Of a stretch of DNA of 48,602 nt, positions 1 to 48,602 are shown piece by piece. The translations under genes were made by a program, and so were the position numbers. Positions within the stretch are counted from its first letter, which is position 1. Each line of letters starts with the position of its first letter. The DNA is from an uncultured Planctomycetales bacterium (GTDB lineage Bacteria > 4484-113). The notes under the pieces are model-generated. The model worked only from the letters and a program-made list of their open reading frames with translations, made no database searches and was not told the origin of the DNA. The DNA lies in NCBI GenBank assembly GCA_964643155.1, contig CAZXPM010000001.1, positions 1-48,602 on the forward strand, given 5' to 3'.

Positions 1-222
1 GCGCTTCACCGCCACCGGGTCGTCCCAGATGTCGTAACCGTTTACGCGGGCGGTGCCGGCTTGGGGGTAAATCAGGCCGGTGATAACCCGCATGGTAGTG
101 GTCTTGCCAGCGCCGTTGGGCCCCAGGAACCCCACTACTTCACCAGGCTTGACGGTGAAGGTAACATTGTCCACCGCCAGGGTGGCGCCGAACTTCTTCG
201 TCAGGTTTTCAACCTCTATCAT
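1..222 (-). CDS. ABC transporter ATP-binding protein, N-terminal part only (gene runs off the window start)
   Basis: Own translation of the minus strand from ATG 222-220: MIEVENLTKKFGATLAVDNVTFTVKPGEVVGFLGPNGAGKTTTMRVITGLIYPQAGTARVNGYDIWDDPVAVKR. Walker A is GPNGAGKT. Absent from the ORF track because the window edge truncates it. Confidence 0.85.
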   Translation of the reverse strand, partial: MIEVENLTKKFGATLAVDNVTFTVKPGEVVGFLGPNGAGKTTTMRVITGLIYPQAGTARVNGYDIWDDPVAVKR

Positions 223-361
223 CTGTTAGATTCACCAGCTTAAAGTGTTCAAGCCCCGTATTCTATGGGGCGCGGTAAACCGTGTCAATAATGACTGTAC
301 CCGGAATCGCGCGGGTCTCAGTAGCAAGACGCAGATAACCGACTATTGTTCATGCATCGCG

Positions 362-1012
362 CTAAACGAGCTCTTTGACCTTCTCCCAGTCGGCGAGGAA
401 GCGTTCCAAGCCAACGTCAGTGAGGCTGTGGTTGAAGAGCTTGAGCAGCACTGAGAAGGGAACAGTGGCGATGTCGGCGCCAATGAGCACAGCCTCTTTG
501 AAATGGTGCGCATGACGCAGGCTGGCCGCGAGGATGCGGGTGGAGAACTCGTAGTTGTCCCAGGCCTGCACGATCTCCTCCAGCACTTCCATGCCGGTCT
601 GGCCGATGTCATCCAGCCGGCCAATGAAGGGCGAGACGAAGTAGGCGCCGGCTTTGGCAGCGAGCACCGCCTGGTTGACCGAGAACACTAAAGTGACATT
701 CGTCTTAATGCCCTCGTCCGCGAGCGTGCGCACGGCTTTCAGGCCCTCAGGGATGATGGGAATCTTGACCACGATGTTGTCCGCCCAGGAGGCGATTTCC
801 CGTGCTTCCCTGACCATGCCGTCGTGGTCGGTTGCGGTGACTTCCGCCGAAACCGGCCCGTCAACGATAGAACATATCTCTTCTATGCATTCACGGAACT
901 TGCGTTTTTCCTTCGCCACCAGGCTGGGGTTGGTGGTCACGCCGTCCACGAGGCCCATGGCCACGCCCTGGCGGATTTCTTCCACATTCGCCGTATCAAG
1001 GAATATCTGCAT
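362..1012 (-). CDS. tal: Transaldolase / fructose-6-phosphate aldolase (short type, ~216 aa)
   Basis: The track ORF 362..1309 carries an unlikely 99-aa extension. The family-typical N-terminus [13 protein letters not shown] starts at ATG 1012. Also seen: GVTTNPSL, the active-site region VVKIP, and [11 protein letters not shown]. Confidence 0.9.
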
Positions 1013-1205
1013 GCCGCGTACTCCTGTTGGATTGGCCAGTAATCTTAGCATAACGTGCCGGACCCGCTGCATTGTCCTATAATCCTGAGCGAACCGCCTC
1101 AGGCCGCCCGGGAACTTAAGCTCACGCCACCGCATCGTATCTAACGAGTTCGTGGAGCGCAGCGTTCCGGAAAGCTGAGCCCGCCGGCAGTCCAGCAGCG
1201 ATGGG

Positions 1206-1826
1206 ATGCCGGAAAGGAAGGTGGTTTGCGGTGCAGCGATGGTGGAAATACCGTCTAACTTGCTTCTTGGGTGTCTGCGGGGTGACGATTCCTGCTGGCA
1301 GGAACTCATCCAGCTTACAGGCGGTCACCTAAAGCGCATCGCCCGCGTGAACCTGCGGGACCCCAGCTTCGCCGAGGACGTGCTCCAGGAAACGTATTAC
1401 AAGGTGCTCAGAAACCTACACAAACTTAGAGACCGTTCCAAGGCGATGCCCTGGATAGTGCAGATACTCATCAACGAGTGCAGGATGTTGAACCGCAAAA
1501 CCAAGAAGGAGATACGTAACGAAGACGAGGAGAGCCTCTCCTACACCCTCGCAGCCAATCCCAGCAACCGTGGCCGCGACGAAACCCGCCAAGTGCTTGG
1601 GGGTCTGCTCAAGCAGTTGCCCGAGTTGTATCGCGAGATCCTGGTGCTGCGCGAGGTTGAAGGAATGGACTACACGGAGATTGCATTGGCCCTGAAGATA
1701 CCGGTGGGAACGGTACGCTCCCGGCTGGCCCGTGCCCGCTCCATGTGGGTAGAGCTGGCCGAGGAGGTCGTGGAGGAGGGCCAATTGCTGGACCTCTACT
1801 TTGAAGGAGGAGAAAACGTTGCTTGA
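1206..1826 (+). CDS. RNA polymerase sigma-70 family, ECF-type sigma factor
   Basis: Region 2 ([29 protein letters not shown]) and region 4 HTH ([38 protein letters not shown]). The start may instead be ATG 1239. Confidence 0.85.
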
Positions 1827-2367
1827 CAACTACCTCAAAGGGCTGATTTCGGAGTACGCGGACGATGTGCTGGACCTGGAAACCACCCGGAAGGTGAGCG
1901 AGTTCATTGCTTCAAACAGAGAAGCCGAGGAGTACTTGCTGCGGCTACAGCGGCTCCGCCGCCTGACCCGCGACGAGCTGGCCGAGATGGAAGACGACCC
2001 CACTCTGGAGCTGCGGATAATGAACGATCTGCGGCTGCGCAGCTTTGAGCGCACATGGTGGGAGCGTGTCTGGGACTACAGAGTGTTCTCGCCCAGGGTC
2101 GCGGTGGCAGTGGGAGCGGTGTTCCTCCTGCTGGTGTTTGCGCTGTTCACGCTGTTTGAACGACCGGTGGCGAGCTTTTACCGGGACACCAAGGAGCGCG
2201 TGGTGGAGATGGGGGACGAGGCCAAGTCCGAGCTTGAGGAGCGGGGGCGGGAGCTTTCCGAAGAGATTGAAGGCCTGCTGCTGCCGACTGAAGCAACAGA
2301 GAAGACGGAGCCAAAGGCCAACCGTCGGCAGACCGGCTGGGCACCTGAGGAGGAATTCGTGGCATGA
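1819..2367 (+). CDS. Membrane-anchored anti-sigma factor (putative, non-zinc type)
   Basis: In-frame TTG 1819 is preceded by GAAGGAGGAG and overlaps the sigma stop by 8 nt. It has an N-terminal anti-sigma-like helical segment, one TM (VAVAVGAVFLLLVFALFTLF) and sits immediately after the ECF sigma gene. The track start is 1801. Confidence 0.6.
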   Translation: MLDNYLKGLISEYADDVLDLETTRKVSEFIASNREAEEYLLRLQRLRRLTRDELAEMEDDPTLELRIMNDLRLRSFERTWWERVWDYRVFSPRVAVAVGAVFLLLVFALFTLFERPVASFYRDTKERVVEMGDEAKSELEERGRELSEEIEGLLLPTEATEKTEPKANRRQTGWAPEEEFVA

Positions 2368-2942
2368 CACGCTGCTTCTACCATCCTGAGATTGAAACTG
2401 AGGCGAAGTGCGAACTCTGTGGCAAGGCCATTTGCCCCGAGTGCTATGTATGGCGGGAGGGCAAGCTGCTGTGCGCCAAGTGCGATGCACGGGTTGCAGC
2501 CAATGGATTCGAGCACGTGCGCGATCAGATGGCGCACAGAGAAAGGCCTTATTGGTGGGGGCTCGTGCTGCCGGGCCTGGCCCAACTGCTAAAGGGCGAG
2601 GTGTACAAAGGGTCGTTTTTCCTGGTGTACTTCATCGGCTCGATGGCAGCGGGCAACCCGCTCTTTGGATTCCTCGCCTATGCCCTGAGCATCTGGGACT
2701 TCTTCTCGCCGCTGGTCCACGAAGAGGCCAAATGGGAGACCCACGTTGACTTCCGCACCTTTGTTGGCGTGATGCTGATGGTGGTGGGGGTCATCGGGGT
2801 GATCGCCAACTTCAGCAGCACGGCTGAGACGACCCGACAGGTGGCCGCAGTGGTGATGTCGCTGCTCACTATCGCCTTCGGGCTCTTTATCACGCGGGAG
2901 AAGATGGGTCAGCACGCAAAGGAGGCGGGAAATGACGGTTAG
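2364..2942 (+). CDS. Zinc-ribbon/B-box-like N-terminal domain membrane protein (hypothetical)
   Basis: ATGA overlap with the upstream gene. Cys-rich N-terminus CFYHPEIETEAKCELCGKAICPECYVWREGKLLCAKCD, followed by several hydrophobic TM segments. Confidence 0.6.
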   Translation: MTRCFYHPEIETEAKCELCGKAICPECYVWREGKLLCAKCDARVAANGFEHVRDQMAHRERPYWWGLVLPGLAQLLKGEVYKGSFFLVYFIGSMAAGNPLFGFLAYALSIWDFFSPLVHEEAKWETHVDFRTFVGVMLMVVGVIGVIANFSSTAETTRQVAAVVMSLLTIAFGLFITREKMGQHAKEAGNDG

Positions 2943-3711
2943 AGATTTCGTGATGCTTGCCTTGATCCTGGTTGTAGGGCTGGCGTTCAACCGCTGCGCC
3001 TTTGAAGGCAGGCCGGTATTCGAAAACGAGCATGGCGCATCACACATGTCGAGCCAAACCGACGAATCGCTGGAGGAGCCGTTTGACCGCATTGACCGCC
3101 AGCTGGACGAATTCGGTGAAGCAATAGAGCGCAAGAGCGAAGAGTTGGAAAGGCGGCTGGAACGGACTATTGGCCGCGCGGAGGATGACAATTCGGCCCG
3201 CAGCAGTGTAACGATCACCAAACGCCTCCGGGATGGCTCGGATCTGCACTTGGTGCTTCCATCCGCCTGCGAGCAGACGATACTGGACTGGGGCGAGATG
3301 GAGAAGCCGCGGTGGAGCATTTCGCTTTCGGGCGACGAGGAGCTTGACGCCCCGGACATCAGCTACGACAAGGCCAAGGGTTCCACCACTATTGCCTACG
3401 GGGAACGCACGCCGGTCACGGTCAAGCTGGCCCTGCCGAGCGTTCCCTTCCGCCTGACCATAAAGGAGCCGGACTTCATTGACGCCGAGCTTCTCCCCGG
3501 CGAACTCGCAGTCCGCCTGGGACGCATCGGCGACGTGAACGCGGTGCGCCAGGGTGACCGCCTAACGCTCAGCGGCGACGGGTGGTCACTGGTGTTGAAC
3601 GGCATCAAGCTCCCTGTTCGGATTGTGGACTCCGTCGGCCGCGTGCTCGGTGAGTTTGCAGCCGACGCCGAGGCCAGGCTGATGACCGGCGAGAAAGGAG
3701 GTACCCAATGA
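2932..3711 (+). CDS. Hypothetical membrane-anchored protein (N-terminal TM, coiled-coil, beta-rich C-terminus; possibly toastrack-like)
   Basis: 259-aa ORF that overlaps both neighbours (11 nt upstream, ATGA downstream). TM is FVMLALILVVGLAF. I recognise no catalytic motif. Confidence 0.5.
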   Translation: MTVRDFVMLALILVVGLAFNRCAFEGRPVFENEHGASHMSSQTDESLEEPFDRIDRQLDEFGEAIERKSEELERRLERTIGRAEDDNSARSSVTITKRLRDGSDLHLVLPSACEQTILDWGEMEKPRWSISLSGDEELDAPDISYDKAKGSTTIAYGERTPVTVKLALPSVPFRLTIKEPDFIDAELLPGELAVRLGRIGDVNAVRQGDRLTLSGDGWSLVLNGIKLPVRIVDSVGRVLGEFAADAEARLMTGEKGGTQ

Positions 3712-4898
3712 GGCGCGCATCGTTTGGTCTGCTTATCATCTTGATCGGGGTCGTTGTACTCCTTTGGGAGCTCCTGCCCAACTCGGATACGGTCTTGAGG
3801 TTCTGGCCCCTGCTCATCGTCGCCTACGCCTTGGCCGTCCCAGGCATCACCAGAACAGCCTACCGCCTCAGCCTGGCTGCGGTGGGTGGGATCCTGCTGG
3901 TTGACGCGCTGCTGCCACAGATCTTCGGCCAGCATTTCGGCGCGCTGTGGCCCCTGCTGCTCATACTCCTGGCAGTTGCCATCCTCCTGGGTTCGGCTCA
4001 ACCTCAGCGCCGGCGAATTGAGGTGAAGTATGAGGAATCGCCCAGGGACCTCGGCGAGCGGATTGCGCGGAAATTCGAACGGAGAATCGACATCACAGGA
4101 ACCACTAGCAAGGATTCGGCATCCTCTTCTACGAAAGCCAATTCCATTCAGGAGGAACCGACTATGACCATCAAGGATACGGATGCCATCGGCAGAGAAG
4201 ACGCGAGCACCTCGGACCCGAGCACCAAGGGCGCAGAGACGCGGGCGAAATACGAGGGTGACACGGCTCACTTCTTTTCAGAACTACCAGAGGGAGTCAG
4301 CGAAGTGCGCTGCCACATTGACTTCAACGTCGGCCTGCTGGAGATCGGCGGCGCCACCGACAAGCTCTTTGAGATTGACGCGGAAATCACCCATGGGATT
4401 GAGCCCGAGGTCCGCGTCCACCAGGAGGAACGGGGCGGGCACAAGATCGCAGTACTGGTGGTGGAACAGAGCTACGGCGCGGGCCGCACCCCCCTGAACA
4501 TCAAATCCAAGTGGGTTATGCGGCTCAACCGCAGCCTGCCACTTGAGCTGGACTGCGAGCTGAACGCCGCGAGAGCGGAGCTGGACCTGCGCGAACTGCG
4601 GGTCACCAGCGTGAACCTGGAGAACAACGCGGCCAAGGTGGACCTTCGGCTGGGCGAGCGTGAGAGCAACGTAAGCGCGGTTGTAGAGAACAACGCGGCG
4701 AAGGCGGAGATTGTGCTTCCGGCATCATTCGGCGTGGAGGCGACGCTGGAAAACAACTTCGGAAAGCACGACTTCAACGAGAGCCTGCCGCACCGCACCA
4801 ACGGAATCTGGCACACCGAAGGATTTGCCGAAAGCGAGAAGCGCATCAGGATGCGCGTGGAGAACAATGCCGGCGCTGTCCGGCTACGGAGGATATAG
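3708..4898 (+). CDS. LiaF-like envelope-stress protein (LiaI-LiaF-type TM region + C-terminal DUF2154/toastrack-like repeats)
   Basis: Four N-terminal TM helices. The C-terminus has repeated beta-strand units (ENNAAKVDLRLG, ENNAAKAEIVLP, VENNAGAVRLRR). RBS AAAGGAGG lies upstream. It is adjacent to a PspC gene. Confidence 0.65.
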   Translation: MRRASFGLLIILIGVVVLLWELLPNSDTVLRFWPLLIVAYALAVPGITRTAYRLSLAAVGGILLVDALLPQIFGQHFGALWPLLLILLAVAILLGSAQPQRRRIEVKYEESPRDLGERIARKFERRIDITGTTSKDSASSSTKANSIQEEPTMTIKDTDAIGREDASTSDPSTKGAETRAKYEGDTAHFFSELPEGVSEVRCHIDFNVGLLEIGGATDKLFEIDAEITHGIEPEVRVHQEERGGHKIAVLVVEQSYGAGRTPLNIKSKWVMRLNRSLPLELDCELNAARAELDLRELRVTSVNLENNAAKVDLRLGERESNVSAVVENNAAKAEIVLPASFGVEATLENNFGKHDFNESLPHRTNGIWHTEGFAESEKRIRMRVENNAGAVRLRRI

Positions 4899-5309
4899 GT
4901 GGCAAACGTAAAGGACAGACTCTACCGTTCGCGGACCGACAAGATCCTCGGCGGCGTGTGTGGCGGCCTGGGAAACCACTACGGGCTGGATCCGCTCATT
5001 ATCCGCATCATCTGGGTGGCAGCGCTGTTCCTGCTTGACTTCGGCGTTCCGCTGCTGGTCTACATTCTGTGCTGGCTGCTAATACCTCGCGAGCCAACCG
5101 GCTGGAGAGTGGAAGCGGGTTTTGACGCTGGGTTACAGCGCGGCGTTTTCCTTGGAATCGCTCTCATCGTCGTCGGAGTAATGGCGCTGCTGGCAACCGT
5201 GCTGGTTATCAGCTGGCCAGTGCTTCTAGCGATAGGCATGATTGCCCTTGGCGCGCTGATTGCACTGGGCGCCTTCCCTAACGGATTCAGCCACAACAAA
5301 GAGGGATAA
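4899..5309 (+). CDS. PspC domain-containing membrane protein (phage-shock protein C family)
   Basis: N-terminus LYRSRTDKILGGVCGGLGNHYGLDPLIIRIIWVAALFL is the classic PspC domain, followed by TM helices. GTG start immediately after the upstream TAG. Confidence 0.85.
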   Translation: MANVKDRLYRSRTDKILGGVCGGLGNHYGLDPLIIRIIWVAALFLLDFGVPLLVYILCWLLIPREPTGWRVEAGFDAGLQRGVFLGIALIVVGVMALLATVLVISWPVLLAIGMIALGALIALGAFPNGFSHNKEG

Positions 5310-5314
5310 ACAAC

Positions 5315-6292
5315 ATGGCTACTGAAAGCAAGAGGGACTCACACAACATCAACAGCATTTTCTGGGGCACGCTGATACTGCTGGTCGGCGCGACCTGGCT
5401 GGGCATCAACATCGGCATGGTGGAGCCAAGCGCCTGGGAAATCCTCATGAAGATGTGGCCGGCGCTGCTCATCATCTGGGGGTTCAATATCATCGTCTCG
5501 CGCACCGCCATTCGGTTTCTGGCGTACATCACTCCGCTGGTGCTAGTGGCTGCATTCGGTTACGCTGTGTTCTACGCGCCAACGGACGACGGAGAGGGAT
5601 GGTTCTCCACGTTTGTTCTGCCATTTACCATCAATCACAACGGAAGCACTAACGTCGGCGAGCTGACCGAGTTCACGTATGTGCTGGATGACATCAAGGG
5701 CGTGGAGAGGGTTGAAGTCCAGCTCAGTATGGGAGCCGCCGAACTCAGTGTAATGGCCGCCGACGAGGACGCGGCATCAGTTGAGGTCAGGAGTAACGTC
5801 GGCGAGCCCGAAGTCACGCTGGATGTGGTAGGCAACAAGCTGGTGCTGGAAGGACAATCGCCACGGGTGAAAAGCGTCATCGGGAAAGTGAAGCAGGAGT
5901 GGGAAGTCGCGCTGCCGGCTGGGCTGCCACTAAGCTTCGAACTGGACACCGGGGCATCCGACAACAACGTTGACCTGCGGGAGTCCTTGCTGGAATCACT
6001 GGATGTTGAGAGCGGCGCGGTGGACCTGGACCTGTGGCTGCCGTATCCGGACGAGCAGGGATATGACGTACGCATAGAGTCGGGGGCGTCCAATATCAAC
6101 CTGTGGTTCCCTAAGAACGCTCCCGTGCGGATTGAGGCGGATCTGGCGGTTGCGGGCACCAACTTCCGCGAGGCCGGGCTGGAGAAGCAGAGAGGCTACT
6201 GGGTGTCACCCGACTACACCGTGGGTGTCCCGTTCGCAGATGTCAACATTTCTGCAGGCGTCGCGTCAGTCAGGGTGCACTTCGAGGAATGA
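5315..6292 (+). CDS. LiaF/toastrack-family membrane protein (DUF5668-like TM region + DUF4097/DUF2154-like C-terminal domain)
   Basis: N-terminal SIFWGTLILLVGATWLGINIG...MWPALLIIWGFNII. The beta-rich C-terminus has repeated segments (GAVDLDLWLP, ESGASNINLWFP, VRIEADL). Confidence 0.65.
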   Translation: MATESKRDSHNINSIFWGTLILLVGATWLGINIGMVEPSAWEILMKMWPALLIIWGFNIIVSRTAIRFLAYITPLVLVAAFGYAVFYAPTDDGEGWFSTFVLPFTINHNGSTNVGELTEFTYVLDDIKGVERVEVQLSMGAAELSVMAADEDAASVEVRSNVGEPEVTLDVVGNKLVLEGQSPRVKSVIGKVKQEWEVALPAGLPLSFELDTGASDNNVDLRESLLESLDVESGAVDLDLWLPYPDEQGYDVRIESGASNINLWFPKNAPVRIEADLAVAGTNFREAGLEKQRGYWVSPDYTVGVPFADVNISAGVASVRVHFEE

Positions 6293-6342
6293 AGCTCTCC
6301 CCGAAGGCCGCTGAGACGGTCGAATCGGGATTGCCTCCCCAG

Positions 6343-6370
6343 GAAACCCGTCTGAATGAGGACGGGTTTC
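6343..6370 (+). terminator. Perfect 10-bp hairpin ending the ECF/PspC operon
   Basis: GAAACCCGTC-TGAATGAG-GACGGGTTTC, 50 nt after the stop at 6292. The U-tract is weak (TGCTAT). Confidence 0.5.
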
Positions 6371-6373
6371 TGC

Positions 6374-6379
6374 TATAAT
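6374..6379 (+). promoter_or_regulatory. Consensus -10 box (TATAAT) upstream of the TPR/J-like gene
   Basis: TATAAT lies 24 nt before ATG 6403 and directly after the hairpin. I found no convincing -35. Confidence 0.3.
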
Positions 6380-6402
6380 CAGCCGTTACGGAACGCCAAG
6401 CG

Positions 6403-9400
6403 ATGGGCATCCTACGCGCACTTTCGGGACTCCTCGGCGGCAAATCCCTGCGGCAAGCCGCCACGTTTCTGTCAACCGGCAAGACCGAAGAAGCCCTGAA
6501 GATTGTAGAGAAGTTGGCCGCCGGCTTTGAACCGCCGGTTCCTGAAGAGAAGCTAGAGGAGTACGCAGAGCTGCACGCGCTCTGGGGGCGGTGCCTGGCG
6601 AAGATGAAGAACCCCGAGGCGCTCAAGCACTTCGTTATCTCCGACGAGGCGAAAGAGAACGAGTCCTTGTTGCGCGAGGGGGCTATTCTCATCGATGAGC
6701 TGGGAGTAGTCTCGCCGGAAGCTACAGCGTACATACTGAAGCTGGCGCAGCGCACAAGCGGCGAGAAGGGCTTCTTACTGAACTACGCCAAGAAGCTCGT
6801 TGAAGAAGGGGGGGCCGCGCTCTCGGGGGAAGAGTTTGAGCTGGTGATGGAGGCCAGCCGGACATTCACTCTCTGGAAAGGTGGAAGCACGCTACTGGCG
6901 GAGAAGTTCCTGGAAGAGGGCCGCCGAGACGCCGAGGCGATTGACATCTACCGCATTGCTTACCCTACGCGCCAGCACGACGAGAAGCTGGTCGCAATCC
7001 TGCTGGAGCATTTGACGGTCAACAACGAGCGCAGCGAATTCGCGGCCAAGCTGTACAAAGACCAGCTGGACAGCGGCCTAGAGGACGATAACGCGCTGCG
7101 GCTGCTCGCCGAATACTACATTGAGCAGCAGGAAGTAACGCCCGCCACGATTGAGTACATCCAGCGGGCGTTGGAGAGGAAGTTACCGGGGCACGACTAC
7201 CTGGAGAAGTTCGCCGGATACCTGCTGCGCTCGCGCAAGGAGTTCCTAGACAAGAAGAAACTGCTCCTGCTGGTTTTCCGGGCGGGGTACTTCAACAAGA
7301 ACGTGCTCGCATTCCTCGCGCAGGCGTTTGCTGAGGAGGGGAACTTCTCTGAAGAGGCGCTGACCGCGTACGAGGAAGCACTGAAGAACAACCTGCTTAC
7401 CAAGCGCATCACGCTAGTCCTGGCCGAGTACTTCTTAAGCGAAGACCGCCGCGACGACTTCGCGTGCAGGGTGTATGAGCATTACCTGGGCTCATGGCCG
7501 GAAAGGCGGCAGCCCAGACTGTACAGCCTGCTGGCGGCAAGCTATATTGAAAAAAAGCGGGTGGATGAGCAGGCGCAAGCCATATATGAAGTTGCGCTCA
7601 CTCACGACCCGAACAACCCGGAGATTCTCCCACTGCTGGCGGCGAGCTACCTGACCTTTGAAACACGCCAGCCAAAGGCCTATTCGGTTTACGAGCGCGC
7701 CTTCCCCCTGATGGACGAGGCGCACAGGAAGCAGGTGGCGCTGCTGCTGGCAGAGAAGCGCATTGAAGACGGGAATTTCGACCGGAAGACGCTGGATTAC
7801 ATTGACCTGGCGCTGCCGCAGGCGCAGGGAAGCCGCAAGGAAGCCCTGCTGGAGGCCCGCACGAAGTGCTTCCTGGCGCTAGACCGCAAGGATGAGCAGG
7901 CAGCGAAGATATACCTGGAGCTCTACCACCGCAACATTGAAGAGCGTAAAGAAAACACGAAGCTCGTGAAGATCCTCTCCGATATCCTCGTTGAAAGCCC
8001 CGAGCTAGTGGACGCACCGGAAGAACTGAAGCTGAGGATATGCTACGAGCGGTTTGAACTGGAGAAATACGAGTGCCCGGCGGAGATTTCGTTCCTGCTG
8101 CTGGAAGATGTACTTACGCGCAACCATGACTACAAACACCGGCTGGCGCTGGCAGTTCGGTGCTTTGACCTAGACTGCGATAGCCTTTCCAGGCGGCTGG
8201 AGGAAACGGGGAACCTTGAGCTGCTGCAAGAGATCGGGAAGTTCTACCTCGACCGGTTCAACTATGAGCTCTCGGCCAAGGCATACCTGGTAGCCAACAC
8301 CTACAAGCATACTGAAGAGAACGACTACAACCTTGCGAAAATCCGGTTGGCGGAGAACCGCGAAGACGAGGCGCTTGAGATGCTAGAGGCTGTCAAGTCG
8401 CCAGAGATGAAGGCCAGAGTGCTTTACTGGCGAGCGGCGGCGCTGCAGCAGAGAATGATGCCCCAGGAGGCGCGGCCGCTCATTGAGGAGCTTGAGGCCA
8501 ACCCGGATTCGGTGCCTGAGATACTGATCAAGCTACGCCTGGGCCTGAACGCCGAGCTGGAGGGAGACTATGGAGACGCGGTGGAGCTTTACCGCGAAGT
8601 GCTGGAAGATCCCAGCAGCCTGCCCTACCGCCGGTGGGTAAGCCTGGAGATTGGCATTGCATTGTGGCGCATGGGGACAACCGACGAAGCGCAGAAGGAG
8701 CTGGAAGCGGTATACCGGCATAACCCGAACGGACGCGCTGAGCAGCGGACCTATTCAATGATCCTCGTGGCCCGCGGATACGAGCTCATCCAGGAGAATC
8801 AATGGGACCGGGCGCTCGGCAACTTCATTGAAGCCATTGAAGTGAACCGCACTGACCGCTTCTTGCGCAGTGTAATCGTGGACCTGCTGCTGATTTACGC
8901 GAAGAGGTACTTTTTCAACCGTGAATACGAGATGGCCGTGAGGATACTGGAAGTGGCGCACCGCGTCCTGCCCAAGAGCATGGATGTGAAAGTGTACCTT
9001 GCATACTCGTACCATCTCATGAAAAAGTACGGTCAAGCGCTGATTTACTACCGCGATATCACCTGGACGACCGATGCTCCGATGCTGGAGCGGTCACAGG
9101 CCTATTGCTATATCCAGAACAACCAACCGGAGAAAGCGTGGCGCGTCTTCCTAGACCTGAAGCGCCGCGGGACCTTGCTTCCGAGCAGCATCCCGTTGCT
9201 ATTGCAGTCATACCTGGCAGATCAGGCCCAGGAGGGGTCGGAGACATTCAAGAGCTTCGAGTTTCCGGAGGACACCAAGAGCCCTATCCCCTTTGCCGCT
9301 TTCTATATCCATGACGGGCAGTACGACCGCGCGCTGAAGTTGCTAGCCAAGCATGCCAAAGGCGGGCACCAAGAACTCCAGCGGCTCTGGTTCATGGGCA

Positions 9401-10374
9401 AGGCATGTTCCAAGCAGGGCGACCGCAAGCTGGCCGTGACCTACTGGAAGCAGCTGCTGGAAGCCTCACAGAAGCGGCAGACGCACGACGAGACGAAGCT
9501 CTCAGAACTACTGGAAATAGGGCTGGCCTTTCTCCAGGCTGGTTACGCCCAGGAGGCCATGGAAACCTGGGAGGACCTTAAGAAGCTCGCGCCCGATTTC
9601 CAGTACCTGAGCAAGCTCTACGCCTACACCCTGGACCTCAACGCCTACAACCTCGCGCTAAAGGGCAACATCAAGCTCGCCATCGCCGAATGGGAGAAGG
9701 CGGTGGACTACGACTCGGAGAATCTCTCAATTATCCAGAATATCGCCATCGCGTATATGTCGGTTGACGACTTCGACCGCTCGGCGGTTTACTGGCGCAA
9801 ACTGCTAAACCGCTGGAAGGTGATGGTGGACCGCAATCCCCAGAGGTACGCTCATCTCACAGTGGCGATAGGCGAGATTGAGCGGCTGCTGGCCGACGTA
9901 TTCGTGTCGCAGCGTGAGCGGCCCGATGAGGTCTATCTCGCCAAGACCGAAGAGATGGTGGACTACTTCCAGCAGGCGAACCAGTTCTACTGGATACTGG
10001 GCCTTAACAAGAATGCAACCAAGGGGCAGATTGAAAAGAGCTACTTCAGGCTTGTAAAGATATTCAACCCCGAACGCCATGCCAGCGACTTCATGCTGCT
10101 GGAAGACGCATACGCGAACCTGACAGACAGACGCAAGCGCGACCGCATAGACATCTTCGCCTACGAGCCGGTAGACGCCGGCCGCCTGCGCAAGATCGTG
10201 CTGGGAGACAGCAAGGTGGGTGCAGCGTTTGAAGATCTGAACTTGAGCGCGTCGGTGCCGGAACCGGACTACTCGCAGCTACAGCCGGACGACACACCGC
10301 CTGAGACCGTGGTAAAGAAGCTGGAGGAGTCAATTCAGTACTACTTCCGGCTGGGAGACATCTCGGTAGTATGA
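6403..10374 (+). CDS. Giant TPR-repeat protein (1323 aa) with C-terminal degenerate J (DnaJ-like) domain
   Basis: Helical-repeat composition throughout with many A/L/Y/E-rich 34-aa-like units. The C-terminal YWILGLNKNATKGQIEKSYFRLVKIFNPERHASDFMLLEDAYANLTDRRKRDRIDIF matches the J-domain helix I-III pattern, with NPE in place of HPD. Confidence 0.75.
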   Translation: MGILRALSGLLGGKSLRQAATFLSTGKTEEALKIVEKLAAGFEPPVPEEKLEEYAELHALWGRCLAKMKNPEALKHFVISDEAKENESLLREGAILIDELGVVSPEATAYILKLAQRTSGEKGFLLNYAKKLVEEGGAALSGEEFELVMEASRTFTLWKGGSTLLAEKFLEEGRRDAEAIDIYRIAYPTRQHDEKLVAILLEHLTVNNERSEFAAKLYKDQLDSGLEDDNALRLLAEYYIEQQEVTPATIEYIQRALERKLPGHDYLEKFAGYLLRSRKEFLDKKKLLLLVFRAGYFNKNVLAFLAQAFAEEGNFSEEALTAYEEALKNNLLTKRITLVLAEYFLSEDRRDDFACRVYEHYLGSWPERRQPRLYSLLAASYIEKKRVDEQAQAIYEVALTHDPNNPEILPLLAASYLTFETRQPKAYSVYERAFPLMDEAHRKQVALLLAEKRIEDGNFDRKTLDYIDLALPQAQGSRKEALLEARTKCFLALDRKDEQAAKIYLELYHRNIEERKENTKLVKILSDILVESPELVDAPEELKLRICYERFELEKYECPAEISFLLLEDVLTRNHDYKHRLALAVRCFDLDCDSLSRRLEETGNLELLQEIGKFYLDRFNYELSAKAYLVANTYKHTEENDYNLAKIRLAENREDEALEMLEAVKSPEMKARVLYWRAAALQQRMMPQEARPLIEELEANPDSVPEILIKLRLGLNAELEGDYGDAVELYREVLEDPSSLPYRRWVSLEIGIALWRMGTTDEAQKELEAVYRHNPNGRAEQRTYSMILVARGYELIQENQWDRALGNFIEAIEVNRTDRFLRSVIVDLLLIYAKRYFFNREYEMAVRILEVAHRVLPKSMDVKVYLAYSYHLMKKYGQALIYYRDITWTTDAPMLERSQAYCYIQNNQPEKAWRVFLDLKRRGTLLPSSIPLLLQSYLADQAQEGSETFKSFEFPEDTKSPIPFAAFYIHDGQYDRALKLLAKHAKGGHQELQRLWFMGKACSKQGDRKLAVTYWKQLLEASQKRQTHDETKLSELLEIGLAFLQAGYAQEAMETWEDLKKLAPDFQYLSKLYAYTLDLNAYNLALKGNIKLAIAEWEKAVDYDSENLSIIQNIAIAYMSVDDFDRSAVYWRKLLNRWKVMVDRNPQRYAHLTVAIGEIERLLADVFVSQRERPDEVYLAKTEEMVDYFQQANQFYWILGLNKNATKGQIEKSYFRLVKIFNPERHASDFMLLEDAYANLTDRRKRDRIDIFAYEPVDAGRLRKIVLGDSKVGAAFEDLNLSASVPEPDYSQLQPDDTPPETVVKKLEESIQYYFRLGDISVV

Positions 10375-11060
10375 AACGCAAGGCCATAACAGCTATTCTG
10401 CGCGAAGCTGCCAACCGCGTTGACTTCACTACCGAGCGTTATTACAATATATCATTCAGATTGGGGAACGAGGGGCTTCCGGGCAGCGTACCAGAAACCA
10501 AGCCCGATTACAGCCTCTACGAATACCAAACTGAACTGAACCGGATTCGCATTGAGCTATTCCGCTTGCAGCGGGGCTTAGCCGGGCTGAAGATGCCCGC
10601 CATTGAAGCGGTAGGGCTGGACCGGGTCGGCGAGGACCTTGAGCGGCTCAGGGGGGATCTCGTGAGACTCCTGGGGAAAGTGGACAAGGTCGCCAGCCTG
10701 GAGCCGTCCAAGGCCGCGATTGAGGGCTTCCTGGAAGTGGCCGATGCTTGCGAGCGGGTGCTTGCTGCGGCCAGAAAAACAGAGGGCATACCTGAAAGCG
10801 TGATGGCCGGGATGGGATCCATCTACCGGCTATTGCTCGGGAAGCTGGCGCGTCTCGGGGTTATCCAGATTACAGATAACGAGCGCTTCGATCCAAAGGT
10901 GCACATGGCGCTGGCGACCGTGGAGGATCCCAGCAAGCCGGACGGCAGCATCGCCGAAGTGCAACTGACCGGATACATGCTGGACGATCAGGTACTGCGC
11001 AGCGCACAAGTTATCGTGGTGCGGAATCGCAGCACTGGCGATGACACTGGTGCCGGATAG
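10371..11060 (+). CDS. grpE: GrpE-like nucleotide exchange factor
   Basis: ATGA overlap with the upstream gene. Coiled-coil N-terminal half. The C-terminal beta-domain signature is ERFDPKVHMALATVEDP...GSIAEVQLTGYMLDDQVLRSAQVIVV. Confidence 0.75.
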   Translation: MKRKAITAILREAANRVDFTTERYYNISFRLGNEGLPGSVPETKPDYSLYEYQTELNRIRIELFRLQRGLAGLKMPAIEAVGLDRVGEDLERLRGDLVRLLGKVDKVASLEPSKAAIEGFLEVADACERVLAAARKTEGIPESVMAGMGSIYRLLLGKLARLGVIQITDNERFDPKVHMALATVEDPSKPDGSIAEVQLTGYMLDDQVLRSAQVIVVRNRSTGDDTGAG

Positions 11061-11087
11061 TGCGATCTTGGATTTATAGGAGTTATC

Positions 11088-12836
11088 ATGGCGCAGATTG
11101 TTGGAATCGACTTGGGCACGACCAACTCGTTGGTCGCGGCCATAGTGGACGGCAAGCCGACCCTCATTCCCAATGAGCGAGGCAAGTTCATCACGCCTTC
11201 CGTCGTCGGCTTCACCGACACGGGAGAGCTGCTGGTGGGCGAGACGGCAAAGAACCAAGCGGTAGCTAATCCCGAGCGCACTGTCACTAGCATCAAGCGC
11301 ATGATGGGCACGGACCGGAGGATAGTAATCGGCGAGCGCGAGTATTCGCCGCAGGAGATTTCGGCGGTCATCCTCAAGAAGCTCAAGCTGGACGCCGAGA
11401 CTTACCTCGGTACCGTAGTTAACGAGGCTATCATTACGGTTCCTGCGTACTTCACCGACGCCCAGCGGCAGGCCACCAAGGATGCTGGAGAGATTGCCGG
11501 CTTTAAGGTGGAGCGCATCATCAATGAGCCCACTGCCGCCGCCCTGGCTTATGGCATTGACAAGGGCGGAGAGGCGCGCACCATTATGGTGTACGACCTC
11601 GGCGGCGGCACTTTTGACGTCTCTATCATCCGGCTGGTTGAAGGGGCGTTCAAGGTGCTCGCCACCACCGGCAACAACAACCTAGGCGGCGACGACTTTG
11701 ACTACCGGCTTGTGCAGTACCTCATTGACCGCTTCAAGGACAAGGAGAAGATTGACCTTAAGAACATCCCCGATGTCTCGCAACAGCGCGCCATCTTGCA
11801 GCGCTTGAAGGAGGCCGCAGAGACCGCGAAAATCGACCTCTCCTCGCTGTTGGAAACCGAGGTCAATCTGCCTTTCATCTATACCGAGGGCGAAGAACCG
11901 CTGCACCTGCACGAAACCATTAGCCGCGCAAAATACGAGGAGCTGGTGCAGGACCTGGTGCAGCAGACGGAGCAGCCCATGAAGCTGGCTTTGTCTGACG
12001 CCAATCTGCCGCCGGACCAGATTGACGCCATCATCCTGGTCGGCGGTATGACCCGAACGCCGATGGTGCAGCGCCTGGTGCGGGAAGTTATGGGACGCGA
12101 TGCACTGAAGGACATCAACCCCGAGGAGTGCGTGGCCATCGGCGCATCAATCCAGGCCGGCATCAAGCGCGGCTCGCTGGAAGAGTTCGTGGTGGTGGAC
12201 GTTGCGCCCTTTACGCTCGGCATTGAGACCGAGGGCGATAAGTTCTCACCCATTGTACCGCGCAACACTGCGATCCCCTGCAGCCGCAAGAGCCTGTACC
12301 GTACGACCGTTGACGGGCAATCGGAAGCGCTAATCCACGTCCTTCAGGGCGAGAGCCACAAGGCCGCGGAGAACGAGTCTCTGGGCGAGTTCATCCTCGG
12401 CGGGATAACTCCAGCCCCCAAGGGCGAGTCCCTGGTTGAGGTGTCGTTTGACTACGATGTGAACGGCATCGTGAAAATCACGGCCAAGGACCGCAAAACG
12501 GGCCAGGCCAAGTCCATCACGATTAAGGCCTCCAAGAAGCGGCTCTCCACCGACGAGGTCGCCTATGCCCAGCGTGACATCAGCAAGCACACAGGCAGCA
12601 TGCTGGCGCAGCGGGAGAAGTCGAAAGTCCTGTTTGAGGCGGAACGCACTCTCAAGGACCTCAGCGGGCTCATTAAGGCCGGCGAGAAGGGCGAAAAGAA
12701 GATTGACGGCATCGAACTCGCGGCCCTCAATGAGATGTCCAAGAAGCTCAAGGACGCACTGAAGACAGAGGACTTGGGCAAACTTGAAGAGTACGTTGAG
12801 AAGGCGACAGGGCTTATTGCCGATTACTCATACTGA
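11088..12836 (+). CDS. Hsp70/DnaK-family chaperone paralog (582 aa, short lid)
   Basis: [47 protein letters not shown], and the SBD-beta [22 protein letters not shown] lies upstream. Confidence 0.9.
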
Positions 12837-12857
12837 CGCCTACCAAGGGTGGTGTAA

Positions 12858-13478
12858 ATGCGGTTGCCGCAATTGACAGCCTGCCCCGTGTGCCACAGCG
12901 TCCTATCGGAGAGGGTGGCAGCGTGCCCCAACTGCGAAACAGAGCTGACACCTTACTATGAGCAGCACGAGGCCGCGCGGGCGCTGATTAACCAGGCAGC
13001 CAACGCTGTTTCCCGTGGCGAGATGATTGAAGCCAAGCGGCTGCTGGGCGATGCTGAGCGAATGCTGCCATCGCCGGTGGAAGCAGTAGAAGAGCTGCGC
13101 ACTGTGATCTTGCTGCAGGAGCATCGCCTGGAGGACGCTCTCAGAGCGGCTTCAGCCCTACCTGATGACTGCCCGGGGAAGCCCAGACTGCTGGACGATA
13201 TCGCCGCAGCATCCGAGCGAGTGGAGAACGCGAAGATGCACTTCAACCTAGCCCTCACTGCTGCAAGGCAGGGTTCCCTGGCTGATGCGGCCTATCACGT
13301 GGAGAAAACGCTCTCGTTGGCACCGCACCTGCCTGAGCCCTGGCGGCTGGCAGCCAAGATAGCTCTCAAGCGTGAGGATTTTGCAGCGGCGCAACGATAC
13401 CTATCACGTGGCGCAGAGCTGTTTCCGCGCGATAGCTACCTGGCACCGCTGGCAGCAGAGATTAAACAGGCCAAATAG
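12858..13478 (+). CDS. Zinc-ribbon + TPR-like protein (hypothetical, part of the Hsp70 operon)
   Basis: N-terminal CPVCHSVLSERVAACPNCETEL (CxxC..CxxC), followed by helical TPR-like repeats. It starts 21 nt after the dnaK-like stop. Confidence 0.6.
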   Translation: MRLPQLTACPVCHSVLSERVAACPNCETELTPYYEQHEAARALINQAANAVSRGEMIEAKRLLGDAERMLPSPVEAVEELRTVILLQEHRLEDALRAASALPDDCPGKPRLLDDIAAASERVENAKMHFNLALTAARQGSLADAAYHVEKTLSLAPHLPEPWRLAAKIALKREDFAAAQRYLSRGAELFPRDSYLAPLAAEIKQAK

Positions 13479-13518
13479 CCCCCAGAGCCAACCGCAACCC
13501 TTCCCGCCAGCAAAGAAA

Positions 13519-13546
13519 AGGGGCGCACCCATTCGGGCACGCCCCT
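13519..13546 (-). terminator. Rho-independent terminator for the minus-strand PKD/Kelch operon (also closes the plus-strand Hsp70 operon)
   Basis: On the minus strand: AGGGGCG..loop..CGCCCCT followed by TTTTCTTTG. It lies between the convergent stops at 13478 and 13567. Confidence 0.65.
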
Positions 13547-13566
13547 GGTAATTCAGCTATTGGAAC

Positions 13567-16371
13567 TTACTGCAGGTTCGCCAGAGCTTCAACCTGCAAC
13601 TCCACCACCGCGGTCGCCACACCCTGCTCCGTCTCGCCGCCGACAATCCAGATAGTGTCGTAGGGCGTAGGATTGCCGTCAGTCATAAAGGTGGCGAATT
13701 TCACCGAGCCAGCACCCACCCGGCCAACGCCCGGGTCGGGAGAGACAGTGCGGGACCAGCGGTACGTGTCAGGATTGAACACCTCTGCCTCAGCCACGTA
13801 AGTAGGAGCGCCCTGGTCAAACGGGTAGTCAACTCCGCCGTAGACGTAGATCTTGCCGTTGATCACCTCGGCAGTGGCGCCAGCACGCGCGTTGCGCATA
13901 TCGGGGAGAATCTCCCATCCGCCGGTGAGCAGGTTCACGCGTTCCACCGTGTGGACGCTCTGACCCTGGTTGTTGCGCCCGCCTATTACGTACAGGTAAA
14001 TCGCATTCTGCGATGGAGCATCCACCACCATGGCAGAGTCGTAACGCGGAGTCGGCATTGCGGGGATGACGCCGGTGTACCAGGAGTTGGTCCCCGGCGT
14101 ATAGAGCCAGCCTGTTGGCGAGACTTGCTCACCCGGCGGGTCTCCCCGGAGGCCGCCGAGCATGATGATTGAAGCATTCCCGCCGTAGTTGATGCCGAAA
14201 ATGGCTGCCATCTGGCGCAGCTCAGTGTCGCTGTTTCCGATGGTACCCACGACCTCCCACGGCACAACAGGCCGATCAAGCGGGTCGTCCGGCTCGCTGT
14301 CTATAGCGGGCAGGCGCTCCACCGTGGACACCGTGGCCTGGATGTTGTTGTAACCGCCGATAGCGTAGATGTAGGGAACGCTAGTAGTCCCGCGCGCGTA
14401 ATCCGACAGCGGCTCGGCAATTAGCTGGCCCCGGCCATTGGACAGTGGCAGCCGGTCACTCACCTCGTAGGACAATATCCACGTGCCAGTAGTGAGCTCT
14501 GCCTTTTGTCTCAGCAACTGAACGCTGCGCAGCGCCATATTGCCGTCCATGCCGCCGACAGCGTAAACCCGGCGCTCCTTGTAACGGTCGTCTCCGAGGT
14601 CGGGCGTGCCACGGTCGTCAATGATCGTTACCGCCGCCAGCCCGAAGTCGCGGCGCGGCTTGAACGCAACACCGGTAGCGTCCAGATTGCGGCGGGCCAC
14701 GAAAGAAAGGGGTGTGTGTTCCACACGGTTGGCCAATTCCAAGCCAGCTTCGGACAGCGCCACCGTCTTCACTTTGATGGCTTTGTATCCTGGTAGCAGC
14801 GTAACCGGGAAGTTGACCACAAACACTGCCGAGCTGCCGCTGGTTCCGGAGCCGAAGAGCTGGATAGTAGCATCTACGGTCTCAGGGTCGCCGTCGAGGT
14901 CAACCGGCTCGTAGGTTCCGTCAAACTCCGGATCCCAAGCCAGCTCCACCGGGTCCCCGTTGGGAACCAGGGCGCCCGGGTCGGACGCTTCAGCATACAC
15001 GTCCTCGCCGGTGAGATCGATGAGGAACTTGTAGATGCCAGTGGAACCGCCCGCAGTGACCCTGATGGCTGCCTTAATGCCTGTGTTGGGCTGAACCAAC
15101 AGGTACTCCTGACGGTCATCTGTGAGCTTGCTCAGGTCAAAGCCGCCATCCCGGTCATAATCCGCGTACACCGCAATCTGCGTAGTGAGCGGGTTGACCA
15201 CGGGCTCGTAAGCTCGGTCAACCACGTGCACCGGCCACTCCATACGTATAATCTGGCCGACACCATCCACAAACTGCAGAGCAAGCGTGTAATCCCGAGA
15301 GGCCGCCCCGTACGTGATGTACGGGTTTACCATTATCTTGAGGTCGGCATCGTAATAGGGAACTGACGCGGTTGTCGTGTTGGCGTCATAGATGCCATCG
15401 TCAGTGAAGTCCCACCAGAACGCATACGGCTCAATACCCGGATGATCCGGGTCCACGGTCACGCTAGCATGCAACACCGGCTCGCGCTCTGCGGGGATTT
15501 CGCTGGAAGAGTCGAAACTGATAAGGATGGACCCGTCCGAGCGCACCGGCGGCGAAGCGTTGACTATCAGCTCCGGCGGCCCTGTCGGCTCGGAGGGGAC
15601 TTCCTTGATCACAACCAGCGGGAACTCGCGGCGCACCGTATAGCCGTTTGCATCGGTAACCAGCAGCACCGCTACGAAGCTCTTGCTCGTGCCTTCAAAC
15701 AGGGTGTAAGTGTACTGCGGGTTCTGCAACACCGAATCCGTTTCGCCGTCGCCGTCGAAGTCCCACTGGAACCGGTACGGAGGTGTGCCCGGATTGAGTG
15801 GGTCCGGGAATACGCGGAAGTATGCCGGCTCGCCGGAGATGAAGCCGTAAATGGGCTCGCCTTCCGCATCGTAACCCAGCACCGTGTCGCTGAAGACGCG
15901 GGTGAGGCTTGGGTCAAGCGAGAACTGCGGCTCACTGGTAACAGTGATCGCAAGCGGTTCGCTTGTCATAGACTCACCCGCGTCATCAACGACTCTGACT
16001 GTCGCCTGGTACACGGAGATCCCGACACTCTGGTCTGCGGCACGGAGATAGTACAGGTGGTACGCCTGCTCGGTGCGGCTGGCCACATCGTTGATGTAGA
16101 AGTCAAACGCACCGTCATTGTCGTAGTCCCACATGTACGTGTAGGGCATCGTCCCGCCAGACACGGTCGCGATGAAGTTGACGCCAAGCGGAGAGCCACC
16201 AAGCGTCGGTGAGGCAGTGAAGGTGACGATGCGGAGATCGTCCACACCGTCGCCGCCACCGGCTTGGCTGGGTAGGCTTGGCGCCTGCCCACCTCCATCG
16301 CCGCCTCCGCAGGAGGAGGCGGCGATGAGGACCGTAATCAACAACATCCCGATTGCTTTCAGCACTTTCAT
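13567..16371 (-). CDS. Lipoprotein with N-terminal PKD-like domains and C-terminal Kelch-repeat beta-propeller (934 aa)
   Basis: Lipobox LIAASS-C followed by GGGDGGG. PKD signatures include GSPLGVNFIATVSGGTMPYTYMWDYDNDGAFD and PPYRFQWDFDGDGETD. Kelch blades include RRVYAVGGMDG, YIYAIGGYNN, LYVIGGRNN and KIYVYGGVD. Confidence 0.8.
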   Translation of the reverse strand: MKVLKAIGMLLITVLIAASSCGGGDGGGQAPSLPSQAGGGDGVDDLRIVTFTASPTLGGSPLGVNFIATVSGGTMPYTYMWDYDNDGAFDFYINDVASRTEQAYHLYYLRAADQSVGISVYQATVRVVDDAGESMTSEPLAITVTSEPQFSLDPSLTRVFSDTVLGYDAEGEPIYGFISGEPAYFRVFPDPLNPGTPPYRFQWDFDGDGETDSVLQNPQYTYTLFEGTSKSFVAVLLVTDANGYTVRREFPLVVIKEVPSEPTGPPELIVNASPPVRSDGSILISFDSSSEIPAEREPVLHASVTVDPDHPGIEPYAFWWDFTDDGIYDANTTTASVPYYDADLKIMVNPYITYGAASRDYTLALQFVDGVGQIIRMEWPVHVVDRAYEPVVNPLTTQIAVYADYDRDGGFDLSKLTDDRQEYLLVQPNTGIKAAIRVTAGGSTGIYKFLIDLTGEDVYAEASDPGALVPNGDPVELAWDPEFDGTYEPVDLDGDPETVDATIQLFGSGTSGSSAVFVVNFPVTLLPGYKAIKVKTVALSEAGLELANRVEHTPLSFVARRNLDATGVAFKPRRDFGLAAVTIIDDRGTPDLGDDRYKERRVYAVGGMDGNMALRSVQLLRQKAELTTGTWILSYEVSDRLPLSNGRGQLIAEPLSDYARGTTSVPYIYAIGGYNNIQATVSTVERLPAIDSEPDDPLDRPVVPWEVVGTIGNSDTELRQMAAIFGINYGGNASIIMLGGLRGDPPGEQVSPTGWLYTPGTNSWYTGVIPAMPTPRYDSAMVVDAPSQNAIYLYVIGGRNNQGQSVHTVERVNLLTGGWEILPDMRNARAGATAEVINGKIYVYGGVDYPFDQGAPTYVAEAEVFNPDTYRWSRTVSPDPGVGRVGAGSVKFATFMTDGNPTPYDTIWIVGGETEQGVATAVVELQVEALANLQ

Positions 16372-16418
16372 CAGTGTCGGGTCCTCCCTGTCAAAGGGCT
16401 ACCGAACTCAACCAGACG

Positions 16419-17426
16419 CTACTGCGGCTGGTAGAGCTCAACAATCTTGTTCATACCGAGTTCAGTAAGTCCACCGAAAATGTAGTACTTACCTTCGCCG
16501 GTGAAGAAGTCGTTCGGAGCGACTATGCCGGTACCACCAGCCCATCCACGCGGGATAAGGCCGCTGGGGGCGACTGACACCGTGCCATTCGCCAGGACGT
16601 CATAGACGCCGCCAGTGTATCCATCGACTGTGCGCCCACCCATCTGGTGGTACAGGAATCCGCGTTCGTTCACCTGCCAGCCTGCCACTACACCGGCCGC
16701 CGCCTCAGGCGTGTTGGCCAGCGTACGCCAGCTACCGCTGGTGGGATTAGTGACGCTGTCAAACGTGAACTCGTCAACCTGCGAGATGTAGTTGCCGTTG
16801 CGGTCAAATCCACCGAATACGATGATCTTCCACGGCCGATTGGTCATCTTATCAGGCAGAATCACAATCGAATCGTGGTATGCACGCTCAACCGGCATCG
16901 GAGGCATCAAGGAGTAGTCCCCCGCCTGGGGATCCTGGCCTTCCTGACGCTGCGCCGGCGGCGCCCACGCATTGAACCACCGCATCGCGTTGGTCGGCAC
17001 ACCGCTGTCGTTGATACCGCCGGTGATGAACACATAGCAGTACGGGCCCTCAGGCCATACCGGCGGCGGGAAGATATTACCCAGCGACTCAATGGTCACC
17101 GCTGAGTGGCCGTACAGGGGCTCGGGCAGCGGGTTCAACGGAACCGAGGCGTTCGCGCCGCCTCCACCCTGGTTGTCCATGGGTGGACGATCAGGCACGA
17201 TAGGCGGGTTGACATTGTCGCCTTCCTGTGGGAGCCAGTCGTAATCGTGGAAGGTGTACCGATTGGACCAGATATCTGTCTGGTTGTTGATGTACTGGGC
17301 GATTGGTACGCCGTTCATGATCAGAATCGGGAACTGGTCTTCCACGCCGTAGGTCTCGGGATAGTACTTCTGAACGATGTCCAGCGGCTCGCCGCCTTCG
17401 TCGCGGCCGCCAAACACGAAGAACAC
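16419..17426 (-). CDS. Kelch-repeat C-terminal half of a second PKD/Kelch lipoprotein
   Basis: The frame is open up to the TGA at 17487-17489. Kelch blades include FFVFGGRDEGG, YVFITGGIND, IIVFGGFDRNG and YYIFGGLTE. The C-terminus resembles that of 13567..16371. There is no signal peptide of its own, and it is in the same frame as ORF 17487..19409. Confidence 0.7.
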   Translation of the reverse strand: MFFVFGGRDEGGEPLDIVQKYYPETYGVEDQFPILIMNGVPIAQYINNQTDIWSNRYTFHDYDWLPQEGDNVNPPIVPDRPPMDNQGGGGANASVPLNPLPEPLYGHSAVTIESLGNIFPPPVWPEGPYCYVFITGGINDSGVPTNAMRWFNAWAPPAQRQEGQDPQAGDYSLMPPMPVERAYHDSIVILPDKMTNRPWKIIVFGGFDRNGNYISQVDEFTFDSVTNPTSGSWRTLANTPEAAAGVVAGWQVNERGFLYHQMGGRTVDGYTGGVYDVLANGTVSVAPSGLIPRGWAGGTGIVAPNDFFTGEGKYYIFGGLTELGMNKIVELYQPQ

Positions 17427-17442
17427 AGGAACACCGTAACCA

Positions 17443-17482
17443 CCACGTCCTAGGGTCCAACCTGGACCCGTGTCAGGACGGG
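17443..17482 (-). other. Stem-loop immediately 3' of the in-frame UGA (SECIS-like candidate recoding element)
   Basis: In the mRNA after the UGA, the lower stem is CGUCCU(+7..12)/AGGACG(+36..41). The upper stem is GGGUCCA(+18..24)/UGGACCC(+28..34), with apical loop GGU. Confidence 0.35.
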
Positions 17483-17486
17483 GCTG

Positions 17487-19409
17487 TCATCCGGGGCATG
17501 CGCCGGGGCCACCAGGGTTGATGTCCCAGCGCTCGTGAATCATCGTGGCAGCGGCCGAGCCTCGCGGCACAAACGGGTCGCTGCGCTGGATGTTCCGTGA
17601 AGGGTGCATGAACGCCGGGAACGCCGTACCTTGGGGCGGCGGGTTCTTGACGGTCGGCGTCTGGCCGACATAAGCGTATGGGAGCCCCTGCAGCGAGTTC
17701 AGCAGCGTAAAGCTCCCGTCAGCGTAGGCAGTGCCGGTCTCTGAACCGAACATCTCCGATGCCGGCCGGTCGTCACCGGAGAGGTTCAGAGCATAGCTGG
17801 ACTGAGTAATGTCCACAATGCCCTGGAACTCGCCGGAGTCACTCAGGATATCGCCGCCAAAGAAGTACACCATGCCCGATGGGTGAGAAGCCGTTGCCGG
17901 GTTCGCCCGGGGGCTGATCGGCGTAGCGGTACTTCCGCTCATCAGGCCGCCGTAAATGGACCATCCGAGGGTCGGCGTACGCTCGGCGCGATACAGCGTC
18001 TCCGGTTCGCTCTGGGTCGGAGTGATTCGGATCAGATTGCTCACAGCCACCACGCCGTTAGCATCGGTAGCCACGCAGCGCACCACATAAGGCGCACCCA
18101 CGCCTTCGCCAGCGTCAGGTGAGCCGTTGCCGTTCTCGTCAACATACTGGCCGGTGAAGGTGGCAAAGGTGATGGTCGGATTCGCCTTCTTCGTCCGGTC
18201 GGGCACTACGACCGCCTGGGCGTCCTTAATCGGTGTTGGGTACATCGGCGGCAGCACAATGACCGGCTCGTCCGCCGTTGGAACCAGATCGCTGAATACT
18301 TCCCATTCATAAGAGATGGGCTCCCTACCTCCATCAACGATGCTGGTGAACTGGACGTTGAACGGCACCGGGCCCTCGGTCACGTCGGCGCCGATGGTGA
18401 TGCTAAAGCTCACCTCTTCGCCGACGAACACCGGGACAATGCCGCTGGTGGTCTCAACACCCTGAGCGTCGCGCACGGTCATCCTAGCGTTGTAGGTACC
18501 GGGCGCAACGTAAGTGTGCTGGGCAACAGCCGAGCTGTCAAAGGCCCGAGAGGTTCCATCGCCGAAATCCCACTGGAACAGGTAGGGAGGCTCGCCACCA
18601 GAGGCACCGCCATTGAAGACAACCGGAAGCGGAGCCTGCCCAGAGCCGGGGTTCACCGTTGCGTAGGGAGACAACGATGAAGGCGGCATCACGCTGATGG
18701 CGATACGCCAGTCGGGCTGGCCGTCGCCATCCGCATCATCGGCAGTGGAAACCTCAACTCCACGGTTATCGGCAACTGTCAGCACGGGATAGAAGAGAAA
18801 CTCTCCATCGCCGCCACTCCCCGGTGACTCGAAAGTGTACACCGGGTTCTCACTGAAGCTGTCGATAATACCGTCCCCGTCAAAGTCCCACTTGAAACCA
18901 TATGGAGGACTTCCGCCGGAAACAAGCGCGGTGAACTGCACACGCAGCGGTGCCGCACCTGAGTTGACGGAAGGCTGGAATCGCACCACCAGCGGTTGGG
19001 TTCCACCCCCACCCGTGTCCGCAGTCACTGTAATTGACTTGTTCACGGTAACCGTCTGCTGGCGCGAGTCGGTCACTTTCAGCGATACCACCCCGCTATT
19101 GTTGAAGGTCCAATAGGGGTCTACCGCGTTGGAGTCGTACACTCCGTCCCCATCGAAATCCCATTCGTAGGAGTACGAAGGATACCCACCGAACGCGTAT
19201 GCGGTGAAACTGACAGTTAGAGGTGACGGCCCCTGGTCAGGCGTGGCCGTCAACACCACGGAAAACGGCTGCTGATTGTCGTCCGGCGGCGGACTGCTGC
19301 CGCCCTGCGATGGCGTGACCGGAGTTGTGCCTCCTCCGCCACCACCGCAGGCGACCAAAAACGCCGCCATTACGACTAGCAGCACCAACATAAATCTACT
19401 GACTGACAT
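17487..19409 (-). CDS. Lipoprotein with multiple PKD-like domains; N-terminal half of a PKD/Kelch paralog, ending at an in-frame TGA
   Basis: Lipobox FLVA-C followed by GGGGGG. PKD signatures include SPLTVSFTAYAFGGYPSYSYEWDFDGDGVYD, APLRVQFTALVSGGSPPYGFKWDFDGDGIID and PLPVVFNGGASGGEPPYLFQWDFGDG. It ends ...PGGPGACPG-TGA. Confidence 0.8.
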   Translation of the reverse strand: MSVSRFMLVLLVVMAAFLVACGGGGGGTTPVTPSQGGSSPPPDDNQQPFSVVLTATPDQGPSPLTVSFTAYAFGGYPSYSYEWDFDGDGVYDSNAVDPYWTFNNSGVVSLKVTDSRQQTVTVNKSITVTADTGGGGTQPLVVRFQPSVNSGAAPLRVQFTALVSGGSPPYGFKWDFDGDGIIDSFSENPVYTFESPGSGGDGEFLFYPVLTVADNRGVEVSTADDADGDGQPDWRIAISVMPPSSLSPYATVNPGSGQAPLPVVFNGGASGGEPPYLFQWDFGDGTSRAFDSSAVAQHTYVAPGTYNARMTVRDAQGVETTSGIVPVFVGEEVSFSITIGADVTEGPVPFNVQFTSIVDGGREPISYEWEVFSDLVPTADEPVIVLPPMYPTPIKDAQAVVVPDRTKKANPTITFATFTGQYVDENGNGSPDAGEGVGAPYVVRCVATDANGVVAVSNLIRITPTQSEPETLYRAERTPTLGWSIYGGLMSGSTATPISPRANPATASHPSGMVYFFGGDILSDSGEFQGIVDITQSSYALNLSGDDRPASEMFGSETGTAYADGSFTLLNSLQGLPYAYVGQTPTVKNPPPQGTAFPAFMHPSRNIQRSDPFVPRGSAAATMIHERWDINPGGPGACPG

Positions 19410-19478
19410 CGCAACACCCCTGTTATCGGGTTTTTACCACCCTATTATACCCAAGAACGCGCTTTTCACACCAGTGGG

Positions 19479-20039
19479 TCACTTCGCGCGCTCAATGTAC
19501 TGGCAAGTACGGGTATCCACTTTTATCAGATCGCCCTCGTTCACGAACAAGGGAACCTGGACTACCAGCCCGGTTTCCAGCTCCGCGGGCTTCGTCGCGC
19601 TGGTGGCGGTGTCGCCGCGCACACCGGGCTCCGCGTGCGTAACACGTAGTACAACGGCCGCCGGCAGGTCCACACCGAGGATTTCGCTCTCATACATCTC
19701 CAAGAAGACCGGATCGTTCTCCTTGATCAGCTTGACTTTCTCGCCTATCACTTCCTCGGGGACGCTCATCTGGTCGTAGGTCTCGTTGTCCATGAACACG
19801 AGCATATCGCCTTCGCGATACAAGTACACCATCTCACGGCGTTCAACGCGAATGTCCTCGAGCTTCTCTTCCGTGCGGAAAGTGACTTCGTTGATGGATC
19901 CGGAGCGAAGGTTCTGGATCTTGGCGCGCACGAATGCCGGGCCCTTTCCAGGCTTTACGTGGAGGAACTCCAGCACCCGGAACAGGTCGCCATTGCGCCT
20001 AAAGGTCAAGCCTCTGCGAAAGTCATTCGGGGTTATCAT
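19479..20039 (-). CDS. efp: Elongation factor P
   Basis: 186 aa. Contains FRRGLTFRRNGDLFRVLEFLHVKPGKGPAFVRAKIQNL with the conserved KPGKG loop. Confidence 0.95.
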   Translation of the reverse strand: MITPNDFRRGLTFRRNGDLFRVLEFLHVKPGKGPAFVRAKIQNLRSGSINEVTFRTEEKLEDIRVERREMVYLYREGDMLVFMDNETYDQMSVPEEVIGEKVKLIKENDPVFLEMYESEILGVDLPAAVVLRVTHAEPGVRGDTATSATKPAELETGLVVQVPLFVNEGDLIKVDTRTCQYIERAK

Positions 20040-20046
20040 ATTTGCT

Positions 20047-21156
20047 TCAGGGTATAACCTGCAGGCTGGATGTCACAGAGTTGAGGTTATTCAGGCGCTC
20101 CTTACCTACCAGATACAGGTCCTCAATACGGATTCCACCCTGCCCGGGAAGGTAAATGCCGGGTTCTATGGTTACTACCATCCCTGGCTTGAGGACATCC
20201 TTGCTCACGGCATTCAGCCGTGGAGCCTCGTGCACCTCCAGACCGACCCCATGCCCTAAACCGTGTCCAAAGTAATCGCGCTCTGTTCCATCTTCCGCTT
20301 TGTACTTACCGTATCCCTCCCCTTCAACAATGCTGCGTGCGATCTTATCCACTTCCGCACATTTCATCCCGGGGCGCGCGCTTTCGGCGGCAGCGGCCTT
20401 GGCCTCGCGCACTATGTTGTAGATACGTTCCCAACCTGGCGACACCCCGCCGAAGAATATGGTCCTTGTCATATCGCTGCAGTAGCCATCCAGCTCAACG
20501 CCCAAGTCGAAAGTGAGGGGCATACCGGGAATCAGCTGCTGGTTGGTGAATCCGGCGTGGGGCATGGCGGAATTGGGGCCGAACGCCACAATGGGGGAGA
20601 AGCTCGCGCGCTGAGCCCCCTTCTTCCGAATGCGGTATTCAAACTCCGCAGCCAGCTCGGCCTCCGTGACCCCTTCCTTGATTTGCTTGCAGACCTCACT
20701 GAAGGCGCTTTCCTTCAACGCTACAGCCCGCTTAATCGCTTCGACTTCCTCGGCGCTCTTGATGAGCCGTTGCTTCTCAACCAAACCGGTCGTCGGCACC
20801 AGCTCCACGCCGGCCTTATCCTCCAGCTCGGTTGCCTGAGCGTGAGTCAGGTTCTCCGATTCAAAACCGAGCCGCTTGATCCCATTGGCGCGGGCTAGGT
20901 CGCCAATCTTCTTGCCAAGGCTCTCGTTGTAGAATGGTACCAGCTCGTAGCCGTCAGAAACCTGGGTTTCGAACTTCCCATAGTACCTGAAGTCGGTTAA
21001 GAACAGATTGCGGTCTTCCGTCAATAGAATAGCCGCGGTGGAACCGTCGAAGTTCGACAGGTAGAAGATGTTCTTCAAGTTAGTGATGAGGACTGCGTCA
21101 ACCCGCTGGGCGGCAAACGATTCACGCAACACCTTGATACGCTTATGGAAATCCAT
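20047..21156 (-). CDS. Xaa-Pro aminopeptidase / M24B family metallopeptidase
   Basis: HGLGHGVGLEVHE and GMVVTIEPGIY motifs, plus a creatinase-like N-terminal domain. I chose ATG 21156 (MDFHKRIK), preceded by GGAG, over the track start 21180. Confidence 0.85.
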   Translation of the reverse strand: MDFHKRIKVLRESFAAQRVDAVLITNLKNIFYLSNFDGSTAAILLTEDRNLFLTDFRYYGKFETQVSDGYELVPFYNESLGKKIGDLARANGIKRLGFESENLTHAQATELEDKAGVELVPTTGLVEKQRLIKSAEEVEAIKRAVALKESAFSEVCKQIKEGVTEAELAAEFEYRIRKKGAQRASFSPIVAFGPNSAMPHAGFTNQQLIPGMPLTFDLGVELDGYCSDMTRTIFFGGVSPGWERIYNIVREAKAAAAESARPGMKCAEVDKIARSIVEGEGYGKYKAEDGTERDYFGHGLGHGVGLEVHEAPRLNAVSKDVLKPGMVVTIEPGIYLPGQGGIRIEDLYLVGKERLNNLNSVTSSLQVIP

Positions 21157-21350
21157 TGCAGCTCCAGAATAAGCCCACATATTCTAGGGAAAAGCCACCA
21201 ACTGTGCAACTGTAACCTTGCTGGCCCGCAATAACCGCCAACCTCACTCGCAAAGGGACGGCGGCAACCAGCTAACTGTCGGGTTGAGGGAGCGCGTGTT
21301 GAAGGGCGCTTGGGCTTGAGTTATACTTATTCTCTTTGGGGTCAAACGCT

Positions 21351-21740
21351 ATGCTCCCGGACGAGCGCAAGAACCGGCGGATGAGAATGGTGGCGGCAAC
21401 GCTACAGCGCGAGGTCAGCACCATAATACTGGAGGAGGTCAAAGACCCCGACTGCGCCGGCGTCACCATCACAGCTGTGCACGTCAGCAGGGATTTCTCG
21501 CACGCGATTCTCAGCGTGCGTGCCCGGGCGGACAAGCTTGACGTAACCAAGCAGGCGCTAGCGGGGCTAAACCGCGCCTCTCCCTTCATTCGCCGGGAGC
21601 TGAGTTCTCGCATCGCACTGCGCAAGGTTCCTGCGCTGAGATTCATTGAAGACCGGGGGTTGGTGGAAAGCGTTCGCGTGTCAGAGCTGTTACGCAGCCT
21701 GGGATTTGAAGGAGACGGCAACGGTTCAACTGAACTGTGA
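21351..21740 (+). CDS. rbfA: Ribosome-binding factor A
   Basis: RMVAATLQREVSTIILEEVKDPDCAGVTITAVHVSRDFSHAILSV ... LRKVPALRFIEDRG. I prefer ATG 21351 to the track's TTG 21336. Confidence 0.85.
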   Translation: MLPDERKNRRMRMVAATLQREVSTIILEEVKDPDCAGVTITAVHVSRDFSHAILSVRARADKLDVTKQALAGLNRASPFIRRELSSRIALRKVPALRFIEDRGLVESVRVSELLRSLGFEGDGNGSTEL

Positions 21741-21749
21741 TTATCACTA

Positions 21750-22799
21750 ATGTTCGAAGAATACAGACCTACAATACGCACTATCGCGCGGCTGACATTG
21801 AATGCGCGCACCATCTGGAACTTGCCGCATGAGAACCCTGATGGCGACAGTATTGGCTGCGCCCTCGCCATCCATTTCGCGCTGAAGTCCATTAACCGCA
21901 AAGTACGCACCTTCTTCAGTGAAGAGCTGCCGCGCATGTACTCATTCCTGCCCGGCGCGGGGGAGATTGAGCACACGCAACGGCTGCCGGACAAGCTGCC
22001 GGACATAGTCTTCGTGAGCGACAATGCCACTTTTGAGCGACTGGGCAAGCCCTATGTAGCCGAACTGAACCGGCTCGGGGTCTTCCCCGCCGGCCACCCT
22101 CAACACAAACCAGGGCGTACCCTGGTCATCAATATTGACCACCACCCGGGAAACGAGCTTTACGGCGACGTGAACCTAGTCATCCCGCATGCTGCTGCCA
22201 CCGGCGAAATCGTGTTCGCTATCTTCAAGCAGCTGCGATTACCCTTGCCGCTGGAGGCGGCAGTCAACCTCTATGCTGCCATCATTACCGACACCGGCCG
22301 CTTCTCATACAGTAACACCACTCAGCTGACTTTTGAAATCGCCACCGAGCTGGTGCGCGCTGGCGTGGTCCCTCAGCAGGTAGTGGATTTCGTCTACAAC
22401 ACGCAGACCGAAGGGCAGCTTAGGCTGCTCGGGCGCGCCCTGCGAAACCTCACTATCAATGAGGAGCTGGGCTACTTTTACTCCTATGTGACGCCGGAGA
22501 TGCTGGCGGAGTTTAACTGCAGTCTGGCCGATACCGAGCACATAATTGAGACACTAAAGGCGCTCGGGGACCCAAAAGTGTGCTTCTTCTTCAAGGTGGT
22601 CAACGACAACCTGGTCAAGGTCAGTGTACGGTCGCGCGAGGGGTTTGACAGCACCCGGATCGCGGAGATGTTCAACGGTGGCGGCCACTACGCCGCTTCG
22701 GGCTTCCGCATTGAGGGCAGCCTGCAAGAAGCCGTTGACGCCGTGGAGGCGGCGATGAGAGACCTCAGGCTGGGCGAAACTAAGCTACAGGCCGGCTGA
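21750..22799 (+). CDS. DHH/DHHA1 family phosphoesterase (NrnA-like oligoribonuclease/pAp phosphatase)
   Basis: HENPDGDSIGCALA, INIDHHPGN, TDTGRFSY and the DHHA1 motif GGGHYAASGF. Position after rbfA is typical. Confidence 0.8.
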   Translation: MFEEYRPTIRTIARLTLNARTIWNLPHENPDGDSIGCALAIHFALKSINRKVRTFFSEELPRMYSFLPGAGEIEHTQRLPDKLPDIVFVSDNATFERLGKPYVAELNRLGVFPAGHPQHKPGRTLVINIDHHPGNELYGDVNLVIPHAAATGEIVFAIFKQLRLPLPLEAAVNLYAAIITDTGRFSYSNTTQLTFEIATELVRAGVVPQQVVDFVYNTQTEGQLRLLGRALRNLTINEELGYFYSYVTPEMLAEFNCSLADTEHIIETLKALGDPKVCFFFKVVNDNLVKVSVRSREGFDSTRIAEMFNGGGHYAASGFRIEGSLQEAVDAVEAAMRDLRLGETKLQAG

Positions 22800-22800
22800 T

Positions 22801-23790
22801 ATGGGCATCAGAACCGCTGTAATTGGCGTTGGTTCCATGGGGCAGCACCACGCCCGGCTCTATAGCGCGCTAGAAGCGTCGGAGCTGGTCGGGGTGGCTG
22901 ACATAAGCGAGGCGGTCGCCGCAACGGCCGAGAAGTACGGCACTCGCTTCTTCAGGGACTACACAAAGCTGCTGGACGAGAGACCGCAGCTCGTGAGCAT
23001 CGCCGTGCCGACCTCACTGCACCGGGAAGTGGCACTGGCCGCCCTAGAGGCTGGCTGCAACCTCTTAATCGAAAAACCCATCAGCGACACGGTTGAGGGC
23101 GCTGAGACCATTATTGAGCAGGCGCGCAAACGCTCGCTCAAGGTGTTCGTGGGGCACGTGGAACGGTTTAACCCGGCTGTCATTGCGCTGAAACAGCAAA
23201 TCGACCGCGGGATGCTGGGCGAAGTGCATTCCATCAGCAGCCTGCGGGTCGGAGCACGTAACGTGCGGATTTTTGATACTGGCATCATCCTGGATCTGGG
23301 AAGCCACGATATTGACCTCATCAGCTACTTGTACGGGCGCAAGGCCCATTCAGTATTCTCCATCGGCGCGGCCAAGGCTCACAGATTTGAGGACCACGCG
23401 GCCATATCGCTCAAGTACTCCGAAAGCGCCGCGGGCTACATTGAGCTGAGCTGGCTCTCCCCGTACAAGGTGCGCAAGATGTTCATAGTCGGCACCGACC
23501 ACTTCGGGCTGGTGGACCTCATTGAGCAGTCGCTCATCATCTTTGACGGTGAGAACTGGGCCAACACCGGGCTGGTTGAGCGGGACGAGCCGCTGCGGTT
23601 GGAGCTGGAGCGGGCGTTGCAGGCAGTGGAGGACGACCTTCCGCCAGATGTCTCCGGTGAGGACTCGCTCTACACAATCAGGGTGGCGCTTGGGGCGATT
23701 TCGTCCTATTCCAGCGGCGAAGCAGTGCACTTTGACGAGCACCGGCAGAACTCGGCGTATCCCACAATGGCCAACTCCAATGCCAACTGA
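22801..23790 (+). CDS. Gfo/Idh/MocA family NAD(P)-dependent oxidoreductase
   Basis: N-terminal Rossmann IRTAVIGVGSMGQHHARLY and the EKP motif (LLIEKPIS). Its 3' end overlaps the lpxB start by 11 nt. Confidence 0.8.
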   Translation: MGIRTAVIGVGSMGQHHARLYSALEASELVGVADISEAVAATAEKYGTRFFRDYTKLLDERPQLVSIAVPTSLHREVALAALEAGCNLLIEKPISDTVEGAETIIEQARKRSLKVFVGHVERFNPAVIALKQQIDRGMLGEVHSISSLRVGARNVRIFDTGIILDLGSHDIDLISYLYGRKAHSVFSIGAAKAHRFEDHAAISLKYSESAAGYIELSWLSPYKVRKMFIVGTDHFGLVDLIEQSLIIFDGENWANTGLVERDEPLRLELERALQAVEDDLPPDVSGEDSLYTIRVALGAISSYSSGEAVHFDEHRQNSAYPTMANSNAN

Positions 23791-25021
23791 ATCGAGCGCA
23801 TTAAAGCTGTTCGTCTCAGCCGGCGAGCTCTCCGGTGATATGCACGCGGCCAACCTGCTACGGGCGATTGCTGGCCACCGGGACGTGAGCGAGTTGAGGG
23901 CGACGGCGCTGGGGTCGTTCCACCTCGCCGACGCAGGAGCGGAGGTGCTGTTTGACACCGGCAGCAACGCGAGCATCGGCTTCATCGGCAACTTCCTCCA
24001 GGCCCCACAGCGGTTGCGGCTGTTCCAGGAAACGCTGCGGCATTTGCAGCGGTTTCCGCCTGAGGCTGTGATACTGGTAGACAGCCGCTTCTTCAACCTT
24101 AACCTGGCCCGGGCGCTGCGGCGCAGTGGCTTCGAAGGACCAATTGTCTACTTCATTGCACCAGTCCTCTGGCAGGCGGCGTCCGATCCGCGGTTTGACC
24201 GGTTTGAGGAGCAGGGGGCTGGATTCCGCCAGAAAGTGGGCAAGCGATTCCTGCTAATGAAGGAGCTGGTGGACCTGGCGCTGGTCATCTATCCGGTGGG
24301 CCTGCAGCTATACCAGCACTTCGGCGTCCCTTACGAGTTCATCGGCCACCCGCTGTGCGAGATACTGCAGCCGTCCAGGCCGCGCAGCGAGTTCCTGGAG
24401 GAACTGGGGGCGGTGCCGGGGCACCCGGTCATAGGTTTGATGCCGGGCTCGCGGCGTGAGGAGGTTGCAGTAATCGGCCGCGAGATGATCCGGGCCGCCC
24501 GAGCCATCGCGGAGAGCTTCCCCCAAGCCACCTTCGCCCTGCCCGTGGCCCATCCAGCACTGAAGGACAGCATCATTAGACTGCTAAAACGGTATCCGGT
24601 TGACCTGACACTGCTGGAGCCGGAGCAACGCTACGACCTTGTTTGCCACGCAGACTTGATGATAGTTGCTTCGGGTACGGCCACCCACGAGTGCGCGGTC
24701 GCGGGAACACCGCACATCATGGCCTACCGGCTGCCGTGGCTTTACGACCTCATGTATTCCACCTTTACGCGGTTCCGGCTGCCGGCCTACGCCTTCCCCA
24801 ATATCATCGCAGGCGAGAATGTAATACCGGAGCTGGTTCGCAGCGAATGCAACGCCGACTACATCGCGGGCGTGGCGATGTCGTTGCTGGACGACGTAGC
24901 GGAATTGGCGCGGATGCGCCAGCGGCTGGAAAGCGTCCGCGGAATGATACATCGGCCGCAGCCGCTGGAGCGCGCGGCAGACTTGATTGTGCAGCTAGCC
25001 AACTCCGCAAGAAGAGTCTAA
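23780..25021 (+). CDS. lpxB: Lipid-A-disaccharide synthase
   Basis: MPTESSALKLFVSAGELSGDMHAANLLRAI is the typical LpxB N-terminus. The C-terminal ASGTATHECAVAGTPHIMAYR also fits. The track ORF start 23522 is an out-of-context extension that overlaps the previous gene. Confidence 0.85.
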   Translation: MPTESSALKLFVSAGELSGDMHAANLLRAIAGHRDVSELRATALGSFHLADAGAEVLFDTGSNASIGFIGNFLQAPQRLRLFQETLRHLQRFPPEAVILVDSRFFNLNLARALRRSGFEGPIVYFIAPVLWQAASDPRFDRFEEQGAGFRQKVGKRFLLMKELVDLALVIYPVGLQLYQHFGVPYEFIGHPLCEILQPSRPRSEFLEELGAVPGHPVIGLMPGSRREEVAVIGREMIRAARAIAESFPQATFALPVAHPALKDSIIRLLKRYPVDLTLLEPEQRYDLVCHADLMIVASGTATHECAVAGTPHIMAYRLPWLYDLMYSTFTRFRLPAYAFPNIIAGENVIPELVRSECNADYIAGVAMSLLDDVAELARMRQRLESVRGMIHRPQPLERAADLIVQLANSARRV

Positions 25022-25030
25022 TCGTATAGA

Positions 25031-26419
25031 ATGGGCGCGATGGACTTCATTTTGCCGCAGGCCGCCAGGACACAGGAGCGAGCGCTCACAGTCAGCGAGG
25101 TGACGGAGTTCGTGCGAGGAGCAGTTGAGGGCGAGCCACGGCTGCAGGGCGTGTGGGTGCGCGGCGAAACCAGCAATGTGCGCCCTGCCTCCACCGGCCA
25201 CCTGTATTTCACGCTTAAGGACGAGGACAGCGAGCTCGCATGCGTGTTCTTCGGTTACACGCGGCACCGCAAAGTGCCGCTGGCCGACGGTACCGCAGTG
25301 CTCGCCTTCGGCAATGTCTCGGTGTACGCGCGCAGAGGCAGCTACCAGCTCGTGGTCTCGGACATCATCCATCAGGGCGAAGGGGAACTGGCGGCGCGGT
25401 TTGAGCAGCTTAAGCGAAAGCTGGCGGTGGAGGGGCTCTTTGACCCCGCGCACAAGGCGTTGCCGCCAGAGATGCCACGCGTCGTAGGTGTAGTGACCAG
25501 CCCGCAGGCCGCAGCGTTCACCGACGTCGTAAACGTGCTAACCCGGCGCGCGCCGTACTTGCACGTCGTGTTGTTCCCCACAGCTGTACAGGGCGACGCG
25601 GCGGCGGAGCAGGTTGTGCATGCGCTTGAGCTGGCCGACCAGAGCCGTCTGTGCGAAGTGATACTCCTGGTGCGCGGCGGGGGGTCGCTGGAAGACCTGT
25701 GGTGCTTCAACGATGAAGCGCTGGCCCGCCAGCTATACGAGATGAAGACGCCGGTCATTACCGGTATCGGGCACGAGGTGGATTTCACCATCGCGGACTT
25801 CGTGGCGGATGTGCGGGCGCCCACGCCGTCGGTGGCGGCGGAAATGGTGGCGCCGGATGTGCGCGATCTGCGAGCTGGCTTGGGGGCCATTGGTGCTGCT
25901 CTTGCGCGGTCGGCACTGGGGCGCATCCGTAGAGTGGAAACGTCGTTCGGCGCGCTGCAGGCTGAGCGCCTGGTGCTGCGTGCACGCGGCGAACTGGCGG
26001 ACGCCAGGGCCGGGCTGAACACTGCCGCAAGGGCGATCCTGCGCAACTTGCAGGGATGGACTGGCCGGCAGAAGGAACGGATGGCACTCCTGGCCCAGCG
26101 GCTGGCCCCGCGCAAGGCGCAGCGGCGAGTGGAGGACCGGATGAGCGACCTGGACCGCGCGGCGGCCAGCCTTATCGCGGCAACCATGCGGAGATTGGAA
26201 GAACGTGCACGCCGCCTGACTCTGGCGGAAGCCAAGCTCGGCGCAGTGGACCCACGGGAAGCGTTGCGGCGGGGCTATGCACTGCTGTGGGATGAGGAAA
26301 TGGAGCATCTGATCACGCGCGCGGCGGTGCTCGCGCCGGGACAGGCGTTCACTGCCGAGCTGCGCGACGGGCTGGTTCGCGGCGAGGTTAAGGAAACCGC
26401 GCCGAAGGAGGAGCAGTAA
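25031..26419 (+). CDS. xseA: Exodeoxyribonuclease VII large subunit
   Basis: OB-fold N-terminus LTVSEVTEFVRGAVEGEPRLQGVWVRGETSNVRPASTGHLYFTLKDEDSELACVFF. Also GVVTSPQAAAFTDV, RGGGSLEDLWCFNDE and TGIGHEVDFTIADFVAD. Confidence 0.9.
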   Translation: MGAMDFILPQAARTQERALTVSEVTEFVRGAVEGEPRLQGVWVRGETSNVRPASTGHLYFTLKDEDSELACVFFGYTRHRKVPLADGTAVLAFGNVSVYARRGSYQLVVSDIIHQGEGELAARFEQLKRKLAVEGLFDPAHKALPPEMPRVVGVVTSPQAAAFTDVVNVLTRRAPYLHVVLFPTAVQGDAAAEQVVHALELADQSRLCEVILLVRGGGSLEDLWCFNDEALARQLYEMKTPVITGIGHEVDFTIADFVADVRAPTPSVAAEMVAPDVRDLRAGLGAIGAALARSALGRIRRVETSFGALQAERLVLRARGELADARAGLNTAARAILRNLQGWTGRQKERMALLAQRLAPRKAQRRVEDRMSDLDRAAASLIAATMRRLEERARRLTLAEAKLGAVDPREALRRGYALLWDEEMEHLITRAAVLAPGQAFTAELRDGLVRGEVKETAPKEEQ

Positions 26420-27144
26420 TGAAAGGCGTATTGCTGGCGGGCGGCTCCGGAAGCCGCCTGCATCCCCTGACGAAAGTGACCAACAAGCACCTGTTACCGG
26501 TGGGGCGTTACCCGATGATCTACCACCCGCTGTTCAAGTTCAAGCAGGCTGGCATCACCGATGTGATGGTCGTCACTGGCCGCGAGCACATGGGCGCAGT
26601 GGTGAACCTGCTCGGAAGCGGTAGCGAGTTTGGTATGAGTTTCACCTTCCGCGTGCAGGACGAGGCTGGCGGCATCGCCCAAGCGGTAGGTCTCTCGGAG
26701 AACTTCGTGGGTGGCGACCGCTTCCTGACACTGCTGGGCGACAACCTCTTCGCCGACAGCCTGGAGCCACAGGCGCACGAGTTTTCAGAGGGAAGCGCCC
26801 TGGCGCGGGTGCTGCTGAGAAAAGTGAAGGAGCCGCAGCGGTTCGGCGTAGCCGTGTTTGACGCGGGCGAAAAGCTGGTTGATATTGAGGAGAAGCCGCC
26901 GCAGCCGAAGAGCGATCTAGCGGTCACCGGAGCGTACTTCTACACGCCAGACGTGTTTGCGGTCATTCGCGGCCTTAAACCAAGTGCACGCGGCGAGTAT
27001 GAAATCAGCGACGTGAACGCGCACTACATCAAGCAAGGGAAGATGAGCTATGGCGTGCTAGAGGGCGCGTGGCAGGACGCCGGCACGTTTGAGAGTTACC
27101 CCCGGGCCAATGAGCTGGCGAGAGACTGGGAATTGGACTTTTGA
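26419..27144 (+). CDS. Sugar-phosphate nucleotidyltransferase (short-form glucose-1-phosphate thymidylyl/uridylyltransferase-like)
   Basis: MKGVLLAGGSGSRLHPLTKVTNKHLLPV matches the G-x-G-x-R-L signature. TAATG overlap with xseA. Confidence 0.8.
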   Translation: MKGVLLAGGSGSRLHPLTKVTNKHLLPVGRYPMIYHPLFKFKQAGITDVMVVTGREHMGAVVNLLGSGSEFGMSFTFRVQDEAGGIAQAVGLSENFVGGDRFLTLLGDNLFADSLEPQAHEFSEGSALARVLLRKVKEPQRFGVAVFDAGEKLVDIEEKPPQPKSDLAVTGAYFYTPDVFAVIRGLKPSARGEYEISDVNAHYIKQGKMSYGVLEGAWQDAGTFESYPRANELARDWELDF

Positions 27145-27278
27145 GGGACTGCTGAACGCACCGCTGGTGACAGCATCCCGTCGCCGAGTCGGTTTGCGGC
27201 AGCCAGGAGGCTGCCATTCCTTTCGCCACAGGCAGCCTGGAACCCGCTTGTCCAGATTTAAGGTGATATGCTGTTTGC

Positions 27279-28034
27279 ATGAGGACATACCAGGCGGTGG
27301 TGACGGCGGGCGGCGAAGTGCCCAAAGCGCTTAAGACACACTTTCCGCTGGCTGCCAAGGCTCTCATACCAGTCTGTGGAGTGACGCTGCTGGAACACGC
27401 GGTTGAGGCGCTGCTTGCCTGCCCACAGACGCCGCCGCCCATCGCGGTAGTGGGCCCGCCGGAAGCCAGGCCAGCGCTGGCGCGGTTCGGCGGGGACGCC
27501 GCGTGGGTGCAGTGCGGCGAAACGCTGCTGGACAATGCGCTGCGCGGCCTGGCTTTTCACGGGGGCGCGGGGGCCCTGCTGCTTTTGTCGCCCGACCTGC
27601 CTACAGTGACGGGCGCTGCGTTGTCCCGCTTCCTGGAAGCCGTTCCAGCGGAGGCGGAAATAGCGGCTCCTCTTATCACAAGAGAACAGTTTCTGCGGCG
27701 CTATCCCGGTGCGCCCAACAGATTCCTGCGCACCACCGAAGGCGAGGTGACCATGGGCAGCGCCTTCGTCGTCACTGCGGAGGCGCTGCGCAAGAACGTG
27801 CCGCTAGGTAACGACGCTTACCGCGCCCGGAAGTACCCTTGGCGGCTGGGATACTTGGTGGGACCGAACATCACCTGGCAGTTGCTGACGGGGCGGCTGA
27901 ACCTGGAGGATGTGGAGCGGAGAATCAGCCGGCTGTGCGATGCGAAGGCCCGCGTGGTGCGCGTGGATGCGCCGGAGCTCGCTTACGACATAGACCTGCC
28001 GGAGAACATTGACTACCTACAATCGGCGCAGTAA
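27279..28034 (+). CDS. MobA-like/NTP-transferase-3 family nucleotidyltransferase (specificity unknown)
   Basis: N-terminus AVVTAGGEVPKALKTHFPLAAKALIPVCGVTLLEHAVEAL resembles a nucleotide-diphospho-sugar transferase fold. I recognise nothing more specific. Confidence 0.5.
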   Translation: MRTYQAVVTAGGEVPKALKTHFPLAAKALIPVCGVTLLEHAVEALLACPQTPPPIAVVGPPEARPALARFGGDAAWVQCGETLLDNALRGLAFHGGAGALLLLSPDLPTVTGAALSRFLEAVPAEAEIAAPLITREQFLRRYPGAPNRFLRTTEGEVTMGSAFVVTAEALRKNVPLGNDAYRARKYPWRLGYLVGPNITWQLLTGRLNLEDVERRISRLCDAKARVVRVDAPELAYDIDLPENIDYLQSAQ

Positions 28035-28075
28035 CCGCAACGAGTTCAACTAGCCGAATGTGCCCCGAATGCGCC

Positions 28076-28105
28076 GCAGGGGCCGGCGCTTCCACCAGCC
28101 CCTGC
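28076..28105 (+). terminator. Hairpin between convergent genes
   Basis: GCAGGGGC-14 nt loop-GCCCCTGC followed by GAGTATTTC. It lies between the stops at 28034 (+) and 28135 (-). Confidence 0.4.
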
Positions 28106-28134
28106 GAGTATTTCACAGGCTGAAGCAGAGAAGA

Positions 28135-29619
28135 CTACGGGGTCTCCACGTAAAGGTCAACTGTCGCGGGCGTTCCGCTGTCCTGCGGGATGATCACCGT
28201 CCAGGCCCCGGGGGTAAGGAAGGTTACCGGCACGGTCACAGTGCCGTCCCAGTCCGCCTCACGGTCAGCCCTTTCGCGGGCGAGAACGGTGATGGTCACC
28301 GTCTGCGCACCAGCGTCAACCGCCCACTCCTGGCTAACGAGCTCGGTGTAACCGGTCGTATTGAAGTTGACCTTGATGTGCGTAAGCTGGTTCTGAACGA
28401 CAGGATCGGGTTGGACCACCACGTCACCCACGTCAGGAGTGTAGGTGTCTCCAGTCCAGACGTCCTGCTCGGGATACACGTACAGGTCAACGACGGCCTG
28501 CGCGCCTCCGCTCTGGTCTACCAGAACCTGCCATACGCCGCGCTCCAGGAAGGTCGCAGGCACAGTCACCGTGCCGTCCCAAGCTGCAGTCTGTCCCAGG
28601 CGCTCGCGGGCGTAAACCGTTATTTCCAGGGTGCGTGCAACCGGATCCAGCGCAAACTCCTGGCTCACCAGCTCGGTGTAGCCCGTTGTGACGAAGCTAA
28701 CCGTTACATGGCTTAGCTGGTTCACCGTCACAGGAGAGGGGTCGGTAGTGATGTCGCCGACATCCGGCAGGTAGGCGTCGCCGCCCCACACGTCTCCAGA
28801 CGGCGCCATGGGGTCGGGCTGAACCACCAGGTCTACCGTGGCGTCACCGCCCTCCTGGGAAACAACCACAGTCCACACGCCGTCTTCAAGGAAGGTCACG
28901 GGAATCACGACCGTGCCGTCCCAGGAAGGCTCGGCATTAAGCATGTCGCGCGCCACAACCGTAAGCAGCAACCGGTGTTCGGCCGGCACTACCTCAAACC
29001 GCTGGCTGATCAGCTCAGCCGCAGCGTTGTGGACGAAACTCACTGTGAGATGAGCGAAGGAGTTTGCCACCAGGGGGTCCGGGTCAACCGTAATATCCCC
29101 CAGATCCGGGTAGTACTCGTCACCGGCCCAAATGACCTCTTCCGGCGCGCCTGCAGGCGCCTCCACGAACAGGTCTACTCCGACCGGGTCACCGCCCTCC
29201 CGTGGCGCCACCAGCCGCCACCAGCCGCCGTCAGGGAACGTCGTCGTGACGATTAGCGTACCGTCCCAGGTTCCGCTGATGTTGTCACGCTCCCGCGCGT
29301 AAACCGTGACGGTGAGCGTCCTGGCTACAGAGTCAAGGACAATGTCCTTGCTGACAAGATCGGTGTACTCGGTAGTGTCGTAAGTGATAGTCAGCTTGGC
29401 CAGCTGCCCCGCCACTAGCGGGTCGGGATCAAGCTCCAATCCTCCCGCCTCTGCCAGGTACTTGCTTCCTGACCATTCATCCCACCAGTGGTTGTCGCCG
29501 CCACCGCAACCGGTTGCTAGCAGGCCAAACAGGATGAGGGCCAGAACGGTTCCCACCGCCAGACCCGTGTTGAATAGTCTTCTCACAATCCACCCCCGAT
29601 ATTTCGGTTTGCTGTCCAT
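28135..29619 (-). CDS. Lipoprotein composed of four ~110-aa tandem repeat domains (unknown family)
   Basis: TM/lipobox LLATG-C followed by GGGDN. Four units share W.GD.Y.PD.GD....DP.P......L.H..V.F.....TELVSQ.....P.A.TL..TV.ARER.....WDGTV.VP.TFL..G.W.V......G....VDLYV. Confidence 0.75.
   Translation of the reverse strand: MDSKPKYRGWIVRRLFNTGLAVGTVLALILFGLLATGCGGGDNHWWDEWSGSKYLAEAGGLELDPDPLVAGQLAKLTITYDTTEYTDLVSKDIVLDSVARTLTVTVYARERDNISGTWDGTLIVTTTFPDGGWWRLVAPREGGDPVGVDLFVEAPAGAPEEVIWAGDEYYPDLGDITVDPDPLVANSFAHLTVSFVHNAAAELISQRFEVVPAEHRLLLTVVARDMLNAEPSWDGTVVIPVTFLEDGVWTVVVSQEGGDATVDLVVQPDPMAPSGDVWGGDAYLPDVGDITTDPSPVTVNQLSHVTVSFVTTGYTELVSQEFALDPVARTLEITVYARERLGQTAAWDGTVTVPATFLERGVWQVLVDQSGGAQAVVDLYVYPEQDVWTGDTYTPDVGDVVVQPDPVVQNQLTHIKVNFNTTGYTELVSQEWAVDAGAQTVTITVLARERADREADWDGTVTVPVTFLTPGAWTVIIPQDSGTPATVDLYVETP
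28138..29481 (-). repeat. Four diverged intragenic tandem repeats (~330 nt period)
   Basis: Protein repeat units at roughly aa 47-160, 162-276, 277-386 and 387-494. Units 3 and 4 are the most similar (e.g. TTGYTELVSQE, WDGTVTVP). Recurring DNA strings such as gtgccgtcccag are present. Confidence 0.7.
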
Positions 29620-29780
29620 AACGCTGAGCGGGACACTTTGCGTGCCAGCTCGTCGGCGGGTCTGACTTACCCGAAGGCACAGCAGGCGTTAAACGCCTTC
29701 CGCCCCATCCGGGGTTAGGTGTATTTTACCACATTGTTGATAAGGTGTGGATAGGAGCGGTCAACAGCCGATGCTCCAGG

Positions 29781-31547
29781 TTAGGCCAGCCCCTGGAGCT
29801 TGACCAGGTTGTAGTAGTAATCCCTCTTCTCTACTAGTTCCCGGTGGCTGCCCATCTCGCGGATACGGCCATTGTCGAGCACCACAATGCGGTCGGCGTC
29901 CTTTACCGTGGAGAGCCGGTGAGCCACCATCAGCGTAGTCCGGCCGTACATCAGCTTGTTAAGCGCATCCTGCACTATCGCCTCGGAAATGGAGTCGAGC
30001 GCCGAAGTTGCTTCATCCAGCAGCAGGATACGCGGGTCCTTGAGCAGCACACGAGCAATGGCGATGCGCTGGCGCTCGCCACCGGAGAGCGTGGCCCCCC
30101 GTTCGCCCACGATCGTATCGTAACCGTTAGGCAGGCGCATGATGAAATCATGGGCATTGGCACCGCGAGAGGCCCTTATGAGGTCAAGCTCGTCTATGCC
30201 GCTGCTCCCGAAGCAGATGTTGTCGCGGATGGTACCGTGTATGAGAATAGCTTCCTGGCTGACGATGCCCACGTTCTGGCGCAGTGACTCGAGGGTAACG
30301 CGCGAGACGTCCTGGCCGTCTATGGAAATGGTCCCGCTTGTGGGCTCGTAGAAACGGGGAATCAGCTGAAGGACGGTGGTCTTGCCGGAACCGCTTTCAC
30401 CCACCAGCGCTACCACTTCACCAGGGCGCACAGTGAGGTTGAAGTCATGCAGCACATTCTCGCCGTCGCCATAACGGAAGCTCACGCTATCAAAGACGAT
30501 ACGGCCGCTGGCGATGTCCAACGGCTGCGCCCCGGGCATGTCCCGGATTTCGCGCGGGGTGTCCAGAATCTGCTGGATGCGGGCGATTGCGGCAGAGGCG
30601 GACTGGATGTTCACCACGACGCGGGACAGCTTGTTGAGTGGGCTTGCCACCATCGTCGCCAAACCAACGACCAGGAAAACATCTCCGATGGTGGACTGGT
30701 CTTTGAGGATGAGGAACGCCAGAAACGCAAAGAACACGAGCGGGGCCATGAACCCGACAAACTCCACAATCGCCACCAGTATGGACATCCACTTCACTGC
30801 GCGGAGGTTCTCCCGCAGAGTGCGGCGGTTGACGTCGTAGAACTGCCCGCTTACCTTCGCCTGCATGTTGAAGGACTGAATCAAGCGGATGACGTTCAGT
30901 CCTTCGGAGAGCACACCGGTAAGCTCGCCGGTGTACTCCTGGATGCGCTGGTTGATCTTGCGCAGCCGGGAACCGGCAAAGCGCAGACACAGTCCAACGA
31001 AGATGGAGACCACCAGAATCACCACTCCCAGCATCCAGCTGCGGATGAACAGAATCGCCAAGGCTCCCATCAGCATCAGCGGGGCGATGATGAAGTCCTC
31101 CAGCGACATCACGATGAAGTTCTGCACCGTGATGACGTCGTTGGTGAGCCGGGACATCAGGTCGCCCACGCGACTGCGGTCGAAAAACGAATAAGACAGG
31201 CTCTGCATGTGGTCAAACAGCTTCTGTCGCAGCTCGGCGGTGACGGAGTGGGCCACCGAGTTAATGGCGTAGATGCGAGTGGACAGCGAGATGGAGCGCA
31301 CCAGCAACGCCCCGACCAATCCGCCCAGCGTCCACCACATCAGGCCGAAGTCGCGCAGCTGGCCGATGACGTCGTCAAACAGGTACTTGACGATTATCGG
31401 GATGGAAAGCTGGGAGGCAGAATAGACGAGTGCGGAAACCAGCGCAAGGTAAAGCAACCGGCGGTGGGAGAGGACGAGCGGACGCAGCCGGCGCAATTCC
31501 CACCAGCGTGCCCGACCCCTCCCTTTCGCGCTTGTGATTGTTGACAT
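29781..31547 (-). CDS. ABC transporter, fused permease/ATP-binding protein (type I exporter, MsbA-like)
   Basis: Six-TM N-terminal half. The NBD has Walker A GESGSGKTT, signature LSGGERQRIAIAR and Walker B ILLLDEATSALD. Lipid A genes lie in the vicinity. Confidence 0.85.
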   Translation of the reverse strand: MSTITSAKGRGRARWWELRRLRPLVLSHRRLLYLALVSALVYSASQLSIPIIVKYLFDDVIGQLRDFGLMWWTLGGLVGALLVRSISLSTRIYAINSVAHSVTAELRQKLFDHMQSLSYSFFDRSRVGDLMSRLTNDVITVQNFIVMSLEDFIIAPLMLMGALAILFIRSWMLGVVILVVSIFVGLCLRFAGSRLRKINQRIQEYTGELTGVLSEGLNVIRLIQSFNMQAKVSGQFYDVNRRTLRENLRAVKWMSILVAIVEFVGFMAPLVFFAFLAFLILKDQSTIGDVFLVVGLATMVASPLNKLSRVVVNIQSASAAIARIQQILDTPREIRDMPGAQPLDIASGRIVFDSVSFRYGDGENVLHDFNLTVRPGEVVALVGESGSGKTTVLQLIPRFYEPTSGTISIDGQDVSRVTLESLRQNVGIVSQEAILIHGTIRDNICFGSSGIDELDLIRASRGANAHDFIMRLPNGYDTIVGERGATLSGGERQRIAIARVLLKDPRILLLDEATSALDSISEAIVQDALNKLMYGRTTLMVAHRLSTVKDADRIVVLDNGRIREMGSHRELVEKRDYYYNLVKLQGLA

Positions 31548-31580
31548 GGTGCCAGACCAGAACCGCGCTCTATTCTAACA

Positions 31581-31778
31581 CTACGGTGCGGCCTCTCCGT
31601 GCTCCGCCAGCAACTGATCCAGTAACGCCTTGACCTCGGTGCGCAGGCGCCTTATCTTCTGCGCCAGCTCCGGCGGCAGCTCACCCGGCAACTCGCCCTC
31701 CCAGGCGGCATAAGCGCCCTTGAGAGCGTGGATGATCTCTTCGCGGCTGAAGCCCTTCGGTTCTTCCATGACGCTCAC
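31581..31778 (-). CDS. Small hypothetical protein (65 aa; may start at ATG 31769)
   Basis: GTGA overlap with the asnS stop, and 33 nt upstream of the ABC exporter start. Helical, charged sequence with no recognised motif. Confidence 0.35.
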   Translation of the reverse strand: MSVMEEPKGFSREEIIHALKGAYAAWEGELPGELPPELAQKIRRLRTEVKALLDQLLAEHGEAAP

Positions 31779-33082
31779 GGATACATATGATGCAGCATGC
31801 GCGGGAAGGCGATGGTCTCGCGGATGTGCGGCGCCCCGCAGAGCCAGGCAACGATGCGTTCCAGCCCGGCGCCGAATCCCGAATGGGGCACCGTGCCGTA
31901 GCGGCGGAGGTCAAGATACCACTGGAACGCATCCTCCGGCAGATTATGCTCGCGCACGCGCTCAAGCATAAGTTCCAGTTCGTCTTCGCGCTGACTACTC
32001 CCGATTATCTCCCCCACGCCCTCTGGCGCAAGCAAGTCAGCGCCGAGTACCGTTTCCGGGTCGGCCGGGTCGCGCTTCATGTAGAAGGCCTTCATGCGCG
32101 CTGGGAAGTTGGTGACGAAGACCGGGCGGTCAAACTGGCCGCCCAGAAAAACCTCCTCGGGCGCCCCCAAGTCGTCACCGTACTTGAACTCGGCTTCGCG
32201 GCCTTCCATTTCCTGGTTTACCAGCCTCACCGCCTCACGATAGGTGATGCGTGGGAAGGGCGTTTGCACCGGTTTCAGCCGAGAGGTATCGCGCTCCAGG
32301 GTCTCCAGCTCGGTGGCGCAGTTGGCCAGCACGCGCTCCACTGTGTACACGACCATTTCTTCCTGGAAGCGCAGGTTGTCCTCCTGAGTGAAAAAAGCGG
32401 CCTCCATCTCCAGCATCCAGAACTCCAGAAGGTGGCGGCGGGTCTTGCTCTTTTCCGCGCGGAAGGTGGGCCCAAAGCAGTACACGCGGCCGAGCGCCGC
32501 GGCGGTAGCCTCGTTATAGAGCTGGCCGCTCTGGGACAGGTAGGCCTTGTCGCCGTGGTAATCCACCTCAAACAGCGTGGTAGTGCCCTCCACCGCGTTG
32601 GGAGTGAAGATGGGAGTGTCCACGCGCACGAAACCACGCTCGTAGAAGAAGTCTGCCCACGCCTTCTCCACCTCGTTGCGCACACGCATGATGGCAGTCT
32701 GCTTGGCCGACCGCAGCCACAGGTGGCGGCGCTCCATGAGAAACTCCACGCCGTGCTCTTTCTTGGCGATAGGGTAGTCAGGGACGGACTGGAGGACTTC
32801 CAGGGCGGATACCTGCATTTCCACTCCCCCCGGCGCGCGGCTGTCGGCTGACAGTGAACCGGTGATGATGAGCGAGGACTCCAGCCCCAGACTGGCACAG
32901 AGCTCCATGGTTTCGGGCGGCAAGTTGCCGCCGAAGGCCACGCACTGCATATCGCCCGTGCCGTCGCGGACAATGAGGAAATGGATGTTCTTGCCGCTGC
33001 GGAGATTGCGCAACCAGCCGCGCAGCTGCACGACCTGTCCGAGGTGCCGCTTCGCGTCGCATATGTAAATGGTCTCACACAT
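31775..33082 (-). CDS. asnS: Asparagine--tRNA ligase (Thermus/archaeal-type short AsnRS)
   Basis: Class IIb layout. OB fold (VQLRGWLRNLRSGKNIHFLIVRDGTG). Motif 2 FGPTFRAEKSKTRRHLLEFWMLE. Motif 3 GFGAGLERIVAWL. Also YLSQSGQLYNEA and C-terminal AFPRMLHHMYP. Confidence 0.85.
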   Translation of the reverse strand: MCETIYICDAKRHLGQVVQLRGWLRNLRSGKNIHFLIVRDGTGDMQCVAFGGNLPPETMELCASLGLESSLIITGSLSADSRAPGGVEMQVSALEVLQSVPDYPIAKKEHGVEFLMERRHLWLRSAKQTAIMRVRNEVEKAWADFFYERGFVRVDTPIFTPNAVEGTTTLFEVDYHGDKAYLSQSGQLYNEATAAALGRVYCFGPTFRAEKSKTRRHLLEFWMLEMEAAFFTQEDNLRFQEEMVVYTVERVLANCATELETLERDTSRLKPVQTPFPRITYREAVRLVNQEMEGREAEFKYGDDLGAPEEVFLGGQFDRPVFVTNFPARMKAFYMKRDPADPETVLGADLLAPEGVGEIIGSSQREDELELMLERVREHNLPEDAFQWYLDLRRYGTVPHSGFGAGLERIVAWLCGAPHIRETIAFPRMLHHMYP

Positions 33083-33315
33083 GATGGGAGCCTGCTGAAG
33101 GGTCTATTGTATCCGGTTGCGGGAGATGTGCAAGCAGCGGCTAGCTCCCAGCCGCCTGTCATTAGCAGAAGGATAGCGGACTGACCCCGTCGCCAAGGCT
33201 ACGGCGGGCAGACGTTGGTTTCCGGTTGCCGGGAAGTCCGAAACGAGAAGTCGCACAAGTTGCGCGTTGGATTTAACCCGGCGGCGGGTAGCGCGGGCAG
33301 CGTACACATCGTATA

Positions 33316-34173
33316 ATGGGCATCCCCATGAGGTGGTTTTCCTACCGGACAGTGGTGATGGCGGCGATGCTGGCGCTGGCTATGGGCGTGGCGCCGGTTG
33401 GAGCGCAGGAAGAGGAGCATCCGATGCTGCCGTTCATCATGGACGTGCTCCCGGAAAACATCCCCGACTTCAACCAGGGCGAAAACGGCGACCTGCTGGT
33501 GAAGGAGATTCGCCGGGGCAACCCCTATGTCAAGGAAGTCGCGCTCACCTTTGACGACGGGCCGCATCCACACTACACTGCGAAGCTGCTGGCGATACTC
33601 AACTACTACCGCGTGCCCGCAACATTCTTCATGGTGGGAGTGCAGGCTGAGCGCTACCCCGAATGGGTGCGAATGGTGCATCAGGAAGGGCACGAAATAG
33701 GCTGCCACACATACGACCATTTCCGGCTGGTGAATCTGCCGCTGGACGAGCAGATCTACCAGATTGAGGAGTTCTCCAACCTCATCAACCAGTTGACGGG
33801 CACCAAGCCGCACCTGCTCAGGCCGCCCGGCGGGCAGTACAACCACTTCACGGTAGACCTGATGAACCGCAACGGGATGGCGCTGGGGCTATGGACCATC
33901 AACACCAAAGACACGGCGCCACAAGCGGACTGGCGCAGCATCTACCGCCGGGTGTTGGAGGAAGTGCAGCCTGGCGCCATCATACTGATGCACGACGGCA
34001 CCGACGTAACGGTGGAGATGCTGCCTGCGCTGATTGAGACCTTGCAGCGCCGGGGCTACAGCTTTGTGACCATGAGCCAGATGATGGCCCACGCGAATGC
34101 GGACGTGCTGAACGGAAAAGATGGCCACGGCGAGGCGAAGTCCAGGGACGGCTGGCGCGTTTACAGCTACTAG
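33316..34173 (+). CDS. Polysaccharide deacetylase (NodB homology domain, CE4), secreted
   Basis: VALTFDDGPHPHYT, the HTYDH motif, LLRPPGG and MHDG. Signal peptide MRWFSYRTVVMAAMLALAMGVAPVGAQ. The real start may be ATG 33328. Confidence 0.85.
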   Translation: MGIPMRWFSYRTVVMAAMLALAMGVAPVGAQEEEHPMLPFIMDVLPENIPDFNQGENGDLLVKEIRRGNPYVKEVALTFDDGPHPHYTAKLLAILNYYRVPATFFMVGVQAERYPEWVRMVHQEGHEIGCHTYDHFRLVNLPLDEQIYQIEEFSNLINQLTGTKPHLLRPPGGQYNHFTVDLMNRNGMALGLWTINTKDTAPQADWRSIYRRVLEEVQPGAIILMHDGTDVTVEMLPALIETLQRRGYSFVTMSQMMAHANADVLNGKDGHGEAKSRDGWRVYSY

Positions 34174-34200
34174 CCAGCCGGACCCACTGCGGCCAGTACG

Positions 34201-35451
34201 CTAGATATCATCCTCCCCCCGCTTGAAGATGAGCACGGCGTTGTGGCCGCCAAAGCCAAAGGAGTTGCTCAGCGCATACTCAAACTCACGGGAAACCGCC
34301 TCGTTCGGGGTGTAATTGAGGTCGCATTCAGGGTCGGGGTTCTCGTAGTTGATGGTTGGCGGAATGACCTGACGCGAAAGTGCGCCTATCGTGACGATAC
34401 CCTCCACTACTCCGGCCGCACCCAGCAGATGGCCGTGCATTGACTTGGAAGAAGAGATGTTTACCTGGTAGGCATAGTCGCCAAAGACCTTCTTAATGGC
34501 CTCCGTTTCGTTCTTATCGTTGAGCTCGGTGGAAGTGCCGTGGGCGTTGATGTAGCCGATGTCCCGCGGCTGCAACTCTGCATCCGCCAGCGCCTGCGCC
34601 ATCGCCTGCCCAGCCCCCGCCCCGCCGGGGGCGGGTGCAGTGATATGGTAGGCATCACAGCTGGAACCATAGCCCACAATTTCGCAGTAGATCTTCGCGC
34701 CTCGTGCCTTCGCCGACTCGTACTCCTCCAGGACCATCGCGCCGGCGCCTTCGCCCATCACGAAGCCGTCGCGTTTGGCGTCAAAGGGGCGGGAGCCGCG
34801 GTGGGGCTCGTCGTTCCAGCTCGCGGTGATGGCCTTCATCACACAGAATCCGCCCAGTCCCATTTCGTTTATGGCAGCCTCCGCCCCCCCGGCAATACAC
34901 GCATCCAAGTAGCCGTCCCGGATGGCGCGGAAGGCCTCCCCGATTGTATGATTGCTGGTGGAGCAAGCAGTGACAATGGCGAAATTGGAACCGGTTATGC
35001 CGGTCTGGATGGCAATCACCGCGGCACCAGTGTTGGCGATGGCGTTGGGGATGAACAGGGGACTGACGCGTCTGGGCCCTCGCTCTATGAGCGTCCGCGT
35101 TTGGGCGAAGATGGTCTGGAGACCGCCGATGCCGCTCCCGTAGTAGATCCCCGTGCGGTCGCGGTTGCTTTCAGTAACGGTGAAGCCGGACTTCTCGAGC
35201 GCCATCATCGCAGTAGCCACTGAAAGCGAAATATAGGCGTCATAGCGGCGTGCATCCTTGGGGCTCATGTATTGCTCAGGATGGAAGTCCCTTACTTGAG
35301 CGCCGATTTTCACCGGATAGTCGGATGTATCCATTCCCTCAATCAGGCGCACGCCGCTTTCACCGGTGAACACGGCATCGAGCAGCGACTGATGCCCGCT
35401 GCCAAAGCAAGTCACCGCCCCGAACCCCGTAATTGCCACGCGTCGTTTCAT
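34201..35451 (-). CDS. fabF: Beta-ketoacyl-ACP synthase II
   Basis: MKRRVAITGFGAVT, active-site ACSTSNH, INAHGTSTELND and GHLLGAAG, ending FGFGGHNAVLIF. Confidence 0.95.
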   Translation of the reverse strand: MKRRVAITGFGAVTCFGSGHQSLLDAVFTGESGVRLIEGMDTSDYPVKIGAQVRDFHPEQYMSPKDARRYDAYISLSVATAMMALEKSGFTVTESNRDRTGIYYGSGIGGLQTIFAQTRTLIERGPRRVSPLFIPNAIANTGAAVIAIQTGITGSNFAIVTACSTSNHTIGEAFRAIRDGYLDACIAGGAEAAINEMGLGGFCVMKAITASWNDEPHRGSRPFDAKRDGFVMGEGAGAMVLEEYESAKARGAKIYCEIVGYGSSCDAYHITAPAPGGAGAGQAMAQALADAELQPRDIGYINAHGTSTELNDKNETEAIKKVFGDYAYQVNISSSKSMHGHLLGAAGVVEGIVTIGALSRQVIPPTINYENPDPECDLNYTPNEAVSREFEYALSNSFGFGGHNAVLIFKRGEDDI

Positions 35452-35479
35452 AGTTCATCTCCCAGCTTCTGCAATACTA

Positions 35480-36199
35480 TCAGAGGCGCAGGCCTCCGCC
35501 GTTTATGTGAAGGGTCGCTCCGTTAATGTAGCTTGCTGCATCGGACAGCAGGAAACAGATAGCGGGAGCAACTTCAGCCGGTTCGCCCAGCCGCTTGCAG
35601 GGTATCTGCTCCAGCACCGATTCCAGGAACTTGTCGCTCAGATTGGCGGTCATGTCCGTGCGGATGATGCCGGGGATGACCGCGTTGGTTCGCACCCCGC
35701 GCGAAGCGTACTCCAGAGCCACTGACTTGGAGAAGGCCACGATGCCCGCCTTGGCTGCCGCATAGGCGCTCTGGCCAAAGCTGCCGATGCTGCCAGCGAT
35801 GCTGCTCACCATCACGATAGAGCCGCCCCCGTGCTTGACCATCGCCTTTACCACTTCGTGGGTGACATAGAACACGGAATTGAGGTTGTCGCGCACGCAG
35901 CCTTCCCACTGACCGGTAGTGGTGGAATGCGTAAGCGAGTCGTAGCGCACGCCTGCGTTGTTCACCAATAAGTGGATAGTCTCCTCACGCTCCAAGACGG
36001 ACGCGATGGCTGCCGCCACCTCCGCATGGTCGGAGGCGTTGAAGGGCACCAGCTCGGCGGTTCCGCCGCCTGCGTGCACCGCTTCCGCCACTTCCTCCGC
36101 GCGCTCGCGGTTCTTCAGGTAGTTGACATATACCCTGGCACCGCCGGAGCCGAGCAGTTTCGCGGTCTCAGCGCCGATGCCACGGCTAGCTCCGGTCAC
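35480..36199 (-). CDS. fabG: 3-oxoacyl-ACP reductase (SDR)
   Basis: TGASRGIG, NNAG, YAAAKAG and a C-terminal GATLHINGG. The homologous N-terminal strand (FDFSGRVALV) is encoded upstream of the track start, in frame, up to a TGA at 36254-36256. That stretch contains no ATG/GTG/TTG, so the true start is uncertain. Confidence 0.85.
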   Translation of the reverse strand: MTGASRGIGAETAKLLGSGGARVYVNYLKNRERAEEVAEAVHAGGGTAELVPFNASDHAEVAAAIASVLEREETIHLLVNNAGVRYDSLTHSTTTGQWEGCVRDNLNSVFYVTHEVVKAMVKHGGGSIVMVSSIAGSIGSFGQSAYAAAKAGIVAFSKSVALEYASRGVRTNAVIPGIIRTDMTANLSDKFLESVLEQIPCKRLGEPAEVAPAICFLLSDAASYINGATLHINGGGLRL

Positions 36200-36354
36200 C
36201 AGGGCAACGCGTCCGGAGAAATCGAACTTAGCACCTGTCGGCTGCGTGACGGCTCACCTCCTCCCAGAATCAGTGTTAGCAGGAATATAGCACATTCGTT
36301 TAACTTCCCGCCGCCGGTAGCGAACATTTAGCAACAAAGCGCTTTGGAGCGGTT

Positions 36355-37215
36355 ATGCTGATTCATCGCACGGCCATCGTGCATCCGGAAGCGAAACTGG
36401 AGCCGGGCGGCGAGATCGGAGCTTATTCCGTCATCGGCCGCAATGTCACTATCGGGGCGGACACCGTGATAGGCAGCCACGTCGTCATTGGCGAGAACAC
36501 TACCATCGGCGCGGGCTGCAAAATCAGCTCCCACGCCGTTGTCGGCACTGACCCCCAGGACCTCAAGTACAACGGCGAGCCATCCTCAGTGGAAATCGGC
36601 GCGGGGGTGCAGATTCGCGAGTTCGTCACCATCAATCGCGGCAGCAAGAAGGGCTCCGCCACCCGTGTGGGAGACAAGTCGTTGCTGATGACCGGCGTGC
36701 ACGTGGCGCATGACTGCACCATCGGCGAAAACGTGATTATGGCCAACCTCGCCACCCTGGGCGGGCACTGCTCCGTGGGCGACAACGCAGTACTCGGTGG
36801 GATGGCTGTGGTGCACCAGTTTGTGCGCATCGGCAAGATCGCCATGGTGGGCGGCACCAGCGGCCTGATGCAGGACGCGCCGCCTTTTATGATGGTCTTC
36901 GGCCCCGCGCCGGCGCGTGTGGTGAACATCAACCACATCGGCCTCAAGCGAAATGGGGTGAAGCCGGAGGTGCGGCTGCACCTTCGCCAGGCCTTCCACA
37001 TTCTCTACCGGCAGGGGCTGAGCCTTAGAGACGCGGTGGCGAAGATACGAGAGACACTTCCCGAGAGCGAAGAGCTGAGCCACCTGCTGGACTTCTACCG
37101 CAACAGCGAACGCGGCATCTGCCGCTCGACGCTGTCGGTAGCCGAAGGCCAGCAAACCGAAGCTGAGCCCCGCGACTTCCCCGACGAGCTGACGACCAGT
37201 ATCCCGGCGACGTAA
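36355..37215 (+). CDS. lpxA: Acyl-ACP--UDP-N-acetylglucosamine O-acyltransferase
   Basis: MLIHRTAIVHPEAKL, left-handed beta-helix hexapeptide repeats, QDLKY, IGDKSLLMTGVHVAHDCTIG and HQFVRIG. Confidence 0.9.
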   Translation: MLIHRTAIVHPEAKLEPGGEIGAYSVIGRNVTIGADTVIGSHVVIGENTTIGAGCKISSHAVVGTDPQDLKYNGEPSSVEIGAGVQIREFVTINRGSKKGSATRVGDKSLLMTGVHVAHDCTIGENVIMANLATLGGHCSVGDNAVLGGMAVVHQFVRIGKIAMVGGTSGLMQDAPPFMMVFGPAPARVVNINHIGLKRNGVKPEVRLHLRQAFHILYRQGLSLRDAVAKIRETLPESEELSHLLDFYRNSERGICRSTLSVAEGQQTEAEPRDFPDELTTSIPAT

Positions 37216-37301
37216 CGGTTGTTGGCACTTGTTGCTGATTGGGGGAGGAGGCCATGGGCGAGGACGCCCGGCCACCAAGACACTCCCGCCTTACTCCCAG
37301 G

Positions 37302-38237
37302 CTAGGGCTTCTTCGGCTGGAGGTCATCGAAGGAGAGACCGCCGATAATGAGGATGTAGCTTGGGACCATCGGCAGCACACAGGGCGAAAGAAACGACGC
37401 CAGTCCGCCAAGGAAGGCAATGCCGAGGTTAACTGAACGGCCAGCGAGCATCTCCTCGGCGTTGAGCGAGGATGTGCCCAGCAGCGATATCACCTTCGCC
37501 GTGCCCAGGAAGAAAACCGCGAGACAGAGCACGCCGGCGAAGATGAGGGCGGGCGCCAACAGCTTGCGGCGCAGGGTCTCGTCCTTCGCCATGATGCGCG
37601 CCAGTTGGAGGGCAACGGCAAAAACCAGCGCGATGACCCCGGCCCACAGCGCAATGCGGAAGAGCAAGGCGGGCTGGACAGTGTAGATACCGGACATAAA
37701 GCCGAAGAAAAGCACCAAACCTACAGCGATGAGCAGGGTGGCGCTGACGAAGTTGATCGTACCCACGTGGCGCGCCACGCGCTGAATGAAGCCCACGGCC
37801 GAGCCGATGAGTAGCGCCACCAGCAGGAAAGGTATCGCCAGGCCGAGCGAGTAGGCAATCATCATGGGCACCCCCTGGCCGGGCTGGCTGGCGGCTAGTG
37901 TGAGGATAACCACGAGTATGGGGCCGAGGCAGGGCGTCCATCCGGCGGCGAAGGTGATGCCGATGAGGAAACTGGAGAGGTAGCCGCCCTTGCTCTGAAC
38001 ATGCGCCTTTTTCTCAAGCAACAGGAAGCGCAGCGGCGAGAGGCCCCAGGTACTCAGCAGGATGTGCAGGCCCAGGATCATGACGATGACCCCGCCCACC
38101 CAGCCGAACATGCGCGGGTAGTTCTTGATCAGGTCGCCGATGAAGTTCGCCGGCAGGCCGAGGACGACGAAGATGATGGAGAAACCCAGCACGAATGCCA
38201 GCGAGTGGCTGAAGGCTTTGAGAACGGCCCGATTCAT
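37302..38237 (-). CDS. ccdA: CcdA/DsbD-family thiol:disulfide transporter core, apparently circularly permuted
   Basis: The second-Cys motif FAAGWTPCLGPIL lies mid-protein. The normally N-terminal first-Cys motif GGLASFLSPCVLPMVPSYI is at the extreme C-terminus after two extra TM helices. ATG 38237 is preceded by AGGAG. Confidence 0.7.
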   Translation of the reverse strand: MNRAVLKAFSHSLAFVLGFSIIFVVLGLPANFIGDLIKNYPRMFGWVGGVIVMILGLHILLSTWGLSPLRFLLLEKKAHVQSKGGYLSSFLIGITFAAGWTPCLGPILVVILTLAASQPGQGVPMMIAYSLGLAIPFLLVALLIGSAVGFIQRVARHVGTINFVSATLLIAVGLVLFFGFMSGIYTVQPALLFRIALWAGVIALVFAVALQLARIMAKDETLRRKLLAPALIFAGVLCLAVFFLGTAKVISLLGTSSLNAEEMLAGRSVNLGIAFLGGLASFLSPCVLPMVPSYILIIGGLSFDDLQPKKP

Positions 38238-38294
38238 ATCAGCTCCTGACGCGTGCCGCGGACGGCACAAAAGATGGCGGCCATTATATCAGCG

Positions 38295-40466
38295 TCAGGG
38301 GGCGTACTTATAGCCGCCGGAGAGATAGAGCTGCACCTGGTCAGCGAAGTGGGGGCTGGCGGGGCGCCCGCTCTCGCCGCCAGGCAGGACGGAACGGTAC
38401 AGACCGTAAGCGCCGGGCTGCATAATGAGCCGCGCCGTCGGACCGAAGGACTTGACGAAGTAGCTGCCTTTCCACTGTAACGAGGAGACGTTGACCGTGC
38501 GGAAACCGCCGCCACAAGCCAGCATGCCGGGACTGGAGTCTGCGTAGAACGGGAGCGGATGCACCAGCGGCAGGCGGTGCATCTCGCCGTAGGGTTTGAG
38601 CACGCCACCTTCGCCGGTGGCGGCGGCGACTGTGGCAGCCCACATTGCGCGCAGTTCCGTGTCGTCGGGTGCCGGCCACTCCACGCCCTGCGCGGCCAGC
38701 AGGCAGGCCAAACCGGTGTTGGCCCGGACACTGCGGTTGTGCCAGACGTGAAGCAGCAGCTCCCGGCGTAGCAGTTCATAGAGCAGCGCGCCAGGACTGT
38801 CGGCCGATTCGTCATAGTCCCAGTCGTTCAGGACCGCCAGCGCGGCGGATTCGGCGGAGTTTTGCGCCAAGCTGTCCAAACGCGCGAGCAATGGCGGCAA
38901 GAAGTCCTCGGCATAGAGCGAGTGAACATCGGACTGGATGGAAGCAAGAAGCTCTGGCGTTACTGTTTCCCCGGCACCAATGGCAGCCTGCAGGAGCGAA
39001 GTGATGCGCCTTGCGCGGTAACCGGCCGCGTAGTTTCCGGGGAAACAGGGCCGGCCGCCGGCGTCCAGCTCCGGCGGGTTGTTGCAGGAGACAAAGAAGC
39101 CCGATAGTGGGTTGACCGCTCGGGGAAGATCGGCAGGAGGGATGAAGCTCCAGCGGTAAGCGGCGGCCTGTTCGGCTGTGGTGACAACCCGTGGACGCTC
39201 GCTGTTGTAGCTCCGAAACGGGACAGAGCCGCAGGCAAGATAGGCGATGTTGCCACCCACATCGCCGTAGACCAAGTTCACCGGCGTGACGATGCGCCCG
39301 GCAGCTTCCTCGAAGTCCGCCAGCGACATAGCACGGTTGAGGTCGTAGAAGGCGGCCGCCTCAGCATTCTCGTAGAAGCCGCTCCAGCAGAGGATGTAGA
39401 AGTTGTCAGCGTCCTCCTCAATGACGGGGCCGAAGGCGGTGTCAATCACGGTGACAGTCTCGTCGCTCACCAGCAGGCCATCGCGCACACGGATGATCTC
39501 CTCGCGCGGCTGCGGCCCAGCGCCAAGCGTGGCGGCCTGCGTCTTCGCAACAGTCATCACATCTTCATTGTCGGCCTGCAGCGCTGTCAGGCCCCACGCG
39601 CAGAACGAGTTGCGGCCAATGAGCACAAGGCCCAGGCCCGGGATGGAGACGCCGCGGACGTCCATTTCGCCTGGGACGGTGAGCCAGACCTCGTACCAGA
39701 GGCTGGGAAGCGTGATATCCAGGTGCGGGTCGCTGGCGACCAGCGGGAGGCCGTCGTTAGTGCAGCTGCCAGAAACGGCGAAGGCGTTGCTGCCAAGACT
39801 GGGTTCCAGCGCGGAAACAGAGGAGGCGATGGCGGCGGGGTCGCCGAGGACAGGATAAGCGGGGACGGCAGCGGCGGCGGATTCCACTAGCGCAAGCGAA
39901 GAAGCAGTGGAAGCACTGCGGCCAGCACGCAGCAGCGTCAGTTCATCATGATGGTCGCCAGAGAGGAGCTGGGTGACCATCAGTGCAATGGCGAGGGTGT
40001 CTTCAGGCTGCCACGGCGCGAACTCCGGCAGGAACATGTATTCGGGCGTTGGGCCCCTTTCAGCCGCGTAAGCGTTGATGCCGCGGGAGTATTCCAGCAG
40101 TGCTTTGAGTACTTCCGGGCGTTCGGATTTGAGCAGCGCCAGGTTTCGTTGAGCATACCGGCGCAGATTGAGCTGACGCATCTGGATGTCTGCTGAGAGG
40201 AAGTCCCTGCCCACTATCTCAGCCAGTTGGCCATGGGCCTTGCGGCGGGTGACGTCCAGTTGGAGCAGGCGGTCTTCGGCGGTGGCGTAACCCAGTGCGT
40301 AGAACAGCTCGGGTACCGTGGCGGCGGTGATATGGGGCACCCCCCACTCGTCACGCCGAACCTGCCCGGGGGCTGCAAGCGAGGTGTAAGCTATCGCCGC
40401 CCAGCAGGCAGCCAGGATGGCGGCAAACAGAAGCGGCTTCAACCGGCGGCGCAAAATGCGTGACAC
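38295..40466 (-). CDS. Penicillin/AHL acylase family protein (peptidase S45, Ntn hydrolase), secreted
   Basis: Signal peptide; RDEWGVPHITA; a candidate autoprocessing site LGSNAFAVSG; LVASDPHL. Size is ~720 aa. Confidence 0.8.
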   Translation of the reverse strand: MSRILRRRLKPLLFAAILAACWAAIAYTSLAAPGQVRRDEWGVPHITAATVPELFYALGYATAEDRLLQLDVTRRKAHGQLAEIVGRDFLSADIQMRQLNLRRYAQRNLALLKSERPEVLKALLEYSRGINAYAAERGPTPEYMFLPEFAPWQPEDTLAIALMVTQLLSGDHHDELTLLRAGRSASTASSLALVESAAAAVPAYPVLGDPAAIASSVSALEPSLGSNAFAVSGSCTNDGLPLVASDPHLDITLPSLWYEVWLTVPGEMDVRGVSIPGLGLVLIGRNSFCAWGLTALQADNEDVMTVAKTQAATLGAGPQPREEIIRVRDGLLVSDETVTVIDTAFGPVIEEDADNFYILCWSGFYENAEAAAFYDLNRAMSLADFEEAAGRIVTPVNLVYGDVGGNIAYLACGSVPFRSYNSERPRVVTTAEQAAAYRWSFIPPADLPRAVNPLSGFFVSCNNPPELDAGGRPCFPGNYAAGYRARRITSLLQAAIGAGETVTPELLASIQSDVHSLYAEDFLPPLLARLDSLAQNSAESAALAVLNDWDYDESADSPGALLYELLRRELLLHVWHNRSVRANTGLACLLAAQGVEWPAPDDTELRAMWAATVAAATGEGGVLKPYGEMHRLPLVHPLPFYADSSPGMLACGGGFRTVNVSSLQWKGSYFVKSFGPTARLIMQPGAYGLYRSVLPGGESGRPASPHFADQVQLYLSGGYKYAP

Positions 40467-40471
40467 CGGAG

Positions 40472-41260
40472 CTATCCGCCGCGGAAGATCACAGCCAGAC
40501 GCTGGATGATCTCGGCGTTGATCCAGTCAAACATCAGGAACTGCATGCGCCCGATGAGCAGCGAGACACGAGCCATAATGGTGTAGCCGAAGGTCGCGCC
40601 GAAGGCTACCATCAGGGTATACACACCTATCCGGGCTACGCCGCCCACGAAACCCCGGTGTTCTACTGAGAAGAAGAAGTACACGAGCACCGACAGTGCG
40701 CCCACAAACAGCACTAGCGCATTGAGCAGCTTCACGAAATCGGGGCCCGAGGTGACCATGTACGGGATGACGTCTATCGTGGCATAGAACTGGGGCAGCA
40801 GCAGACCGCTGAACACCTTGGAAAGAGAGATGCCGGTGAAACCGCCAATATAGAAGGCGAAGGTCGTGCGCGAAAGCCAGCCGAGACCCGGCACCAGGCG
40901 CAGCAAGATGAAGAAGCCCAAGACGCCTGGGATAAGAACCCAGAGGTTGAGAGTGGACCCTTCGGGCGTCCCGAACTTCGGATCCAGCCAGGGCAGAAGC
41001 TGGTAGATGAACACCGGCTTCATGTTGTTGAAGAAGTACAGAGACATCAGGTAGCCCGCGGAGATTCCCAGGTAGAGGTGCTCACCGAGCCGGAAGAGCG
41101 CGTTGTCCTTATAGATGAAGGAGAACATTACGAGCGTCAGTCCGGCGGCAATCCAGGTTCCGACGGAGACCATGGTGTCCCCGGTAAAGAAGTCAGCCAT
41201 GGACTGCTGCCAAGGCAGCAAGTGGCTTTCGGCCTGTAGCAGGATTGCTAGGTTCAGCAT
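40472..41260 (-). CDS. Polytopic membrane protein, unknown function (operon member D)
   Basis: About 6-7 hydrophobic helices. I chose ATG 41260 (MLNLAILL), which lies 1 nt after the upstream TAA and has GGGAG 10 nt upstream. The track start is 41284. Confidence 0.6.
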   Translation of the reverse strand: MLNLAILLQAESHLLPWQQSMADFFTGDTMVSVGTWIAAGLTLVMFSFIYKDNALFRLGEHLYLGISAGYLMSLYFFNNMKPVFIYQLLPWLDPKFGTPEGSTLNLWVLIPGVLGFFILLRLVPGLGWLSRTTFAFYIGGFTGISLSKVFSGLLLPQFYATIDVIPYMVTSGPDFVKLLNALVLFVGALSVLVYFFFSVEHRGFVGGVARIGVYTLMVAFGATFGYTIMARVSLLIGRMQFLMFDWINAEIIQRLAVIFRGG

Positions 41261-41261
41261 A

Positions 41262-42125
41262 TTACTTCTCCCTCCGGGCCGCATTGCGCTTCTGTATCGC
41301 CAGCGCGAAGGCGAATATGTTTGCCAGCACTATTGCCACGAACAGCAGTGCGTGCACCATGGACTGTGAGTCCATCGCGGCCACCGCCATGTCCGGGTGC
41401 TCCATCAGCATCTCGTACTCAGCGGCTCCCTTAAGCCCGCCGATGATGCCGTTGAGCTGCTTGGCCTGCAGGTAGGGGTAGTATTGAGGGGCGACAACGG
41501 CGGTAACGCCACCGCCCACTTCTACATCGTGGACCTCCGTGCCGTAGACAATCCACCAGTCGCCCGAGTTGCCCGCCTCAAACATGATCATGTAGTCAGC
41601 CTGTCCCAGGCGGTTGAAGTTTTTAATGACGGGCATTGTAGAAGTAGCATTGCCATAATAGTCCTTGGGGAACGTCTCAACAAAACTGTTGCCCACACCG
41701 ATGATGACAATGGTGCCGCCTACCTGGTAGCCCAGGAAAACAAAGTCGTCGCCACTCCTCCAGTTGGGATACTCCTCCTTAACTTCTTCGATGCACTGGG
41801 CCACCAGATTGGGGCCATTGGGCCAGAGCACGGTGATGGCAAGCTTGTGCTTCTTCCGTGCGATGTGGCGCATCACCGCTTTCATCATCGGGTAGAGTTC
41901 GGGCTGGGAAGCGGGGTCGAAATCCGCACTCATCATGATGTTGGAGCCTTCCGGCAGGTTCTCAATCTTGTCGAATACGCTCTGCACTTCAGGCGTAATC
42001 CGGATAGGAAGCCCGATGGGCCAGATGAGAGGAATGGCCACCGCCAGCGCCACCAGGGTATAGATGATCCGCCGGTCAAGCAGGAGGAAAAGCTCCAGGA
42101 AGTTGCGTTTGGCCTCATTCTCCAT
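41262..42125 (-). CDS. Bitopic membrane protein with N- and C-terminal TM helices flanking a ~220-aa soluble domain, unknown function (operon member C)
   Basis: TM helices are IIYTLVALAVAIPLIWPIGL and VHALLFVAIVLANIFAFALAI. TAATG overlap with the upstream gene. Confidence 0.6.
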   Translation of the reverse strand: MENEAKRNFLELFLLLDRRIIYTLVALAVAIPLIWPIGLPIRITPEVQSVFDKIENLPEGSNIMMSADFDPASQPELYPMMKAVMRHIARKKHKLAITVLWPNGPNLVAQCIEEVKEEYPNWRSGDDFVFLGYQVGGTIVIIGVGNSFVETFPKDYYGNATSTMPVIKNFNRLGQADYMIMFEAGNSGDWWIVYGTEVHDVEVGGGVTAVVAPQYYPYLQAKQLNGIIGGLKGAAEYEMLMEHPDMAVAAMDSQSMVHALLFVAIVLANIFAFALAIQKRNAARREK

Positions 42126-42757
42126 TAGTCGCCACCTCCCATGTAGGTGCGCTCAATGCCGAAGATTATGCGCACCGAAATGGCGATCTGGGCCAGCGCC
42201 ACACCCAGGACCACACCGCGCAGACCCGCCATATTGGGGTTGTTCATGATCCACCCTGCGAAGTCGCTGAGATACGGACTGATGAACTCCCCTATAGGAA
42301 CGCGTCCGATCATCACCAGCAAGCCTGCAATCAGCAGCGCAAGTGCTTCCCAGGTTCTAGCCCGGAAGGCGCGGAACGCGGCTGATGCTATGAAGAAAGC
42401 CAAGGTGGCGAACATCGTCGCCTGCATCGGCACGAACAGCCACCAGTACTCCCAGCCAACTGGCGTACCAGGCCGGACGCTGAAGATGAGTCCGAGGAGT
42501 AGCATCTGGATGAACGCGATAATCGTAACCATGGAATAGCCGTAGCCCGGCACCTTGCGGCGCACTCTGTTTACGTGATGGTGCAGCAGCGAGAGAATGG
42601 CGAACACGGCGGAGAAACCGACGATTACGATTGCCCAGTTGGTGAAGCCTTCGTACAGATCTGTGGCGATTTTCGCGGGCACGAACTCCCGGATGAACAT
42701 CGTCATTCCCATCGCAAAAGCCAGTAGTATCGGAAACTGTTTCCGGAAAAACTGCAT
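42125..42757 (-). CDS. Polytopic membrane protein (~5-6 TM), unknown function (operon member B)
   Basis: 210-aa hydrophobic ORF that starts 3 nt after the upstream stop. Confidence 0.6.
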   Translation of the reverse strand: MQFFRKQFPILLAFAMGMTMFIREFVPAKIATDLYEGFTNWAIVIVGFSAVFAILSLLHHHVNRVRRKVPGYGYSMVTIIAFIQMLLLGLIFSVRPGTPVGWEYWWLFVPMQATMFATLAFFIASAAFRAFRARTWEALALLIAGLLVMIGRVPIGEFISPYLSDFAGWIMNNPNMAGLRGVVLGVALAQIAISVRIIFGIERTYMGGGD

Positions 42758-42760
42758 AGC

Positions 42761-44269
42761 TTACCCCAGAGCTTTGAAGAGATCCTTGACGAAAGACATG
42801 CCGAAGGTCACAAGCAGCGTGCCTATCAGAATCACAACCATCATAAAGAGCTTAGCCATATCCTGGCCCTTGAGACTGCCGAGCACCAGCGGCTCGCGCG
42901 AAAGGTATGCGCTCGCGGCGTAGAGCTCCTCGCCAATCAGGGTGTAGTCGCAGGTGGTGACAAAGAAGGGGAGCTGTGTAACCGCATCCGTTCCGGCAAT
43001 CTGAATGGCACCGGTGCTGGCCCCGGTTTCGGCCAGAATCAGGCTTTCGGCATAGTAGTAGCCCATGAAGAAGTTGGCCGCAGGCTTGTCCCGCATCATG
43101 ATACCGCAAACTGCGGCCGCATAGGAGAACTGATCCTCAGTGAGGAAGAAGATGTTGTCCTCGTTGTAGGCGTCGGGCCTTCCTGCGTCAGCGAAGCCCG
43201 CTTTCACAATCTCCTGCGCCACTGTCAGCACGATGGGGTCGCGGCAGGGCACTACGAGCGTTGACTCGTAATTCGCCACTCTCCGTGCAACGCGCCCAAG
43301 AATGTTGAGCGCAGCCAGCGTGGACAGGTCCGCCAAGCTCGACATTCCGTTCAAGTAGAGAATCGGCTTCCCCATCTCAGTCGCGCGGCCGATAGCCTCA
43401 TCCACTGCATCCAGTCCGTTGATCTTGCGGATAAACAGATTGGGGTCGCGGCGGGCGCGCGAAATGAAGTAAAGCACGGTTGCGCCGAACAGCACTGCGA
43501 GAATCAGCATATTCGTCTTGCTCACGTCAAACCAGTTCTCACGGGCGGTTGCGCTCAGCACTTCCGGATACTCGGCCGTTGCATCGCCGAGCCTGGCTTC
43601 GAGCTTGACGTACAATTCACCAATCGTGCGGGGCTGGACTTCCACCAGCTTTGAGCTCACCTTCTCCTCTCCAGTATCCGGGTCGATGATGCCGGGTTCA
43701 ATCGGTCGGCCGTCTTTGTTCTTCGGTCCAACGTTCGGCCTGACCGTGAAGCCTTCCGGCTCGGGCAGCCGGATGGCGTTGCCCTTCGCGTCAAACTCCC
43801 CAGTGGCCACATCTTGTACTAGTAACACATGATGTAGCTTGGCCTCCCGGCTCTTCTTGAACCAGTAGAAGATCGGGAAGTAATGGCCGTGATCCTCCAT
43901 GTAGGACTCGTTGCCCGCAATGCTCCCGGCTTCAAGCCAAGGCCCATTAGGGGTCTCCGCGAGGTATGCGGTGTATGTGAGTTCGGGGGACTCCTCGGGG
44001 AAAGCCTCCCAGGTCAGGTAGAGCCCGGTGCCATCGTCATTGGGGAGATCCCGTAGCGTCACGCCAGAGGGCAAGGGCACAGTGGTTACTGGAACCTCTG
44101 GCTCTTCCTCCTCCAGGCCGATGACTATATCCGCATCTTGCAGGGCCGCAATCTCGGAGGGATCCCCCGCAGCGGGCGGAAGCTCTTCCGGCTCCTGGGC
44201 GAATCCGGCCAGGGACAAGGCAAATAGCAGTACAAAGAAGATAGCTGCCTGAGAAAGGTTGTTCTTCAT
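42761..44269 (-). CDS. Signal-peptide protein with acidic linker, extracytoplasmic domain, TM, ~210-aa second domain and C-terminal TM; unknown function (operon member A)
   Basis: Signal peptide MKNNLSQAAIFFVLLFALSLAGFAQ. TM helices are MLILAVLFGATVLYFI and LFMMVVILIGTLLVTFGMSF. No Walker or catalytic motif recognised. Confidence 0.65.
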   Translation of the reverse strand: MKNNLSQAAIFFVLLFALSLAGFAQEPEELPPAAGDPSEIAALQDADIVIGLEEEEPEVPVTTVPLPSGVTLRDLPNDDGTGLYLTWEAFPEESPELTYTAYLAETPNGPWLEAGSIAGNESYMEDHGHYFPIFYWFKKSREAKLHHVLLVQDVATGEFDAKGNAIRLPEPEGFTVRPNVGPKNKDGRPIEPGIIDPDTGEEKVSSKLVEVQPRTIGELYVKLEARLGDATAEYPEVLSATARENWFDVSKTNMLILAVLFGATVLYFISRARRDPNLFIRKINGLDAVDEAIGRATEMGKPILYLNGMSSLADLSTLAALNILGRVARRVANYESTLVVPCRDPIVLTVAQEIVKAGFADAGRPDAYNEDNIFFLTEDQFSYAAAVCGIMMRDKPAANFFMGYYYAESLILAETGASTGAIQIAGTDAVTQLPFFVTTCDYTLIGEELYAASAYLSREPLVLGSLKGQDMAKLFMMVVILIGTLLVTFGMSFVKDLFKALG

Positions 44270-44446
44270 AGGCGGGTTACCTTCGAAAGGTGAGGTATTA
44301 TATCAGTAAAGACTCCCGGTTTGCCAACCTCCCCTCGCAGAATCGAATAAGTCGTTCTGCAGACGGCTCGGTACACTCCTGGCGTTGCGCGCGGTGTTCA
44401 ATCTGCTATCCTATGAGACAATCCGGCAACGTAAAGGAGCTGAATC

Positions 44447-45346
44447 ATGGCGAAAATCGTGGAATGTGTACCTAACATCAGCGAAGGCCGTAACGCCGAA
44501 GTCGTGGAGGCCTGCATCGCCCCTGTCAAGCAGACCGGGGGCGTGAAGCTGCTGGACTACTCTTCTGACGCCGACCATAACCGCTCAGTGATAACCTTCG
44601 CCGGCTCCCCAGAAGGCTGCATAGAAGCAGCGTTCAGGCTGGCGGAGAAGGCCAAAGAGTTGATAGACCTGACCAAGCACGAGGGTGGGCATCCGCGGAT
44701 GGGCGCGGTTGATGTCATCCCTTTCGTTCCCGTCGCCGGCGTCACTATGGACGATTGTGTAGCGCTGGCGAAGCAGCTCGGTGAGAGATTGTGGAACGAC
44801 CTGCAAATACCGGTGTACCTGTATGAGTTCGCCGCCTCCAAGCCCTCGCGCAAGAACCTGGCGAAGGTGCGCAAGGGCGAGTTTGAGGGGATGGCGGAGA
44901 AGATGAAAGATGAGAAGTGGGCGCCAGACTTCGGCGACCCCGCACCGCATCCGACCGCGGGAGTAACGGCGGTAGGCGCGCGCATCTTCCTGGTGGCCTA
45001 CAACATCAATCTGCGCACGAATGACCTCAAGATCGGCAAGAGGATCGTCTCCTGCATTCGCGAGGCGAAGGGCGGTCTTGTCAACGTGAAGGCAATGGCA
45101 CTGCTGCTGGAGGATCGCCAGCAGGTGCAGATCTCCATGAACCTGGTCAACCCGTTTGACACGCCGATGTACCGTGTATTTGAGATGGTGAAGATGGAAG
45201 CAGAACGATACGGCGTCTCTATCGCAGGCAGCGAAGTAGTCGGGCTGGTGCCAACCGAGGCGCTGGTCAAAAACGAGGAGTACTACCTCCGGCTGGAGGG
45301 ATTCAAGACCCACCAGATTGTGGAGATGGGGCTCTTCGGCGAGTAG
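44447..45346 (+). CDS. ftcD: Glutamate formimidoyltransferase
   Basis: MAKIVECVPNISEGRN...DADHNRSVITFAG...HPRMGAVDVIPFVP is the hallmark N-terminal subdomain. RBS AAGGAG upstream. Confidence 0.9.
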   Translation: MAKIVECVPNISEGRNAEVVEACIAPVKQTGGVKLLDYSSDADHNRSVITFAGSPEGCIEAAFRLAEKAKELIDLTKHEGGHPRMGAVDVIPFVPVAGVTMDDCVALAKQLGERLWNDLQIPVYLYEFAASKPSRKNLAKVRKGEFEGMAEKMKDEKWAPDFGDPAPHPTAGVTAVGARIFLVAYNINLRTNDLKIGKRIVSCIREAKGGLVNVKAMALLLEDRQQVQISMNLVNPFDTPMYRVFEMVKMEAERYGVSIAGSEVVGLVPTEALVKNEEYYLRLEGFKTHQIVEMGLFGE

Positions 45347-45364
45347 GAGGCCGCAGTAGAAGCC

Positions 45365-47206
45365 GTGGCTGTAGCTGAGAGCCTGTTGCTGCAGACCGTA
45401 GTGCTCGTGCTGTTGCTGGGCGTCATCGGCTTGGCCGCGGCGGATGCGCTCCGCGTTCCCAGCATTGCTCCACTGCTGCTCTTCGGGGTCATCGCTGGGC
45501 CTTCGGCGCTAGGACTGATCGACCCTGCGTCCCTCGGCGACGGACTCGTTGTCTTCATCAAGCTGGGCGTCGCCATCATCATCTTTGAGGGCGCAATGAC
45601 GCTCAGCGTGAAGCACCTAATTGAACATTACCAGGTGGTGCGCAACCTGGTGACGCTGGGGTTGCTCATCACCTTGGCATTGGGAACGATGGCGTTCATG
45701 GTGCTCCTCGGCTCGGATCTGCTCACAGCCCTTGTGTTCGGCTCGCTTGTGACCATCACCGGTCCCACGGTAGTACAGCCGCTGCTCAAGCGAGTACCGG
45801 TAACCGAGGCGGTGTCACACATATTGCAGAGTGAGGCCATACTGATCGAGCCTGTGGGCGTGCTCATTGCTGCGCTGGTATTTGAGGTAGTGGCGGCAAG
45901 CTCTCCGAGCGCAACTGGAGCAATGGTCTTCTTCCTGAAGTCAGTCGTCATCGGGGCGCTCGTGGGCTTGGCGCTTGGATGGGGGCTGCGCATCGGACTT
46001 ACGCGTATCGCCCTGCGCGAAGAAGTCCGCAATCTGACCGTACTCGCCGTGCTGCTGGGAGGGTTCGCGCTGGCGGAGGGAATTGCGCCAGACAGCGGCA
46101 TCATGACCGCAGTGGTTGGCGGCTTGATGCTGTCTGGCACAGATTTCGCCGGGAAAGCCTCGCTGAAGCAGTTTAAGGGGCAGATCACTCTGCTCACCGT
46201 TGCGTCCATCTTCATCCTCATCTCCGCAAGCATCAGCACAGACGCGGCCTTGCGCATCGGCTGGGCGGGCCTAGGCATCGTGGCCTTGCTGGTGTTCATC
46301 GTGCGTCCGCTTTCCGTCTTCGCCTGCACTGCCAAGAGCGGGCTGAAGCTCAACGAGCGCGTGTTCCTCTCGGGCGTCGCGCCGCGAGGCATTGTCGCGG
46401 GCTCCGTGGCGTCGCTGGTTACCCTTCGGTTGGCGGAGCACGGTTTTCCCCAGGCACAGGACGTGATGACGGTGGTGTTTATGACCATCGGGGCGACAGT
46501 GCTGGTGCTCGCGCCGATGACGCAGGCCTTCGCCGCCGCCACGGGAGTGTTCGTTGACCGGCGGAAGTCGGTGCTATTCGTGGGAGCCAACGCGTTCTCG
46601 CGCGCCATTGGCCGACGTATGCGCGAGGCAGGATACCGCGTGGCTTTTGTGGACACTAACTTCTACAACTGCTTCACCACCCGCGACGAGTTTGAACACA
46701 CCGTCCACGGCAGCGCCCTGGATGAAGAGACAATGCTGGAAGCGGGCGCCGCTGCGGCGGGAACACTGGTGGCAGCCACAACGAATAGCGAGACCAACAT
46801 CCTCATTTCCCACTTTGCCCTGCGGGAGTTCAAGATCCCGGTTCGCGCCGTGACGCTCCAACTCAGCACCGACAACAGCCTCGTCAGGCATGTAAGAGAA
46901 TCCGACCTGAAGGTCGCGATGGGCGGACGCCTTGAACTGAGCGAGTGGATCCACCTGGTCGAGCATGAGGAGGCCACCTTCGTGCGCTTCACCACTGAGC
47001 GTGATATTGCGAGCATTGAGCCGCTTACCGACCGTATCCGCAGTCTTGCCCTACCAGTGTTCTACGAGGAGAGGGGGGCGCTGCGATTGCTCTTCCGCAG
47101 CACGCGCCTCCCTGCGGGCACTACGGTCCACTTTATGGTGAAGCGCGATGAACTTGGAAGGCTGGAAGGAGAATTCAAGGAGTTCTGCGCTTCGCTGGCG
47201 GAATAG
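45365..47206 (+). CDS. Cation:proton antiporter (CPA1/NhaP-like) with C-terminal RCK/TrkA-N domain
   Basis: About 11-12 TM helices (LLLFGVIAGPSALGLI etc.). A C-terminal Rossmann VLFVGANAFSRAIGRRMREAGYRVAFVD follows. GTG start. Confidence 0.8.
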   Translation: MAVAESLLLQTVVLVLLLGVIGLAAADALRVPSIAPLLLFGVIAGPSALGLIDPASLGDGLVVFIKLGVAIIIFEGAMTLSVKHLIEHYQVVRNLVTLGLLITLALGTMAFMVLLGSDLLTALVFGSLVTITGPTVVQPLLKRVPVTEAVSHILQSEAILIEPVGVLIAALVFEVVAASSPSATGAMVFFLKSVVIGALVGLALGWGLRIGLTRIALREEVRNLTVLAVLLGGFALAEGIAPDSGIMTAVVGGLMLSGTDFAGKASLKQFKGQITLLTVASIFILISASISTDAALRIGWAGLGIVALLVFIVRPLSVFACTAKSGLKLNERVFLSGVAPRGIVAGSVASLVTLRLAEHGFPQAQDVMTVVFMTIGATVLVLAPMTQAFAAATGVFVDRRKSVLFVGANAFSRAIGRRMREAGYRVAFVDTNFYNCFTTRDEFEHTVHGSALDEETMLEAGAAAAGTLVAATTNSETNILISHFALREFKIPVRAVTLQLSTDNSLVRHVRESDLKVAMGGRLELSEWIHLVEHEEATFVRFTTERDIASIEPLTDRIRSLALPVFYEERGALRLLFRSTRLPAGTTVHFMVKRDELGRLEGEFKEFCASLAE

Positions 47207-47237
47207 CATTTTCTGCGCGAATACCACTAATATATAG

Positions 47238-48155
47238 GTGATGCCGAGGGGAGTTGTCATCCGGAACGCTTTAGTGCGCGGCTTTACGCGGCTGCTGATA
47301 TGGCTCGCGCGACTGCTCCCACCGGCAGCGCTGCTACCGGTGGCGCGCGGGACGGCCTGGCTGGCGTGGCACTTCTACCCGCGCATCCAGCATGTGGCCA
47401 TGCGGAATCTGGAGATTGCCTTCGGCGACGAGCTCTCACAGGCAGAACGGCGAGCGCTCGCACGCAGGTGCGCCCGGGAAATCGCTACTGCCGCGCTGGA
47501 GTTCATCTACTTCACGCACTGGCCAGGGGAGCGTGTGCGCAAGCTAGTGAAAGAGACGGATGGCTGGGAGTTCCTAGAGGATGCGCTGACTCAGGGGAAG
47601 GGAGTGCTGGGGCTGGCGATGCACTTTGGCAACTGGGAAATGTCCGGCGCATACCTGGCGCTGTCGGGTGCGCCGCTAGCGGCGGTAGGCAAAGAGCAGC
47701 GCGACGACTTCTTCACCAAACTCGCCTTCCCCACGCGCGAGAAGCTCGGCATTGAGAACATCCCCAGCGGGAAAATGGGCAGCGCCATGCTGAGGGCGCT
47801 CCGAGAGAACAAAGTGCTGGGGCTGCTGGCAGACCAGAACGGCGGAGCGGACGGGATGTTTGTCCCCTTTTTCGGCACCCCAGCGTCAACCGCGCGCGGA
47901 CCGGCAGTGCTGCACCTGCGGCTGGGCACGCCCATGTTGCTGATTGTGGCCAAGCGGTTGAAACCCTTTGAGTTCAAGCTGATTGTCCGGCCGGTGAAAT
48001 GCAGCGTGAGTGACAAGGGCGAGGAGGCCGAGCACGCAGTGCTGGCAGCGATGAACCGCGCCTACGAGCAGATCATTCGCGAAGCGCCGGAGCAGTGGCT
48101 GTGGATTCACCGGCGGTGGAAGACGCGGCCACCGGGCGAGAAGCCACTCTACTGA
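47238..48155 (+). CDS. Lipid A late acyltransferase family protein (LpxL/HtrB-like lysophospholipid acyltransferase)
   Basis: HFGNWE catalytic H(x)4E/D motif, LADQN, FFGTPASTARGPA and C-terminal PEQWLWIHRRWK. Start is GTG 47238 or ATG 47241. Confidence 0.8.
   Translation: MMPRGVVIRNALVRGFTRLLIWLARLLPPAALLPVARGTAWLAWHFYPRIQHVAMRNLEIAFGDELSQAERRALARRCAREIATAALEFIYFTHWPGERVRKLVKETDGWEFLEDALTQGKGVLGLAMHFGNWEMSGAYLALSGAPLAAVGKEQRDDFFTKLAFPTREKLGIENIPSGKMGSAMLRALRENKVLGLLADQNGGADGMFVPFFGTPASTARGPAVLHLRLGTPMLLIVAKRLKPFEFKLIVRPVKCSVSDKGEEAEHAVLAAMNRAYEQIIREAPEQWLWIHRRWKTRPPGEKPLY
48061..48128. repeat. Left arm of a 68-bp inverted repeat (inside the lpxL-like 3' end)
   Basis: The reverse complement equals 48535..48602 except for one mismatch (G 48089 versus the base paired with T 48574). 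Confidence 0.9.
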
Positions 48156-48534
48156 TTCAGCTCCGGATGCGGGGCAGCGCCGACACCAAGAGCCTCGGCC
48201 ACGGTACCCAGGTAGTAGATGCTGCCCGCAACTACCAGGCAGCCCCCACCCTTGACTTCTTCCAGCAGCACTTCCATCTGGCCGGCGAATGCCAGGTCTT
48301 CCAGCAGCAGCTTAAACCCCGCCTGCTGCGCGCCGCGCCTTACGTCCGCCAACGGCATCGGGTGCAGAACGGGAAGCTCGATCGGCACGACGCTGTTGAT
48401 GAGCCCCTTCAGCGGCGTCAGCAGGCGCACAACGTCCTTGCCTTCCTGGCAGCCAAACGCCAGTGTCGGTTTCACGTCTGCGAGATACTCACGAAGCGAC
48501 ACTGCCAAGGCGCTCATACTCTCTGGATTGTGCG
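48149..48534 (-). CDS. folC: Folylpolyglutamate synthase/Mur-ligase C-terminal domain fragment (5' part replaced by an inverted copy of the lpxL 3' end)
   Basis: DAAHNPESMSALAVSLREYL...LAFGCQEGKDV...CLVVAGSIYYLGTV matches the FolC C-terminal domain, which begins at the DGAHNP motif. Upstream of this the sequence is the inverted repeat, not folC. Confidence 0.55.
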
Positions 48535-48602
48535 CCGCGTCTTCCACCGCCGGTGAATCCACAGCCACTGCTCTGGCGCTTCGCGAATGATCTGCTCGTA
48601 GG
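48535..48602. repeat. Right arm of the inverted repeat, truncated by the window end
   Basis: CCGCGTCTTCCACCGCCGGTGAATCCACAGCCACTGCTCTGGCGCTTCGCGAATGATCTGCTCGTAGG is the reverse complement of 48061..48128. Confidence 0.9.

Follow-up and report, generated by a model that had tools for sequence, protein, structure and literature searches.

A conserved four-gene locus of candidate phylum UBP7 encodes a tail-less DnaK-like Hsp70 and a giant TPR protein with an HPD-less J-like domain, with charge reversals at the J-docking positions

The Escherichia coli Hsp70 HscC is a specialist that has co-evolved with the variant J-proteins DjlB and DjlC, in which the HPD triad reads HPE. The genes are clustered, and the C-terminal tail of HscC is short. 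DnaJ does not stimulate HscC, which responds only to its own J-domain protein (JDP); the partners of HscC are membrane proteins with a tail anchor. HscC has also lost the GrpE signature and salt bridges, is GrpE-independent, and contains deletions as well as an insertion in the substrate-binding domain (SBD). In Myxococcus xanthus, a co-transcribed grpE-dnaK pair encodes the specialised GrpS-SglK system, which exists beside a housekeeping DnaK and has SgmC as its predicted JDP (bioRxiv 10.64898/2026.08.28.747804); this pair had been named as a precedent in the original prediction, and the precedent is real. Housekeeping genes have the canonical layout hrcA-grpE-dnaK-dnaJ. An architecture in which TPR repeats precede a C-terminal J-type domain with a true HPD is found in DNAJC3 (p58IPK) and DNAJC7 (TPR2) and has been reported only from eukaryotes, and the TPR receptors Hop, Tom70 and Sec72 read an EEVD motif. 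The mitochondrial protein Pam16 (Tim16), which pairs with the true J-protein Pam18, is a J-fold homologue without the catalytic triad, and its expected role is regulation or tethering, not strong stimulation.

The module described here lies in a 48.6-kb stretch of DNA (the window) and consists of genes for a giant TPR protein, a GrpE-like protein, an Hsp70 and a zinc-ribbon/TPR protein (Table 1). Like the HscC system, it appears to combine a specialist Hsp70 with a co-evolved variant J-type domain, a short C-terminus and clustered genes. Unlike HscC, the module Hsp70 has neither the deletions nor the SBD insertion, is grouped with DnaK by the NCBIfam profile NF001413, and keeps the GrpE determinants, with a GrpE encoded in the module itself. 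In the J-like domain, which a TPR scaffold of 1300 aa carries at its end, the triad (x-P-E) has lost the His as well, and it is the zinc-ribbon/TPR protein that bears the membrane anchor in those clades that have one. The likeness to GrpS-SglK, adjacent and co-oriented grpE and hsp70 genes, is one of gene arrangement; in that system the J-partner is encoded elsewhere, and neither a TPR giant nor a zinc-ribbon/TPR gene has been reported in the operon. With the canonical operon the module shares the grpE-then-hsp70 order and retained GrpE dependence, and hrcA and a class-A dnaJ are contiguous with it in one UBP7 subclade. It differs in having no CIRCE element, in the position of dnaJ (upstream, not downstream), in two extra TPR genes, and in an Hsp70 that falls outside the DnaK clade, with a remodelled pocket, a reversed J face and no tail. 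The scaffold is about three times larger than DNAJC3 or DNAJC7. By analogy with EEVD-reading receptors, the short conserved C-terminal motif of the module Hsp70 could, speculatively, be read by a TPR protein, one of the two TPR partners being membrane-anchored in some clades. Compared to Pam16, the module has reciprocal changes on the Hsp70 itself, which would point to direct docking.

Table 1. Positions of the module genes and neighbouring sequence elements in the window
Feature	Position	Strand	Details
Perfect 10-bp stem hairpin	6343..6370	+	GAAACCCGTC / loop TGAATGAG / GACGGGTTTC
TATAAT -10 box	6374..6379	+	TGCTATAAT, extended -10-like; 24 nt before TPR start codon
Giant TPR gene with C-terminal J-like domain	6403..10374	+	ORF, 1323 aa; ~70-aa conserved tail
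J-like domain	9970..10188	+	aa 1190-1262; hhalign probability 97.2%, E = 3.8e-11 against canonical J-domains, register confirmed
GrpE-like gene	10371..11060	+	ORF, 229 aa
Tail-less DnaK-like Hsp70 gene	11088..12836	+	ORF, 582 aa
Zinc-ribbon/TPR gene	12858..13478	+	ORF, 206 aa
GC-rich 12-bp hairpin	13519..13546	-	T-tract on minus strand

The four co-directional reading frames were as originally predicted, including the overlap of the first two at ATGA (10371-10374) and the gaps after the second and third (27 and 21 nt), and Pfam profile matches agreed with the domains that had been described for all four proteins. The TATAAT box was also confirmed, and was found at the same relative position in six further loci (L001, L002, L004, L006, L014 and L015); it is kept even where the TPR gene directly follows dnaJ. 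A consensus scan upstream of the TPR gene gave no match to a -35 element. The two hairpins, which had been thought to bracket the module, fared less well. The upstream hairpin is present, but at the orthologous loci L001 and L004 only the TATAAT box is conserved and not the hairpin, which is probably the terminator of the preceding liaF-like gene and not part of the module. The downstream hairpin has its T-tract oriented for the convergent Kelch gene; it primarily terminates that gene and is, at most, bidirectional for the module.

The original prediction had named a failure of the four genes to co-occur in related genomes as grounds for abandoning it. We found them together, between flanks that differ, in at least 15 loci from four clades (candidate phylum UBP7 and relatives); loci with the same four-gene order are the window, L001-L006, L009-L016, L042, L043 and L125. 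The same gene order in every related locus examined places the arrangement far beyond chance, and similar sizes recur: a TPR protein of ~1320 aa (length held at 1295-1338 aa in the family), a GrpE, an Hsp70 of ~581 aa and a zinc-ribbon/TPR protein of ~200 aa. In all module loci examined grpE directly precedes hsp70, and an orthologue of the zinc-ribbon/TPR protein is the fourth gene in every locus, tail-anchored in L042 and L043. The four genes thus form a conserved unit, and the -10 box that goes with it is conserved too. There is a closed UBP7 genome, CP060262.1.

PF00012 (HSP70) spans the full length of the 582-aa protein (622 bits). The NCBIfam profiles for DnaK gave divided results: the score with TIGR02350 was 666.7, below the cutoff of 822.55, and that with the DnaK equivalog NF001413 was 687.8, above the cutoff of 648, and the NCBI name is DnaK. 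The HscA profile TIGR01991 scored 491, below its cutoff of 708. The Hsp70 clade falls outside all HrcA-linked DnaKs. Its nucleotide-binding domain (NBD) is 55-60% identical to those of canonical DnaKs, compared to 67-75% among canonical DnaKs of different phyla, and for the SBD-beta the values are 42-48% and 69-85%, respectively. The protein is colinear with Geobacillus DnaK except for a 6-residue gap, and it lacks the diderm NBD insert although the source organism is an LPS diderm as judged by LpxB and LpxL.

The cited review describes residues 404, 429 and 436 as conserved in all prokaryotic DnaKs, with M or L at 404, a highly conserved A429, V436 in the pocket and a charged tail of ~30 aa, and describes specialists as having short tails and altered pockets. 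In the window Hsp70, E382, T407 and A414 replace E. coli M404, A429 and V436, and the charged tail is missing, so that it departs from this description of DnaK on each count. We compared 116 subfamily clusters with 65 canonical DnaKs: position 436 is always A in the subfamily (116/116), E stands at position 404 in 63/64 proteins of the module clades, and the canonical DnaKs have V436 in 65/65, L391 in 65/65 and A429 in 59/65. The substitutions M404→E (arch), A429→T and V436→A (pocket floor) remodel the substrate pocket. The protein ends in ...LIADYSY right after the lid (ADYSY, nt 12819-12833), at a point where outgroup proteins add 30-60 residues with EVVDAEFEDV-like ends; a short conserved C-terminus, [IL][AS]D[YWF]xx, stands in place of the acidic tail. 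The absence of a canonical tail was therefore correctly foreseen. The "short lid" was not, because the alignment to E. coli DnaK runs through residue 589, and the ATPase motifs quoted in the original prediction are present, although the letters of the first differ from the quotation. The hydrophobic linker is retained with the ATPase core, as are R167, Q378 and P419, which receive the HPD of a J-domain (116/116). Likewise, K55 and E267 are kept throughout (116/116), position 264 is E in 106/116 and D in the remaining 10, and the GrpE-signature loop (290-295) is present. Retention of the ATPase core, linker and DnaK-type GrpE determinants indicates an ATP-driven clamp that needs the co-encoded GrpE. 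The separate clade, the altered pocket residues and the missing acidic tail bear out the earlier view of the Hsp70 as non-canonical, and it belongs to a distinct, tail-less DnaK-like subfamily, seen in 116 clusters.

The 229-aa GrpE-like protein matched PF01025 with 82.6 bits over model positions 61-164 of 165, that is, the C-terminal two-thirds; the part of the model for the N-terminal long helix was unmatched, and all NCBIfam GrpE equivalogs scored below cutoff. Across the family, conservation extends over the helical bundle and beta-domain, and the N-terminal region varies. In the 206-aa protein, TPR_2 was above cutoff, and zinc-ribbon matches at aa 7-33 were weak and below cutoffs; its CPVC...CPNC motif is at aa 9-26 (nt 12882-12935).

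The 1323-aa protein matched many TPR families and, at aa 1195-1250, PF00226 (DnaJ) with 34.5 bits (cutoff 27.8). Together with the hhalign result, this confirms that the TPR giant carries a J-domain homologue, which is ~30% identical to the J-domains of DnaJ proteins (tblastn). The HPD triad is replaced by N-P-E at aa 1222-1224 (nt 10066-10074), a change that had escaped the original prediction. It was found that HPD is absent from all 15 giants examined, in which the triad is N/D/G/T-P-E within a signature x-P-E-[RK]-[HY]; therefore, normal J-domain action cannot be assumed. About 24 positions of the J-like domain are invariant across clades, including F26, R27, P34, E35, R36, H37, M48 and E51 (DnaJ numbering), although the TPR regions of those same clades are only 40% identical. 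This pattern is evidence of strong purifying selection on the J-like domain. The signature also occurs in distant giants and in small stand-alone proteins. An AlphaFold2 model of the C-terminal 173 aa of the TPR giant was not confident (pLDDT 45).

The J-docking surface was compared using the residue sets of the Mayer 2021 review, in which J residues R22, K26, R27, K48 and K51 pair with DnaK E206, D211, E217 and D477; the contacts considered are thus residue sets and not coordinate-based pairs. The window Hsp70 has R182 at the position of E. coli E206 (nt 11631-11633) and K189 at that of E217 (nt 11652-11654). Position 217 is K in 116/116 subfamily members and position 206 is R or K in 108/116; a basic residue at either position was found in 0/65 canonical DnaKs. 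On the J-like side, the window protein has E22, F26, R27, M48 and E51 in helix II/III, so that R27 is the only basic docking residue left of five (R22→E, K26→F, K48→M and K51→E). Among the 15 giants, the frequencies were 13/15 for E22, 15/15 for F26, 13/15 for M48, 15/15 for E51 and 15/15 for x-P-E. The pairs from direct coupling analysis (DCA) of Malinverni 2017 (K26-D208, K23-N187, R19-T189 and K51-Q424) agree with the charge-swap argument without sharpening it. The DnaJ of UBP7 (6 species) keeps K/R22, R26, K/R27, HPD and K48, like outgroup DnaJs, and this canonical basic face implies a partner with the canonical acidic patch. The reversal of docking charges on both partners suggests, at the level of sequence, a machine insulated from the ordinary DnaK and DnaJ, and it strengthens the original idea of a dedicated machine. 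The reversed charges are also present in the more distant subfamily Hsp70s of L007 and L008; these have no adjacent J-like gene, a point against the orthogonal pairing, and no small J-like gene was found within 10 kb of them.

The reading we lean towards, with slightly more confidence than doubt, is that the module is an orthogonal, GrpE-dependent Hsp70 machine working alongside a canonical DnaK that lies outside the loci seen, and such a DnaK is probably encoded elsewhere in UBP7 genomes. The J-like domain would dock at the usual J site of the module Hsp70 through inverted electrostatics and so recruit the Hsp70 to cargo of the ~1150-aa TPR platform, and the inverted pair would stay insulated from the DnaJ and DnaK of the cell. 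Triggering of the ATPase is probably weakened or retuned, since the triad keeps P34 and an acidic residue 35 but no His. The zinc-ribbon/TPR protein may be a second adaptor that localises the machine or reads the Hsp70 C-terminal motif. A bolder form of this proposal, which we put forward only tentatively and with more doubt than belief, is a fourth prokaryotic Hsp70 class beside DnaK, HscA and HscC: GrpE-dependent, orthogonal to DnaK/DnaJ, with an inverted J-site answering only to an HPD-less, charge-inverted J-like domain on a 1300-aa TPR platform, and with an acidic-aromatic C-terminus read by the TPR proteins of the operon in the manner of EEVD and TPR. If the inverted interface is real, it would be a natural case of two Hsp70/J-protein circuits insulated from each other in one cell. 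A J-type domain lacking His-Pro-Asp would then be a dedicated Hsp70 partner, a challenge to the indispensability of HPD, and the two proteins would be a ready-made orthogonal chaperone pair for synthetic biology. The module also leads to a DnaK-like subfamily that is undescribed and whose binding pocket has been re-shaped.

The main alternative, less likely in our estimate, is that the module holds the only, housekeeping DnaK-GrpE pair of the lineage. It would then be a fast-diverged positional descendant of hrcA-grpE-dnaK-dnaJ that has gained two lineage-specific TPR co-chaperones, with the DnaJ of subclade B as the real ATPase activator and the HPD-less J-like domain as a regulatory or tethering add-on. 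The clear separation from the housekeeping layout that had been predicted does not hold, so that the overall interpretation stands for the conserved unit and the non-canonical Hsp70 and not for this part. A class-A dnaJ preceded by hrcA was found directly upstream of the module in at least six UBP7 species (8 loci). The order hrcA-dnaJ-TPR-grpE-hsp70-ZnR is contiguous in L009/L010, L013-L016 and L125, and in L011, L012 and L017 up to the contig ends; in another clade, groESL is divergently adjacent to the module (L042). Such neighbours are expected of the main chaperone locus of a lineage and count against the orthogonal machine. In subclade A, hrcA is by itself with no dnaK beside it, and the PPIase-hrcA neighbourhood is common to both subclades, as if hrcA had merely been split off. 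In most of ~100 outgroup loci with sufficiently long contigs, hrcA is followed by grpE-dnaK, and the module has this canonical grpE-then-hsp70 order. The conserved HPD-receiving residues, the NF001413 score and the NCBI name all fit a sole DnaK, and GrpE dependence is, in the cited literature, a hallmark of generalist Hsp70s. A second, canonical dnaK or grpE was found neither in the window nor in any UBP7 locus, which leaves the label "paralog" of the original prediction putative, and a metagenome scan with the UBP7 DnaJ alignment for a subclade-A dnaJ or a second dnaK gave only other phyla among the matches listed.

Several of the results above tell against a sole DnaK: the low SBD-beta identity, the changes at 404, 429 and 436, the lost acidic tail, and the missing NBD insert in an LPS-diderm host. 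The docking acids of the Hsp70 are now basic, yet the face of the UBP7 DnaJ is fully basic in the 6 species, a mismatch that would be hard to maintain if the module Hsp70 were the only partner of DnaJ. Even with dnaJ directly upstream, the module keeps a conserved -10 box of its own, and the hrcA-dnaJ association is missing from subclade A, L002, L006, L042 and L043. Stand-alone hrcA-dnaJ pairs without a dnaK nearby were found in other lineages (L091, L096 and L113), so hrcA-dnaJ adjacency is by itself no mark of a housekeeping dnaK. A search of the window and every UBP7 locus with up to 4-5 mismatches allowed gave no CIRCE near the module or hrcA, whereas 19/21 outgroup loci have a perfect one. 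A variant with CIRCE geometry, CTGGCAGTC-N9-GACTGCCAA, is present upstream of groES in L042 and was not found near any module or hrcA. Were the module Hsp70 nevertheless the only DnaK of UBP7, it would illustrate the extent to which a housekeeping Hsp70 can drift together with its docking surface, and the question would arise of how a canonical DnaJ copes.

We consider it improbable that the J-like domain is a decayed relic contacting no Hsp70, with the TPR giant and the zinc-ribbon/TPR protein as clients or unrelated scaffolds of the operon. Neither the His nor the Asp of HPD is kept, and either substitution abolishes stimulation in every system tested (Mayer 2021); the loss of four basic docking residues and the AlphaFold2 model of low confidence would also suit a relic. 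Decay is difficult to reconcile with the ~24 positions held invariant next to diverged TPR regions, with the recurrence of x-P-E-[RK]-[HY] in distant giants and small proteins, or with the narrow length range of the giants, and the substitutions are specific, charge-reversing and mirrored on the Hsp70 rather than random.

The surroundings of the module are conserved and vertically inherited, and include genes for EF-P, an M24 peptidase and Kelch/PKD proteins. Some conflict systems pair TPR-rich giant proteins with NTPases, but an anti-phage or conflict function, with an Hsp70-like NTPase at the centre and TPR sensors, is very improbable here, given this inherited chromosomal neighbourhood, the uniform composition of the window (~0.60 GC), the absence of a tRNA or integrase nearby and of an effector domain, and the zero PADLOC families matched by the four proteins. 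Three minus-strand ORFs of 640, 186 and 377 aa (17.5-21.2 kb), considered as a canonical dnaK-grpE-hrcA set, actually encode the PKD protein, EF-P and the M24 peptidase.

Four co-directional ORFs are present in the sequence (table), and the ATGA overlap of the first two genes and the gaps of 27 and 21 nt between the following ones are as first described. The unit had also been predicted to be bracketed by hairpins. Both hairpins are real, and the upstream one and the TATAAT are found in the window, but the upstream hairpin is not conserved in related loci, and the T-tract of the downstream hairpin is on the minus strand, indicating that it is chiefly a terminator of the convergent Kelch gene. 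Most loci, including those with dnaJ directly upstream, have a TATAAT 18-30 nt 5′ of the TPR gene. The window itself is ordinary chromosome, with a uniform GC content of ~0.60 and housekeeping and LPS genes (LpxB, lipid-A acyltransferase). No tRNA was found in it, and the 48.6 kb contain no further chaperone gene, hrcA, dnaJ or second Hsp70 outside the module.

Genes of the Hsp70 module in the window
Gene product	Position	Strand	Evidence and features
TPR giant, 1323 aa	6403-10374	+	ORF; all-TPR, DnaJ-family match at aa 1195-1250 (Pfam/NCBIfam)
GrpE	10371-11060	+	ORF; Pfam/NCBIfam match limited to bundle and beta-domain
Hsp70	11088-12836	+	ORF; full-length HSP70 match (Pfam/NCBIfam)
Zinc-ribbon/TPR protein	12858-13478	+	ORF; Pfam/NCBIfam

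The TPR giants form a small family that varies little in length: a word search gave 13 full-length relatives of 1314-1338 aa, and ~20-25 clusters at 50% identity emerged when 1.84 billion representatives were scanned exhaustively with HMMER. As the original prediction required, the four genes co-occur in related genomes, and the order TPR giant, GrpE, ~581-aa Hsp70 and ~200-250-aa zinc-ribbon/TPR protein was found in every relative with a readable context (loci L001-L006, L009-L016, L042, L043 and L125, from the candidate phylum UBP7 and relatives, including the closed 4.11-Mb genome CP060262.1). The flanks of the module differ: the window's subclade has LiaF/PspC there, L002 has DUF554, L006 has RbfA and IS elements, L009-L017 and L125 have hrcA-dnaJ, L042 has groESL, and L043 has T2SS ATPases. 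Therefore, the operon is a unit kept by selection, not by synteny inertia alone.

Only two kinds of neighbour recur: large Kelch-propeller and PKD-domain surface proteins, convergent to the module, and an envelope-stress-like cluster in the window's subclade. Beyond the former (934, 335 and 640 aa; minus strand, 13567-19409 in the window) come EF-P and an M24 Xaa-Pro peptidase, and this synteny is common to both UBP7 subclades (L001, L002, L004, L009, L125). It is lost in L006, on a 2.7-Mb contig, where two IS1595-family transposases around a methyltransferase/Mrr-type restriction gene come after the module (12579-17369). The envelope-stress-like cluster adjoins the module upstream (1206-6292 in the window) and consists of co-directional genes for an ECF sigma factor, three unannotated small proteins, and LiaF-TM, PspC-domain and LiaF/toast-rack proteins; its conservation is confined to the window's subclade (also L004/L005 4732-9876, partly L001 7439-9899).

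The Hsp70 is not a canonical DnaK, judging from several features of its sequence. It clusters outside all HrcA-linked DnaKs of Clostridia, Spirochaetota and Nitrospirota, with 55-60% identity to canonical DnaKs in the NBD and 42-48% in the SBD-beta, compared to 67-75% and 69-85%, respectively, among canonical DnaKs themselves. It fails TIGR02350 and narrowly passes NF001413, has no acidic tail, and carries a conserved [IL][AS]D[YWF]xx motif at its C-terminus. All prokaryotic DnaKs are characterised by either M or L at 404, by A429 and by V436 on the pocket floor (Mayer, PMC8215388), and the module Hsp70 has E, T and A at these positions. The remodelled pocket and lost tail suggest a client range that may be narrower or shifted. 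The GrpE determinants (K55, E264, E267 and the signature loop) are retained, indicating that this Hsp70, unlike HscA and HscC, is built to need its GrpE. The original prediction of a non-canonical Hsp70 module is solid as to both the operon and its non-canonical nature. The ~24-residue diderm NBD insert, present in the Nitrospirota and Spirochaetota outgroup DnaKs, is missing, yet LpxB and the lipid-A acyltransferase (23522-25021 and 47238-48155 in the window) indicate that the organism is an LPS diderm. The subfamily reaches lineages with GrpE-Hsp70-zinc-ribbon alone (L007) or a lone Hsp70 (L008). In L007, of the 'bacterium JZ-2024 1' lineage, the trio, with a double zinc ribbon, is directly 3′ of prepilin-type genes (N_methyl/PilW_C; 5430-9254), and a 770-aa relative, P0120, is an Hsp70 with a match to the type IV pilus assembly domain PilM_2.

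The J-like domain of the giant is a genuine J-domain homologue (hhalign probability 97.2%, E = 3.8e-11), in which the loop between helices II and III is shorter by 6-7 residues and HPD is replaced in every giant by N/D/G/T-P-E, followed by [RK]-[HY]. In the DnaJ-DnaK complex, J-domain residues R22, K26, R27, K48 and K51 dock on DnaK E206, D211, E217 and D477; of the HPD triad, H33 bonds to the backbone of L391 and D35 to R167 and Q378, with P34 packed against P419 (Mayer, PMC8215388). All 116 sequences of the Hsp70 subfamily have K at residue 217, and 108 of the 116 have R/K at residue 206, whereas a basic residue occurs at neither position in the 65 canonical DnaKs; R167, Q378, P419 and D477 stay conserved. 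The J-like domains have E22 (13/15), F26 (15/15), M48 (13/15) and E51 (15/15), with R27 the sole docking residue kept. Thus, the Hsp70 and the J-like domain have changed in complementary directions, and we infer that the altered residues contact each other. Four proteins of 110-492 aa (P0290, P0292, P0294 and P0296) have an N-terminal, HPD-less x-P-E-[RKQ]-H ... DLFxFN signature as in the J-like domain of the giants, which suggests that a wider, undescribed J-like family may exist.

The charge swap favours an insulated system, a reading that we consider somewhat better than even. The alternative, that the module is the sole, remodelled housekeeping DnaK system of the lineage, is possible but less likely. 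In CP060262.1 the order is PPIase, hrcA, class-A dnaJ, TPR giant, grpE, hsp70 and zinc-ribbon/TPR gene, as in every long-enough locus of its subclade, and in L042 groES-groEL is divergently adjacent to the module. In the window's subclade, the same PPIase precedes hrcA, but the genes after hrcA are a radical-SAM gene and PhoH, and dnaK, grpE and dnaJ are absent there. These arrangements favour the lineage's main chaperone locus and, together with the fact that a second DnaK was not seen in the window or the UBP7 loci, leave room for this alternative. The client-dedicated machine of the original prediction has partial support, from the operon, the non-canonical nature of the Hsp70 and the charge swap. 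However, some unrelated lineages (L091, L096, L113) have dnaJ immediately after hrcA in loci that lack grpE-dnaK, so hrcA-dnaJ is an independent operon type. Also against a sole DnaK, no CIRCE was found within 4-5 mismatches in any UBP7 locus, in contrast to a perfect CIRCE in 19 of 21 outgroup hrcA loci; no canonical CIRCE is near hrcA or the Hsp70 module in L009-L017, L039-L041, L044 and L125, although HrcA is encoded. Finally, the class-A DnaJ beside the module has HPD, CXXCXGXG and DnaJ_C, and in six UBP7 species K/R22, R26, K/R27, HPD and K48 are kept, making it indistinguishable from outgroup DnaJs; this canonical face would imply an unseen canonical DnaK. The sole repeat of CIRCE geometry seen, a variant (CTGGCAGTC-N9-GACTGCCAA) 72 nt 5′ of groES (L042, 4688-4714), is possibly a lineage-specific HrcA operator.

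In the proposed insulated system, the Hsp70 would cycle with its co-encoded GrpE. The J-like domain, with its inverted charges, would dock the TPR giant at the usual J site of the Hsp70 and so recruit the chaperone to anything bound by the TPR platform. With P34 and an acidic residue 35 kept but the His lost, triggering of the ATPase is probably retuned. The zinc-ribbon/TPR protein may be a second adaptor, with a predicted tail anchor in L042 and L043 that recalls those of DjlB and DjlC, the partners of HscC.

The closest characterised analogue is HscC-DjlB/DjlC, a specialist Hsp70, which DnaJ does not stimulate, with HPE-type JDP and tail-anchored partners. HscC is GrpE-independent, whereas the module Hsp70 keeps the GrpE determinants, and the tail anchor is on DjlB and DjlC instead of a zinc-ribbon/TPR protein. 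GrpS-SglK of M. xanthus is a verified dedicated grpE-dnaK pair (bioRxiv 10.64898/2026.08.28.747804). As a class, TPR-J fusions are common, but those of the DNAJC3/C7 type have been reported from eukaryotes only and carry a true HPD, whereas the giant has x-P-E. No description of the Hsp70 subfamily, x-P-E giants or inverted J interface was found in the literature, and the module proteins matched no PADLOC family.

The GrpEs of the module family are 173-327 aa long, with a conserved C-terminal domain, the longest (L042, 8964-9947) having a low-complexity N-terminal insertion that is probably coiled-coil. The fourth-gene products of L042 (11767-12513) and L043 (11907-12608) end in a hydrophobic segment typical of tail-anchored membrane proteins, which those of the window and L009 lack, and the L043 protein has lost the second CxxC pair. 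The giant (10339-10371 in the window) and the Hsp70 (12819-12833) each terminate in a short motif of acidic-aromatic or acidic-hydrophobic type, reminiscent of shared tails read by TPRs, and the motifs co-vary by subclade (...GDISVV with ...ADYSY; ...PDWTVL with ...SDWGL).

What the first reader, a model, noticed from the sequence alone, without database searches (positions are those of the whole stretch)
17443..17500. One in-frame UGA splits a PKD/Kelch lipoprotein: C-P-G-UGA (CxxU-like) context plus a SECIS-like stem-loop
ORFs 17487..19409 and 16419..17426 lie in the same minus-strand frame. I translated the 60-nt gap by hand and the only interruption is TGA at 17489-17487. Reading through gives ...RWDINPGGPGACPG-[UGA]-QPRPDTGPGWTLGRGGYGVPVFFVFGGRDEGG.... 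The result is a ~996-aa protein with the same lipobox + PKD + Kelch architecture as the uninterrupted 934-aa neighbour (13567..16371). The UGA sits three codons after a Cys (C-P-G-U), which is the spacing of CxxU/UxxC redox motifs in known selenoproteins. The mRNA directly 3' of the UGA can form a ~40-nt bipartite stem-loop. Its lower stem is CGUCCU/AGGACG and its upper 7-bp stem is GGGUCCA/UGGACCC. The G-containing apical loop (GGU) lies ~24 nt from the UGA, geometry like the bacterial fdhF-type SECIS. UGA is not globally reassigned, because several well-defined genes here stop at TGA (1824-1826, 2365-2367, 3709-3711, 10372-10374, 23788-23790). A Sec residue in a Sec-pathway lipoprotein beta-propeller loop would be unusual. 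The alternatives are a plain nonsense mutation or pseudogene, programmed read-through, or a base-call error.
Basis: partly seen in the sequence, partly recalled or inferred. Interest (0 to 1): 0.75.

Follow-up and report, generated by a model that had tools for sequence, protein, structure and literature searches.

The report
Likely new selenocysteine surface lipoprotein family
A stop codon in the middle of a large bacterial surface-protein gene is conserved across relatives and is followed by a conserved RNA hairpin. It therefore most likely encodes selenocysteine, in a protein family that the selenoprotein catalogues I could read do not list.

Summary
Minus-strand ORFs 19409..17487 and 17426..16419 share a frame and are interrupted only by TGA at 17489-17487, in the context C-P-G-TGA.

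Reading through gives a 996-aa protein with a lipobox, PKD repeats and a six-bladed Kelch propeller. The TGA lies inside blade 2.

In 14 distinct orthologous DNA sequences (about 50-99% protein identity, same gene neighbourhood) the interrupting codon is always TGA. The gene's true terminal stop in these orthologues and three remote-clade sequences is TAG or TAA, never TGA.

A 7-bp hairpin with a GGU loop starts 17 nt after the UGA. It is 97% paired across the orthologues, and 3 of 7 pairs show compensatory changes. It meets every published constraint of the bacterial SECIS consensus. Orthologues without the TGA lack this hairpin (folded in one of them) and also lack the Cys.

A more distant clade of the same gene has its own TGA plus hairpin elsewhere in the same loop. 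One full-length homologue has Cys exactly at that column.

The best reading is a genuine, so far uncatalogued bacterial selenoprotein (confidence about 0.8). The main gaps are that the Sec machinery (selA/B/C/D) could not be searched, and that the window's own clade has no Cys-for-Sec homologue.

The parts
16419..19409 (-). Complete recoded gene: ATG at 19409, in-frame UGA at codon 641, terminal TAG at 16421-16419. It encodes a 996-aa pre-lipoprotein.
   Evidence: Single frame with one internal stop. Full-length uninterrupted homologues of 960-1010 aa align end to end. The gene order efp, this gene, then a paralogue is kept in all the larger relative loci.
19347..19409 (-). Signal peptide and lipobox (MSVSRFMLVLLVVMAAFLVAC; the lipidated Cys would be residue 21), followed by a Gly/Pro/Thr-rich linker.
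   Evidence: Read directly from the translation. C21 and G24 are invariant in a 24-sequence alignment. No signal-peptide predictor was available.
18015..19265 (-). Tandem PKD / Ig-like beta-sandwich repeats (residues about 49-465).
   Evidence: Pfam PKD_4 5e-20 and PKD 1e-16. The AlphaFold2 model is all-beta in this region. Foldseek matches multi-Ig/PKD surface proteins.
16422..17915 (-). Six-bladed Kelch beta-propeller (residues about 499-996). The UGA falls inside blade 2, so both ORFs are needed to build it.
   Evidence: Pfam Kelch_4 and Kelch_3 hits in the 3' ORF. Blade motifs lie on both sides of the UGA (GMVYFFGGD, then PRGSAAATMIHE ... GVPVFFVFGGRD). The AF2 model has pLDDT around 90 in the blades. 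Foldseek matches the KLHL12 Kelch domain with TMt 0.69.
17433..17531 (-). Gly/Pro-rich loop (residues 627-659) between two strands of blade 2. It carries C638-P-G-U641.
   Evidence: AF2 strands E620-626 and E660-666 flank it, and residues 631-643 have pLDDT below 50. The loop varies in length and sequence among homologues.
17496..17498 (-). TGC codon for Cys638, three residues before the UGA (CxxU motif).
   Evidence: Cys is at this position in 13 of 14 distinct orthologous sequences. The L004 lineage instead has Cys at +7.
17487..17489 (-). In-frame UGA, proposed selenocysteine codon 641.
   Evidence: TGA in 14/14 distinct orthologous sequences at this column. Internal stop TGA 17/17 against terminal stops TAG 12 / TAA 5 in the sequences counted, three of them from the remote clade. 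The 20 codons after it vary at codon positions 1/2/3 at 8/6/14 sites, a coding signature.
17453..17469 (-). Conserved SECIS-like hairpin: 7-bp stem GGGUCCA/UGGACCC with apical loop GGU (or 6 bp with loop A-GGU-U). It starts 17 nt after the UGA, and the loop lies 24 nt after the UGA.
   Evidence: 96.9% of cells paired. 3 of 7 pairs show changes on both sides (G-C/A-U, C-G/U-A, G-C/C-G). Covariation 0.241 against 0.147 in shuffles (0 of 500 reach it). The hairpin is in the minimum-energy fold of all 14 sequences and does not form in the TGA-less L017. It meets all four bSECIS constraints quoted in PMC13188914.
17446..17480 (-). Lower stem CGUCCU/AGGACG enclosing the hairpin. It forms in the window sequence but is not conserved.
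   Evidence: It forms in the window. Only 52% of cells are paired across orthologues, with no compensatory support. The two well-kept pairs lie in conserved Pro and Gly codons.
13567..16371 (-). Context: uninterrupted paralogue (934 aa; lipobox, PKD-like region, Kelch) immediately downstream.
   Evidence: A paralogue of about 866-926 aa follows the gene in every larger relative locus.

Best explanation
The two ORFs are one gene for a 996-aa selenoprotein.

Translation starts at 19409. [quoted passage not shown] The apical G-G-U of the hairpin lies 24 nt from the UGA. Selenocysteine would be inserted as residue 641, and translation would continue to TAG 16421-16419.

The product would be exported, lipidated at Cys21 and displayed outside the cytoplasm as a PKD stalk carrying a six-bladed Kelch propeller. 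Sec641 and Cys638 (C-P-G-U) sit on a flexible Gly/Pro-rich loop of blade 2. There they can most plausibly close into a selenylsulfide, giving a redox-active or soft-metal-binding loop.

Shown here: the single frame, the conserved TGA, the covarying hairpin that fits the bSECIS consensus, the coding signature across the junction, and the position of the UGA inside the propeller. Inferred: SelB/tRNASec decoding, export and lipidation, and the chemistry of the loop.
For: (1) Single frame with one internal stop.

(2) Fourteen distinct orthologous DNA sequences from independent assemblies (about 50-99% protein identity, same gene neighbourhood) all have TGA at this column. In 13 of the 14 the frame stays open into the Kelch part.

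(3) In the 17 sequences counted (14 window-clade, 3 remote-clade) the internal stop is TGA 17/17, while the gene's terminal stop is TAG 12 / TAA 5 / TGA 0. Stop use among the window ORFs I took as genes is TGA 15, TAG 13, TAA 9.

(4) Upper hairpin: 96.9% paired and 3 of 7 pairs with compensatory changes. Several of these couple a synonymous change on one arm to an amino-acid change on the other. 0 of 500 shuffles reach the covariation score.

(5) The hairpin meets the published bSECIS constraints: loop 3-9 nt, stem 4-16 bp, G in the first two loop positions followed by G or U, 16-37 nt from the UGA, MFE at or below -7.5 kcal/mol (PMC13188914; energies).

(6) TGA-less orthologues (P0001/L017, P0122) keep the G-x-G-W-T-L-G peptide but have lost the Cys and the TGA. 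In L017, the one whose DNA was folded, the hairpin does not form either.

(7) Third-position variation dominates in the 20 codons after the UGA, which lie upstream of any annotated start. Gene callers pick different, non-conserved starts for the 3' ORF.

(8) The UGA lies inside blade 2 of the propeller, and the 3' part has no signal peptide of its own.

(9) A remote clade of the same syntenic gene has a second TGA in the same loop. It is followed by the hairpin GGCAC-GGGC-GUGCC, and L029 carries a compensatory A-U to G-C change. The full-length homologue P0146 has Cys exactly at that column in an ungapped 140-aa alignment.
Against: No selA, selB, selC (tRNA-Sec) or selD was found in the window or in about 0.4 Mb of relatives' loci. 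The genomes as a whole could not be searched.

For the window's own site no homologue has Cys in place of Sec. TGA-less relatives have Asp and Leu at the C and U columns, or a shorter loop. That is atypical for selenoproteins.

No Rfam family matches the hairpin.

The hairpin overlaps the conserved peptide G-P-G-W, so part of its nucleotide conservation is a protein constraint.

One relative (L010) has a frameshift after the UGA.

There is no proteomic or selenium-labelling evidence.
Confidence: 0.8

Rival explanations
1. Programmed stop-codon read-through or regulated termination without selenocysteine. The hairpin would slow termination at a weak UGA-C context, and a standard amino acid would be inserted by a near-cognate tRNA. 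This would give a short 640-aa form and a long 996-aa form.
For: The conserved TGA and the conserved downstream hairpin would also be expected under this model. UGA is followed by C in 12 of 14 window-clade sequences; that UGA-C is a weak termination context is my own knowledge, not tested here. The Sec machinery is unverified. There is no Cys homologue at this column in the window's clade.
Against: The hairpin matches the SelB-type consensus in loop sequence and spacing. A Cys stays 3 residues upstream in 13 of 14 sequences. The remote clade's TGA column is Cys in P0146, the signature of Sec. A 640-aa product would carry a broken propeller. Hairpin-stimulated read-through of this kind is not an established bacterial mechanism (my own knowledge).
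Confidence: 0.1
2. A truly split gene or pseudogene. The TGA would be a nonsense mutation or an ordinary stop, and the PKD part and the Kelch part would be made separately or not at all.
For: Gene callers annotate two ORFs everywhere. L010 carries an additional frameshift.
Against: The same codon at the same column persists down to about 50% identity, always as TGA, while the true terminal stops vary and are never TGA. The 60-nt gap keeps a coding signature and the peptide QPRPDxGPGWxLG. The 3' ORF has no conserved start codon and no signal peptide. The split cuts a propeller blade. The hairpin shows compensatory evolution.
Confidence: 0.06
3. An artefact: a base-call or assembly error in the window, or genome-wide reassignment of UGA.
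For: Nothing specific supports it. Reads could not be inspected.
Against: The TGA is present in independent assemblies from JGI, ENA, Logan and NCBI MAGs. 15 of 37 window ORFs taken as genes end in TGA. No other long ORF pair in the window is joined by a TGA in a coding frame.
Confidence: 0.02

Closest known systems
Bacterial SelB/SECIS-dependent selenoprotein genes (archetype E. coli fdhF; consensus bSECIS model of Zhang and Gladyshev as summarised in PMC13188914)
   Same: An in-frame UGA inside a coding region. A stem-loop lies immediately 3' in the coding sequence. The apical loop is small, with G followed by G or U. The spacing of 24 nt falls within 16-37 nt. A Cys lies close to the Sec (CxxU).
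   Different: The protein is not an oxidoreductase of a known fold. No Cys-for-Sec homologue exists at the window's column. The cognate SelB and tRNASec were not seen. No Rfam model matches.
[quoted passage not shown]
   Same: Large exported or envelope proteins in which a single Sec sits in a loop rather than in a classical redox active site. The TonB-receptor family also has CxxU.
   Different: A different fold (PKD plus Kelch propeller lipoprotein) and different lineages. There is no detectable sequence relationship; NCBIfam shows no selenoprotein model hit.
Thioredoxin-fold CxxU selenoproteins (SelW-like, AhpD-like and others)
   Same: A C-x-x-U motif able to form a selenylsulfide.
   Different: In those families the motif sits at a strand-helix junction of a Trx or AhpD fold. 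Here it is in a low-confidence Gly/Pro loop of a beta-propeller blade.
Uninterrupted PKD/Kelch lipoprotein homologues of the same family (P0001, P0002, P0005, P0012, P0013, P0146; the window's paralogue 13567..16371)
   Same: The same architecture, and for the orthologues fetched as loci (L012, L017, L018) the same efp-adjacent position. Identity to the window protein is 52-70% for the five orthologues.
   Different: They have no TGA, and no Cys at -3. L017, the one whose DNA was folded, has no hairpin. The loop is rewritten or shortened. P0146 has Cys at the remote clade's Sec column.

Membership tests
Bacterial selenoprotein gene (SECIS/SelB-dependent UGA recoding) | In-frame UGA conserved at the same column in orthologues | tested here: met
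   14/14 distinct orthologous sequences. Internal stop TGA 17/17 against terminal TAG 12 / TAA 5 in the sequences counted, three of them remote-clade.
Bacterial selenoprotein gene (SECIS/SelB-dependent UGA recoding) | The reading frame continues past the UGA with homology and a coding signature | tested here: met
   Full-length homologues align across the junction. Variable sites by codon position 8/6/14 in the 20 codons after the UGA. One exception is L010, which has a 1-nt deletion.
Bacterial selenoprotein gene (SECIS/SelB-dependent UGA recoding) | bSECIS stem-loop: 3-9 nt loop, 4-16 bp stem, G in the first two loop positions followed by G or U, 16-37 nt from the UGA, MFE at or below -7.5 kcal/mol | tested here: met
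   Loop GGU (or A-GGU-U), 7 bp, 24 nt from the UGA, -12.1 kcal/mol. Constraints as quoted in PMC13188914.
Bacterial selenoprotein gene (SECIS/SelB-dependent UGA recoding) | The hairpin is conserved in relatives with compensatory base changes | tested here: met
   Upper helix 96.9% paired; 3 of 7 pairs with changes on both sides; 0 of 500 shuffles reach the score. The lower helix is not conserved.
Bacterial selenoprotein gene (SECIS/SelB-dependent UGA recoding) | Homologues with Cys at the Sec column | tested here: inconclusive
   Not met for the window's column: Leu or a rewritten loop in P0001, P0122, P0005, P0012 and P0013. Met for the second Sec site in the remote clade: P0146 has Cys in an ungapped alignment.
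Bacterial selenoprotein gene (SECIS/SelB-dependent UGA recoding) | The genome encodes selA, selB, selC (tRNA-Sec) and selD | not testable with these tools
   None in the 48.6-kb window or in 30 relatives' loci (the Pfam lists).
Bacterial selenoprotein gene (SECIS/SelB-dependent UGA recoding) | Selenium shown in the protein (75Se labelling or mass spectrometry) | not testable with these tools
   This is an uncultured lineage known only from metagenomes.
Rfam SECIS families | Covariance-model match | tested here: not met
   No hit at gathering score for the whole window, and none up to E = 10 for 17300-17600.
Catalogued prokaryotic selenoprotein families (119 in PMC13188914 Table 1; NCBIfam selenoprotein models) | Sequence or domain match to a listed family | tested here: not met
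   No PKD, Kelch, propeller or lipoprotein entry in Table 1, nor in the main texts of BSepDB, deep-Sep or the 2022 review. NCBIfam gives only weak sub-threshold PKD-type hits.
Kelch-repeat beta-propeller | Kelch repeat profile matches and a propeller fold | tested here: met
   Kelch_4 at 30.1 bits (cut-off 21.6) and Kelch_3 at 29.3 bits (cut-off 22). High-confidence AF2 blades. KLHL12 Kelch domain TMt 0.69.
PKD-domain protein | PKD profile match above the curated cut-off | tested here: met
   PKD_4 at 71.8 bits (cut-off 27) and PKD at 61 bits (cut-off 23.5).
Bacterial lipoprotein | N-terminal hydrophobic signal ending in a lipobox [LVI][ASTVI][GAS]C | tested here: met
   ...AAFLVAC21GGGGGG, read. 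C21 is invariant in 24 homologues. No dedicated predictor was run.

The most novel reading that the evidence does not exclude
The Sec/Cys loop would be an extracytoplasmic selenylsulfide or soft-metal-binding switch on the face of a surface-anchored Kelch propeller. It would have been gained twice independently, at two positions of the same loop in two clades, and lost by rewriting the loop to non-Cys residues rather than by the usual Sec-to-Cys swap. That would make it a selenoprotein whose selenium serves an accessory sensing or capture role on a binding scaffold, not a catalytic oxidoreductase centre.
Probability: 0.3. Interest if true: 0.75.

Novelty: new member of a known kind. Interest (0 to 1): 0.62.

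Why it matters
If confirmed, this adds a selenoprotein family with an unusual fold and location: an exported PKD/Kelch lipoprotein from an uncultured lineage that includes the MAG named Planctomycetales bacterium 4484_113. More than 110 prokaryotic families are known, and most of them are thioredoxin-like redox enzymes.

It also shows a practical problem. Every public gene call I saw for the TGA form splits the gene into two hypothetical proteins. Searches that demand a Cys homologue at the Sec column would miss the window's site.

The two separate Sec positions in one loop, and the loss of Sec by rewriting the loop, are useful data on how Sec sites arise and disappear.

Tried and rejected
- Rfam, at gathering score on the whole window and at E up to 10 on the junction: no SECIS or other RNA family.
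- ARAGORN on the window and 28 loci: only tRNA-Pro, no tRNA-Sec.
- Pfam on 30 further window ORFs: housekeeping and envelope genes, no SelA, SelB or SelD.
- A scan of the window and all loci for other ORF pairs joined by a TGA, and for TGA followed by a bSECIS-like hairpin: only this gene gives credible hits; the rest lie in off-frames of known genes.
- Extending the window through genes at its ends: no exact products on record.
- Foldseek of the full-length model against the PDB: dominated by generic multi-Ig proteins. Only the Kelch match is informative, and there is no functional lead.
- BSepDB supplements: not held as text.
- Global UGA reassignment: rejected on stop-codon usage.
- Two-gene split: rejected on the evidence listed under rivals.
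Full report
OBSERVATION. On the minus strand, ORF 19409..17487 (640 aa) and ORF 17426..16419 (335 aa) are in the same frame. Translating 19409..16419 gives one internal stop, TGA at 17489-17487, in the context ...NPGGPGAC-P-G-[TGA]-QPRPDTGPGWTLGRGGYGVPVFFVFGGRD.... The 5' part has a lipobox (…FLVAC21GGGG) and PKD domains, and the 3' part has Kelch repeats. The uninterrupted neighbour 13567..16371 has the same architecture. The upper stem GGGUCCA/UGGACCC has a GGU loop 24 nt after the UGA, and the lower stem is CGUCCU/AGGACG. The 66-nt stretch folds at -31.9 kcal/mol with z = -2.66. UGA is a normal stop here: 15 of 37 ORFs I took as the window's genes end in TGA. No other long ORF pair is bridged by a TGA in a plausible coding frame.

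WHAT THE RELATIVES SHOW. A protein search with the read-through sequence returned two kinds of close homologue. The first kind is full-length proteins of 960-1010 aa. The second is a larger set of proteins of about 640 aa (49-99% identity), nearly all ending ...NPGGxGxCP[GST], the L004 lineage ending APPG. I fetched the DNA of these genes from JGI, ENA, Logan and NCBI assemblies. In every locus large enough to show it, the gene sits in the same place: peptidase M24 and efp upstream, then a 866-926-aa PKD/Kelch paralogue, a TPR protein, dnaK, grpE and a 1320-aa DnaJ/TPR protein downstream. These are therefore orthologues.

In 14 distinct DNA sequences the ORF is interrupted at the identical column, always by TGA. 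The frame then runs on into the Kelch part. The one exception is L010, a 4-kb contig with a 1-nt deletion about 63 nt further on. Seventeen sequences were counted for stop codons, three of them from the remote clade described below. The internal stop is TGA 17/17, whereas the terminal stop of the same gene is TAG 12, TAA 5 and never TGA. The 20 codons after the TGA lie before any start codon that gene callers use. They vary mostly at third positions (8/6/14 variable sites at positions 1/2/3). The called starts of the 3' ORF differ between relatives.

The UGA lies within the second blade of a six-bladed Kelch propeller, between PRGSAAATMIHE and GVPVFFVFGGRD. Blade 1 is encoded upstream of the UGA. 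The 3' part has no signal peptide. A two-protein reading therefore makes little structural sense.

THE HAIRPIN. The upper helix is 96.9% paired. Three of its seven pairs change on both sides (G-C/A-U 7:5, C-G/U-A 8:5 with one U-G intermediate, and G-C/G-U/C-G). No shuffle out of 500 reaches the covariation score, and slid registers score lower. Several compensations couple an amino-acid change on one arm (Thr to Ala, ACC to GCC) to a synonymous change on the other (GGU to GGC). Protein constraint alone does not predict that.

The lower helix is only 52% paired and has no compensatory support, so it is not part of the conserved element. The same apical hairpin appears in the minimum-energy fold of all 14 sequences. 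The close TGA-less orthologue L017 (P0001) keeps the peptide G-A-G-W-T-L-G but does not form the hairpin (-2.8 kcal/mol).

The element satisfies each constraint of the consensus bacterial SECIS model as quoted in a 2026 review (PMC13188914): loop of 3-9 nt, stem of 4-16 bp, G in the first two loop positions followed by G or U (here A-GGU-U, with A and U able to pair), 16-37 nt between the UGA and the loop (here 24; 25 for L004), and MFE at or below -7.5 kcal/mol (here -12.1). Rfam has no matching family.

A SECOND SITE IN THE SAME LOOP. A more distant clade of the same syntenic gene (about 38% identity; L021-L025, L029, L030) is also split by TGA. That TGA lies about 13 codons nearer the GVPV strand, judged by its distance to the strand...PDQACHGWGCDAG[SG]-U-GTIDG... 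or ...PDCAVEGW[VI]QNTCA-U-GSIPG.... Twelve nt after that UGA lies the hairpin GGCAC-GGGC-GUGCC. In L029 it is GGCGC-AGGU-GCGCC, a compensatory A-U to G-C change that accompanies Thr-to-Ala and Val-to-Ala replacements. The loop starts 17 nt after the UGA and again begins with G. An exhaustive HMMER search of 1.84 billion cluster representatives found only 26 relatives. One of them, the full-length P0146, aligns without gaps at 61% identity over 140 residues and has Cys exactly where this clade has TGA. That is the classical Sec/Cys signature, although for the sister site rather than the window's site.

WHAT IS MISSING. For the window's own column I found no Cys homologue. Close TGA-less relatives read G-A-D-G-G-L-A where the window reads G-A-C-P-G-U-Q, and more distant ones have a shorter or rewritten loop. 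No tRNA-Sec, SelA, SelB or SelD is encoded in the window or in the roughly 0.4 Mb of relatives' loci. There is no experimental evidence.

MECHANISM (best estimate, confidence about 0.8). This is one gene and one 996-aa product. At UGA641 a SelB-type factor bound to the hairpin 17 nt downstream would deliver Sec-tRNASec, and translation would continue to TAG 16421-16419. The pre-protein would be exported and lipidated at Cys21. A PKD stalk would then present a Kelch propeller outside the cytoplasm.

Sec641 and Cys638 lie in a loop of about 33 residues that is rich in Gly and Pro and has low model confidence (pLDDT below 50 for residues 631-643). The C-P-G-U turn can plausibly close into a selenylsulfide. 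I therefore expect a redox-active or soft-metal-binding accessory loop rather than a core catalytic residue. This fits the fact that some lineages have dispensed with it.

The frame, the conserved TGA, the covarying consensus-type hairpin and the position of the UGA inside the propeller are shown. Decoding by SelB, export and lipidation, and the chemistry of the loop are inferred.

RIVALS. Sec-independent programmed read-through (about 0.1) would also explain a conserved TGA plus hairpin. It does not explain the SelB-type loop, the retained neighbouring Cys, or the Cys at the sister site's column. A genuine split gene or pseudogene (about 0.06) is contradicted by the TGA-only conservation, the coding signature, the broken blade and the compensatory changes. 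Sequencing error or global UGA reassignment (about 0.02) is excluded by the independent assemblies and by stop-codon usage.

COMPARISON WITH WHAT IS KNOWN. The recoding apparatus looks like the standard bacterial one. The protein does not match any of the 119 prokaryotic selenoprotein families and subfamilies tabulated in 2026. PKD, Kelch, propeller and lipoprotein are absent from the main texts of BSepDB, deep-Sep and the 2022 review. NCBIfam has no model for it. The nearest analogies in that table are envelope proteins with a loop Sec, such as the FCYXU-type TonB-dependent receptor. I file this as a new member of a known kind.

VERDICT. The lower stem should be dropped from the element. The Sec machinery and a Cys homologue at this exact column remain the open tests. 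Interest 0.62.

Noticed in passing
L021:10571, L022:12050, L025:9009, L029:3025, L030:2098: A remote clade (about 38% identity) of the same syntenic gene has its own in-frame TGA elsewhere in the same propeller loop. It is followed 12 nt later by the hairpin GGCAC-GGGC-GUGCC (GGCGC-AGGU-GCGCC in L029). The full-length homologue P0146 has Cys at that column.
   Followed up: yes
L010:2678-2760 (Ga0172366_10028028): This orthologue has a 1-nt deletion about 63 nt after the conserved TGA, which puts the Kelch part out of frame. It could be an assembly error in a 4-kb contig or a decaying copy.
   Followed up: partly
L017:10355-10520 (JBBIJQ010000020.1), and P0122: Close relatives without the TGA have replaced C-P-G-U by D-G-G-L and have lost the hairpin (DNA checked in L017), while keeping the following G-x-G-W-x-L-G peptide. 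Sec was lost by rewriting the loop, not by a Sec-to-Cys change.
   Followed up: partly
window 6403-20039, and the same block in L001, L004, L022, L023, L026: A conserved gene block across this lineage: peptidase M24, efp, the TGA-containing PKD/Kelch gene, a PKD/Kelch paralogue, a TPR protein, dnaK, grpE and a 1320-aa DnaJ/TPR protein. The lipoprotein pair always sits next to the chaperone cluster.
   Followed up: no
window 37302-38270 (-): A CcdA/DsbD_TM-like ORF whose Pfam match starts at profile position 38. Its TM1-type Cys motif (SFLSPCVLPMVP) lies at the extreme C-terminus, as if the domain were permuted or duplicated. It starts 24 nt after the penicillin-amidase gene.
   Followed up: no
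window 16419-19409: The propeller family is very small and lineage-restricted. Only 26 cluster representatives were found among 1.84 billion proteins, and every public gene call seen for the TGA form annotates two separate hypothetical proteins.
   Followed up: partly
window 23522-25021 (+) against 22801-23790 (+): The longest LpxB ORF (TTG start) overlaps the end of the upstream GFO/IDH/MocA gene by about 270 nt, and the best-scoring LpxB match stretch begins at residue 242. The real start is probably well downstream of 23522.
   Followed up: no

Follow-up and report, generated by a model that had tools for sequence, protein, structure and literature searches.

A widespread and conserved DUF6754 four-gene membrane cassette followed by an S45 acylase gene in an uncultured Planctomycetales bacterium

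The Pfam entry DUF6754, a domain of unknown function, covers a single subunit, A, of the four-gene cassette described here; the other three, B, C and D, lie outside the curated libraries. In the literature library searched, DUF6754 or PF13941 found no paper, and searches on GlmL together with membrane, or on methylaspartate mutase together with Nitrospira, found nothing relevant. The closest described systems each resemble the locus in part. The canonical GlmL/MutL protein (PF13941) is an accessory protein of glutamate (methylaspartate) mutase, and the ATPase associated with the cassette resembles it in matching PF13941 end to end and in keeping the DxGSTTTK phosphate-1 motif, but it is longer (about 620-660 aa against ~463 aa for the canonical GlmL of genome G032) and has no mutase genes nearby. 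The D-succinylase of Cupriavidus sp. P4-10-C is an amide hydrolase of the S45 Ntn type whose substrates are N-succinyl-D-amino acids (PMC11241749). In pyoverdine maturation by PvdQ/PvdE a secreted S45 acylase likewise lies beside a membrane system; the cassette, unlike PvdQ/PvdE, has neither an ABC exporter nor an NRPS. ECF-type transporters are alike in logic only, one ATPase/partner module being set against two to four membrane cassettes per genome; the two share no homology, the ATPase of the cassette is of the actin fold and not ABC, and each membrane unit has four subunits.

In the present study we analysed a stretch of 48.6 kb (48,602 nucleotides, hereafter the window) from an uncultured Planctomycetales bacterium, in which the cassette genes A to D are followed by genes for an S45 acylase and a CcdA-like protein. 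The features are:

44297-44305, minus strand: TGATATAAT, an extended -10 promoter-like box lying 28 nt before the ATG of A
42761-44269, minus strand: gene A, open reading frame of 502 aa, comprising a signal peptide, an acidic linker, a variable ectodomain, a TM helix (249-267), a conserved cytoplasmic alpha/beta domain and a TM helix (476-494), as predicted
42779-43543, minus strand: DUF6754 (PF20539) in A, residues 243-497, E 4.6e-122
42125-42757, minus strand: gene B, open reading frame of 210 aa
41262-42125, minus strand: gene C, open reading frame of 287 aa
40472-41260, minus strand: gene D, open reading frame of 262 aa
38295-40466, minus strand: S45 Ntn acylase, open reading frame of 723 aa with a GTG start and an N-terminal signal-like segment
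38283-38291, minus strand: second copy of the TGATATAAT box, in the interval from the acylase stop to the CcdA start
37302-38270, minus strand: CcdA/DsbD-like membrane protein, 322 aa, or from ATG 38237

The original prediction described A-D as four coupled membrane genes, and their open reading frames, lengths and junctions are borne out by the DNA, in which A and B are 3 nt apart, B and C overlap by 1 nt in a TAATG, and C and D are separated by 1 nt (TAA-T-ATG). An alternative start of D at 41284 in the list of open reading frames gives 270 aa and an overlap with C; in the family relatives L014 and L017 D is called at an ATG 1-3 nt past the C stop, and the alignment begins there. The acylase gene lies 5 nt past D and is followed by the CcdA-like gene after 24 nt to a TTG start or 57 nt to an ATG, so the predicted order is correct and the predicted spacing of ~57 nt holds for the ATG. 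Junctions in the cassettes of relatives are likewise tight or overlapping. The topology called by hydropathy and the positive-inside rule over alignments agrees with that predicted earlier for all four proteins. For A, the TM flanks of the cytoplasmic domain carry a mean of 7.1 Lys + Arg against 2.0 on the ectodomain side, and the alignment shows a variable ectodomain and a constant cytoplasmic domain. B has six predicted TM helices with both termini inside, and its strongest conservation falls on the cytoplasmic side, in AAYRAFRAR after TM4 and in the GIERTYMGGGD tail. C is formed by a TM helix, a soluble alpha/beta-type domain of ~210 aa, a second TM helix and a basic tail; the soluble domain is flanked by acidic residues and thus is probably periplasmic. 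D is polytopic with about 5-6 TM helices. Many residues are invariant in the family alignments of A, B, C and D.

A matches PF20539 over the full profile with 406.5 bits (gathering cut-off 27), DUF6754 is present in 120/120 homologues of A among the matches listed, and the A-core is 63-70% identical to homologues among these, Planctomycetota MAGs included. B, C and D have no match in Pfam, NCBIfam, PADLOC or PDB; a Pfam scan of 22 members of each gave no recurring family, the noise amounting to any one family in at most three of the 22 B members (below cut-off) and at most one of 22 for C or D. PDB sequence and profile searches with all four returned nothing at E <= 10. When the window proteins were scanned with Pfam and NCBIfam at E <= 1, no profile of a known transporter or ion-pump family (ABC, MFS, RND, TRAP, ECF, PTS, Rnf/Nqr) matched A-D, the rest being noise far below the cut-offs, and the lack of Walker, ABC, MFS and RND signatures noted previously agrees with these scans. 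Judged by sequence, no subunit of A-D resembles a known transporter, channel or energy-coupling protein. The earlier statement that none of the four belongs to a characterised family therefore stands, only A being in Pfam, as DUF6754; profile hits to a characterised system were looked for, and none was obtained among A-D. Several other identities were discarded. An anti-phage defence system is not indicated, with no PADLOC-DB family matched by A-D; an FN3-like ectodomain in A is unsupported, this region having no Pfam match; and an internal duplication relating the A-core to C and B to D is rejected by hhalign probabilities of 0.1-0.9% in all pairs, BLASTP giving nothing. Some relatives of C carry inserts, and of ten long members scanned one contains CARDB and one HEAT repeats, fused domains that give no functional clue.

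The AlphaFold2 model of A residues 232-502 (pLDDT 90, pTM 0.80) consists of a TM helix, a six-stranded alpha/beta domain and a TM helix, the cytoplasmic part being an alpha/beta sandwich in which invariant R/E/Q/G residues at the C-terminal ends of the beta-strands line a predicted pocket. Foldseek of this A-core model against the PDB gave no match at E <= 1e-3 and generic Rossmann-like matches only. The best of these for the cytoplasmic domain are SIS and LOG/Moco-carrier-type Rossmann-like domains (3sho, 2xbl, 6y01, 2iz5), which share with it a three-layer alpha/beta sandwich; with E values of 3e-3 to 3e-2 and TM-scores of 0.33-0.36 on the query and at most 0.51 on the target, the likeness of the modelled domain to the SIS/LOG type is below the level that would show a common fold family. 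The model of B is poor (pLDDT 68, pTM 0.43) and its Foldseek matches are noise. The structural check proposed earlier thus leaves the A-core without a significant PDB match and B without a usable model.

The A-B-C-D order is kept in all of the more than 100 cassettes inspected, from about 15 phyla and including cultured Nitrospira: in 21/21 cassettes at 20 loci of the clade and outgroups (L013-L032) and at 80/80 loci of other phyla (L043-L122), in both sets as far as the contigs reach. This arrangement is far beyond chance. The fixed order and the tight junctions fit a stoichiometric membrane complex, as had been proposed from the junctions at this locus, and the loss of gene order in relatives that would have spoken against it was not seen in the clade, the outgroups or the other phyla. 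The hosts fall mostly in uncultured phyla, and among them are groups of ecological weight such as Nitrospira, a nitrite oxidiser, anammox bacteria, Poribacteria and Cloacimonadota, besides many candidate phyla. Genomes hold 1-4 cassettes, most of them two or more, and the present genome has a second A-B-C-D cassette on contig C24, which lacks the acylase. B has at least 580 confirmed relatives in species genomes, A at least 8000 protein clusters at 90% identity, and C 5365 representatives at E <= 1e-3 in a 50%-clustered library. Thus, A-D very probably encode one copy of a widespread, conserved and uncharacterised DUF6754 four-subunit inner-membrane complex, namely its 'lineage 1' orthologue.

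A long-form PF13941 ATPase of 618 aa is encoded in this genome at C10:20597-22453 (E 1.5e-123), unlinked to the cassettes, which lie on C1 and C24. PF13941 and PF20539 occur together in 25/27 cassette genomes, and among 17 outgroup genomes four have both, one has the cassette alone, one has a short canonical MutL alone and 11 have neither. At 32 of the 58 loci of other phyla with enough flank, GlmL and a partner gene lie directly upstream of the cassette, and in family f3 a single same-strand run reads GlmL - small TM - partner - A-B-C-D - acylase. There is one long-form GlmL/MutL-type ATPase per genome against 1-4 cassettes. The ~375-aa partner gene was not found in this genome (G000), whose assembly is 90% complete and whose contig C10 ends 780 bp past GlmL; in the same-family genomes G003 and G005 it is present at the position after GlmL. 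G039, which is 100% complete, has three cassettes and the partner gene without GlmL, and the ATPase may therefore not be obligatory. The original prediction had recognised the four-gene set correctly, whereas the second cassette, the GlmL-type ATPase module and the widespread nature of the family all escaped it.

The acylase covers positions 3-664 of the 675 of PF01804 (E 8.4e-151). Ser226 (codon 39789-39791), in the motif GSNAF, is the beta-chain nucleophile and aligns with residue 1 of the PDB beta chains, and the basic and hydrophobic N-terminus predicts secretion. The best PDB relative is D-succinylase (7eby/7ea4, E 2.6e-38), with the Ser nucleophile aligned, followed by penicillin G and glutaryl-7-ACA acylases, which places the protein nearest to enzymes removing small polar acyl groups from amino compounds; D-succinylase has no known link to any membrane complex and is distant from the acylase, so its substrate cannot be transferred. 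The gene directly follows D in eight clade relatives (G003, G004, G005, G008, G019, G020, G021 and G023), adjoins D in families f1, f3 and f4 at every locus where the contig extends far enough, and is kept there while acylase identity falls to 33-39%. In the tree all acylase-linked cassettes belong to one old lineage. No acylase was found in family f2 (0/10 genomes), which keeps two lineage-1 cassettes without it, nor beside the cassette at 80 loci of other phyla (0/80), and the acylase is thus at most accessory. The linkage pointed out earlier is therefore real within f1, f3 and f4 and does not extend to f2 or to the loci elsewhere. This clade-specific enzyme ranks among the few hints at what the complex acts on.

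The CcdA-like protein matches PF02683 (DsbD_TM) with 38.1 bits (cut-off 27.1), the match beginning at profile position 38, and carries an SPCVLPMVP motif at its C-terminus. It lies beside the acylase only in L014 and L017, and at 0/80 loci elsewhere. The box TGATATAAT occurs twice in the 48.6-kb window, against 0.04 copies expected by chance; upstream of A the same place is taken by TGCTATAAT in L017 and TGGTATAAT in L014, and TGATATAAT also precedes ccdA in L017. A stricter two-hexamer scan gave no promoters, and terminator-like sites were no more frequent than expected by chance. Since CcdA has its own TGATATAAT box, a five-gene unit and a separate sixth gene are more likely: of the six-gene operon proposed previously, the tightly spaced A-D and acylase remain, and the membership of CcdA is doubtful. 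Its linkage to the locus holds within the family and no further, and sequence context suggests that CcdA is probably a family-level neighbour with its own transcription unit and not a component of the complex.

We tentatively propose, with somewhat less than even confidence, that A-D form a transport module for which the ATPase works, its substrate being deacylated in the periplasm. In this mechanism a shared ATPase/partner module would dock on the cytoplasmic side, to the domain of A and to the conserved faces of B, one energising module would serve several membrane units, and the outside parts of A and C would handle the substrate. In lineage 1 of the clade the acylase may act in the periplasm on an N-acylated amino compound, whose deacylated product the complex would then take up. 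The term transport is drawn solely from the architecture, and for a substrate-specific transporter 60-70% is a high level of conservation between phyla; as regards the acylase, a position kept within a single clade may reflect nothing more than descent. In its boldest form the proposal would place A-D, the GlmL-type ATPase and the partner in a new transporter class, driven by ATP and with an ASKHA ATPase as its power source for the first time. One cytoplasmic motor would drive several interchangeable four-subunit units, and the cargo, to which the acylase points in this lineage, would be N-acylated amino compounds deacylated in the periplasm; we consider this extension improbable.

A predicted secreted S45 acylase placed directly after D and kept over deep divergence might instead serve export, the complex secreting an N-acylated precursor that is deacylated outside the cytoplasm, as PvdQ, itself of the S45 family, does with the pyoverdine precursor. 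However, biosynthetic genes, NRPS included, are missing around the cassette both in the window and in relatives, nearly all cassettes are without the acylase, and the acylase reaches 71.7 bits with the PvdQ NCBIfam equivalog against a cut-off of 950, by which its identity as a PvdQ-type bifunctional acylase is also rejected; export is very improbable to our minds. A machine for envelope maintenance, assembly or signalling, with the A ectodomain contacting envelope or external parts and the cytoplasmic domain exchanging work with the actin-fold ATPase, would account for the housekeeping-like conservation of the A-core, B and D, for the variable ectodomain beside a constant cytoplasmic domain and for the lack of a transporter signature in the profile scans. 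The lipid A genes lpxA and lpxL-like of the window point the same way, with synteny only in the same-family relative L017. On the other hand, two to four paralogous cassettes per genome would be unusual for a core assembly machine and many complete genomes have no cassette at all, and we hold such a machine to be unlikely. The acylase, and CcdA with it, may also be a passenger whose place was inherited and which is functionally unconnected with A-D. Its absence from the f2 genomes and from the loci outside the clade, the promoter-like box owned by CcdA and the FtcD, NhaP and LpxA neighbours likewise kept within the family only are consistent with this, but the adjacency outlasts both the drop in acylase identity and the turnover of other neighbours, and D and the acylase are 5 nt apart both here and in G008, the interval in this window being free of promoter-like boxes; a purely inherited neighbourhood is thus a possible, if somewhat unlikely, explanation.

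The complex is abundant and conserved like a housekeeping enzyme, but nothing characterised matches it, and for three of the four subunits the curated family libraries have no entry. Knowing what it does would close a large annotation gap for uncultured bacteria and could reveal a new coupling of an actin-fold ATPase to a membrane process. The locus offers a concrete handle, an acylase kept by one old lineage and with a substrate range open to biochemical screening.

No riboswitch or other Rfam element was found in the window and at 19 loci from about 14 phyla, and neighbour clustering over the 80 loci gave, besides the GlmL module, lineage-specific neighbours only. Within the family of the present genome LpxL is kept as FtcD, NhaP and LpxA are, and no further, and in the Nitrospira cassettes a neighbour appears Memo-like on reading of its sequence.

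The six consecutive minus-strand genes at this locus were borne out by an ORF listing and by direct reading of their junctions:

42761-44269, minus strand: gene A, 502 aa
42125-42757, minus strand: gene B, 210 aa
41262-42125, minus strand: gene C, 287 aa
40472-41260, minus strand: gene D, 262 aa
38295-40466, minus strand: S45 acylase gene, 723 aa, GTG start
37302-38270, minus strand: CcdA-like gene, 322 aa

The spacing is 3 nt between A and B, a TAATG overlap between B and C, 1 nt between C and D and 5 nt between D and the acylase gene, which confirms the four tightly coupled membrane-protein genes of the original prediction. The 262-aa start of D lies 1 nt past the C stop, and in two related loci (L014 and L017) the start is called at an ATG 1-3 nt past that stop, the alignment beginning at this Met.

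The analysis of the four proteins agrees with their earlier placement outside the characterised families. Residues 243-497 of A correspond to DUF6754 (PF20539) with an E value of 4.6e-122 in a Pfam and NCBIfam scan in which B, C and D gave no match, and scanning 22 homologues of each of these three singly revealed no recurring family. The PADLOC search returned no match for the cassette proteins, and PDB sequence and profile searches gave nothing at E ≤ 10. Kinship among the four families was also considered and was ruled out by hhalign, the four being mutually unrelated. No characterised system resembles the A-B-C-D cassette by sequence, profile or fold; subunit A is already catalogued, as a DUF.

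The cassette is a conserved module rather than a local operon. Of 41 sampled genomes, 27 contain DUF6754, usually at least twice; 14 well-known control genomes gave no match, and E. coli K-12 would accordingly be expected to be without the system. Twenty loci, taken from the clade as well as from unrelated genomes, contain 21 cassettes, all of them colinear and with short or overlapping junctions. The B profile, run against species genomes, gave at least 580 confirmed relatives, and the best 80 of these loci keep the order A-B-C-D as far as their contigs reach, so that the gene-order conservation by which the original prediction was to be checked extends well outside the clade. The 80 loci belong to Nitrospira, Brocadiaceae, Cloacimonadota, Poribacteria, WOR-3, Latescibacterota, Gemmatimonas, Zixibacteria, Binatia, Armatimonadota, Eisenbacteria, TA06, Ignavibacteria, UBP2 and Planctomycetota. 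The A homologue search reached at least 8000 clusters, every one of them annotated as "hypothetical" or "DUF6754", the C profile retrieved 5365 representatives at E ≤ 1e-3, and the cultured Nitrospira sp. KM1 has a B homologue.

A second A-B-C-D set, with 39-48% identity and with neither acylase nor CcdA, was located by tblastn in the same assembly (contig C24, 5169-8670). Within C24:5028-8835 (locus L013) a TTGACG...TATAAT promoter-like site lies upstream of this set, which is found downstream of three same-strand ORFs (731, 1209 and 211 aa) whose N-termini are hydrophobic and resemble signal peptides.

The four subunits constitute a fixed membrane module, conserved on its cytoplasmic face and variable in its outer parts. 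Hydropathy and K/R counts over the alignments predict for A a signal peptide, an outside ectodomain, a TM helix, a cytoplasmic domain and a final TM helix, and for B six TM helices with both termini inside; D is predicted to be polytopic, and C carries TM helices at both ends of an acidic-flanked domain that is probably periplasmic. For B, AlphaFold2 produced from 22 sequences a model of poor quality (pLDDT 68), and its Foldseek search returned only noise. The model of the A-core, the cytoplasmic domain with its two flanking TM helices (residues 232-502, 65 sequences), was confident (pLDDT 90, pTM 0.80) and consists of a six-stranded alpha/beta domain between two long TM helices. When placed via the secondary-structure string, the invariant residues R50, R64, E67, G69, G77, Q149, R162, G172, E177, E183, Q201, Y211, G215 and E217 (model numbering) would lie at or just past the C-terminal strand ends, the usual ligand site in Rossmann-like folds. 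Foldseek against the PDB gave no match at E ≤ 1e-3; the best matches were to SIS domains and Moco-carrier/LOG-like proteins (TM-score 0.33-0.36 by query, at most 0.51 by target), a weak lead that may point to small-molecule or nucleotide binding.

The cassette is also repeatedly coupled in genomes to GlmL, a long-form PF13941 (GlmL/MutL) actin-fold ATPase, and to a partner protein of ~375 aa. PF13941 is present in 25 of the 27 cassette-carrying genomes among the 41; of the 17 outgroups, four contain both, one only the cassette (G039), one only a short canonical MutL (G032) and 11 neither. This co-occurrence is suggestive and not a statistic, because the genomes are partly related and kin are not independent. 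Gene adjacency is the stronger evidence: of 58 loci whose flanks are long enough, 32 have GlmL and the partner immediately upstream of A, the two genes adjoin the cassette in G027, G034 and G040, and family f3 of the source clade shows a single same-strand run of GlmL, a small TM protein, the partner, A-B-C-D and the acylase. In f1, the window's own family, the module (up148, a small upstream ORF, followed by GlmL, small TM protein and partner) is located away from the cassette, and in G011 the partner adjoins a cassette with GlmL 1.35 Mb off. The source genome has one long-form copy (C10:20597-22453, 618 aa), with a gene for a small membrane protein ahead of it (L033, C10:19769-22453); contig C10 ends 780 bp past GlmL, where the partner is expected, and the latter was not found in the assembly. 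The complete genome G039 carries three cassettes and a stand-alone partner (L123:4983-6104), and no GlmL-type ATPase was found in it. Genomes hold one to four cassettes, at least two in most, against one ATPase.

The six-gene operon originally proposed should probably be shortened at its distal end. Only in f1 (L014, L017) does CcdA come after the acylase, and TGATATAAT occurs just twice in the 48.6-kb window, against 0.04 expected:

44297-44305, minus strand: TGATATAAT copy, 28 nt before A
38283-38291, minus strand: TGATATAAT copy, between the acylase stop and ccdA

Related extended -10 boxes occupy the same places in relatives; a simple promoter and terminator scan was uninformative. The restriction of CcdA to f1 and the boxes before A and ccdA thus suggest a unit A-B-C-D-acylase with a separately promoted ccdA. 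The CcdA-like protein has a DsbD_TM match above cut-off that begins at profile position 38, and its SPCVLPMVP motif, normally found in TM1, is at the C-terminus; both features would fit a circular permutation. What the locus adds is an acylase-linked lineage, a two-lineage history and a ccdA that is probably set apart from the unit.

The acylase belongs over its full length to the penicillin-amidase family (PF01804, E 8.4e-151). Its Ser226 is aligned with the nucleophile at the N-terminus of the beta chain in solved relatives, the best being D-succinylase (7eby/7ea4; family overview in PMC11241749). The linkage of the acylase to the cassette, as first proposed, stands in part. Orthologues occur in six of nine f1 genomes (the source included), three of four in f3 and the single f4 genome, and wherever the contig allows (G003, G004, G005, G008, G019, G020, G021 and G023) the gene lies directly after D, with gaps of ~5 to 130 nt and identity down to 33-39%; however, the ten f2 genomes have none, and neither S45 acylase nor CcdA was found within 10 kb at any of 80 loci outside the clade. 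A quick IQ-TREE of concatenated A-core, B, C and D, with SH-aLRT support only, separates two old cassette lineages in the clade, one with all acylase-linked cassettes and both f2 copies, the other with the second f1 and f3 copies. Most simply, this history would start from an ancestral order GlmL...A-B-C-D-acylase, from which f2 lost the acylase and f1 relocated the ATPase module. The absences would suit an acylase that is a mere passenger, independent of what A-D do; set against its retention after D in three families, we consider this rather unlikely.

Our tentative proposal, possible rather than probable, is that A-D form a transport module which would be energised or gated by the shared ATPase, its cargo being deacylated in the periplasm in this lineage. 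The acylase could also serve export with periplasmic maturation, which we regard as improbable, and the membrane module and its ATPase could belong to a non-transport envelope or signalling machine, an unlikely reading but one that deserves more weight than export. No fused catalytic domain and no riboswitch near the cassettes was found that narrows the substrate, nor do neighbours conserved across phyla narrow it further.

Several variations accompany the cassettes. Complete cassettes are immediately preceded by extra short DUF6754-only genes (~296-320 aa, ~35% identical) at L023:10600-11487 and G019:C55:15361-16068. In L063 (Latescibacterota) and L065 (Gemmatimonas), at ~10669-12272, C is tandemly duplicated to give A-B-C-C-D, and some C homologues (P0277, P0341) contain large inserts at profile position ~100-115, with a CARDB domain in one and HEAT/PBS-lyase repeats in another. 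On a WOR-3 chromosome, the cassette is preceded at a distance of 7 kb by a 369-nt fragment matching bacterial 16S rRNA positions 39-400 (L055:2859-3227). A 123-aa protein is encoded ahead of GlmL in 16 loci, and in 26 loci, by our reading mostly Nitrospira, D is followed on the same strand by a protein of ~420 aa that, judged by eye, resembles Memo, as at L056:12538-13800.
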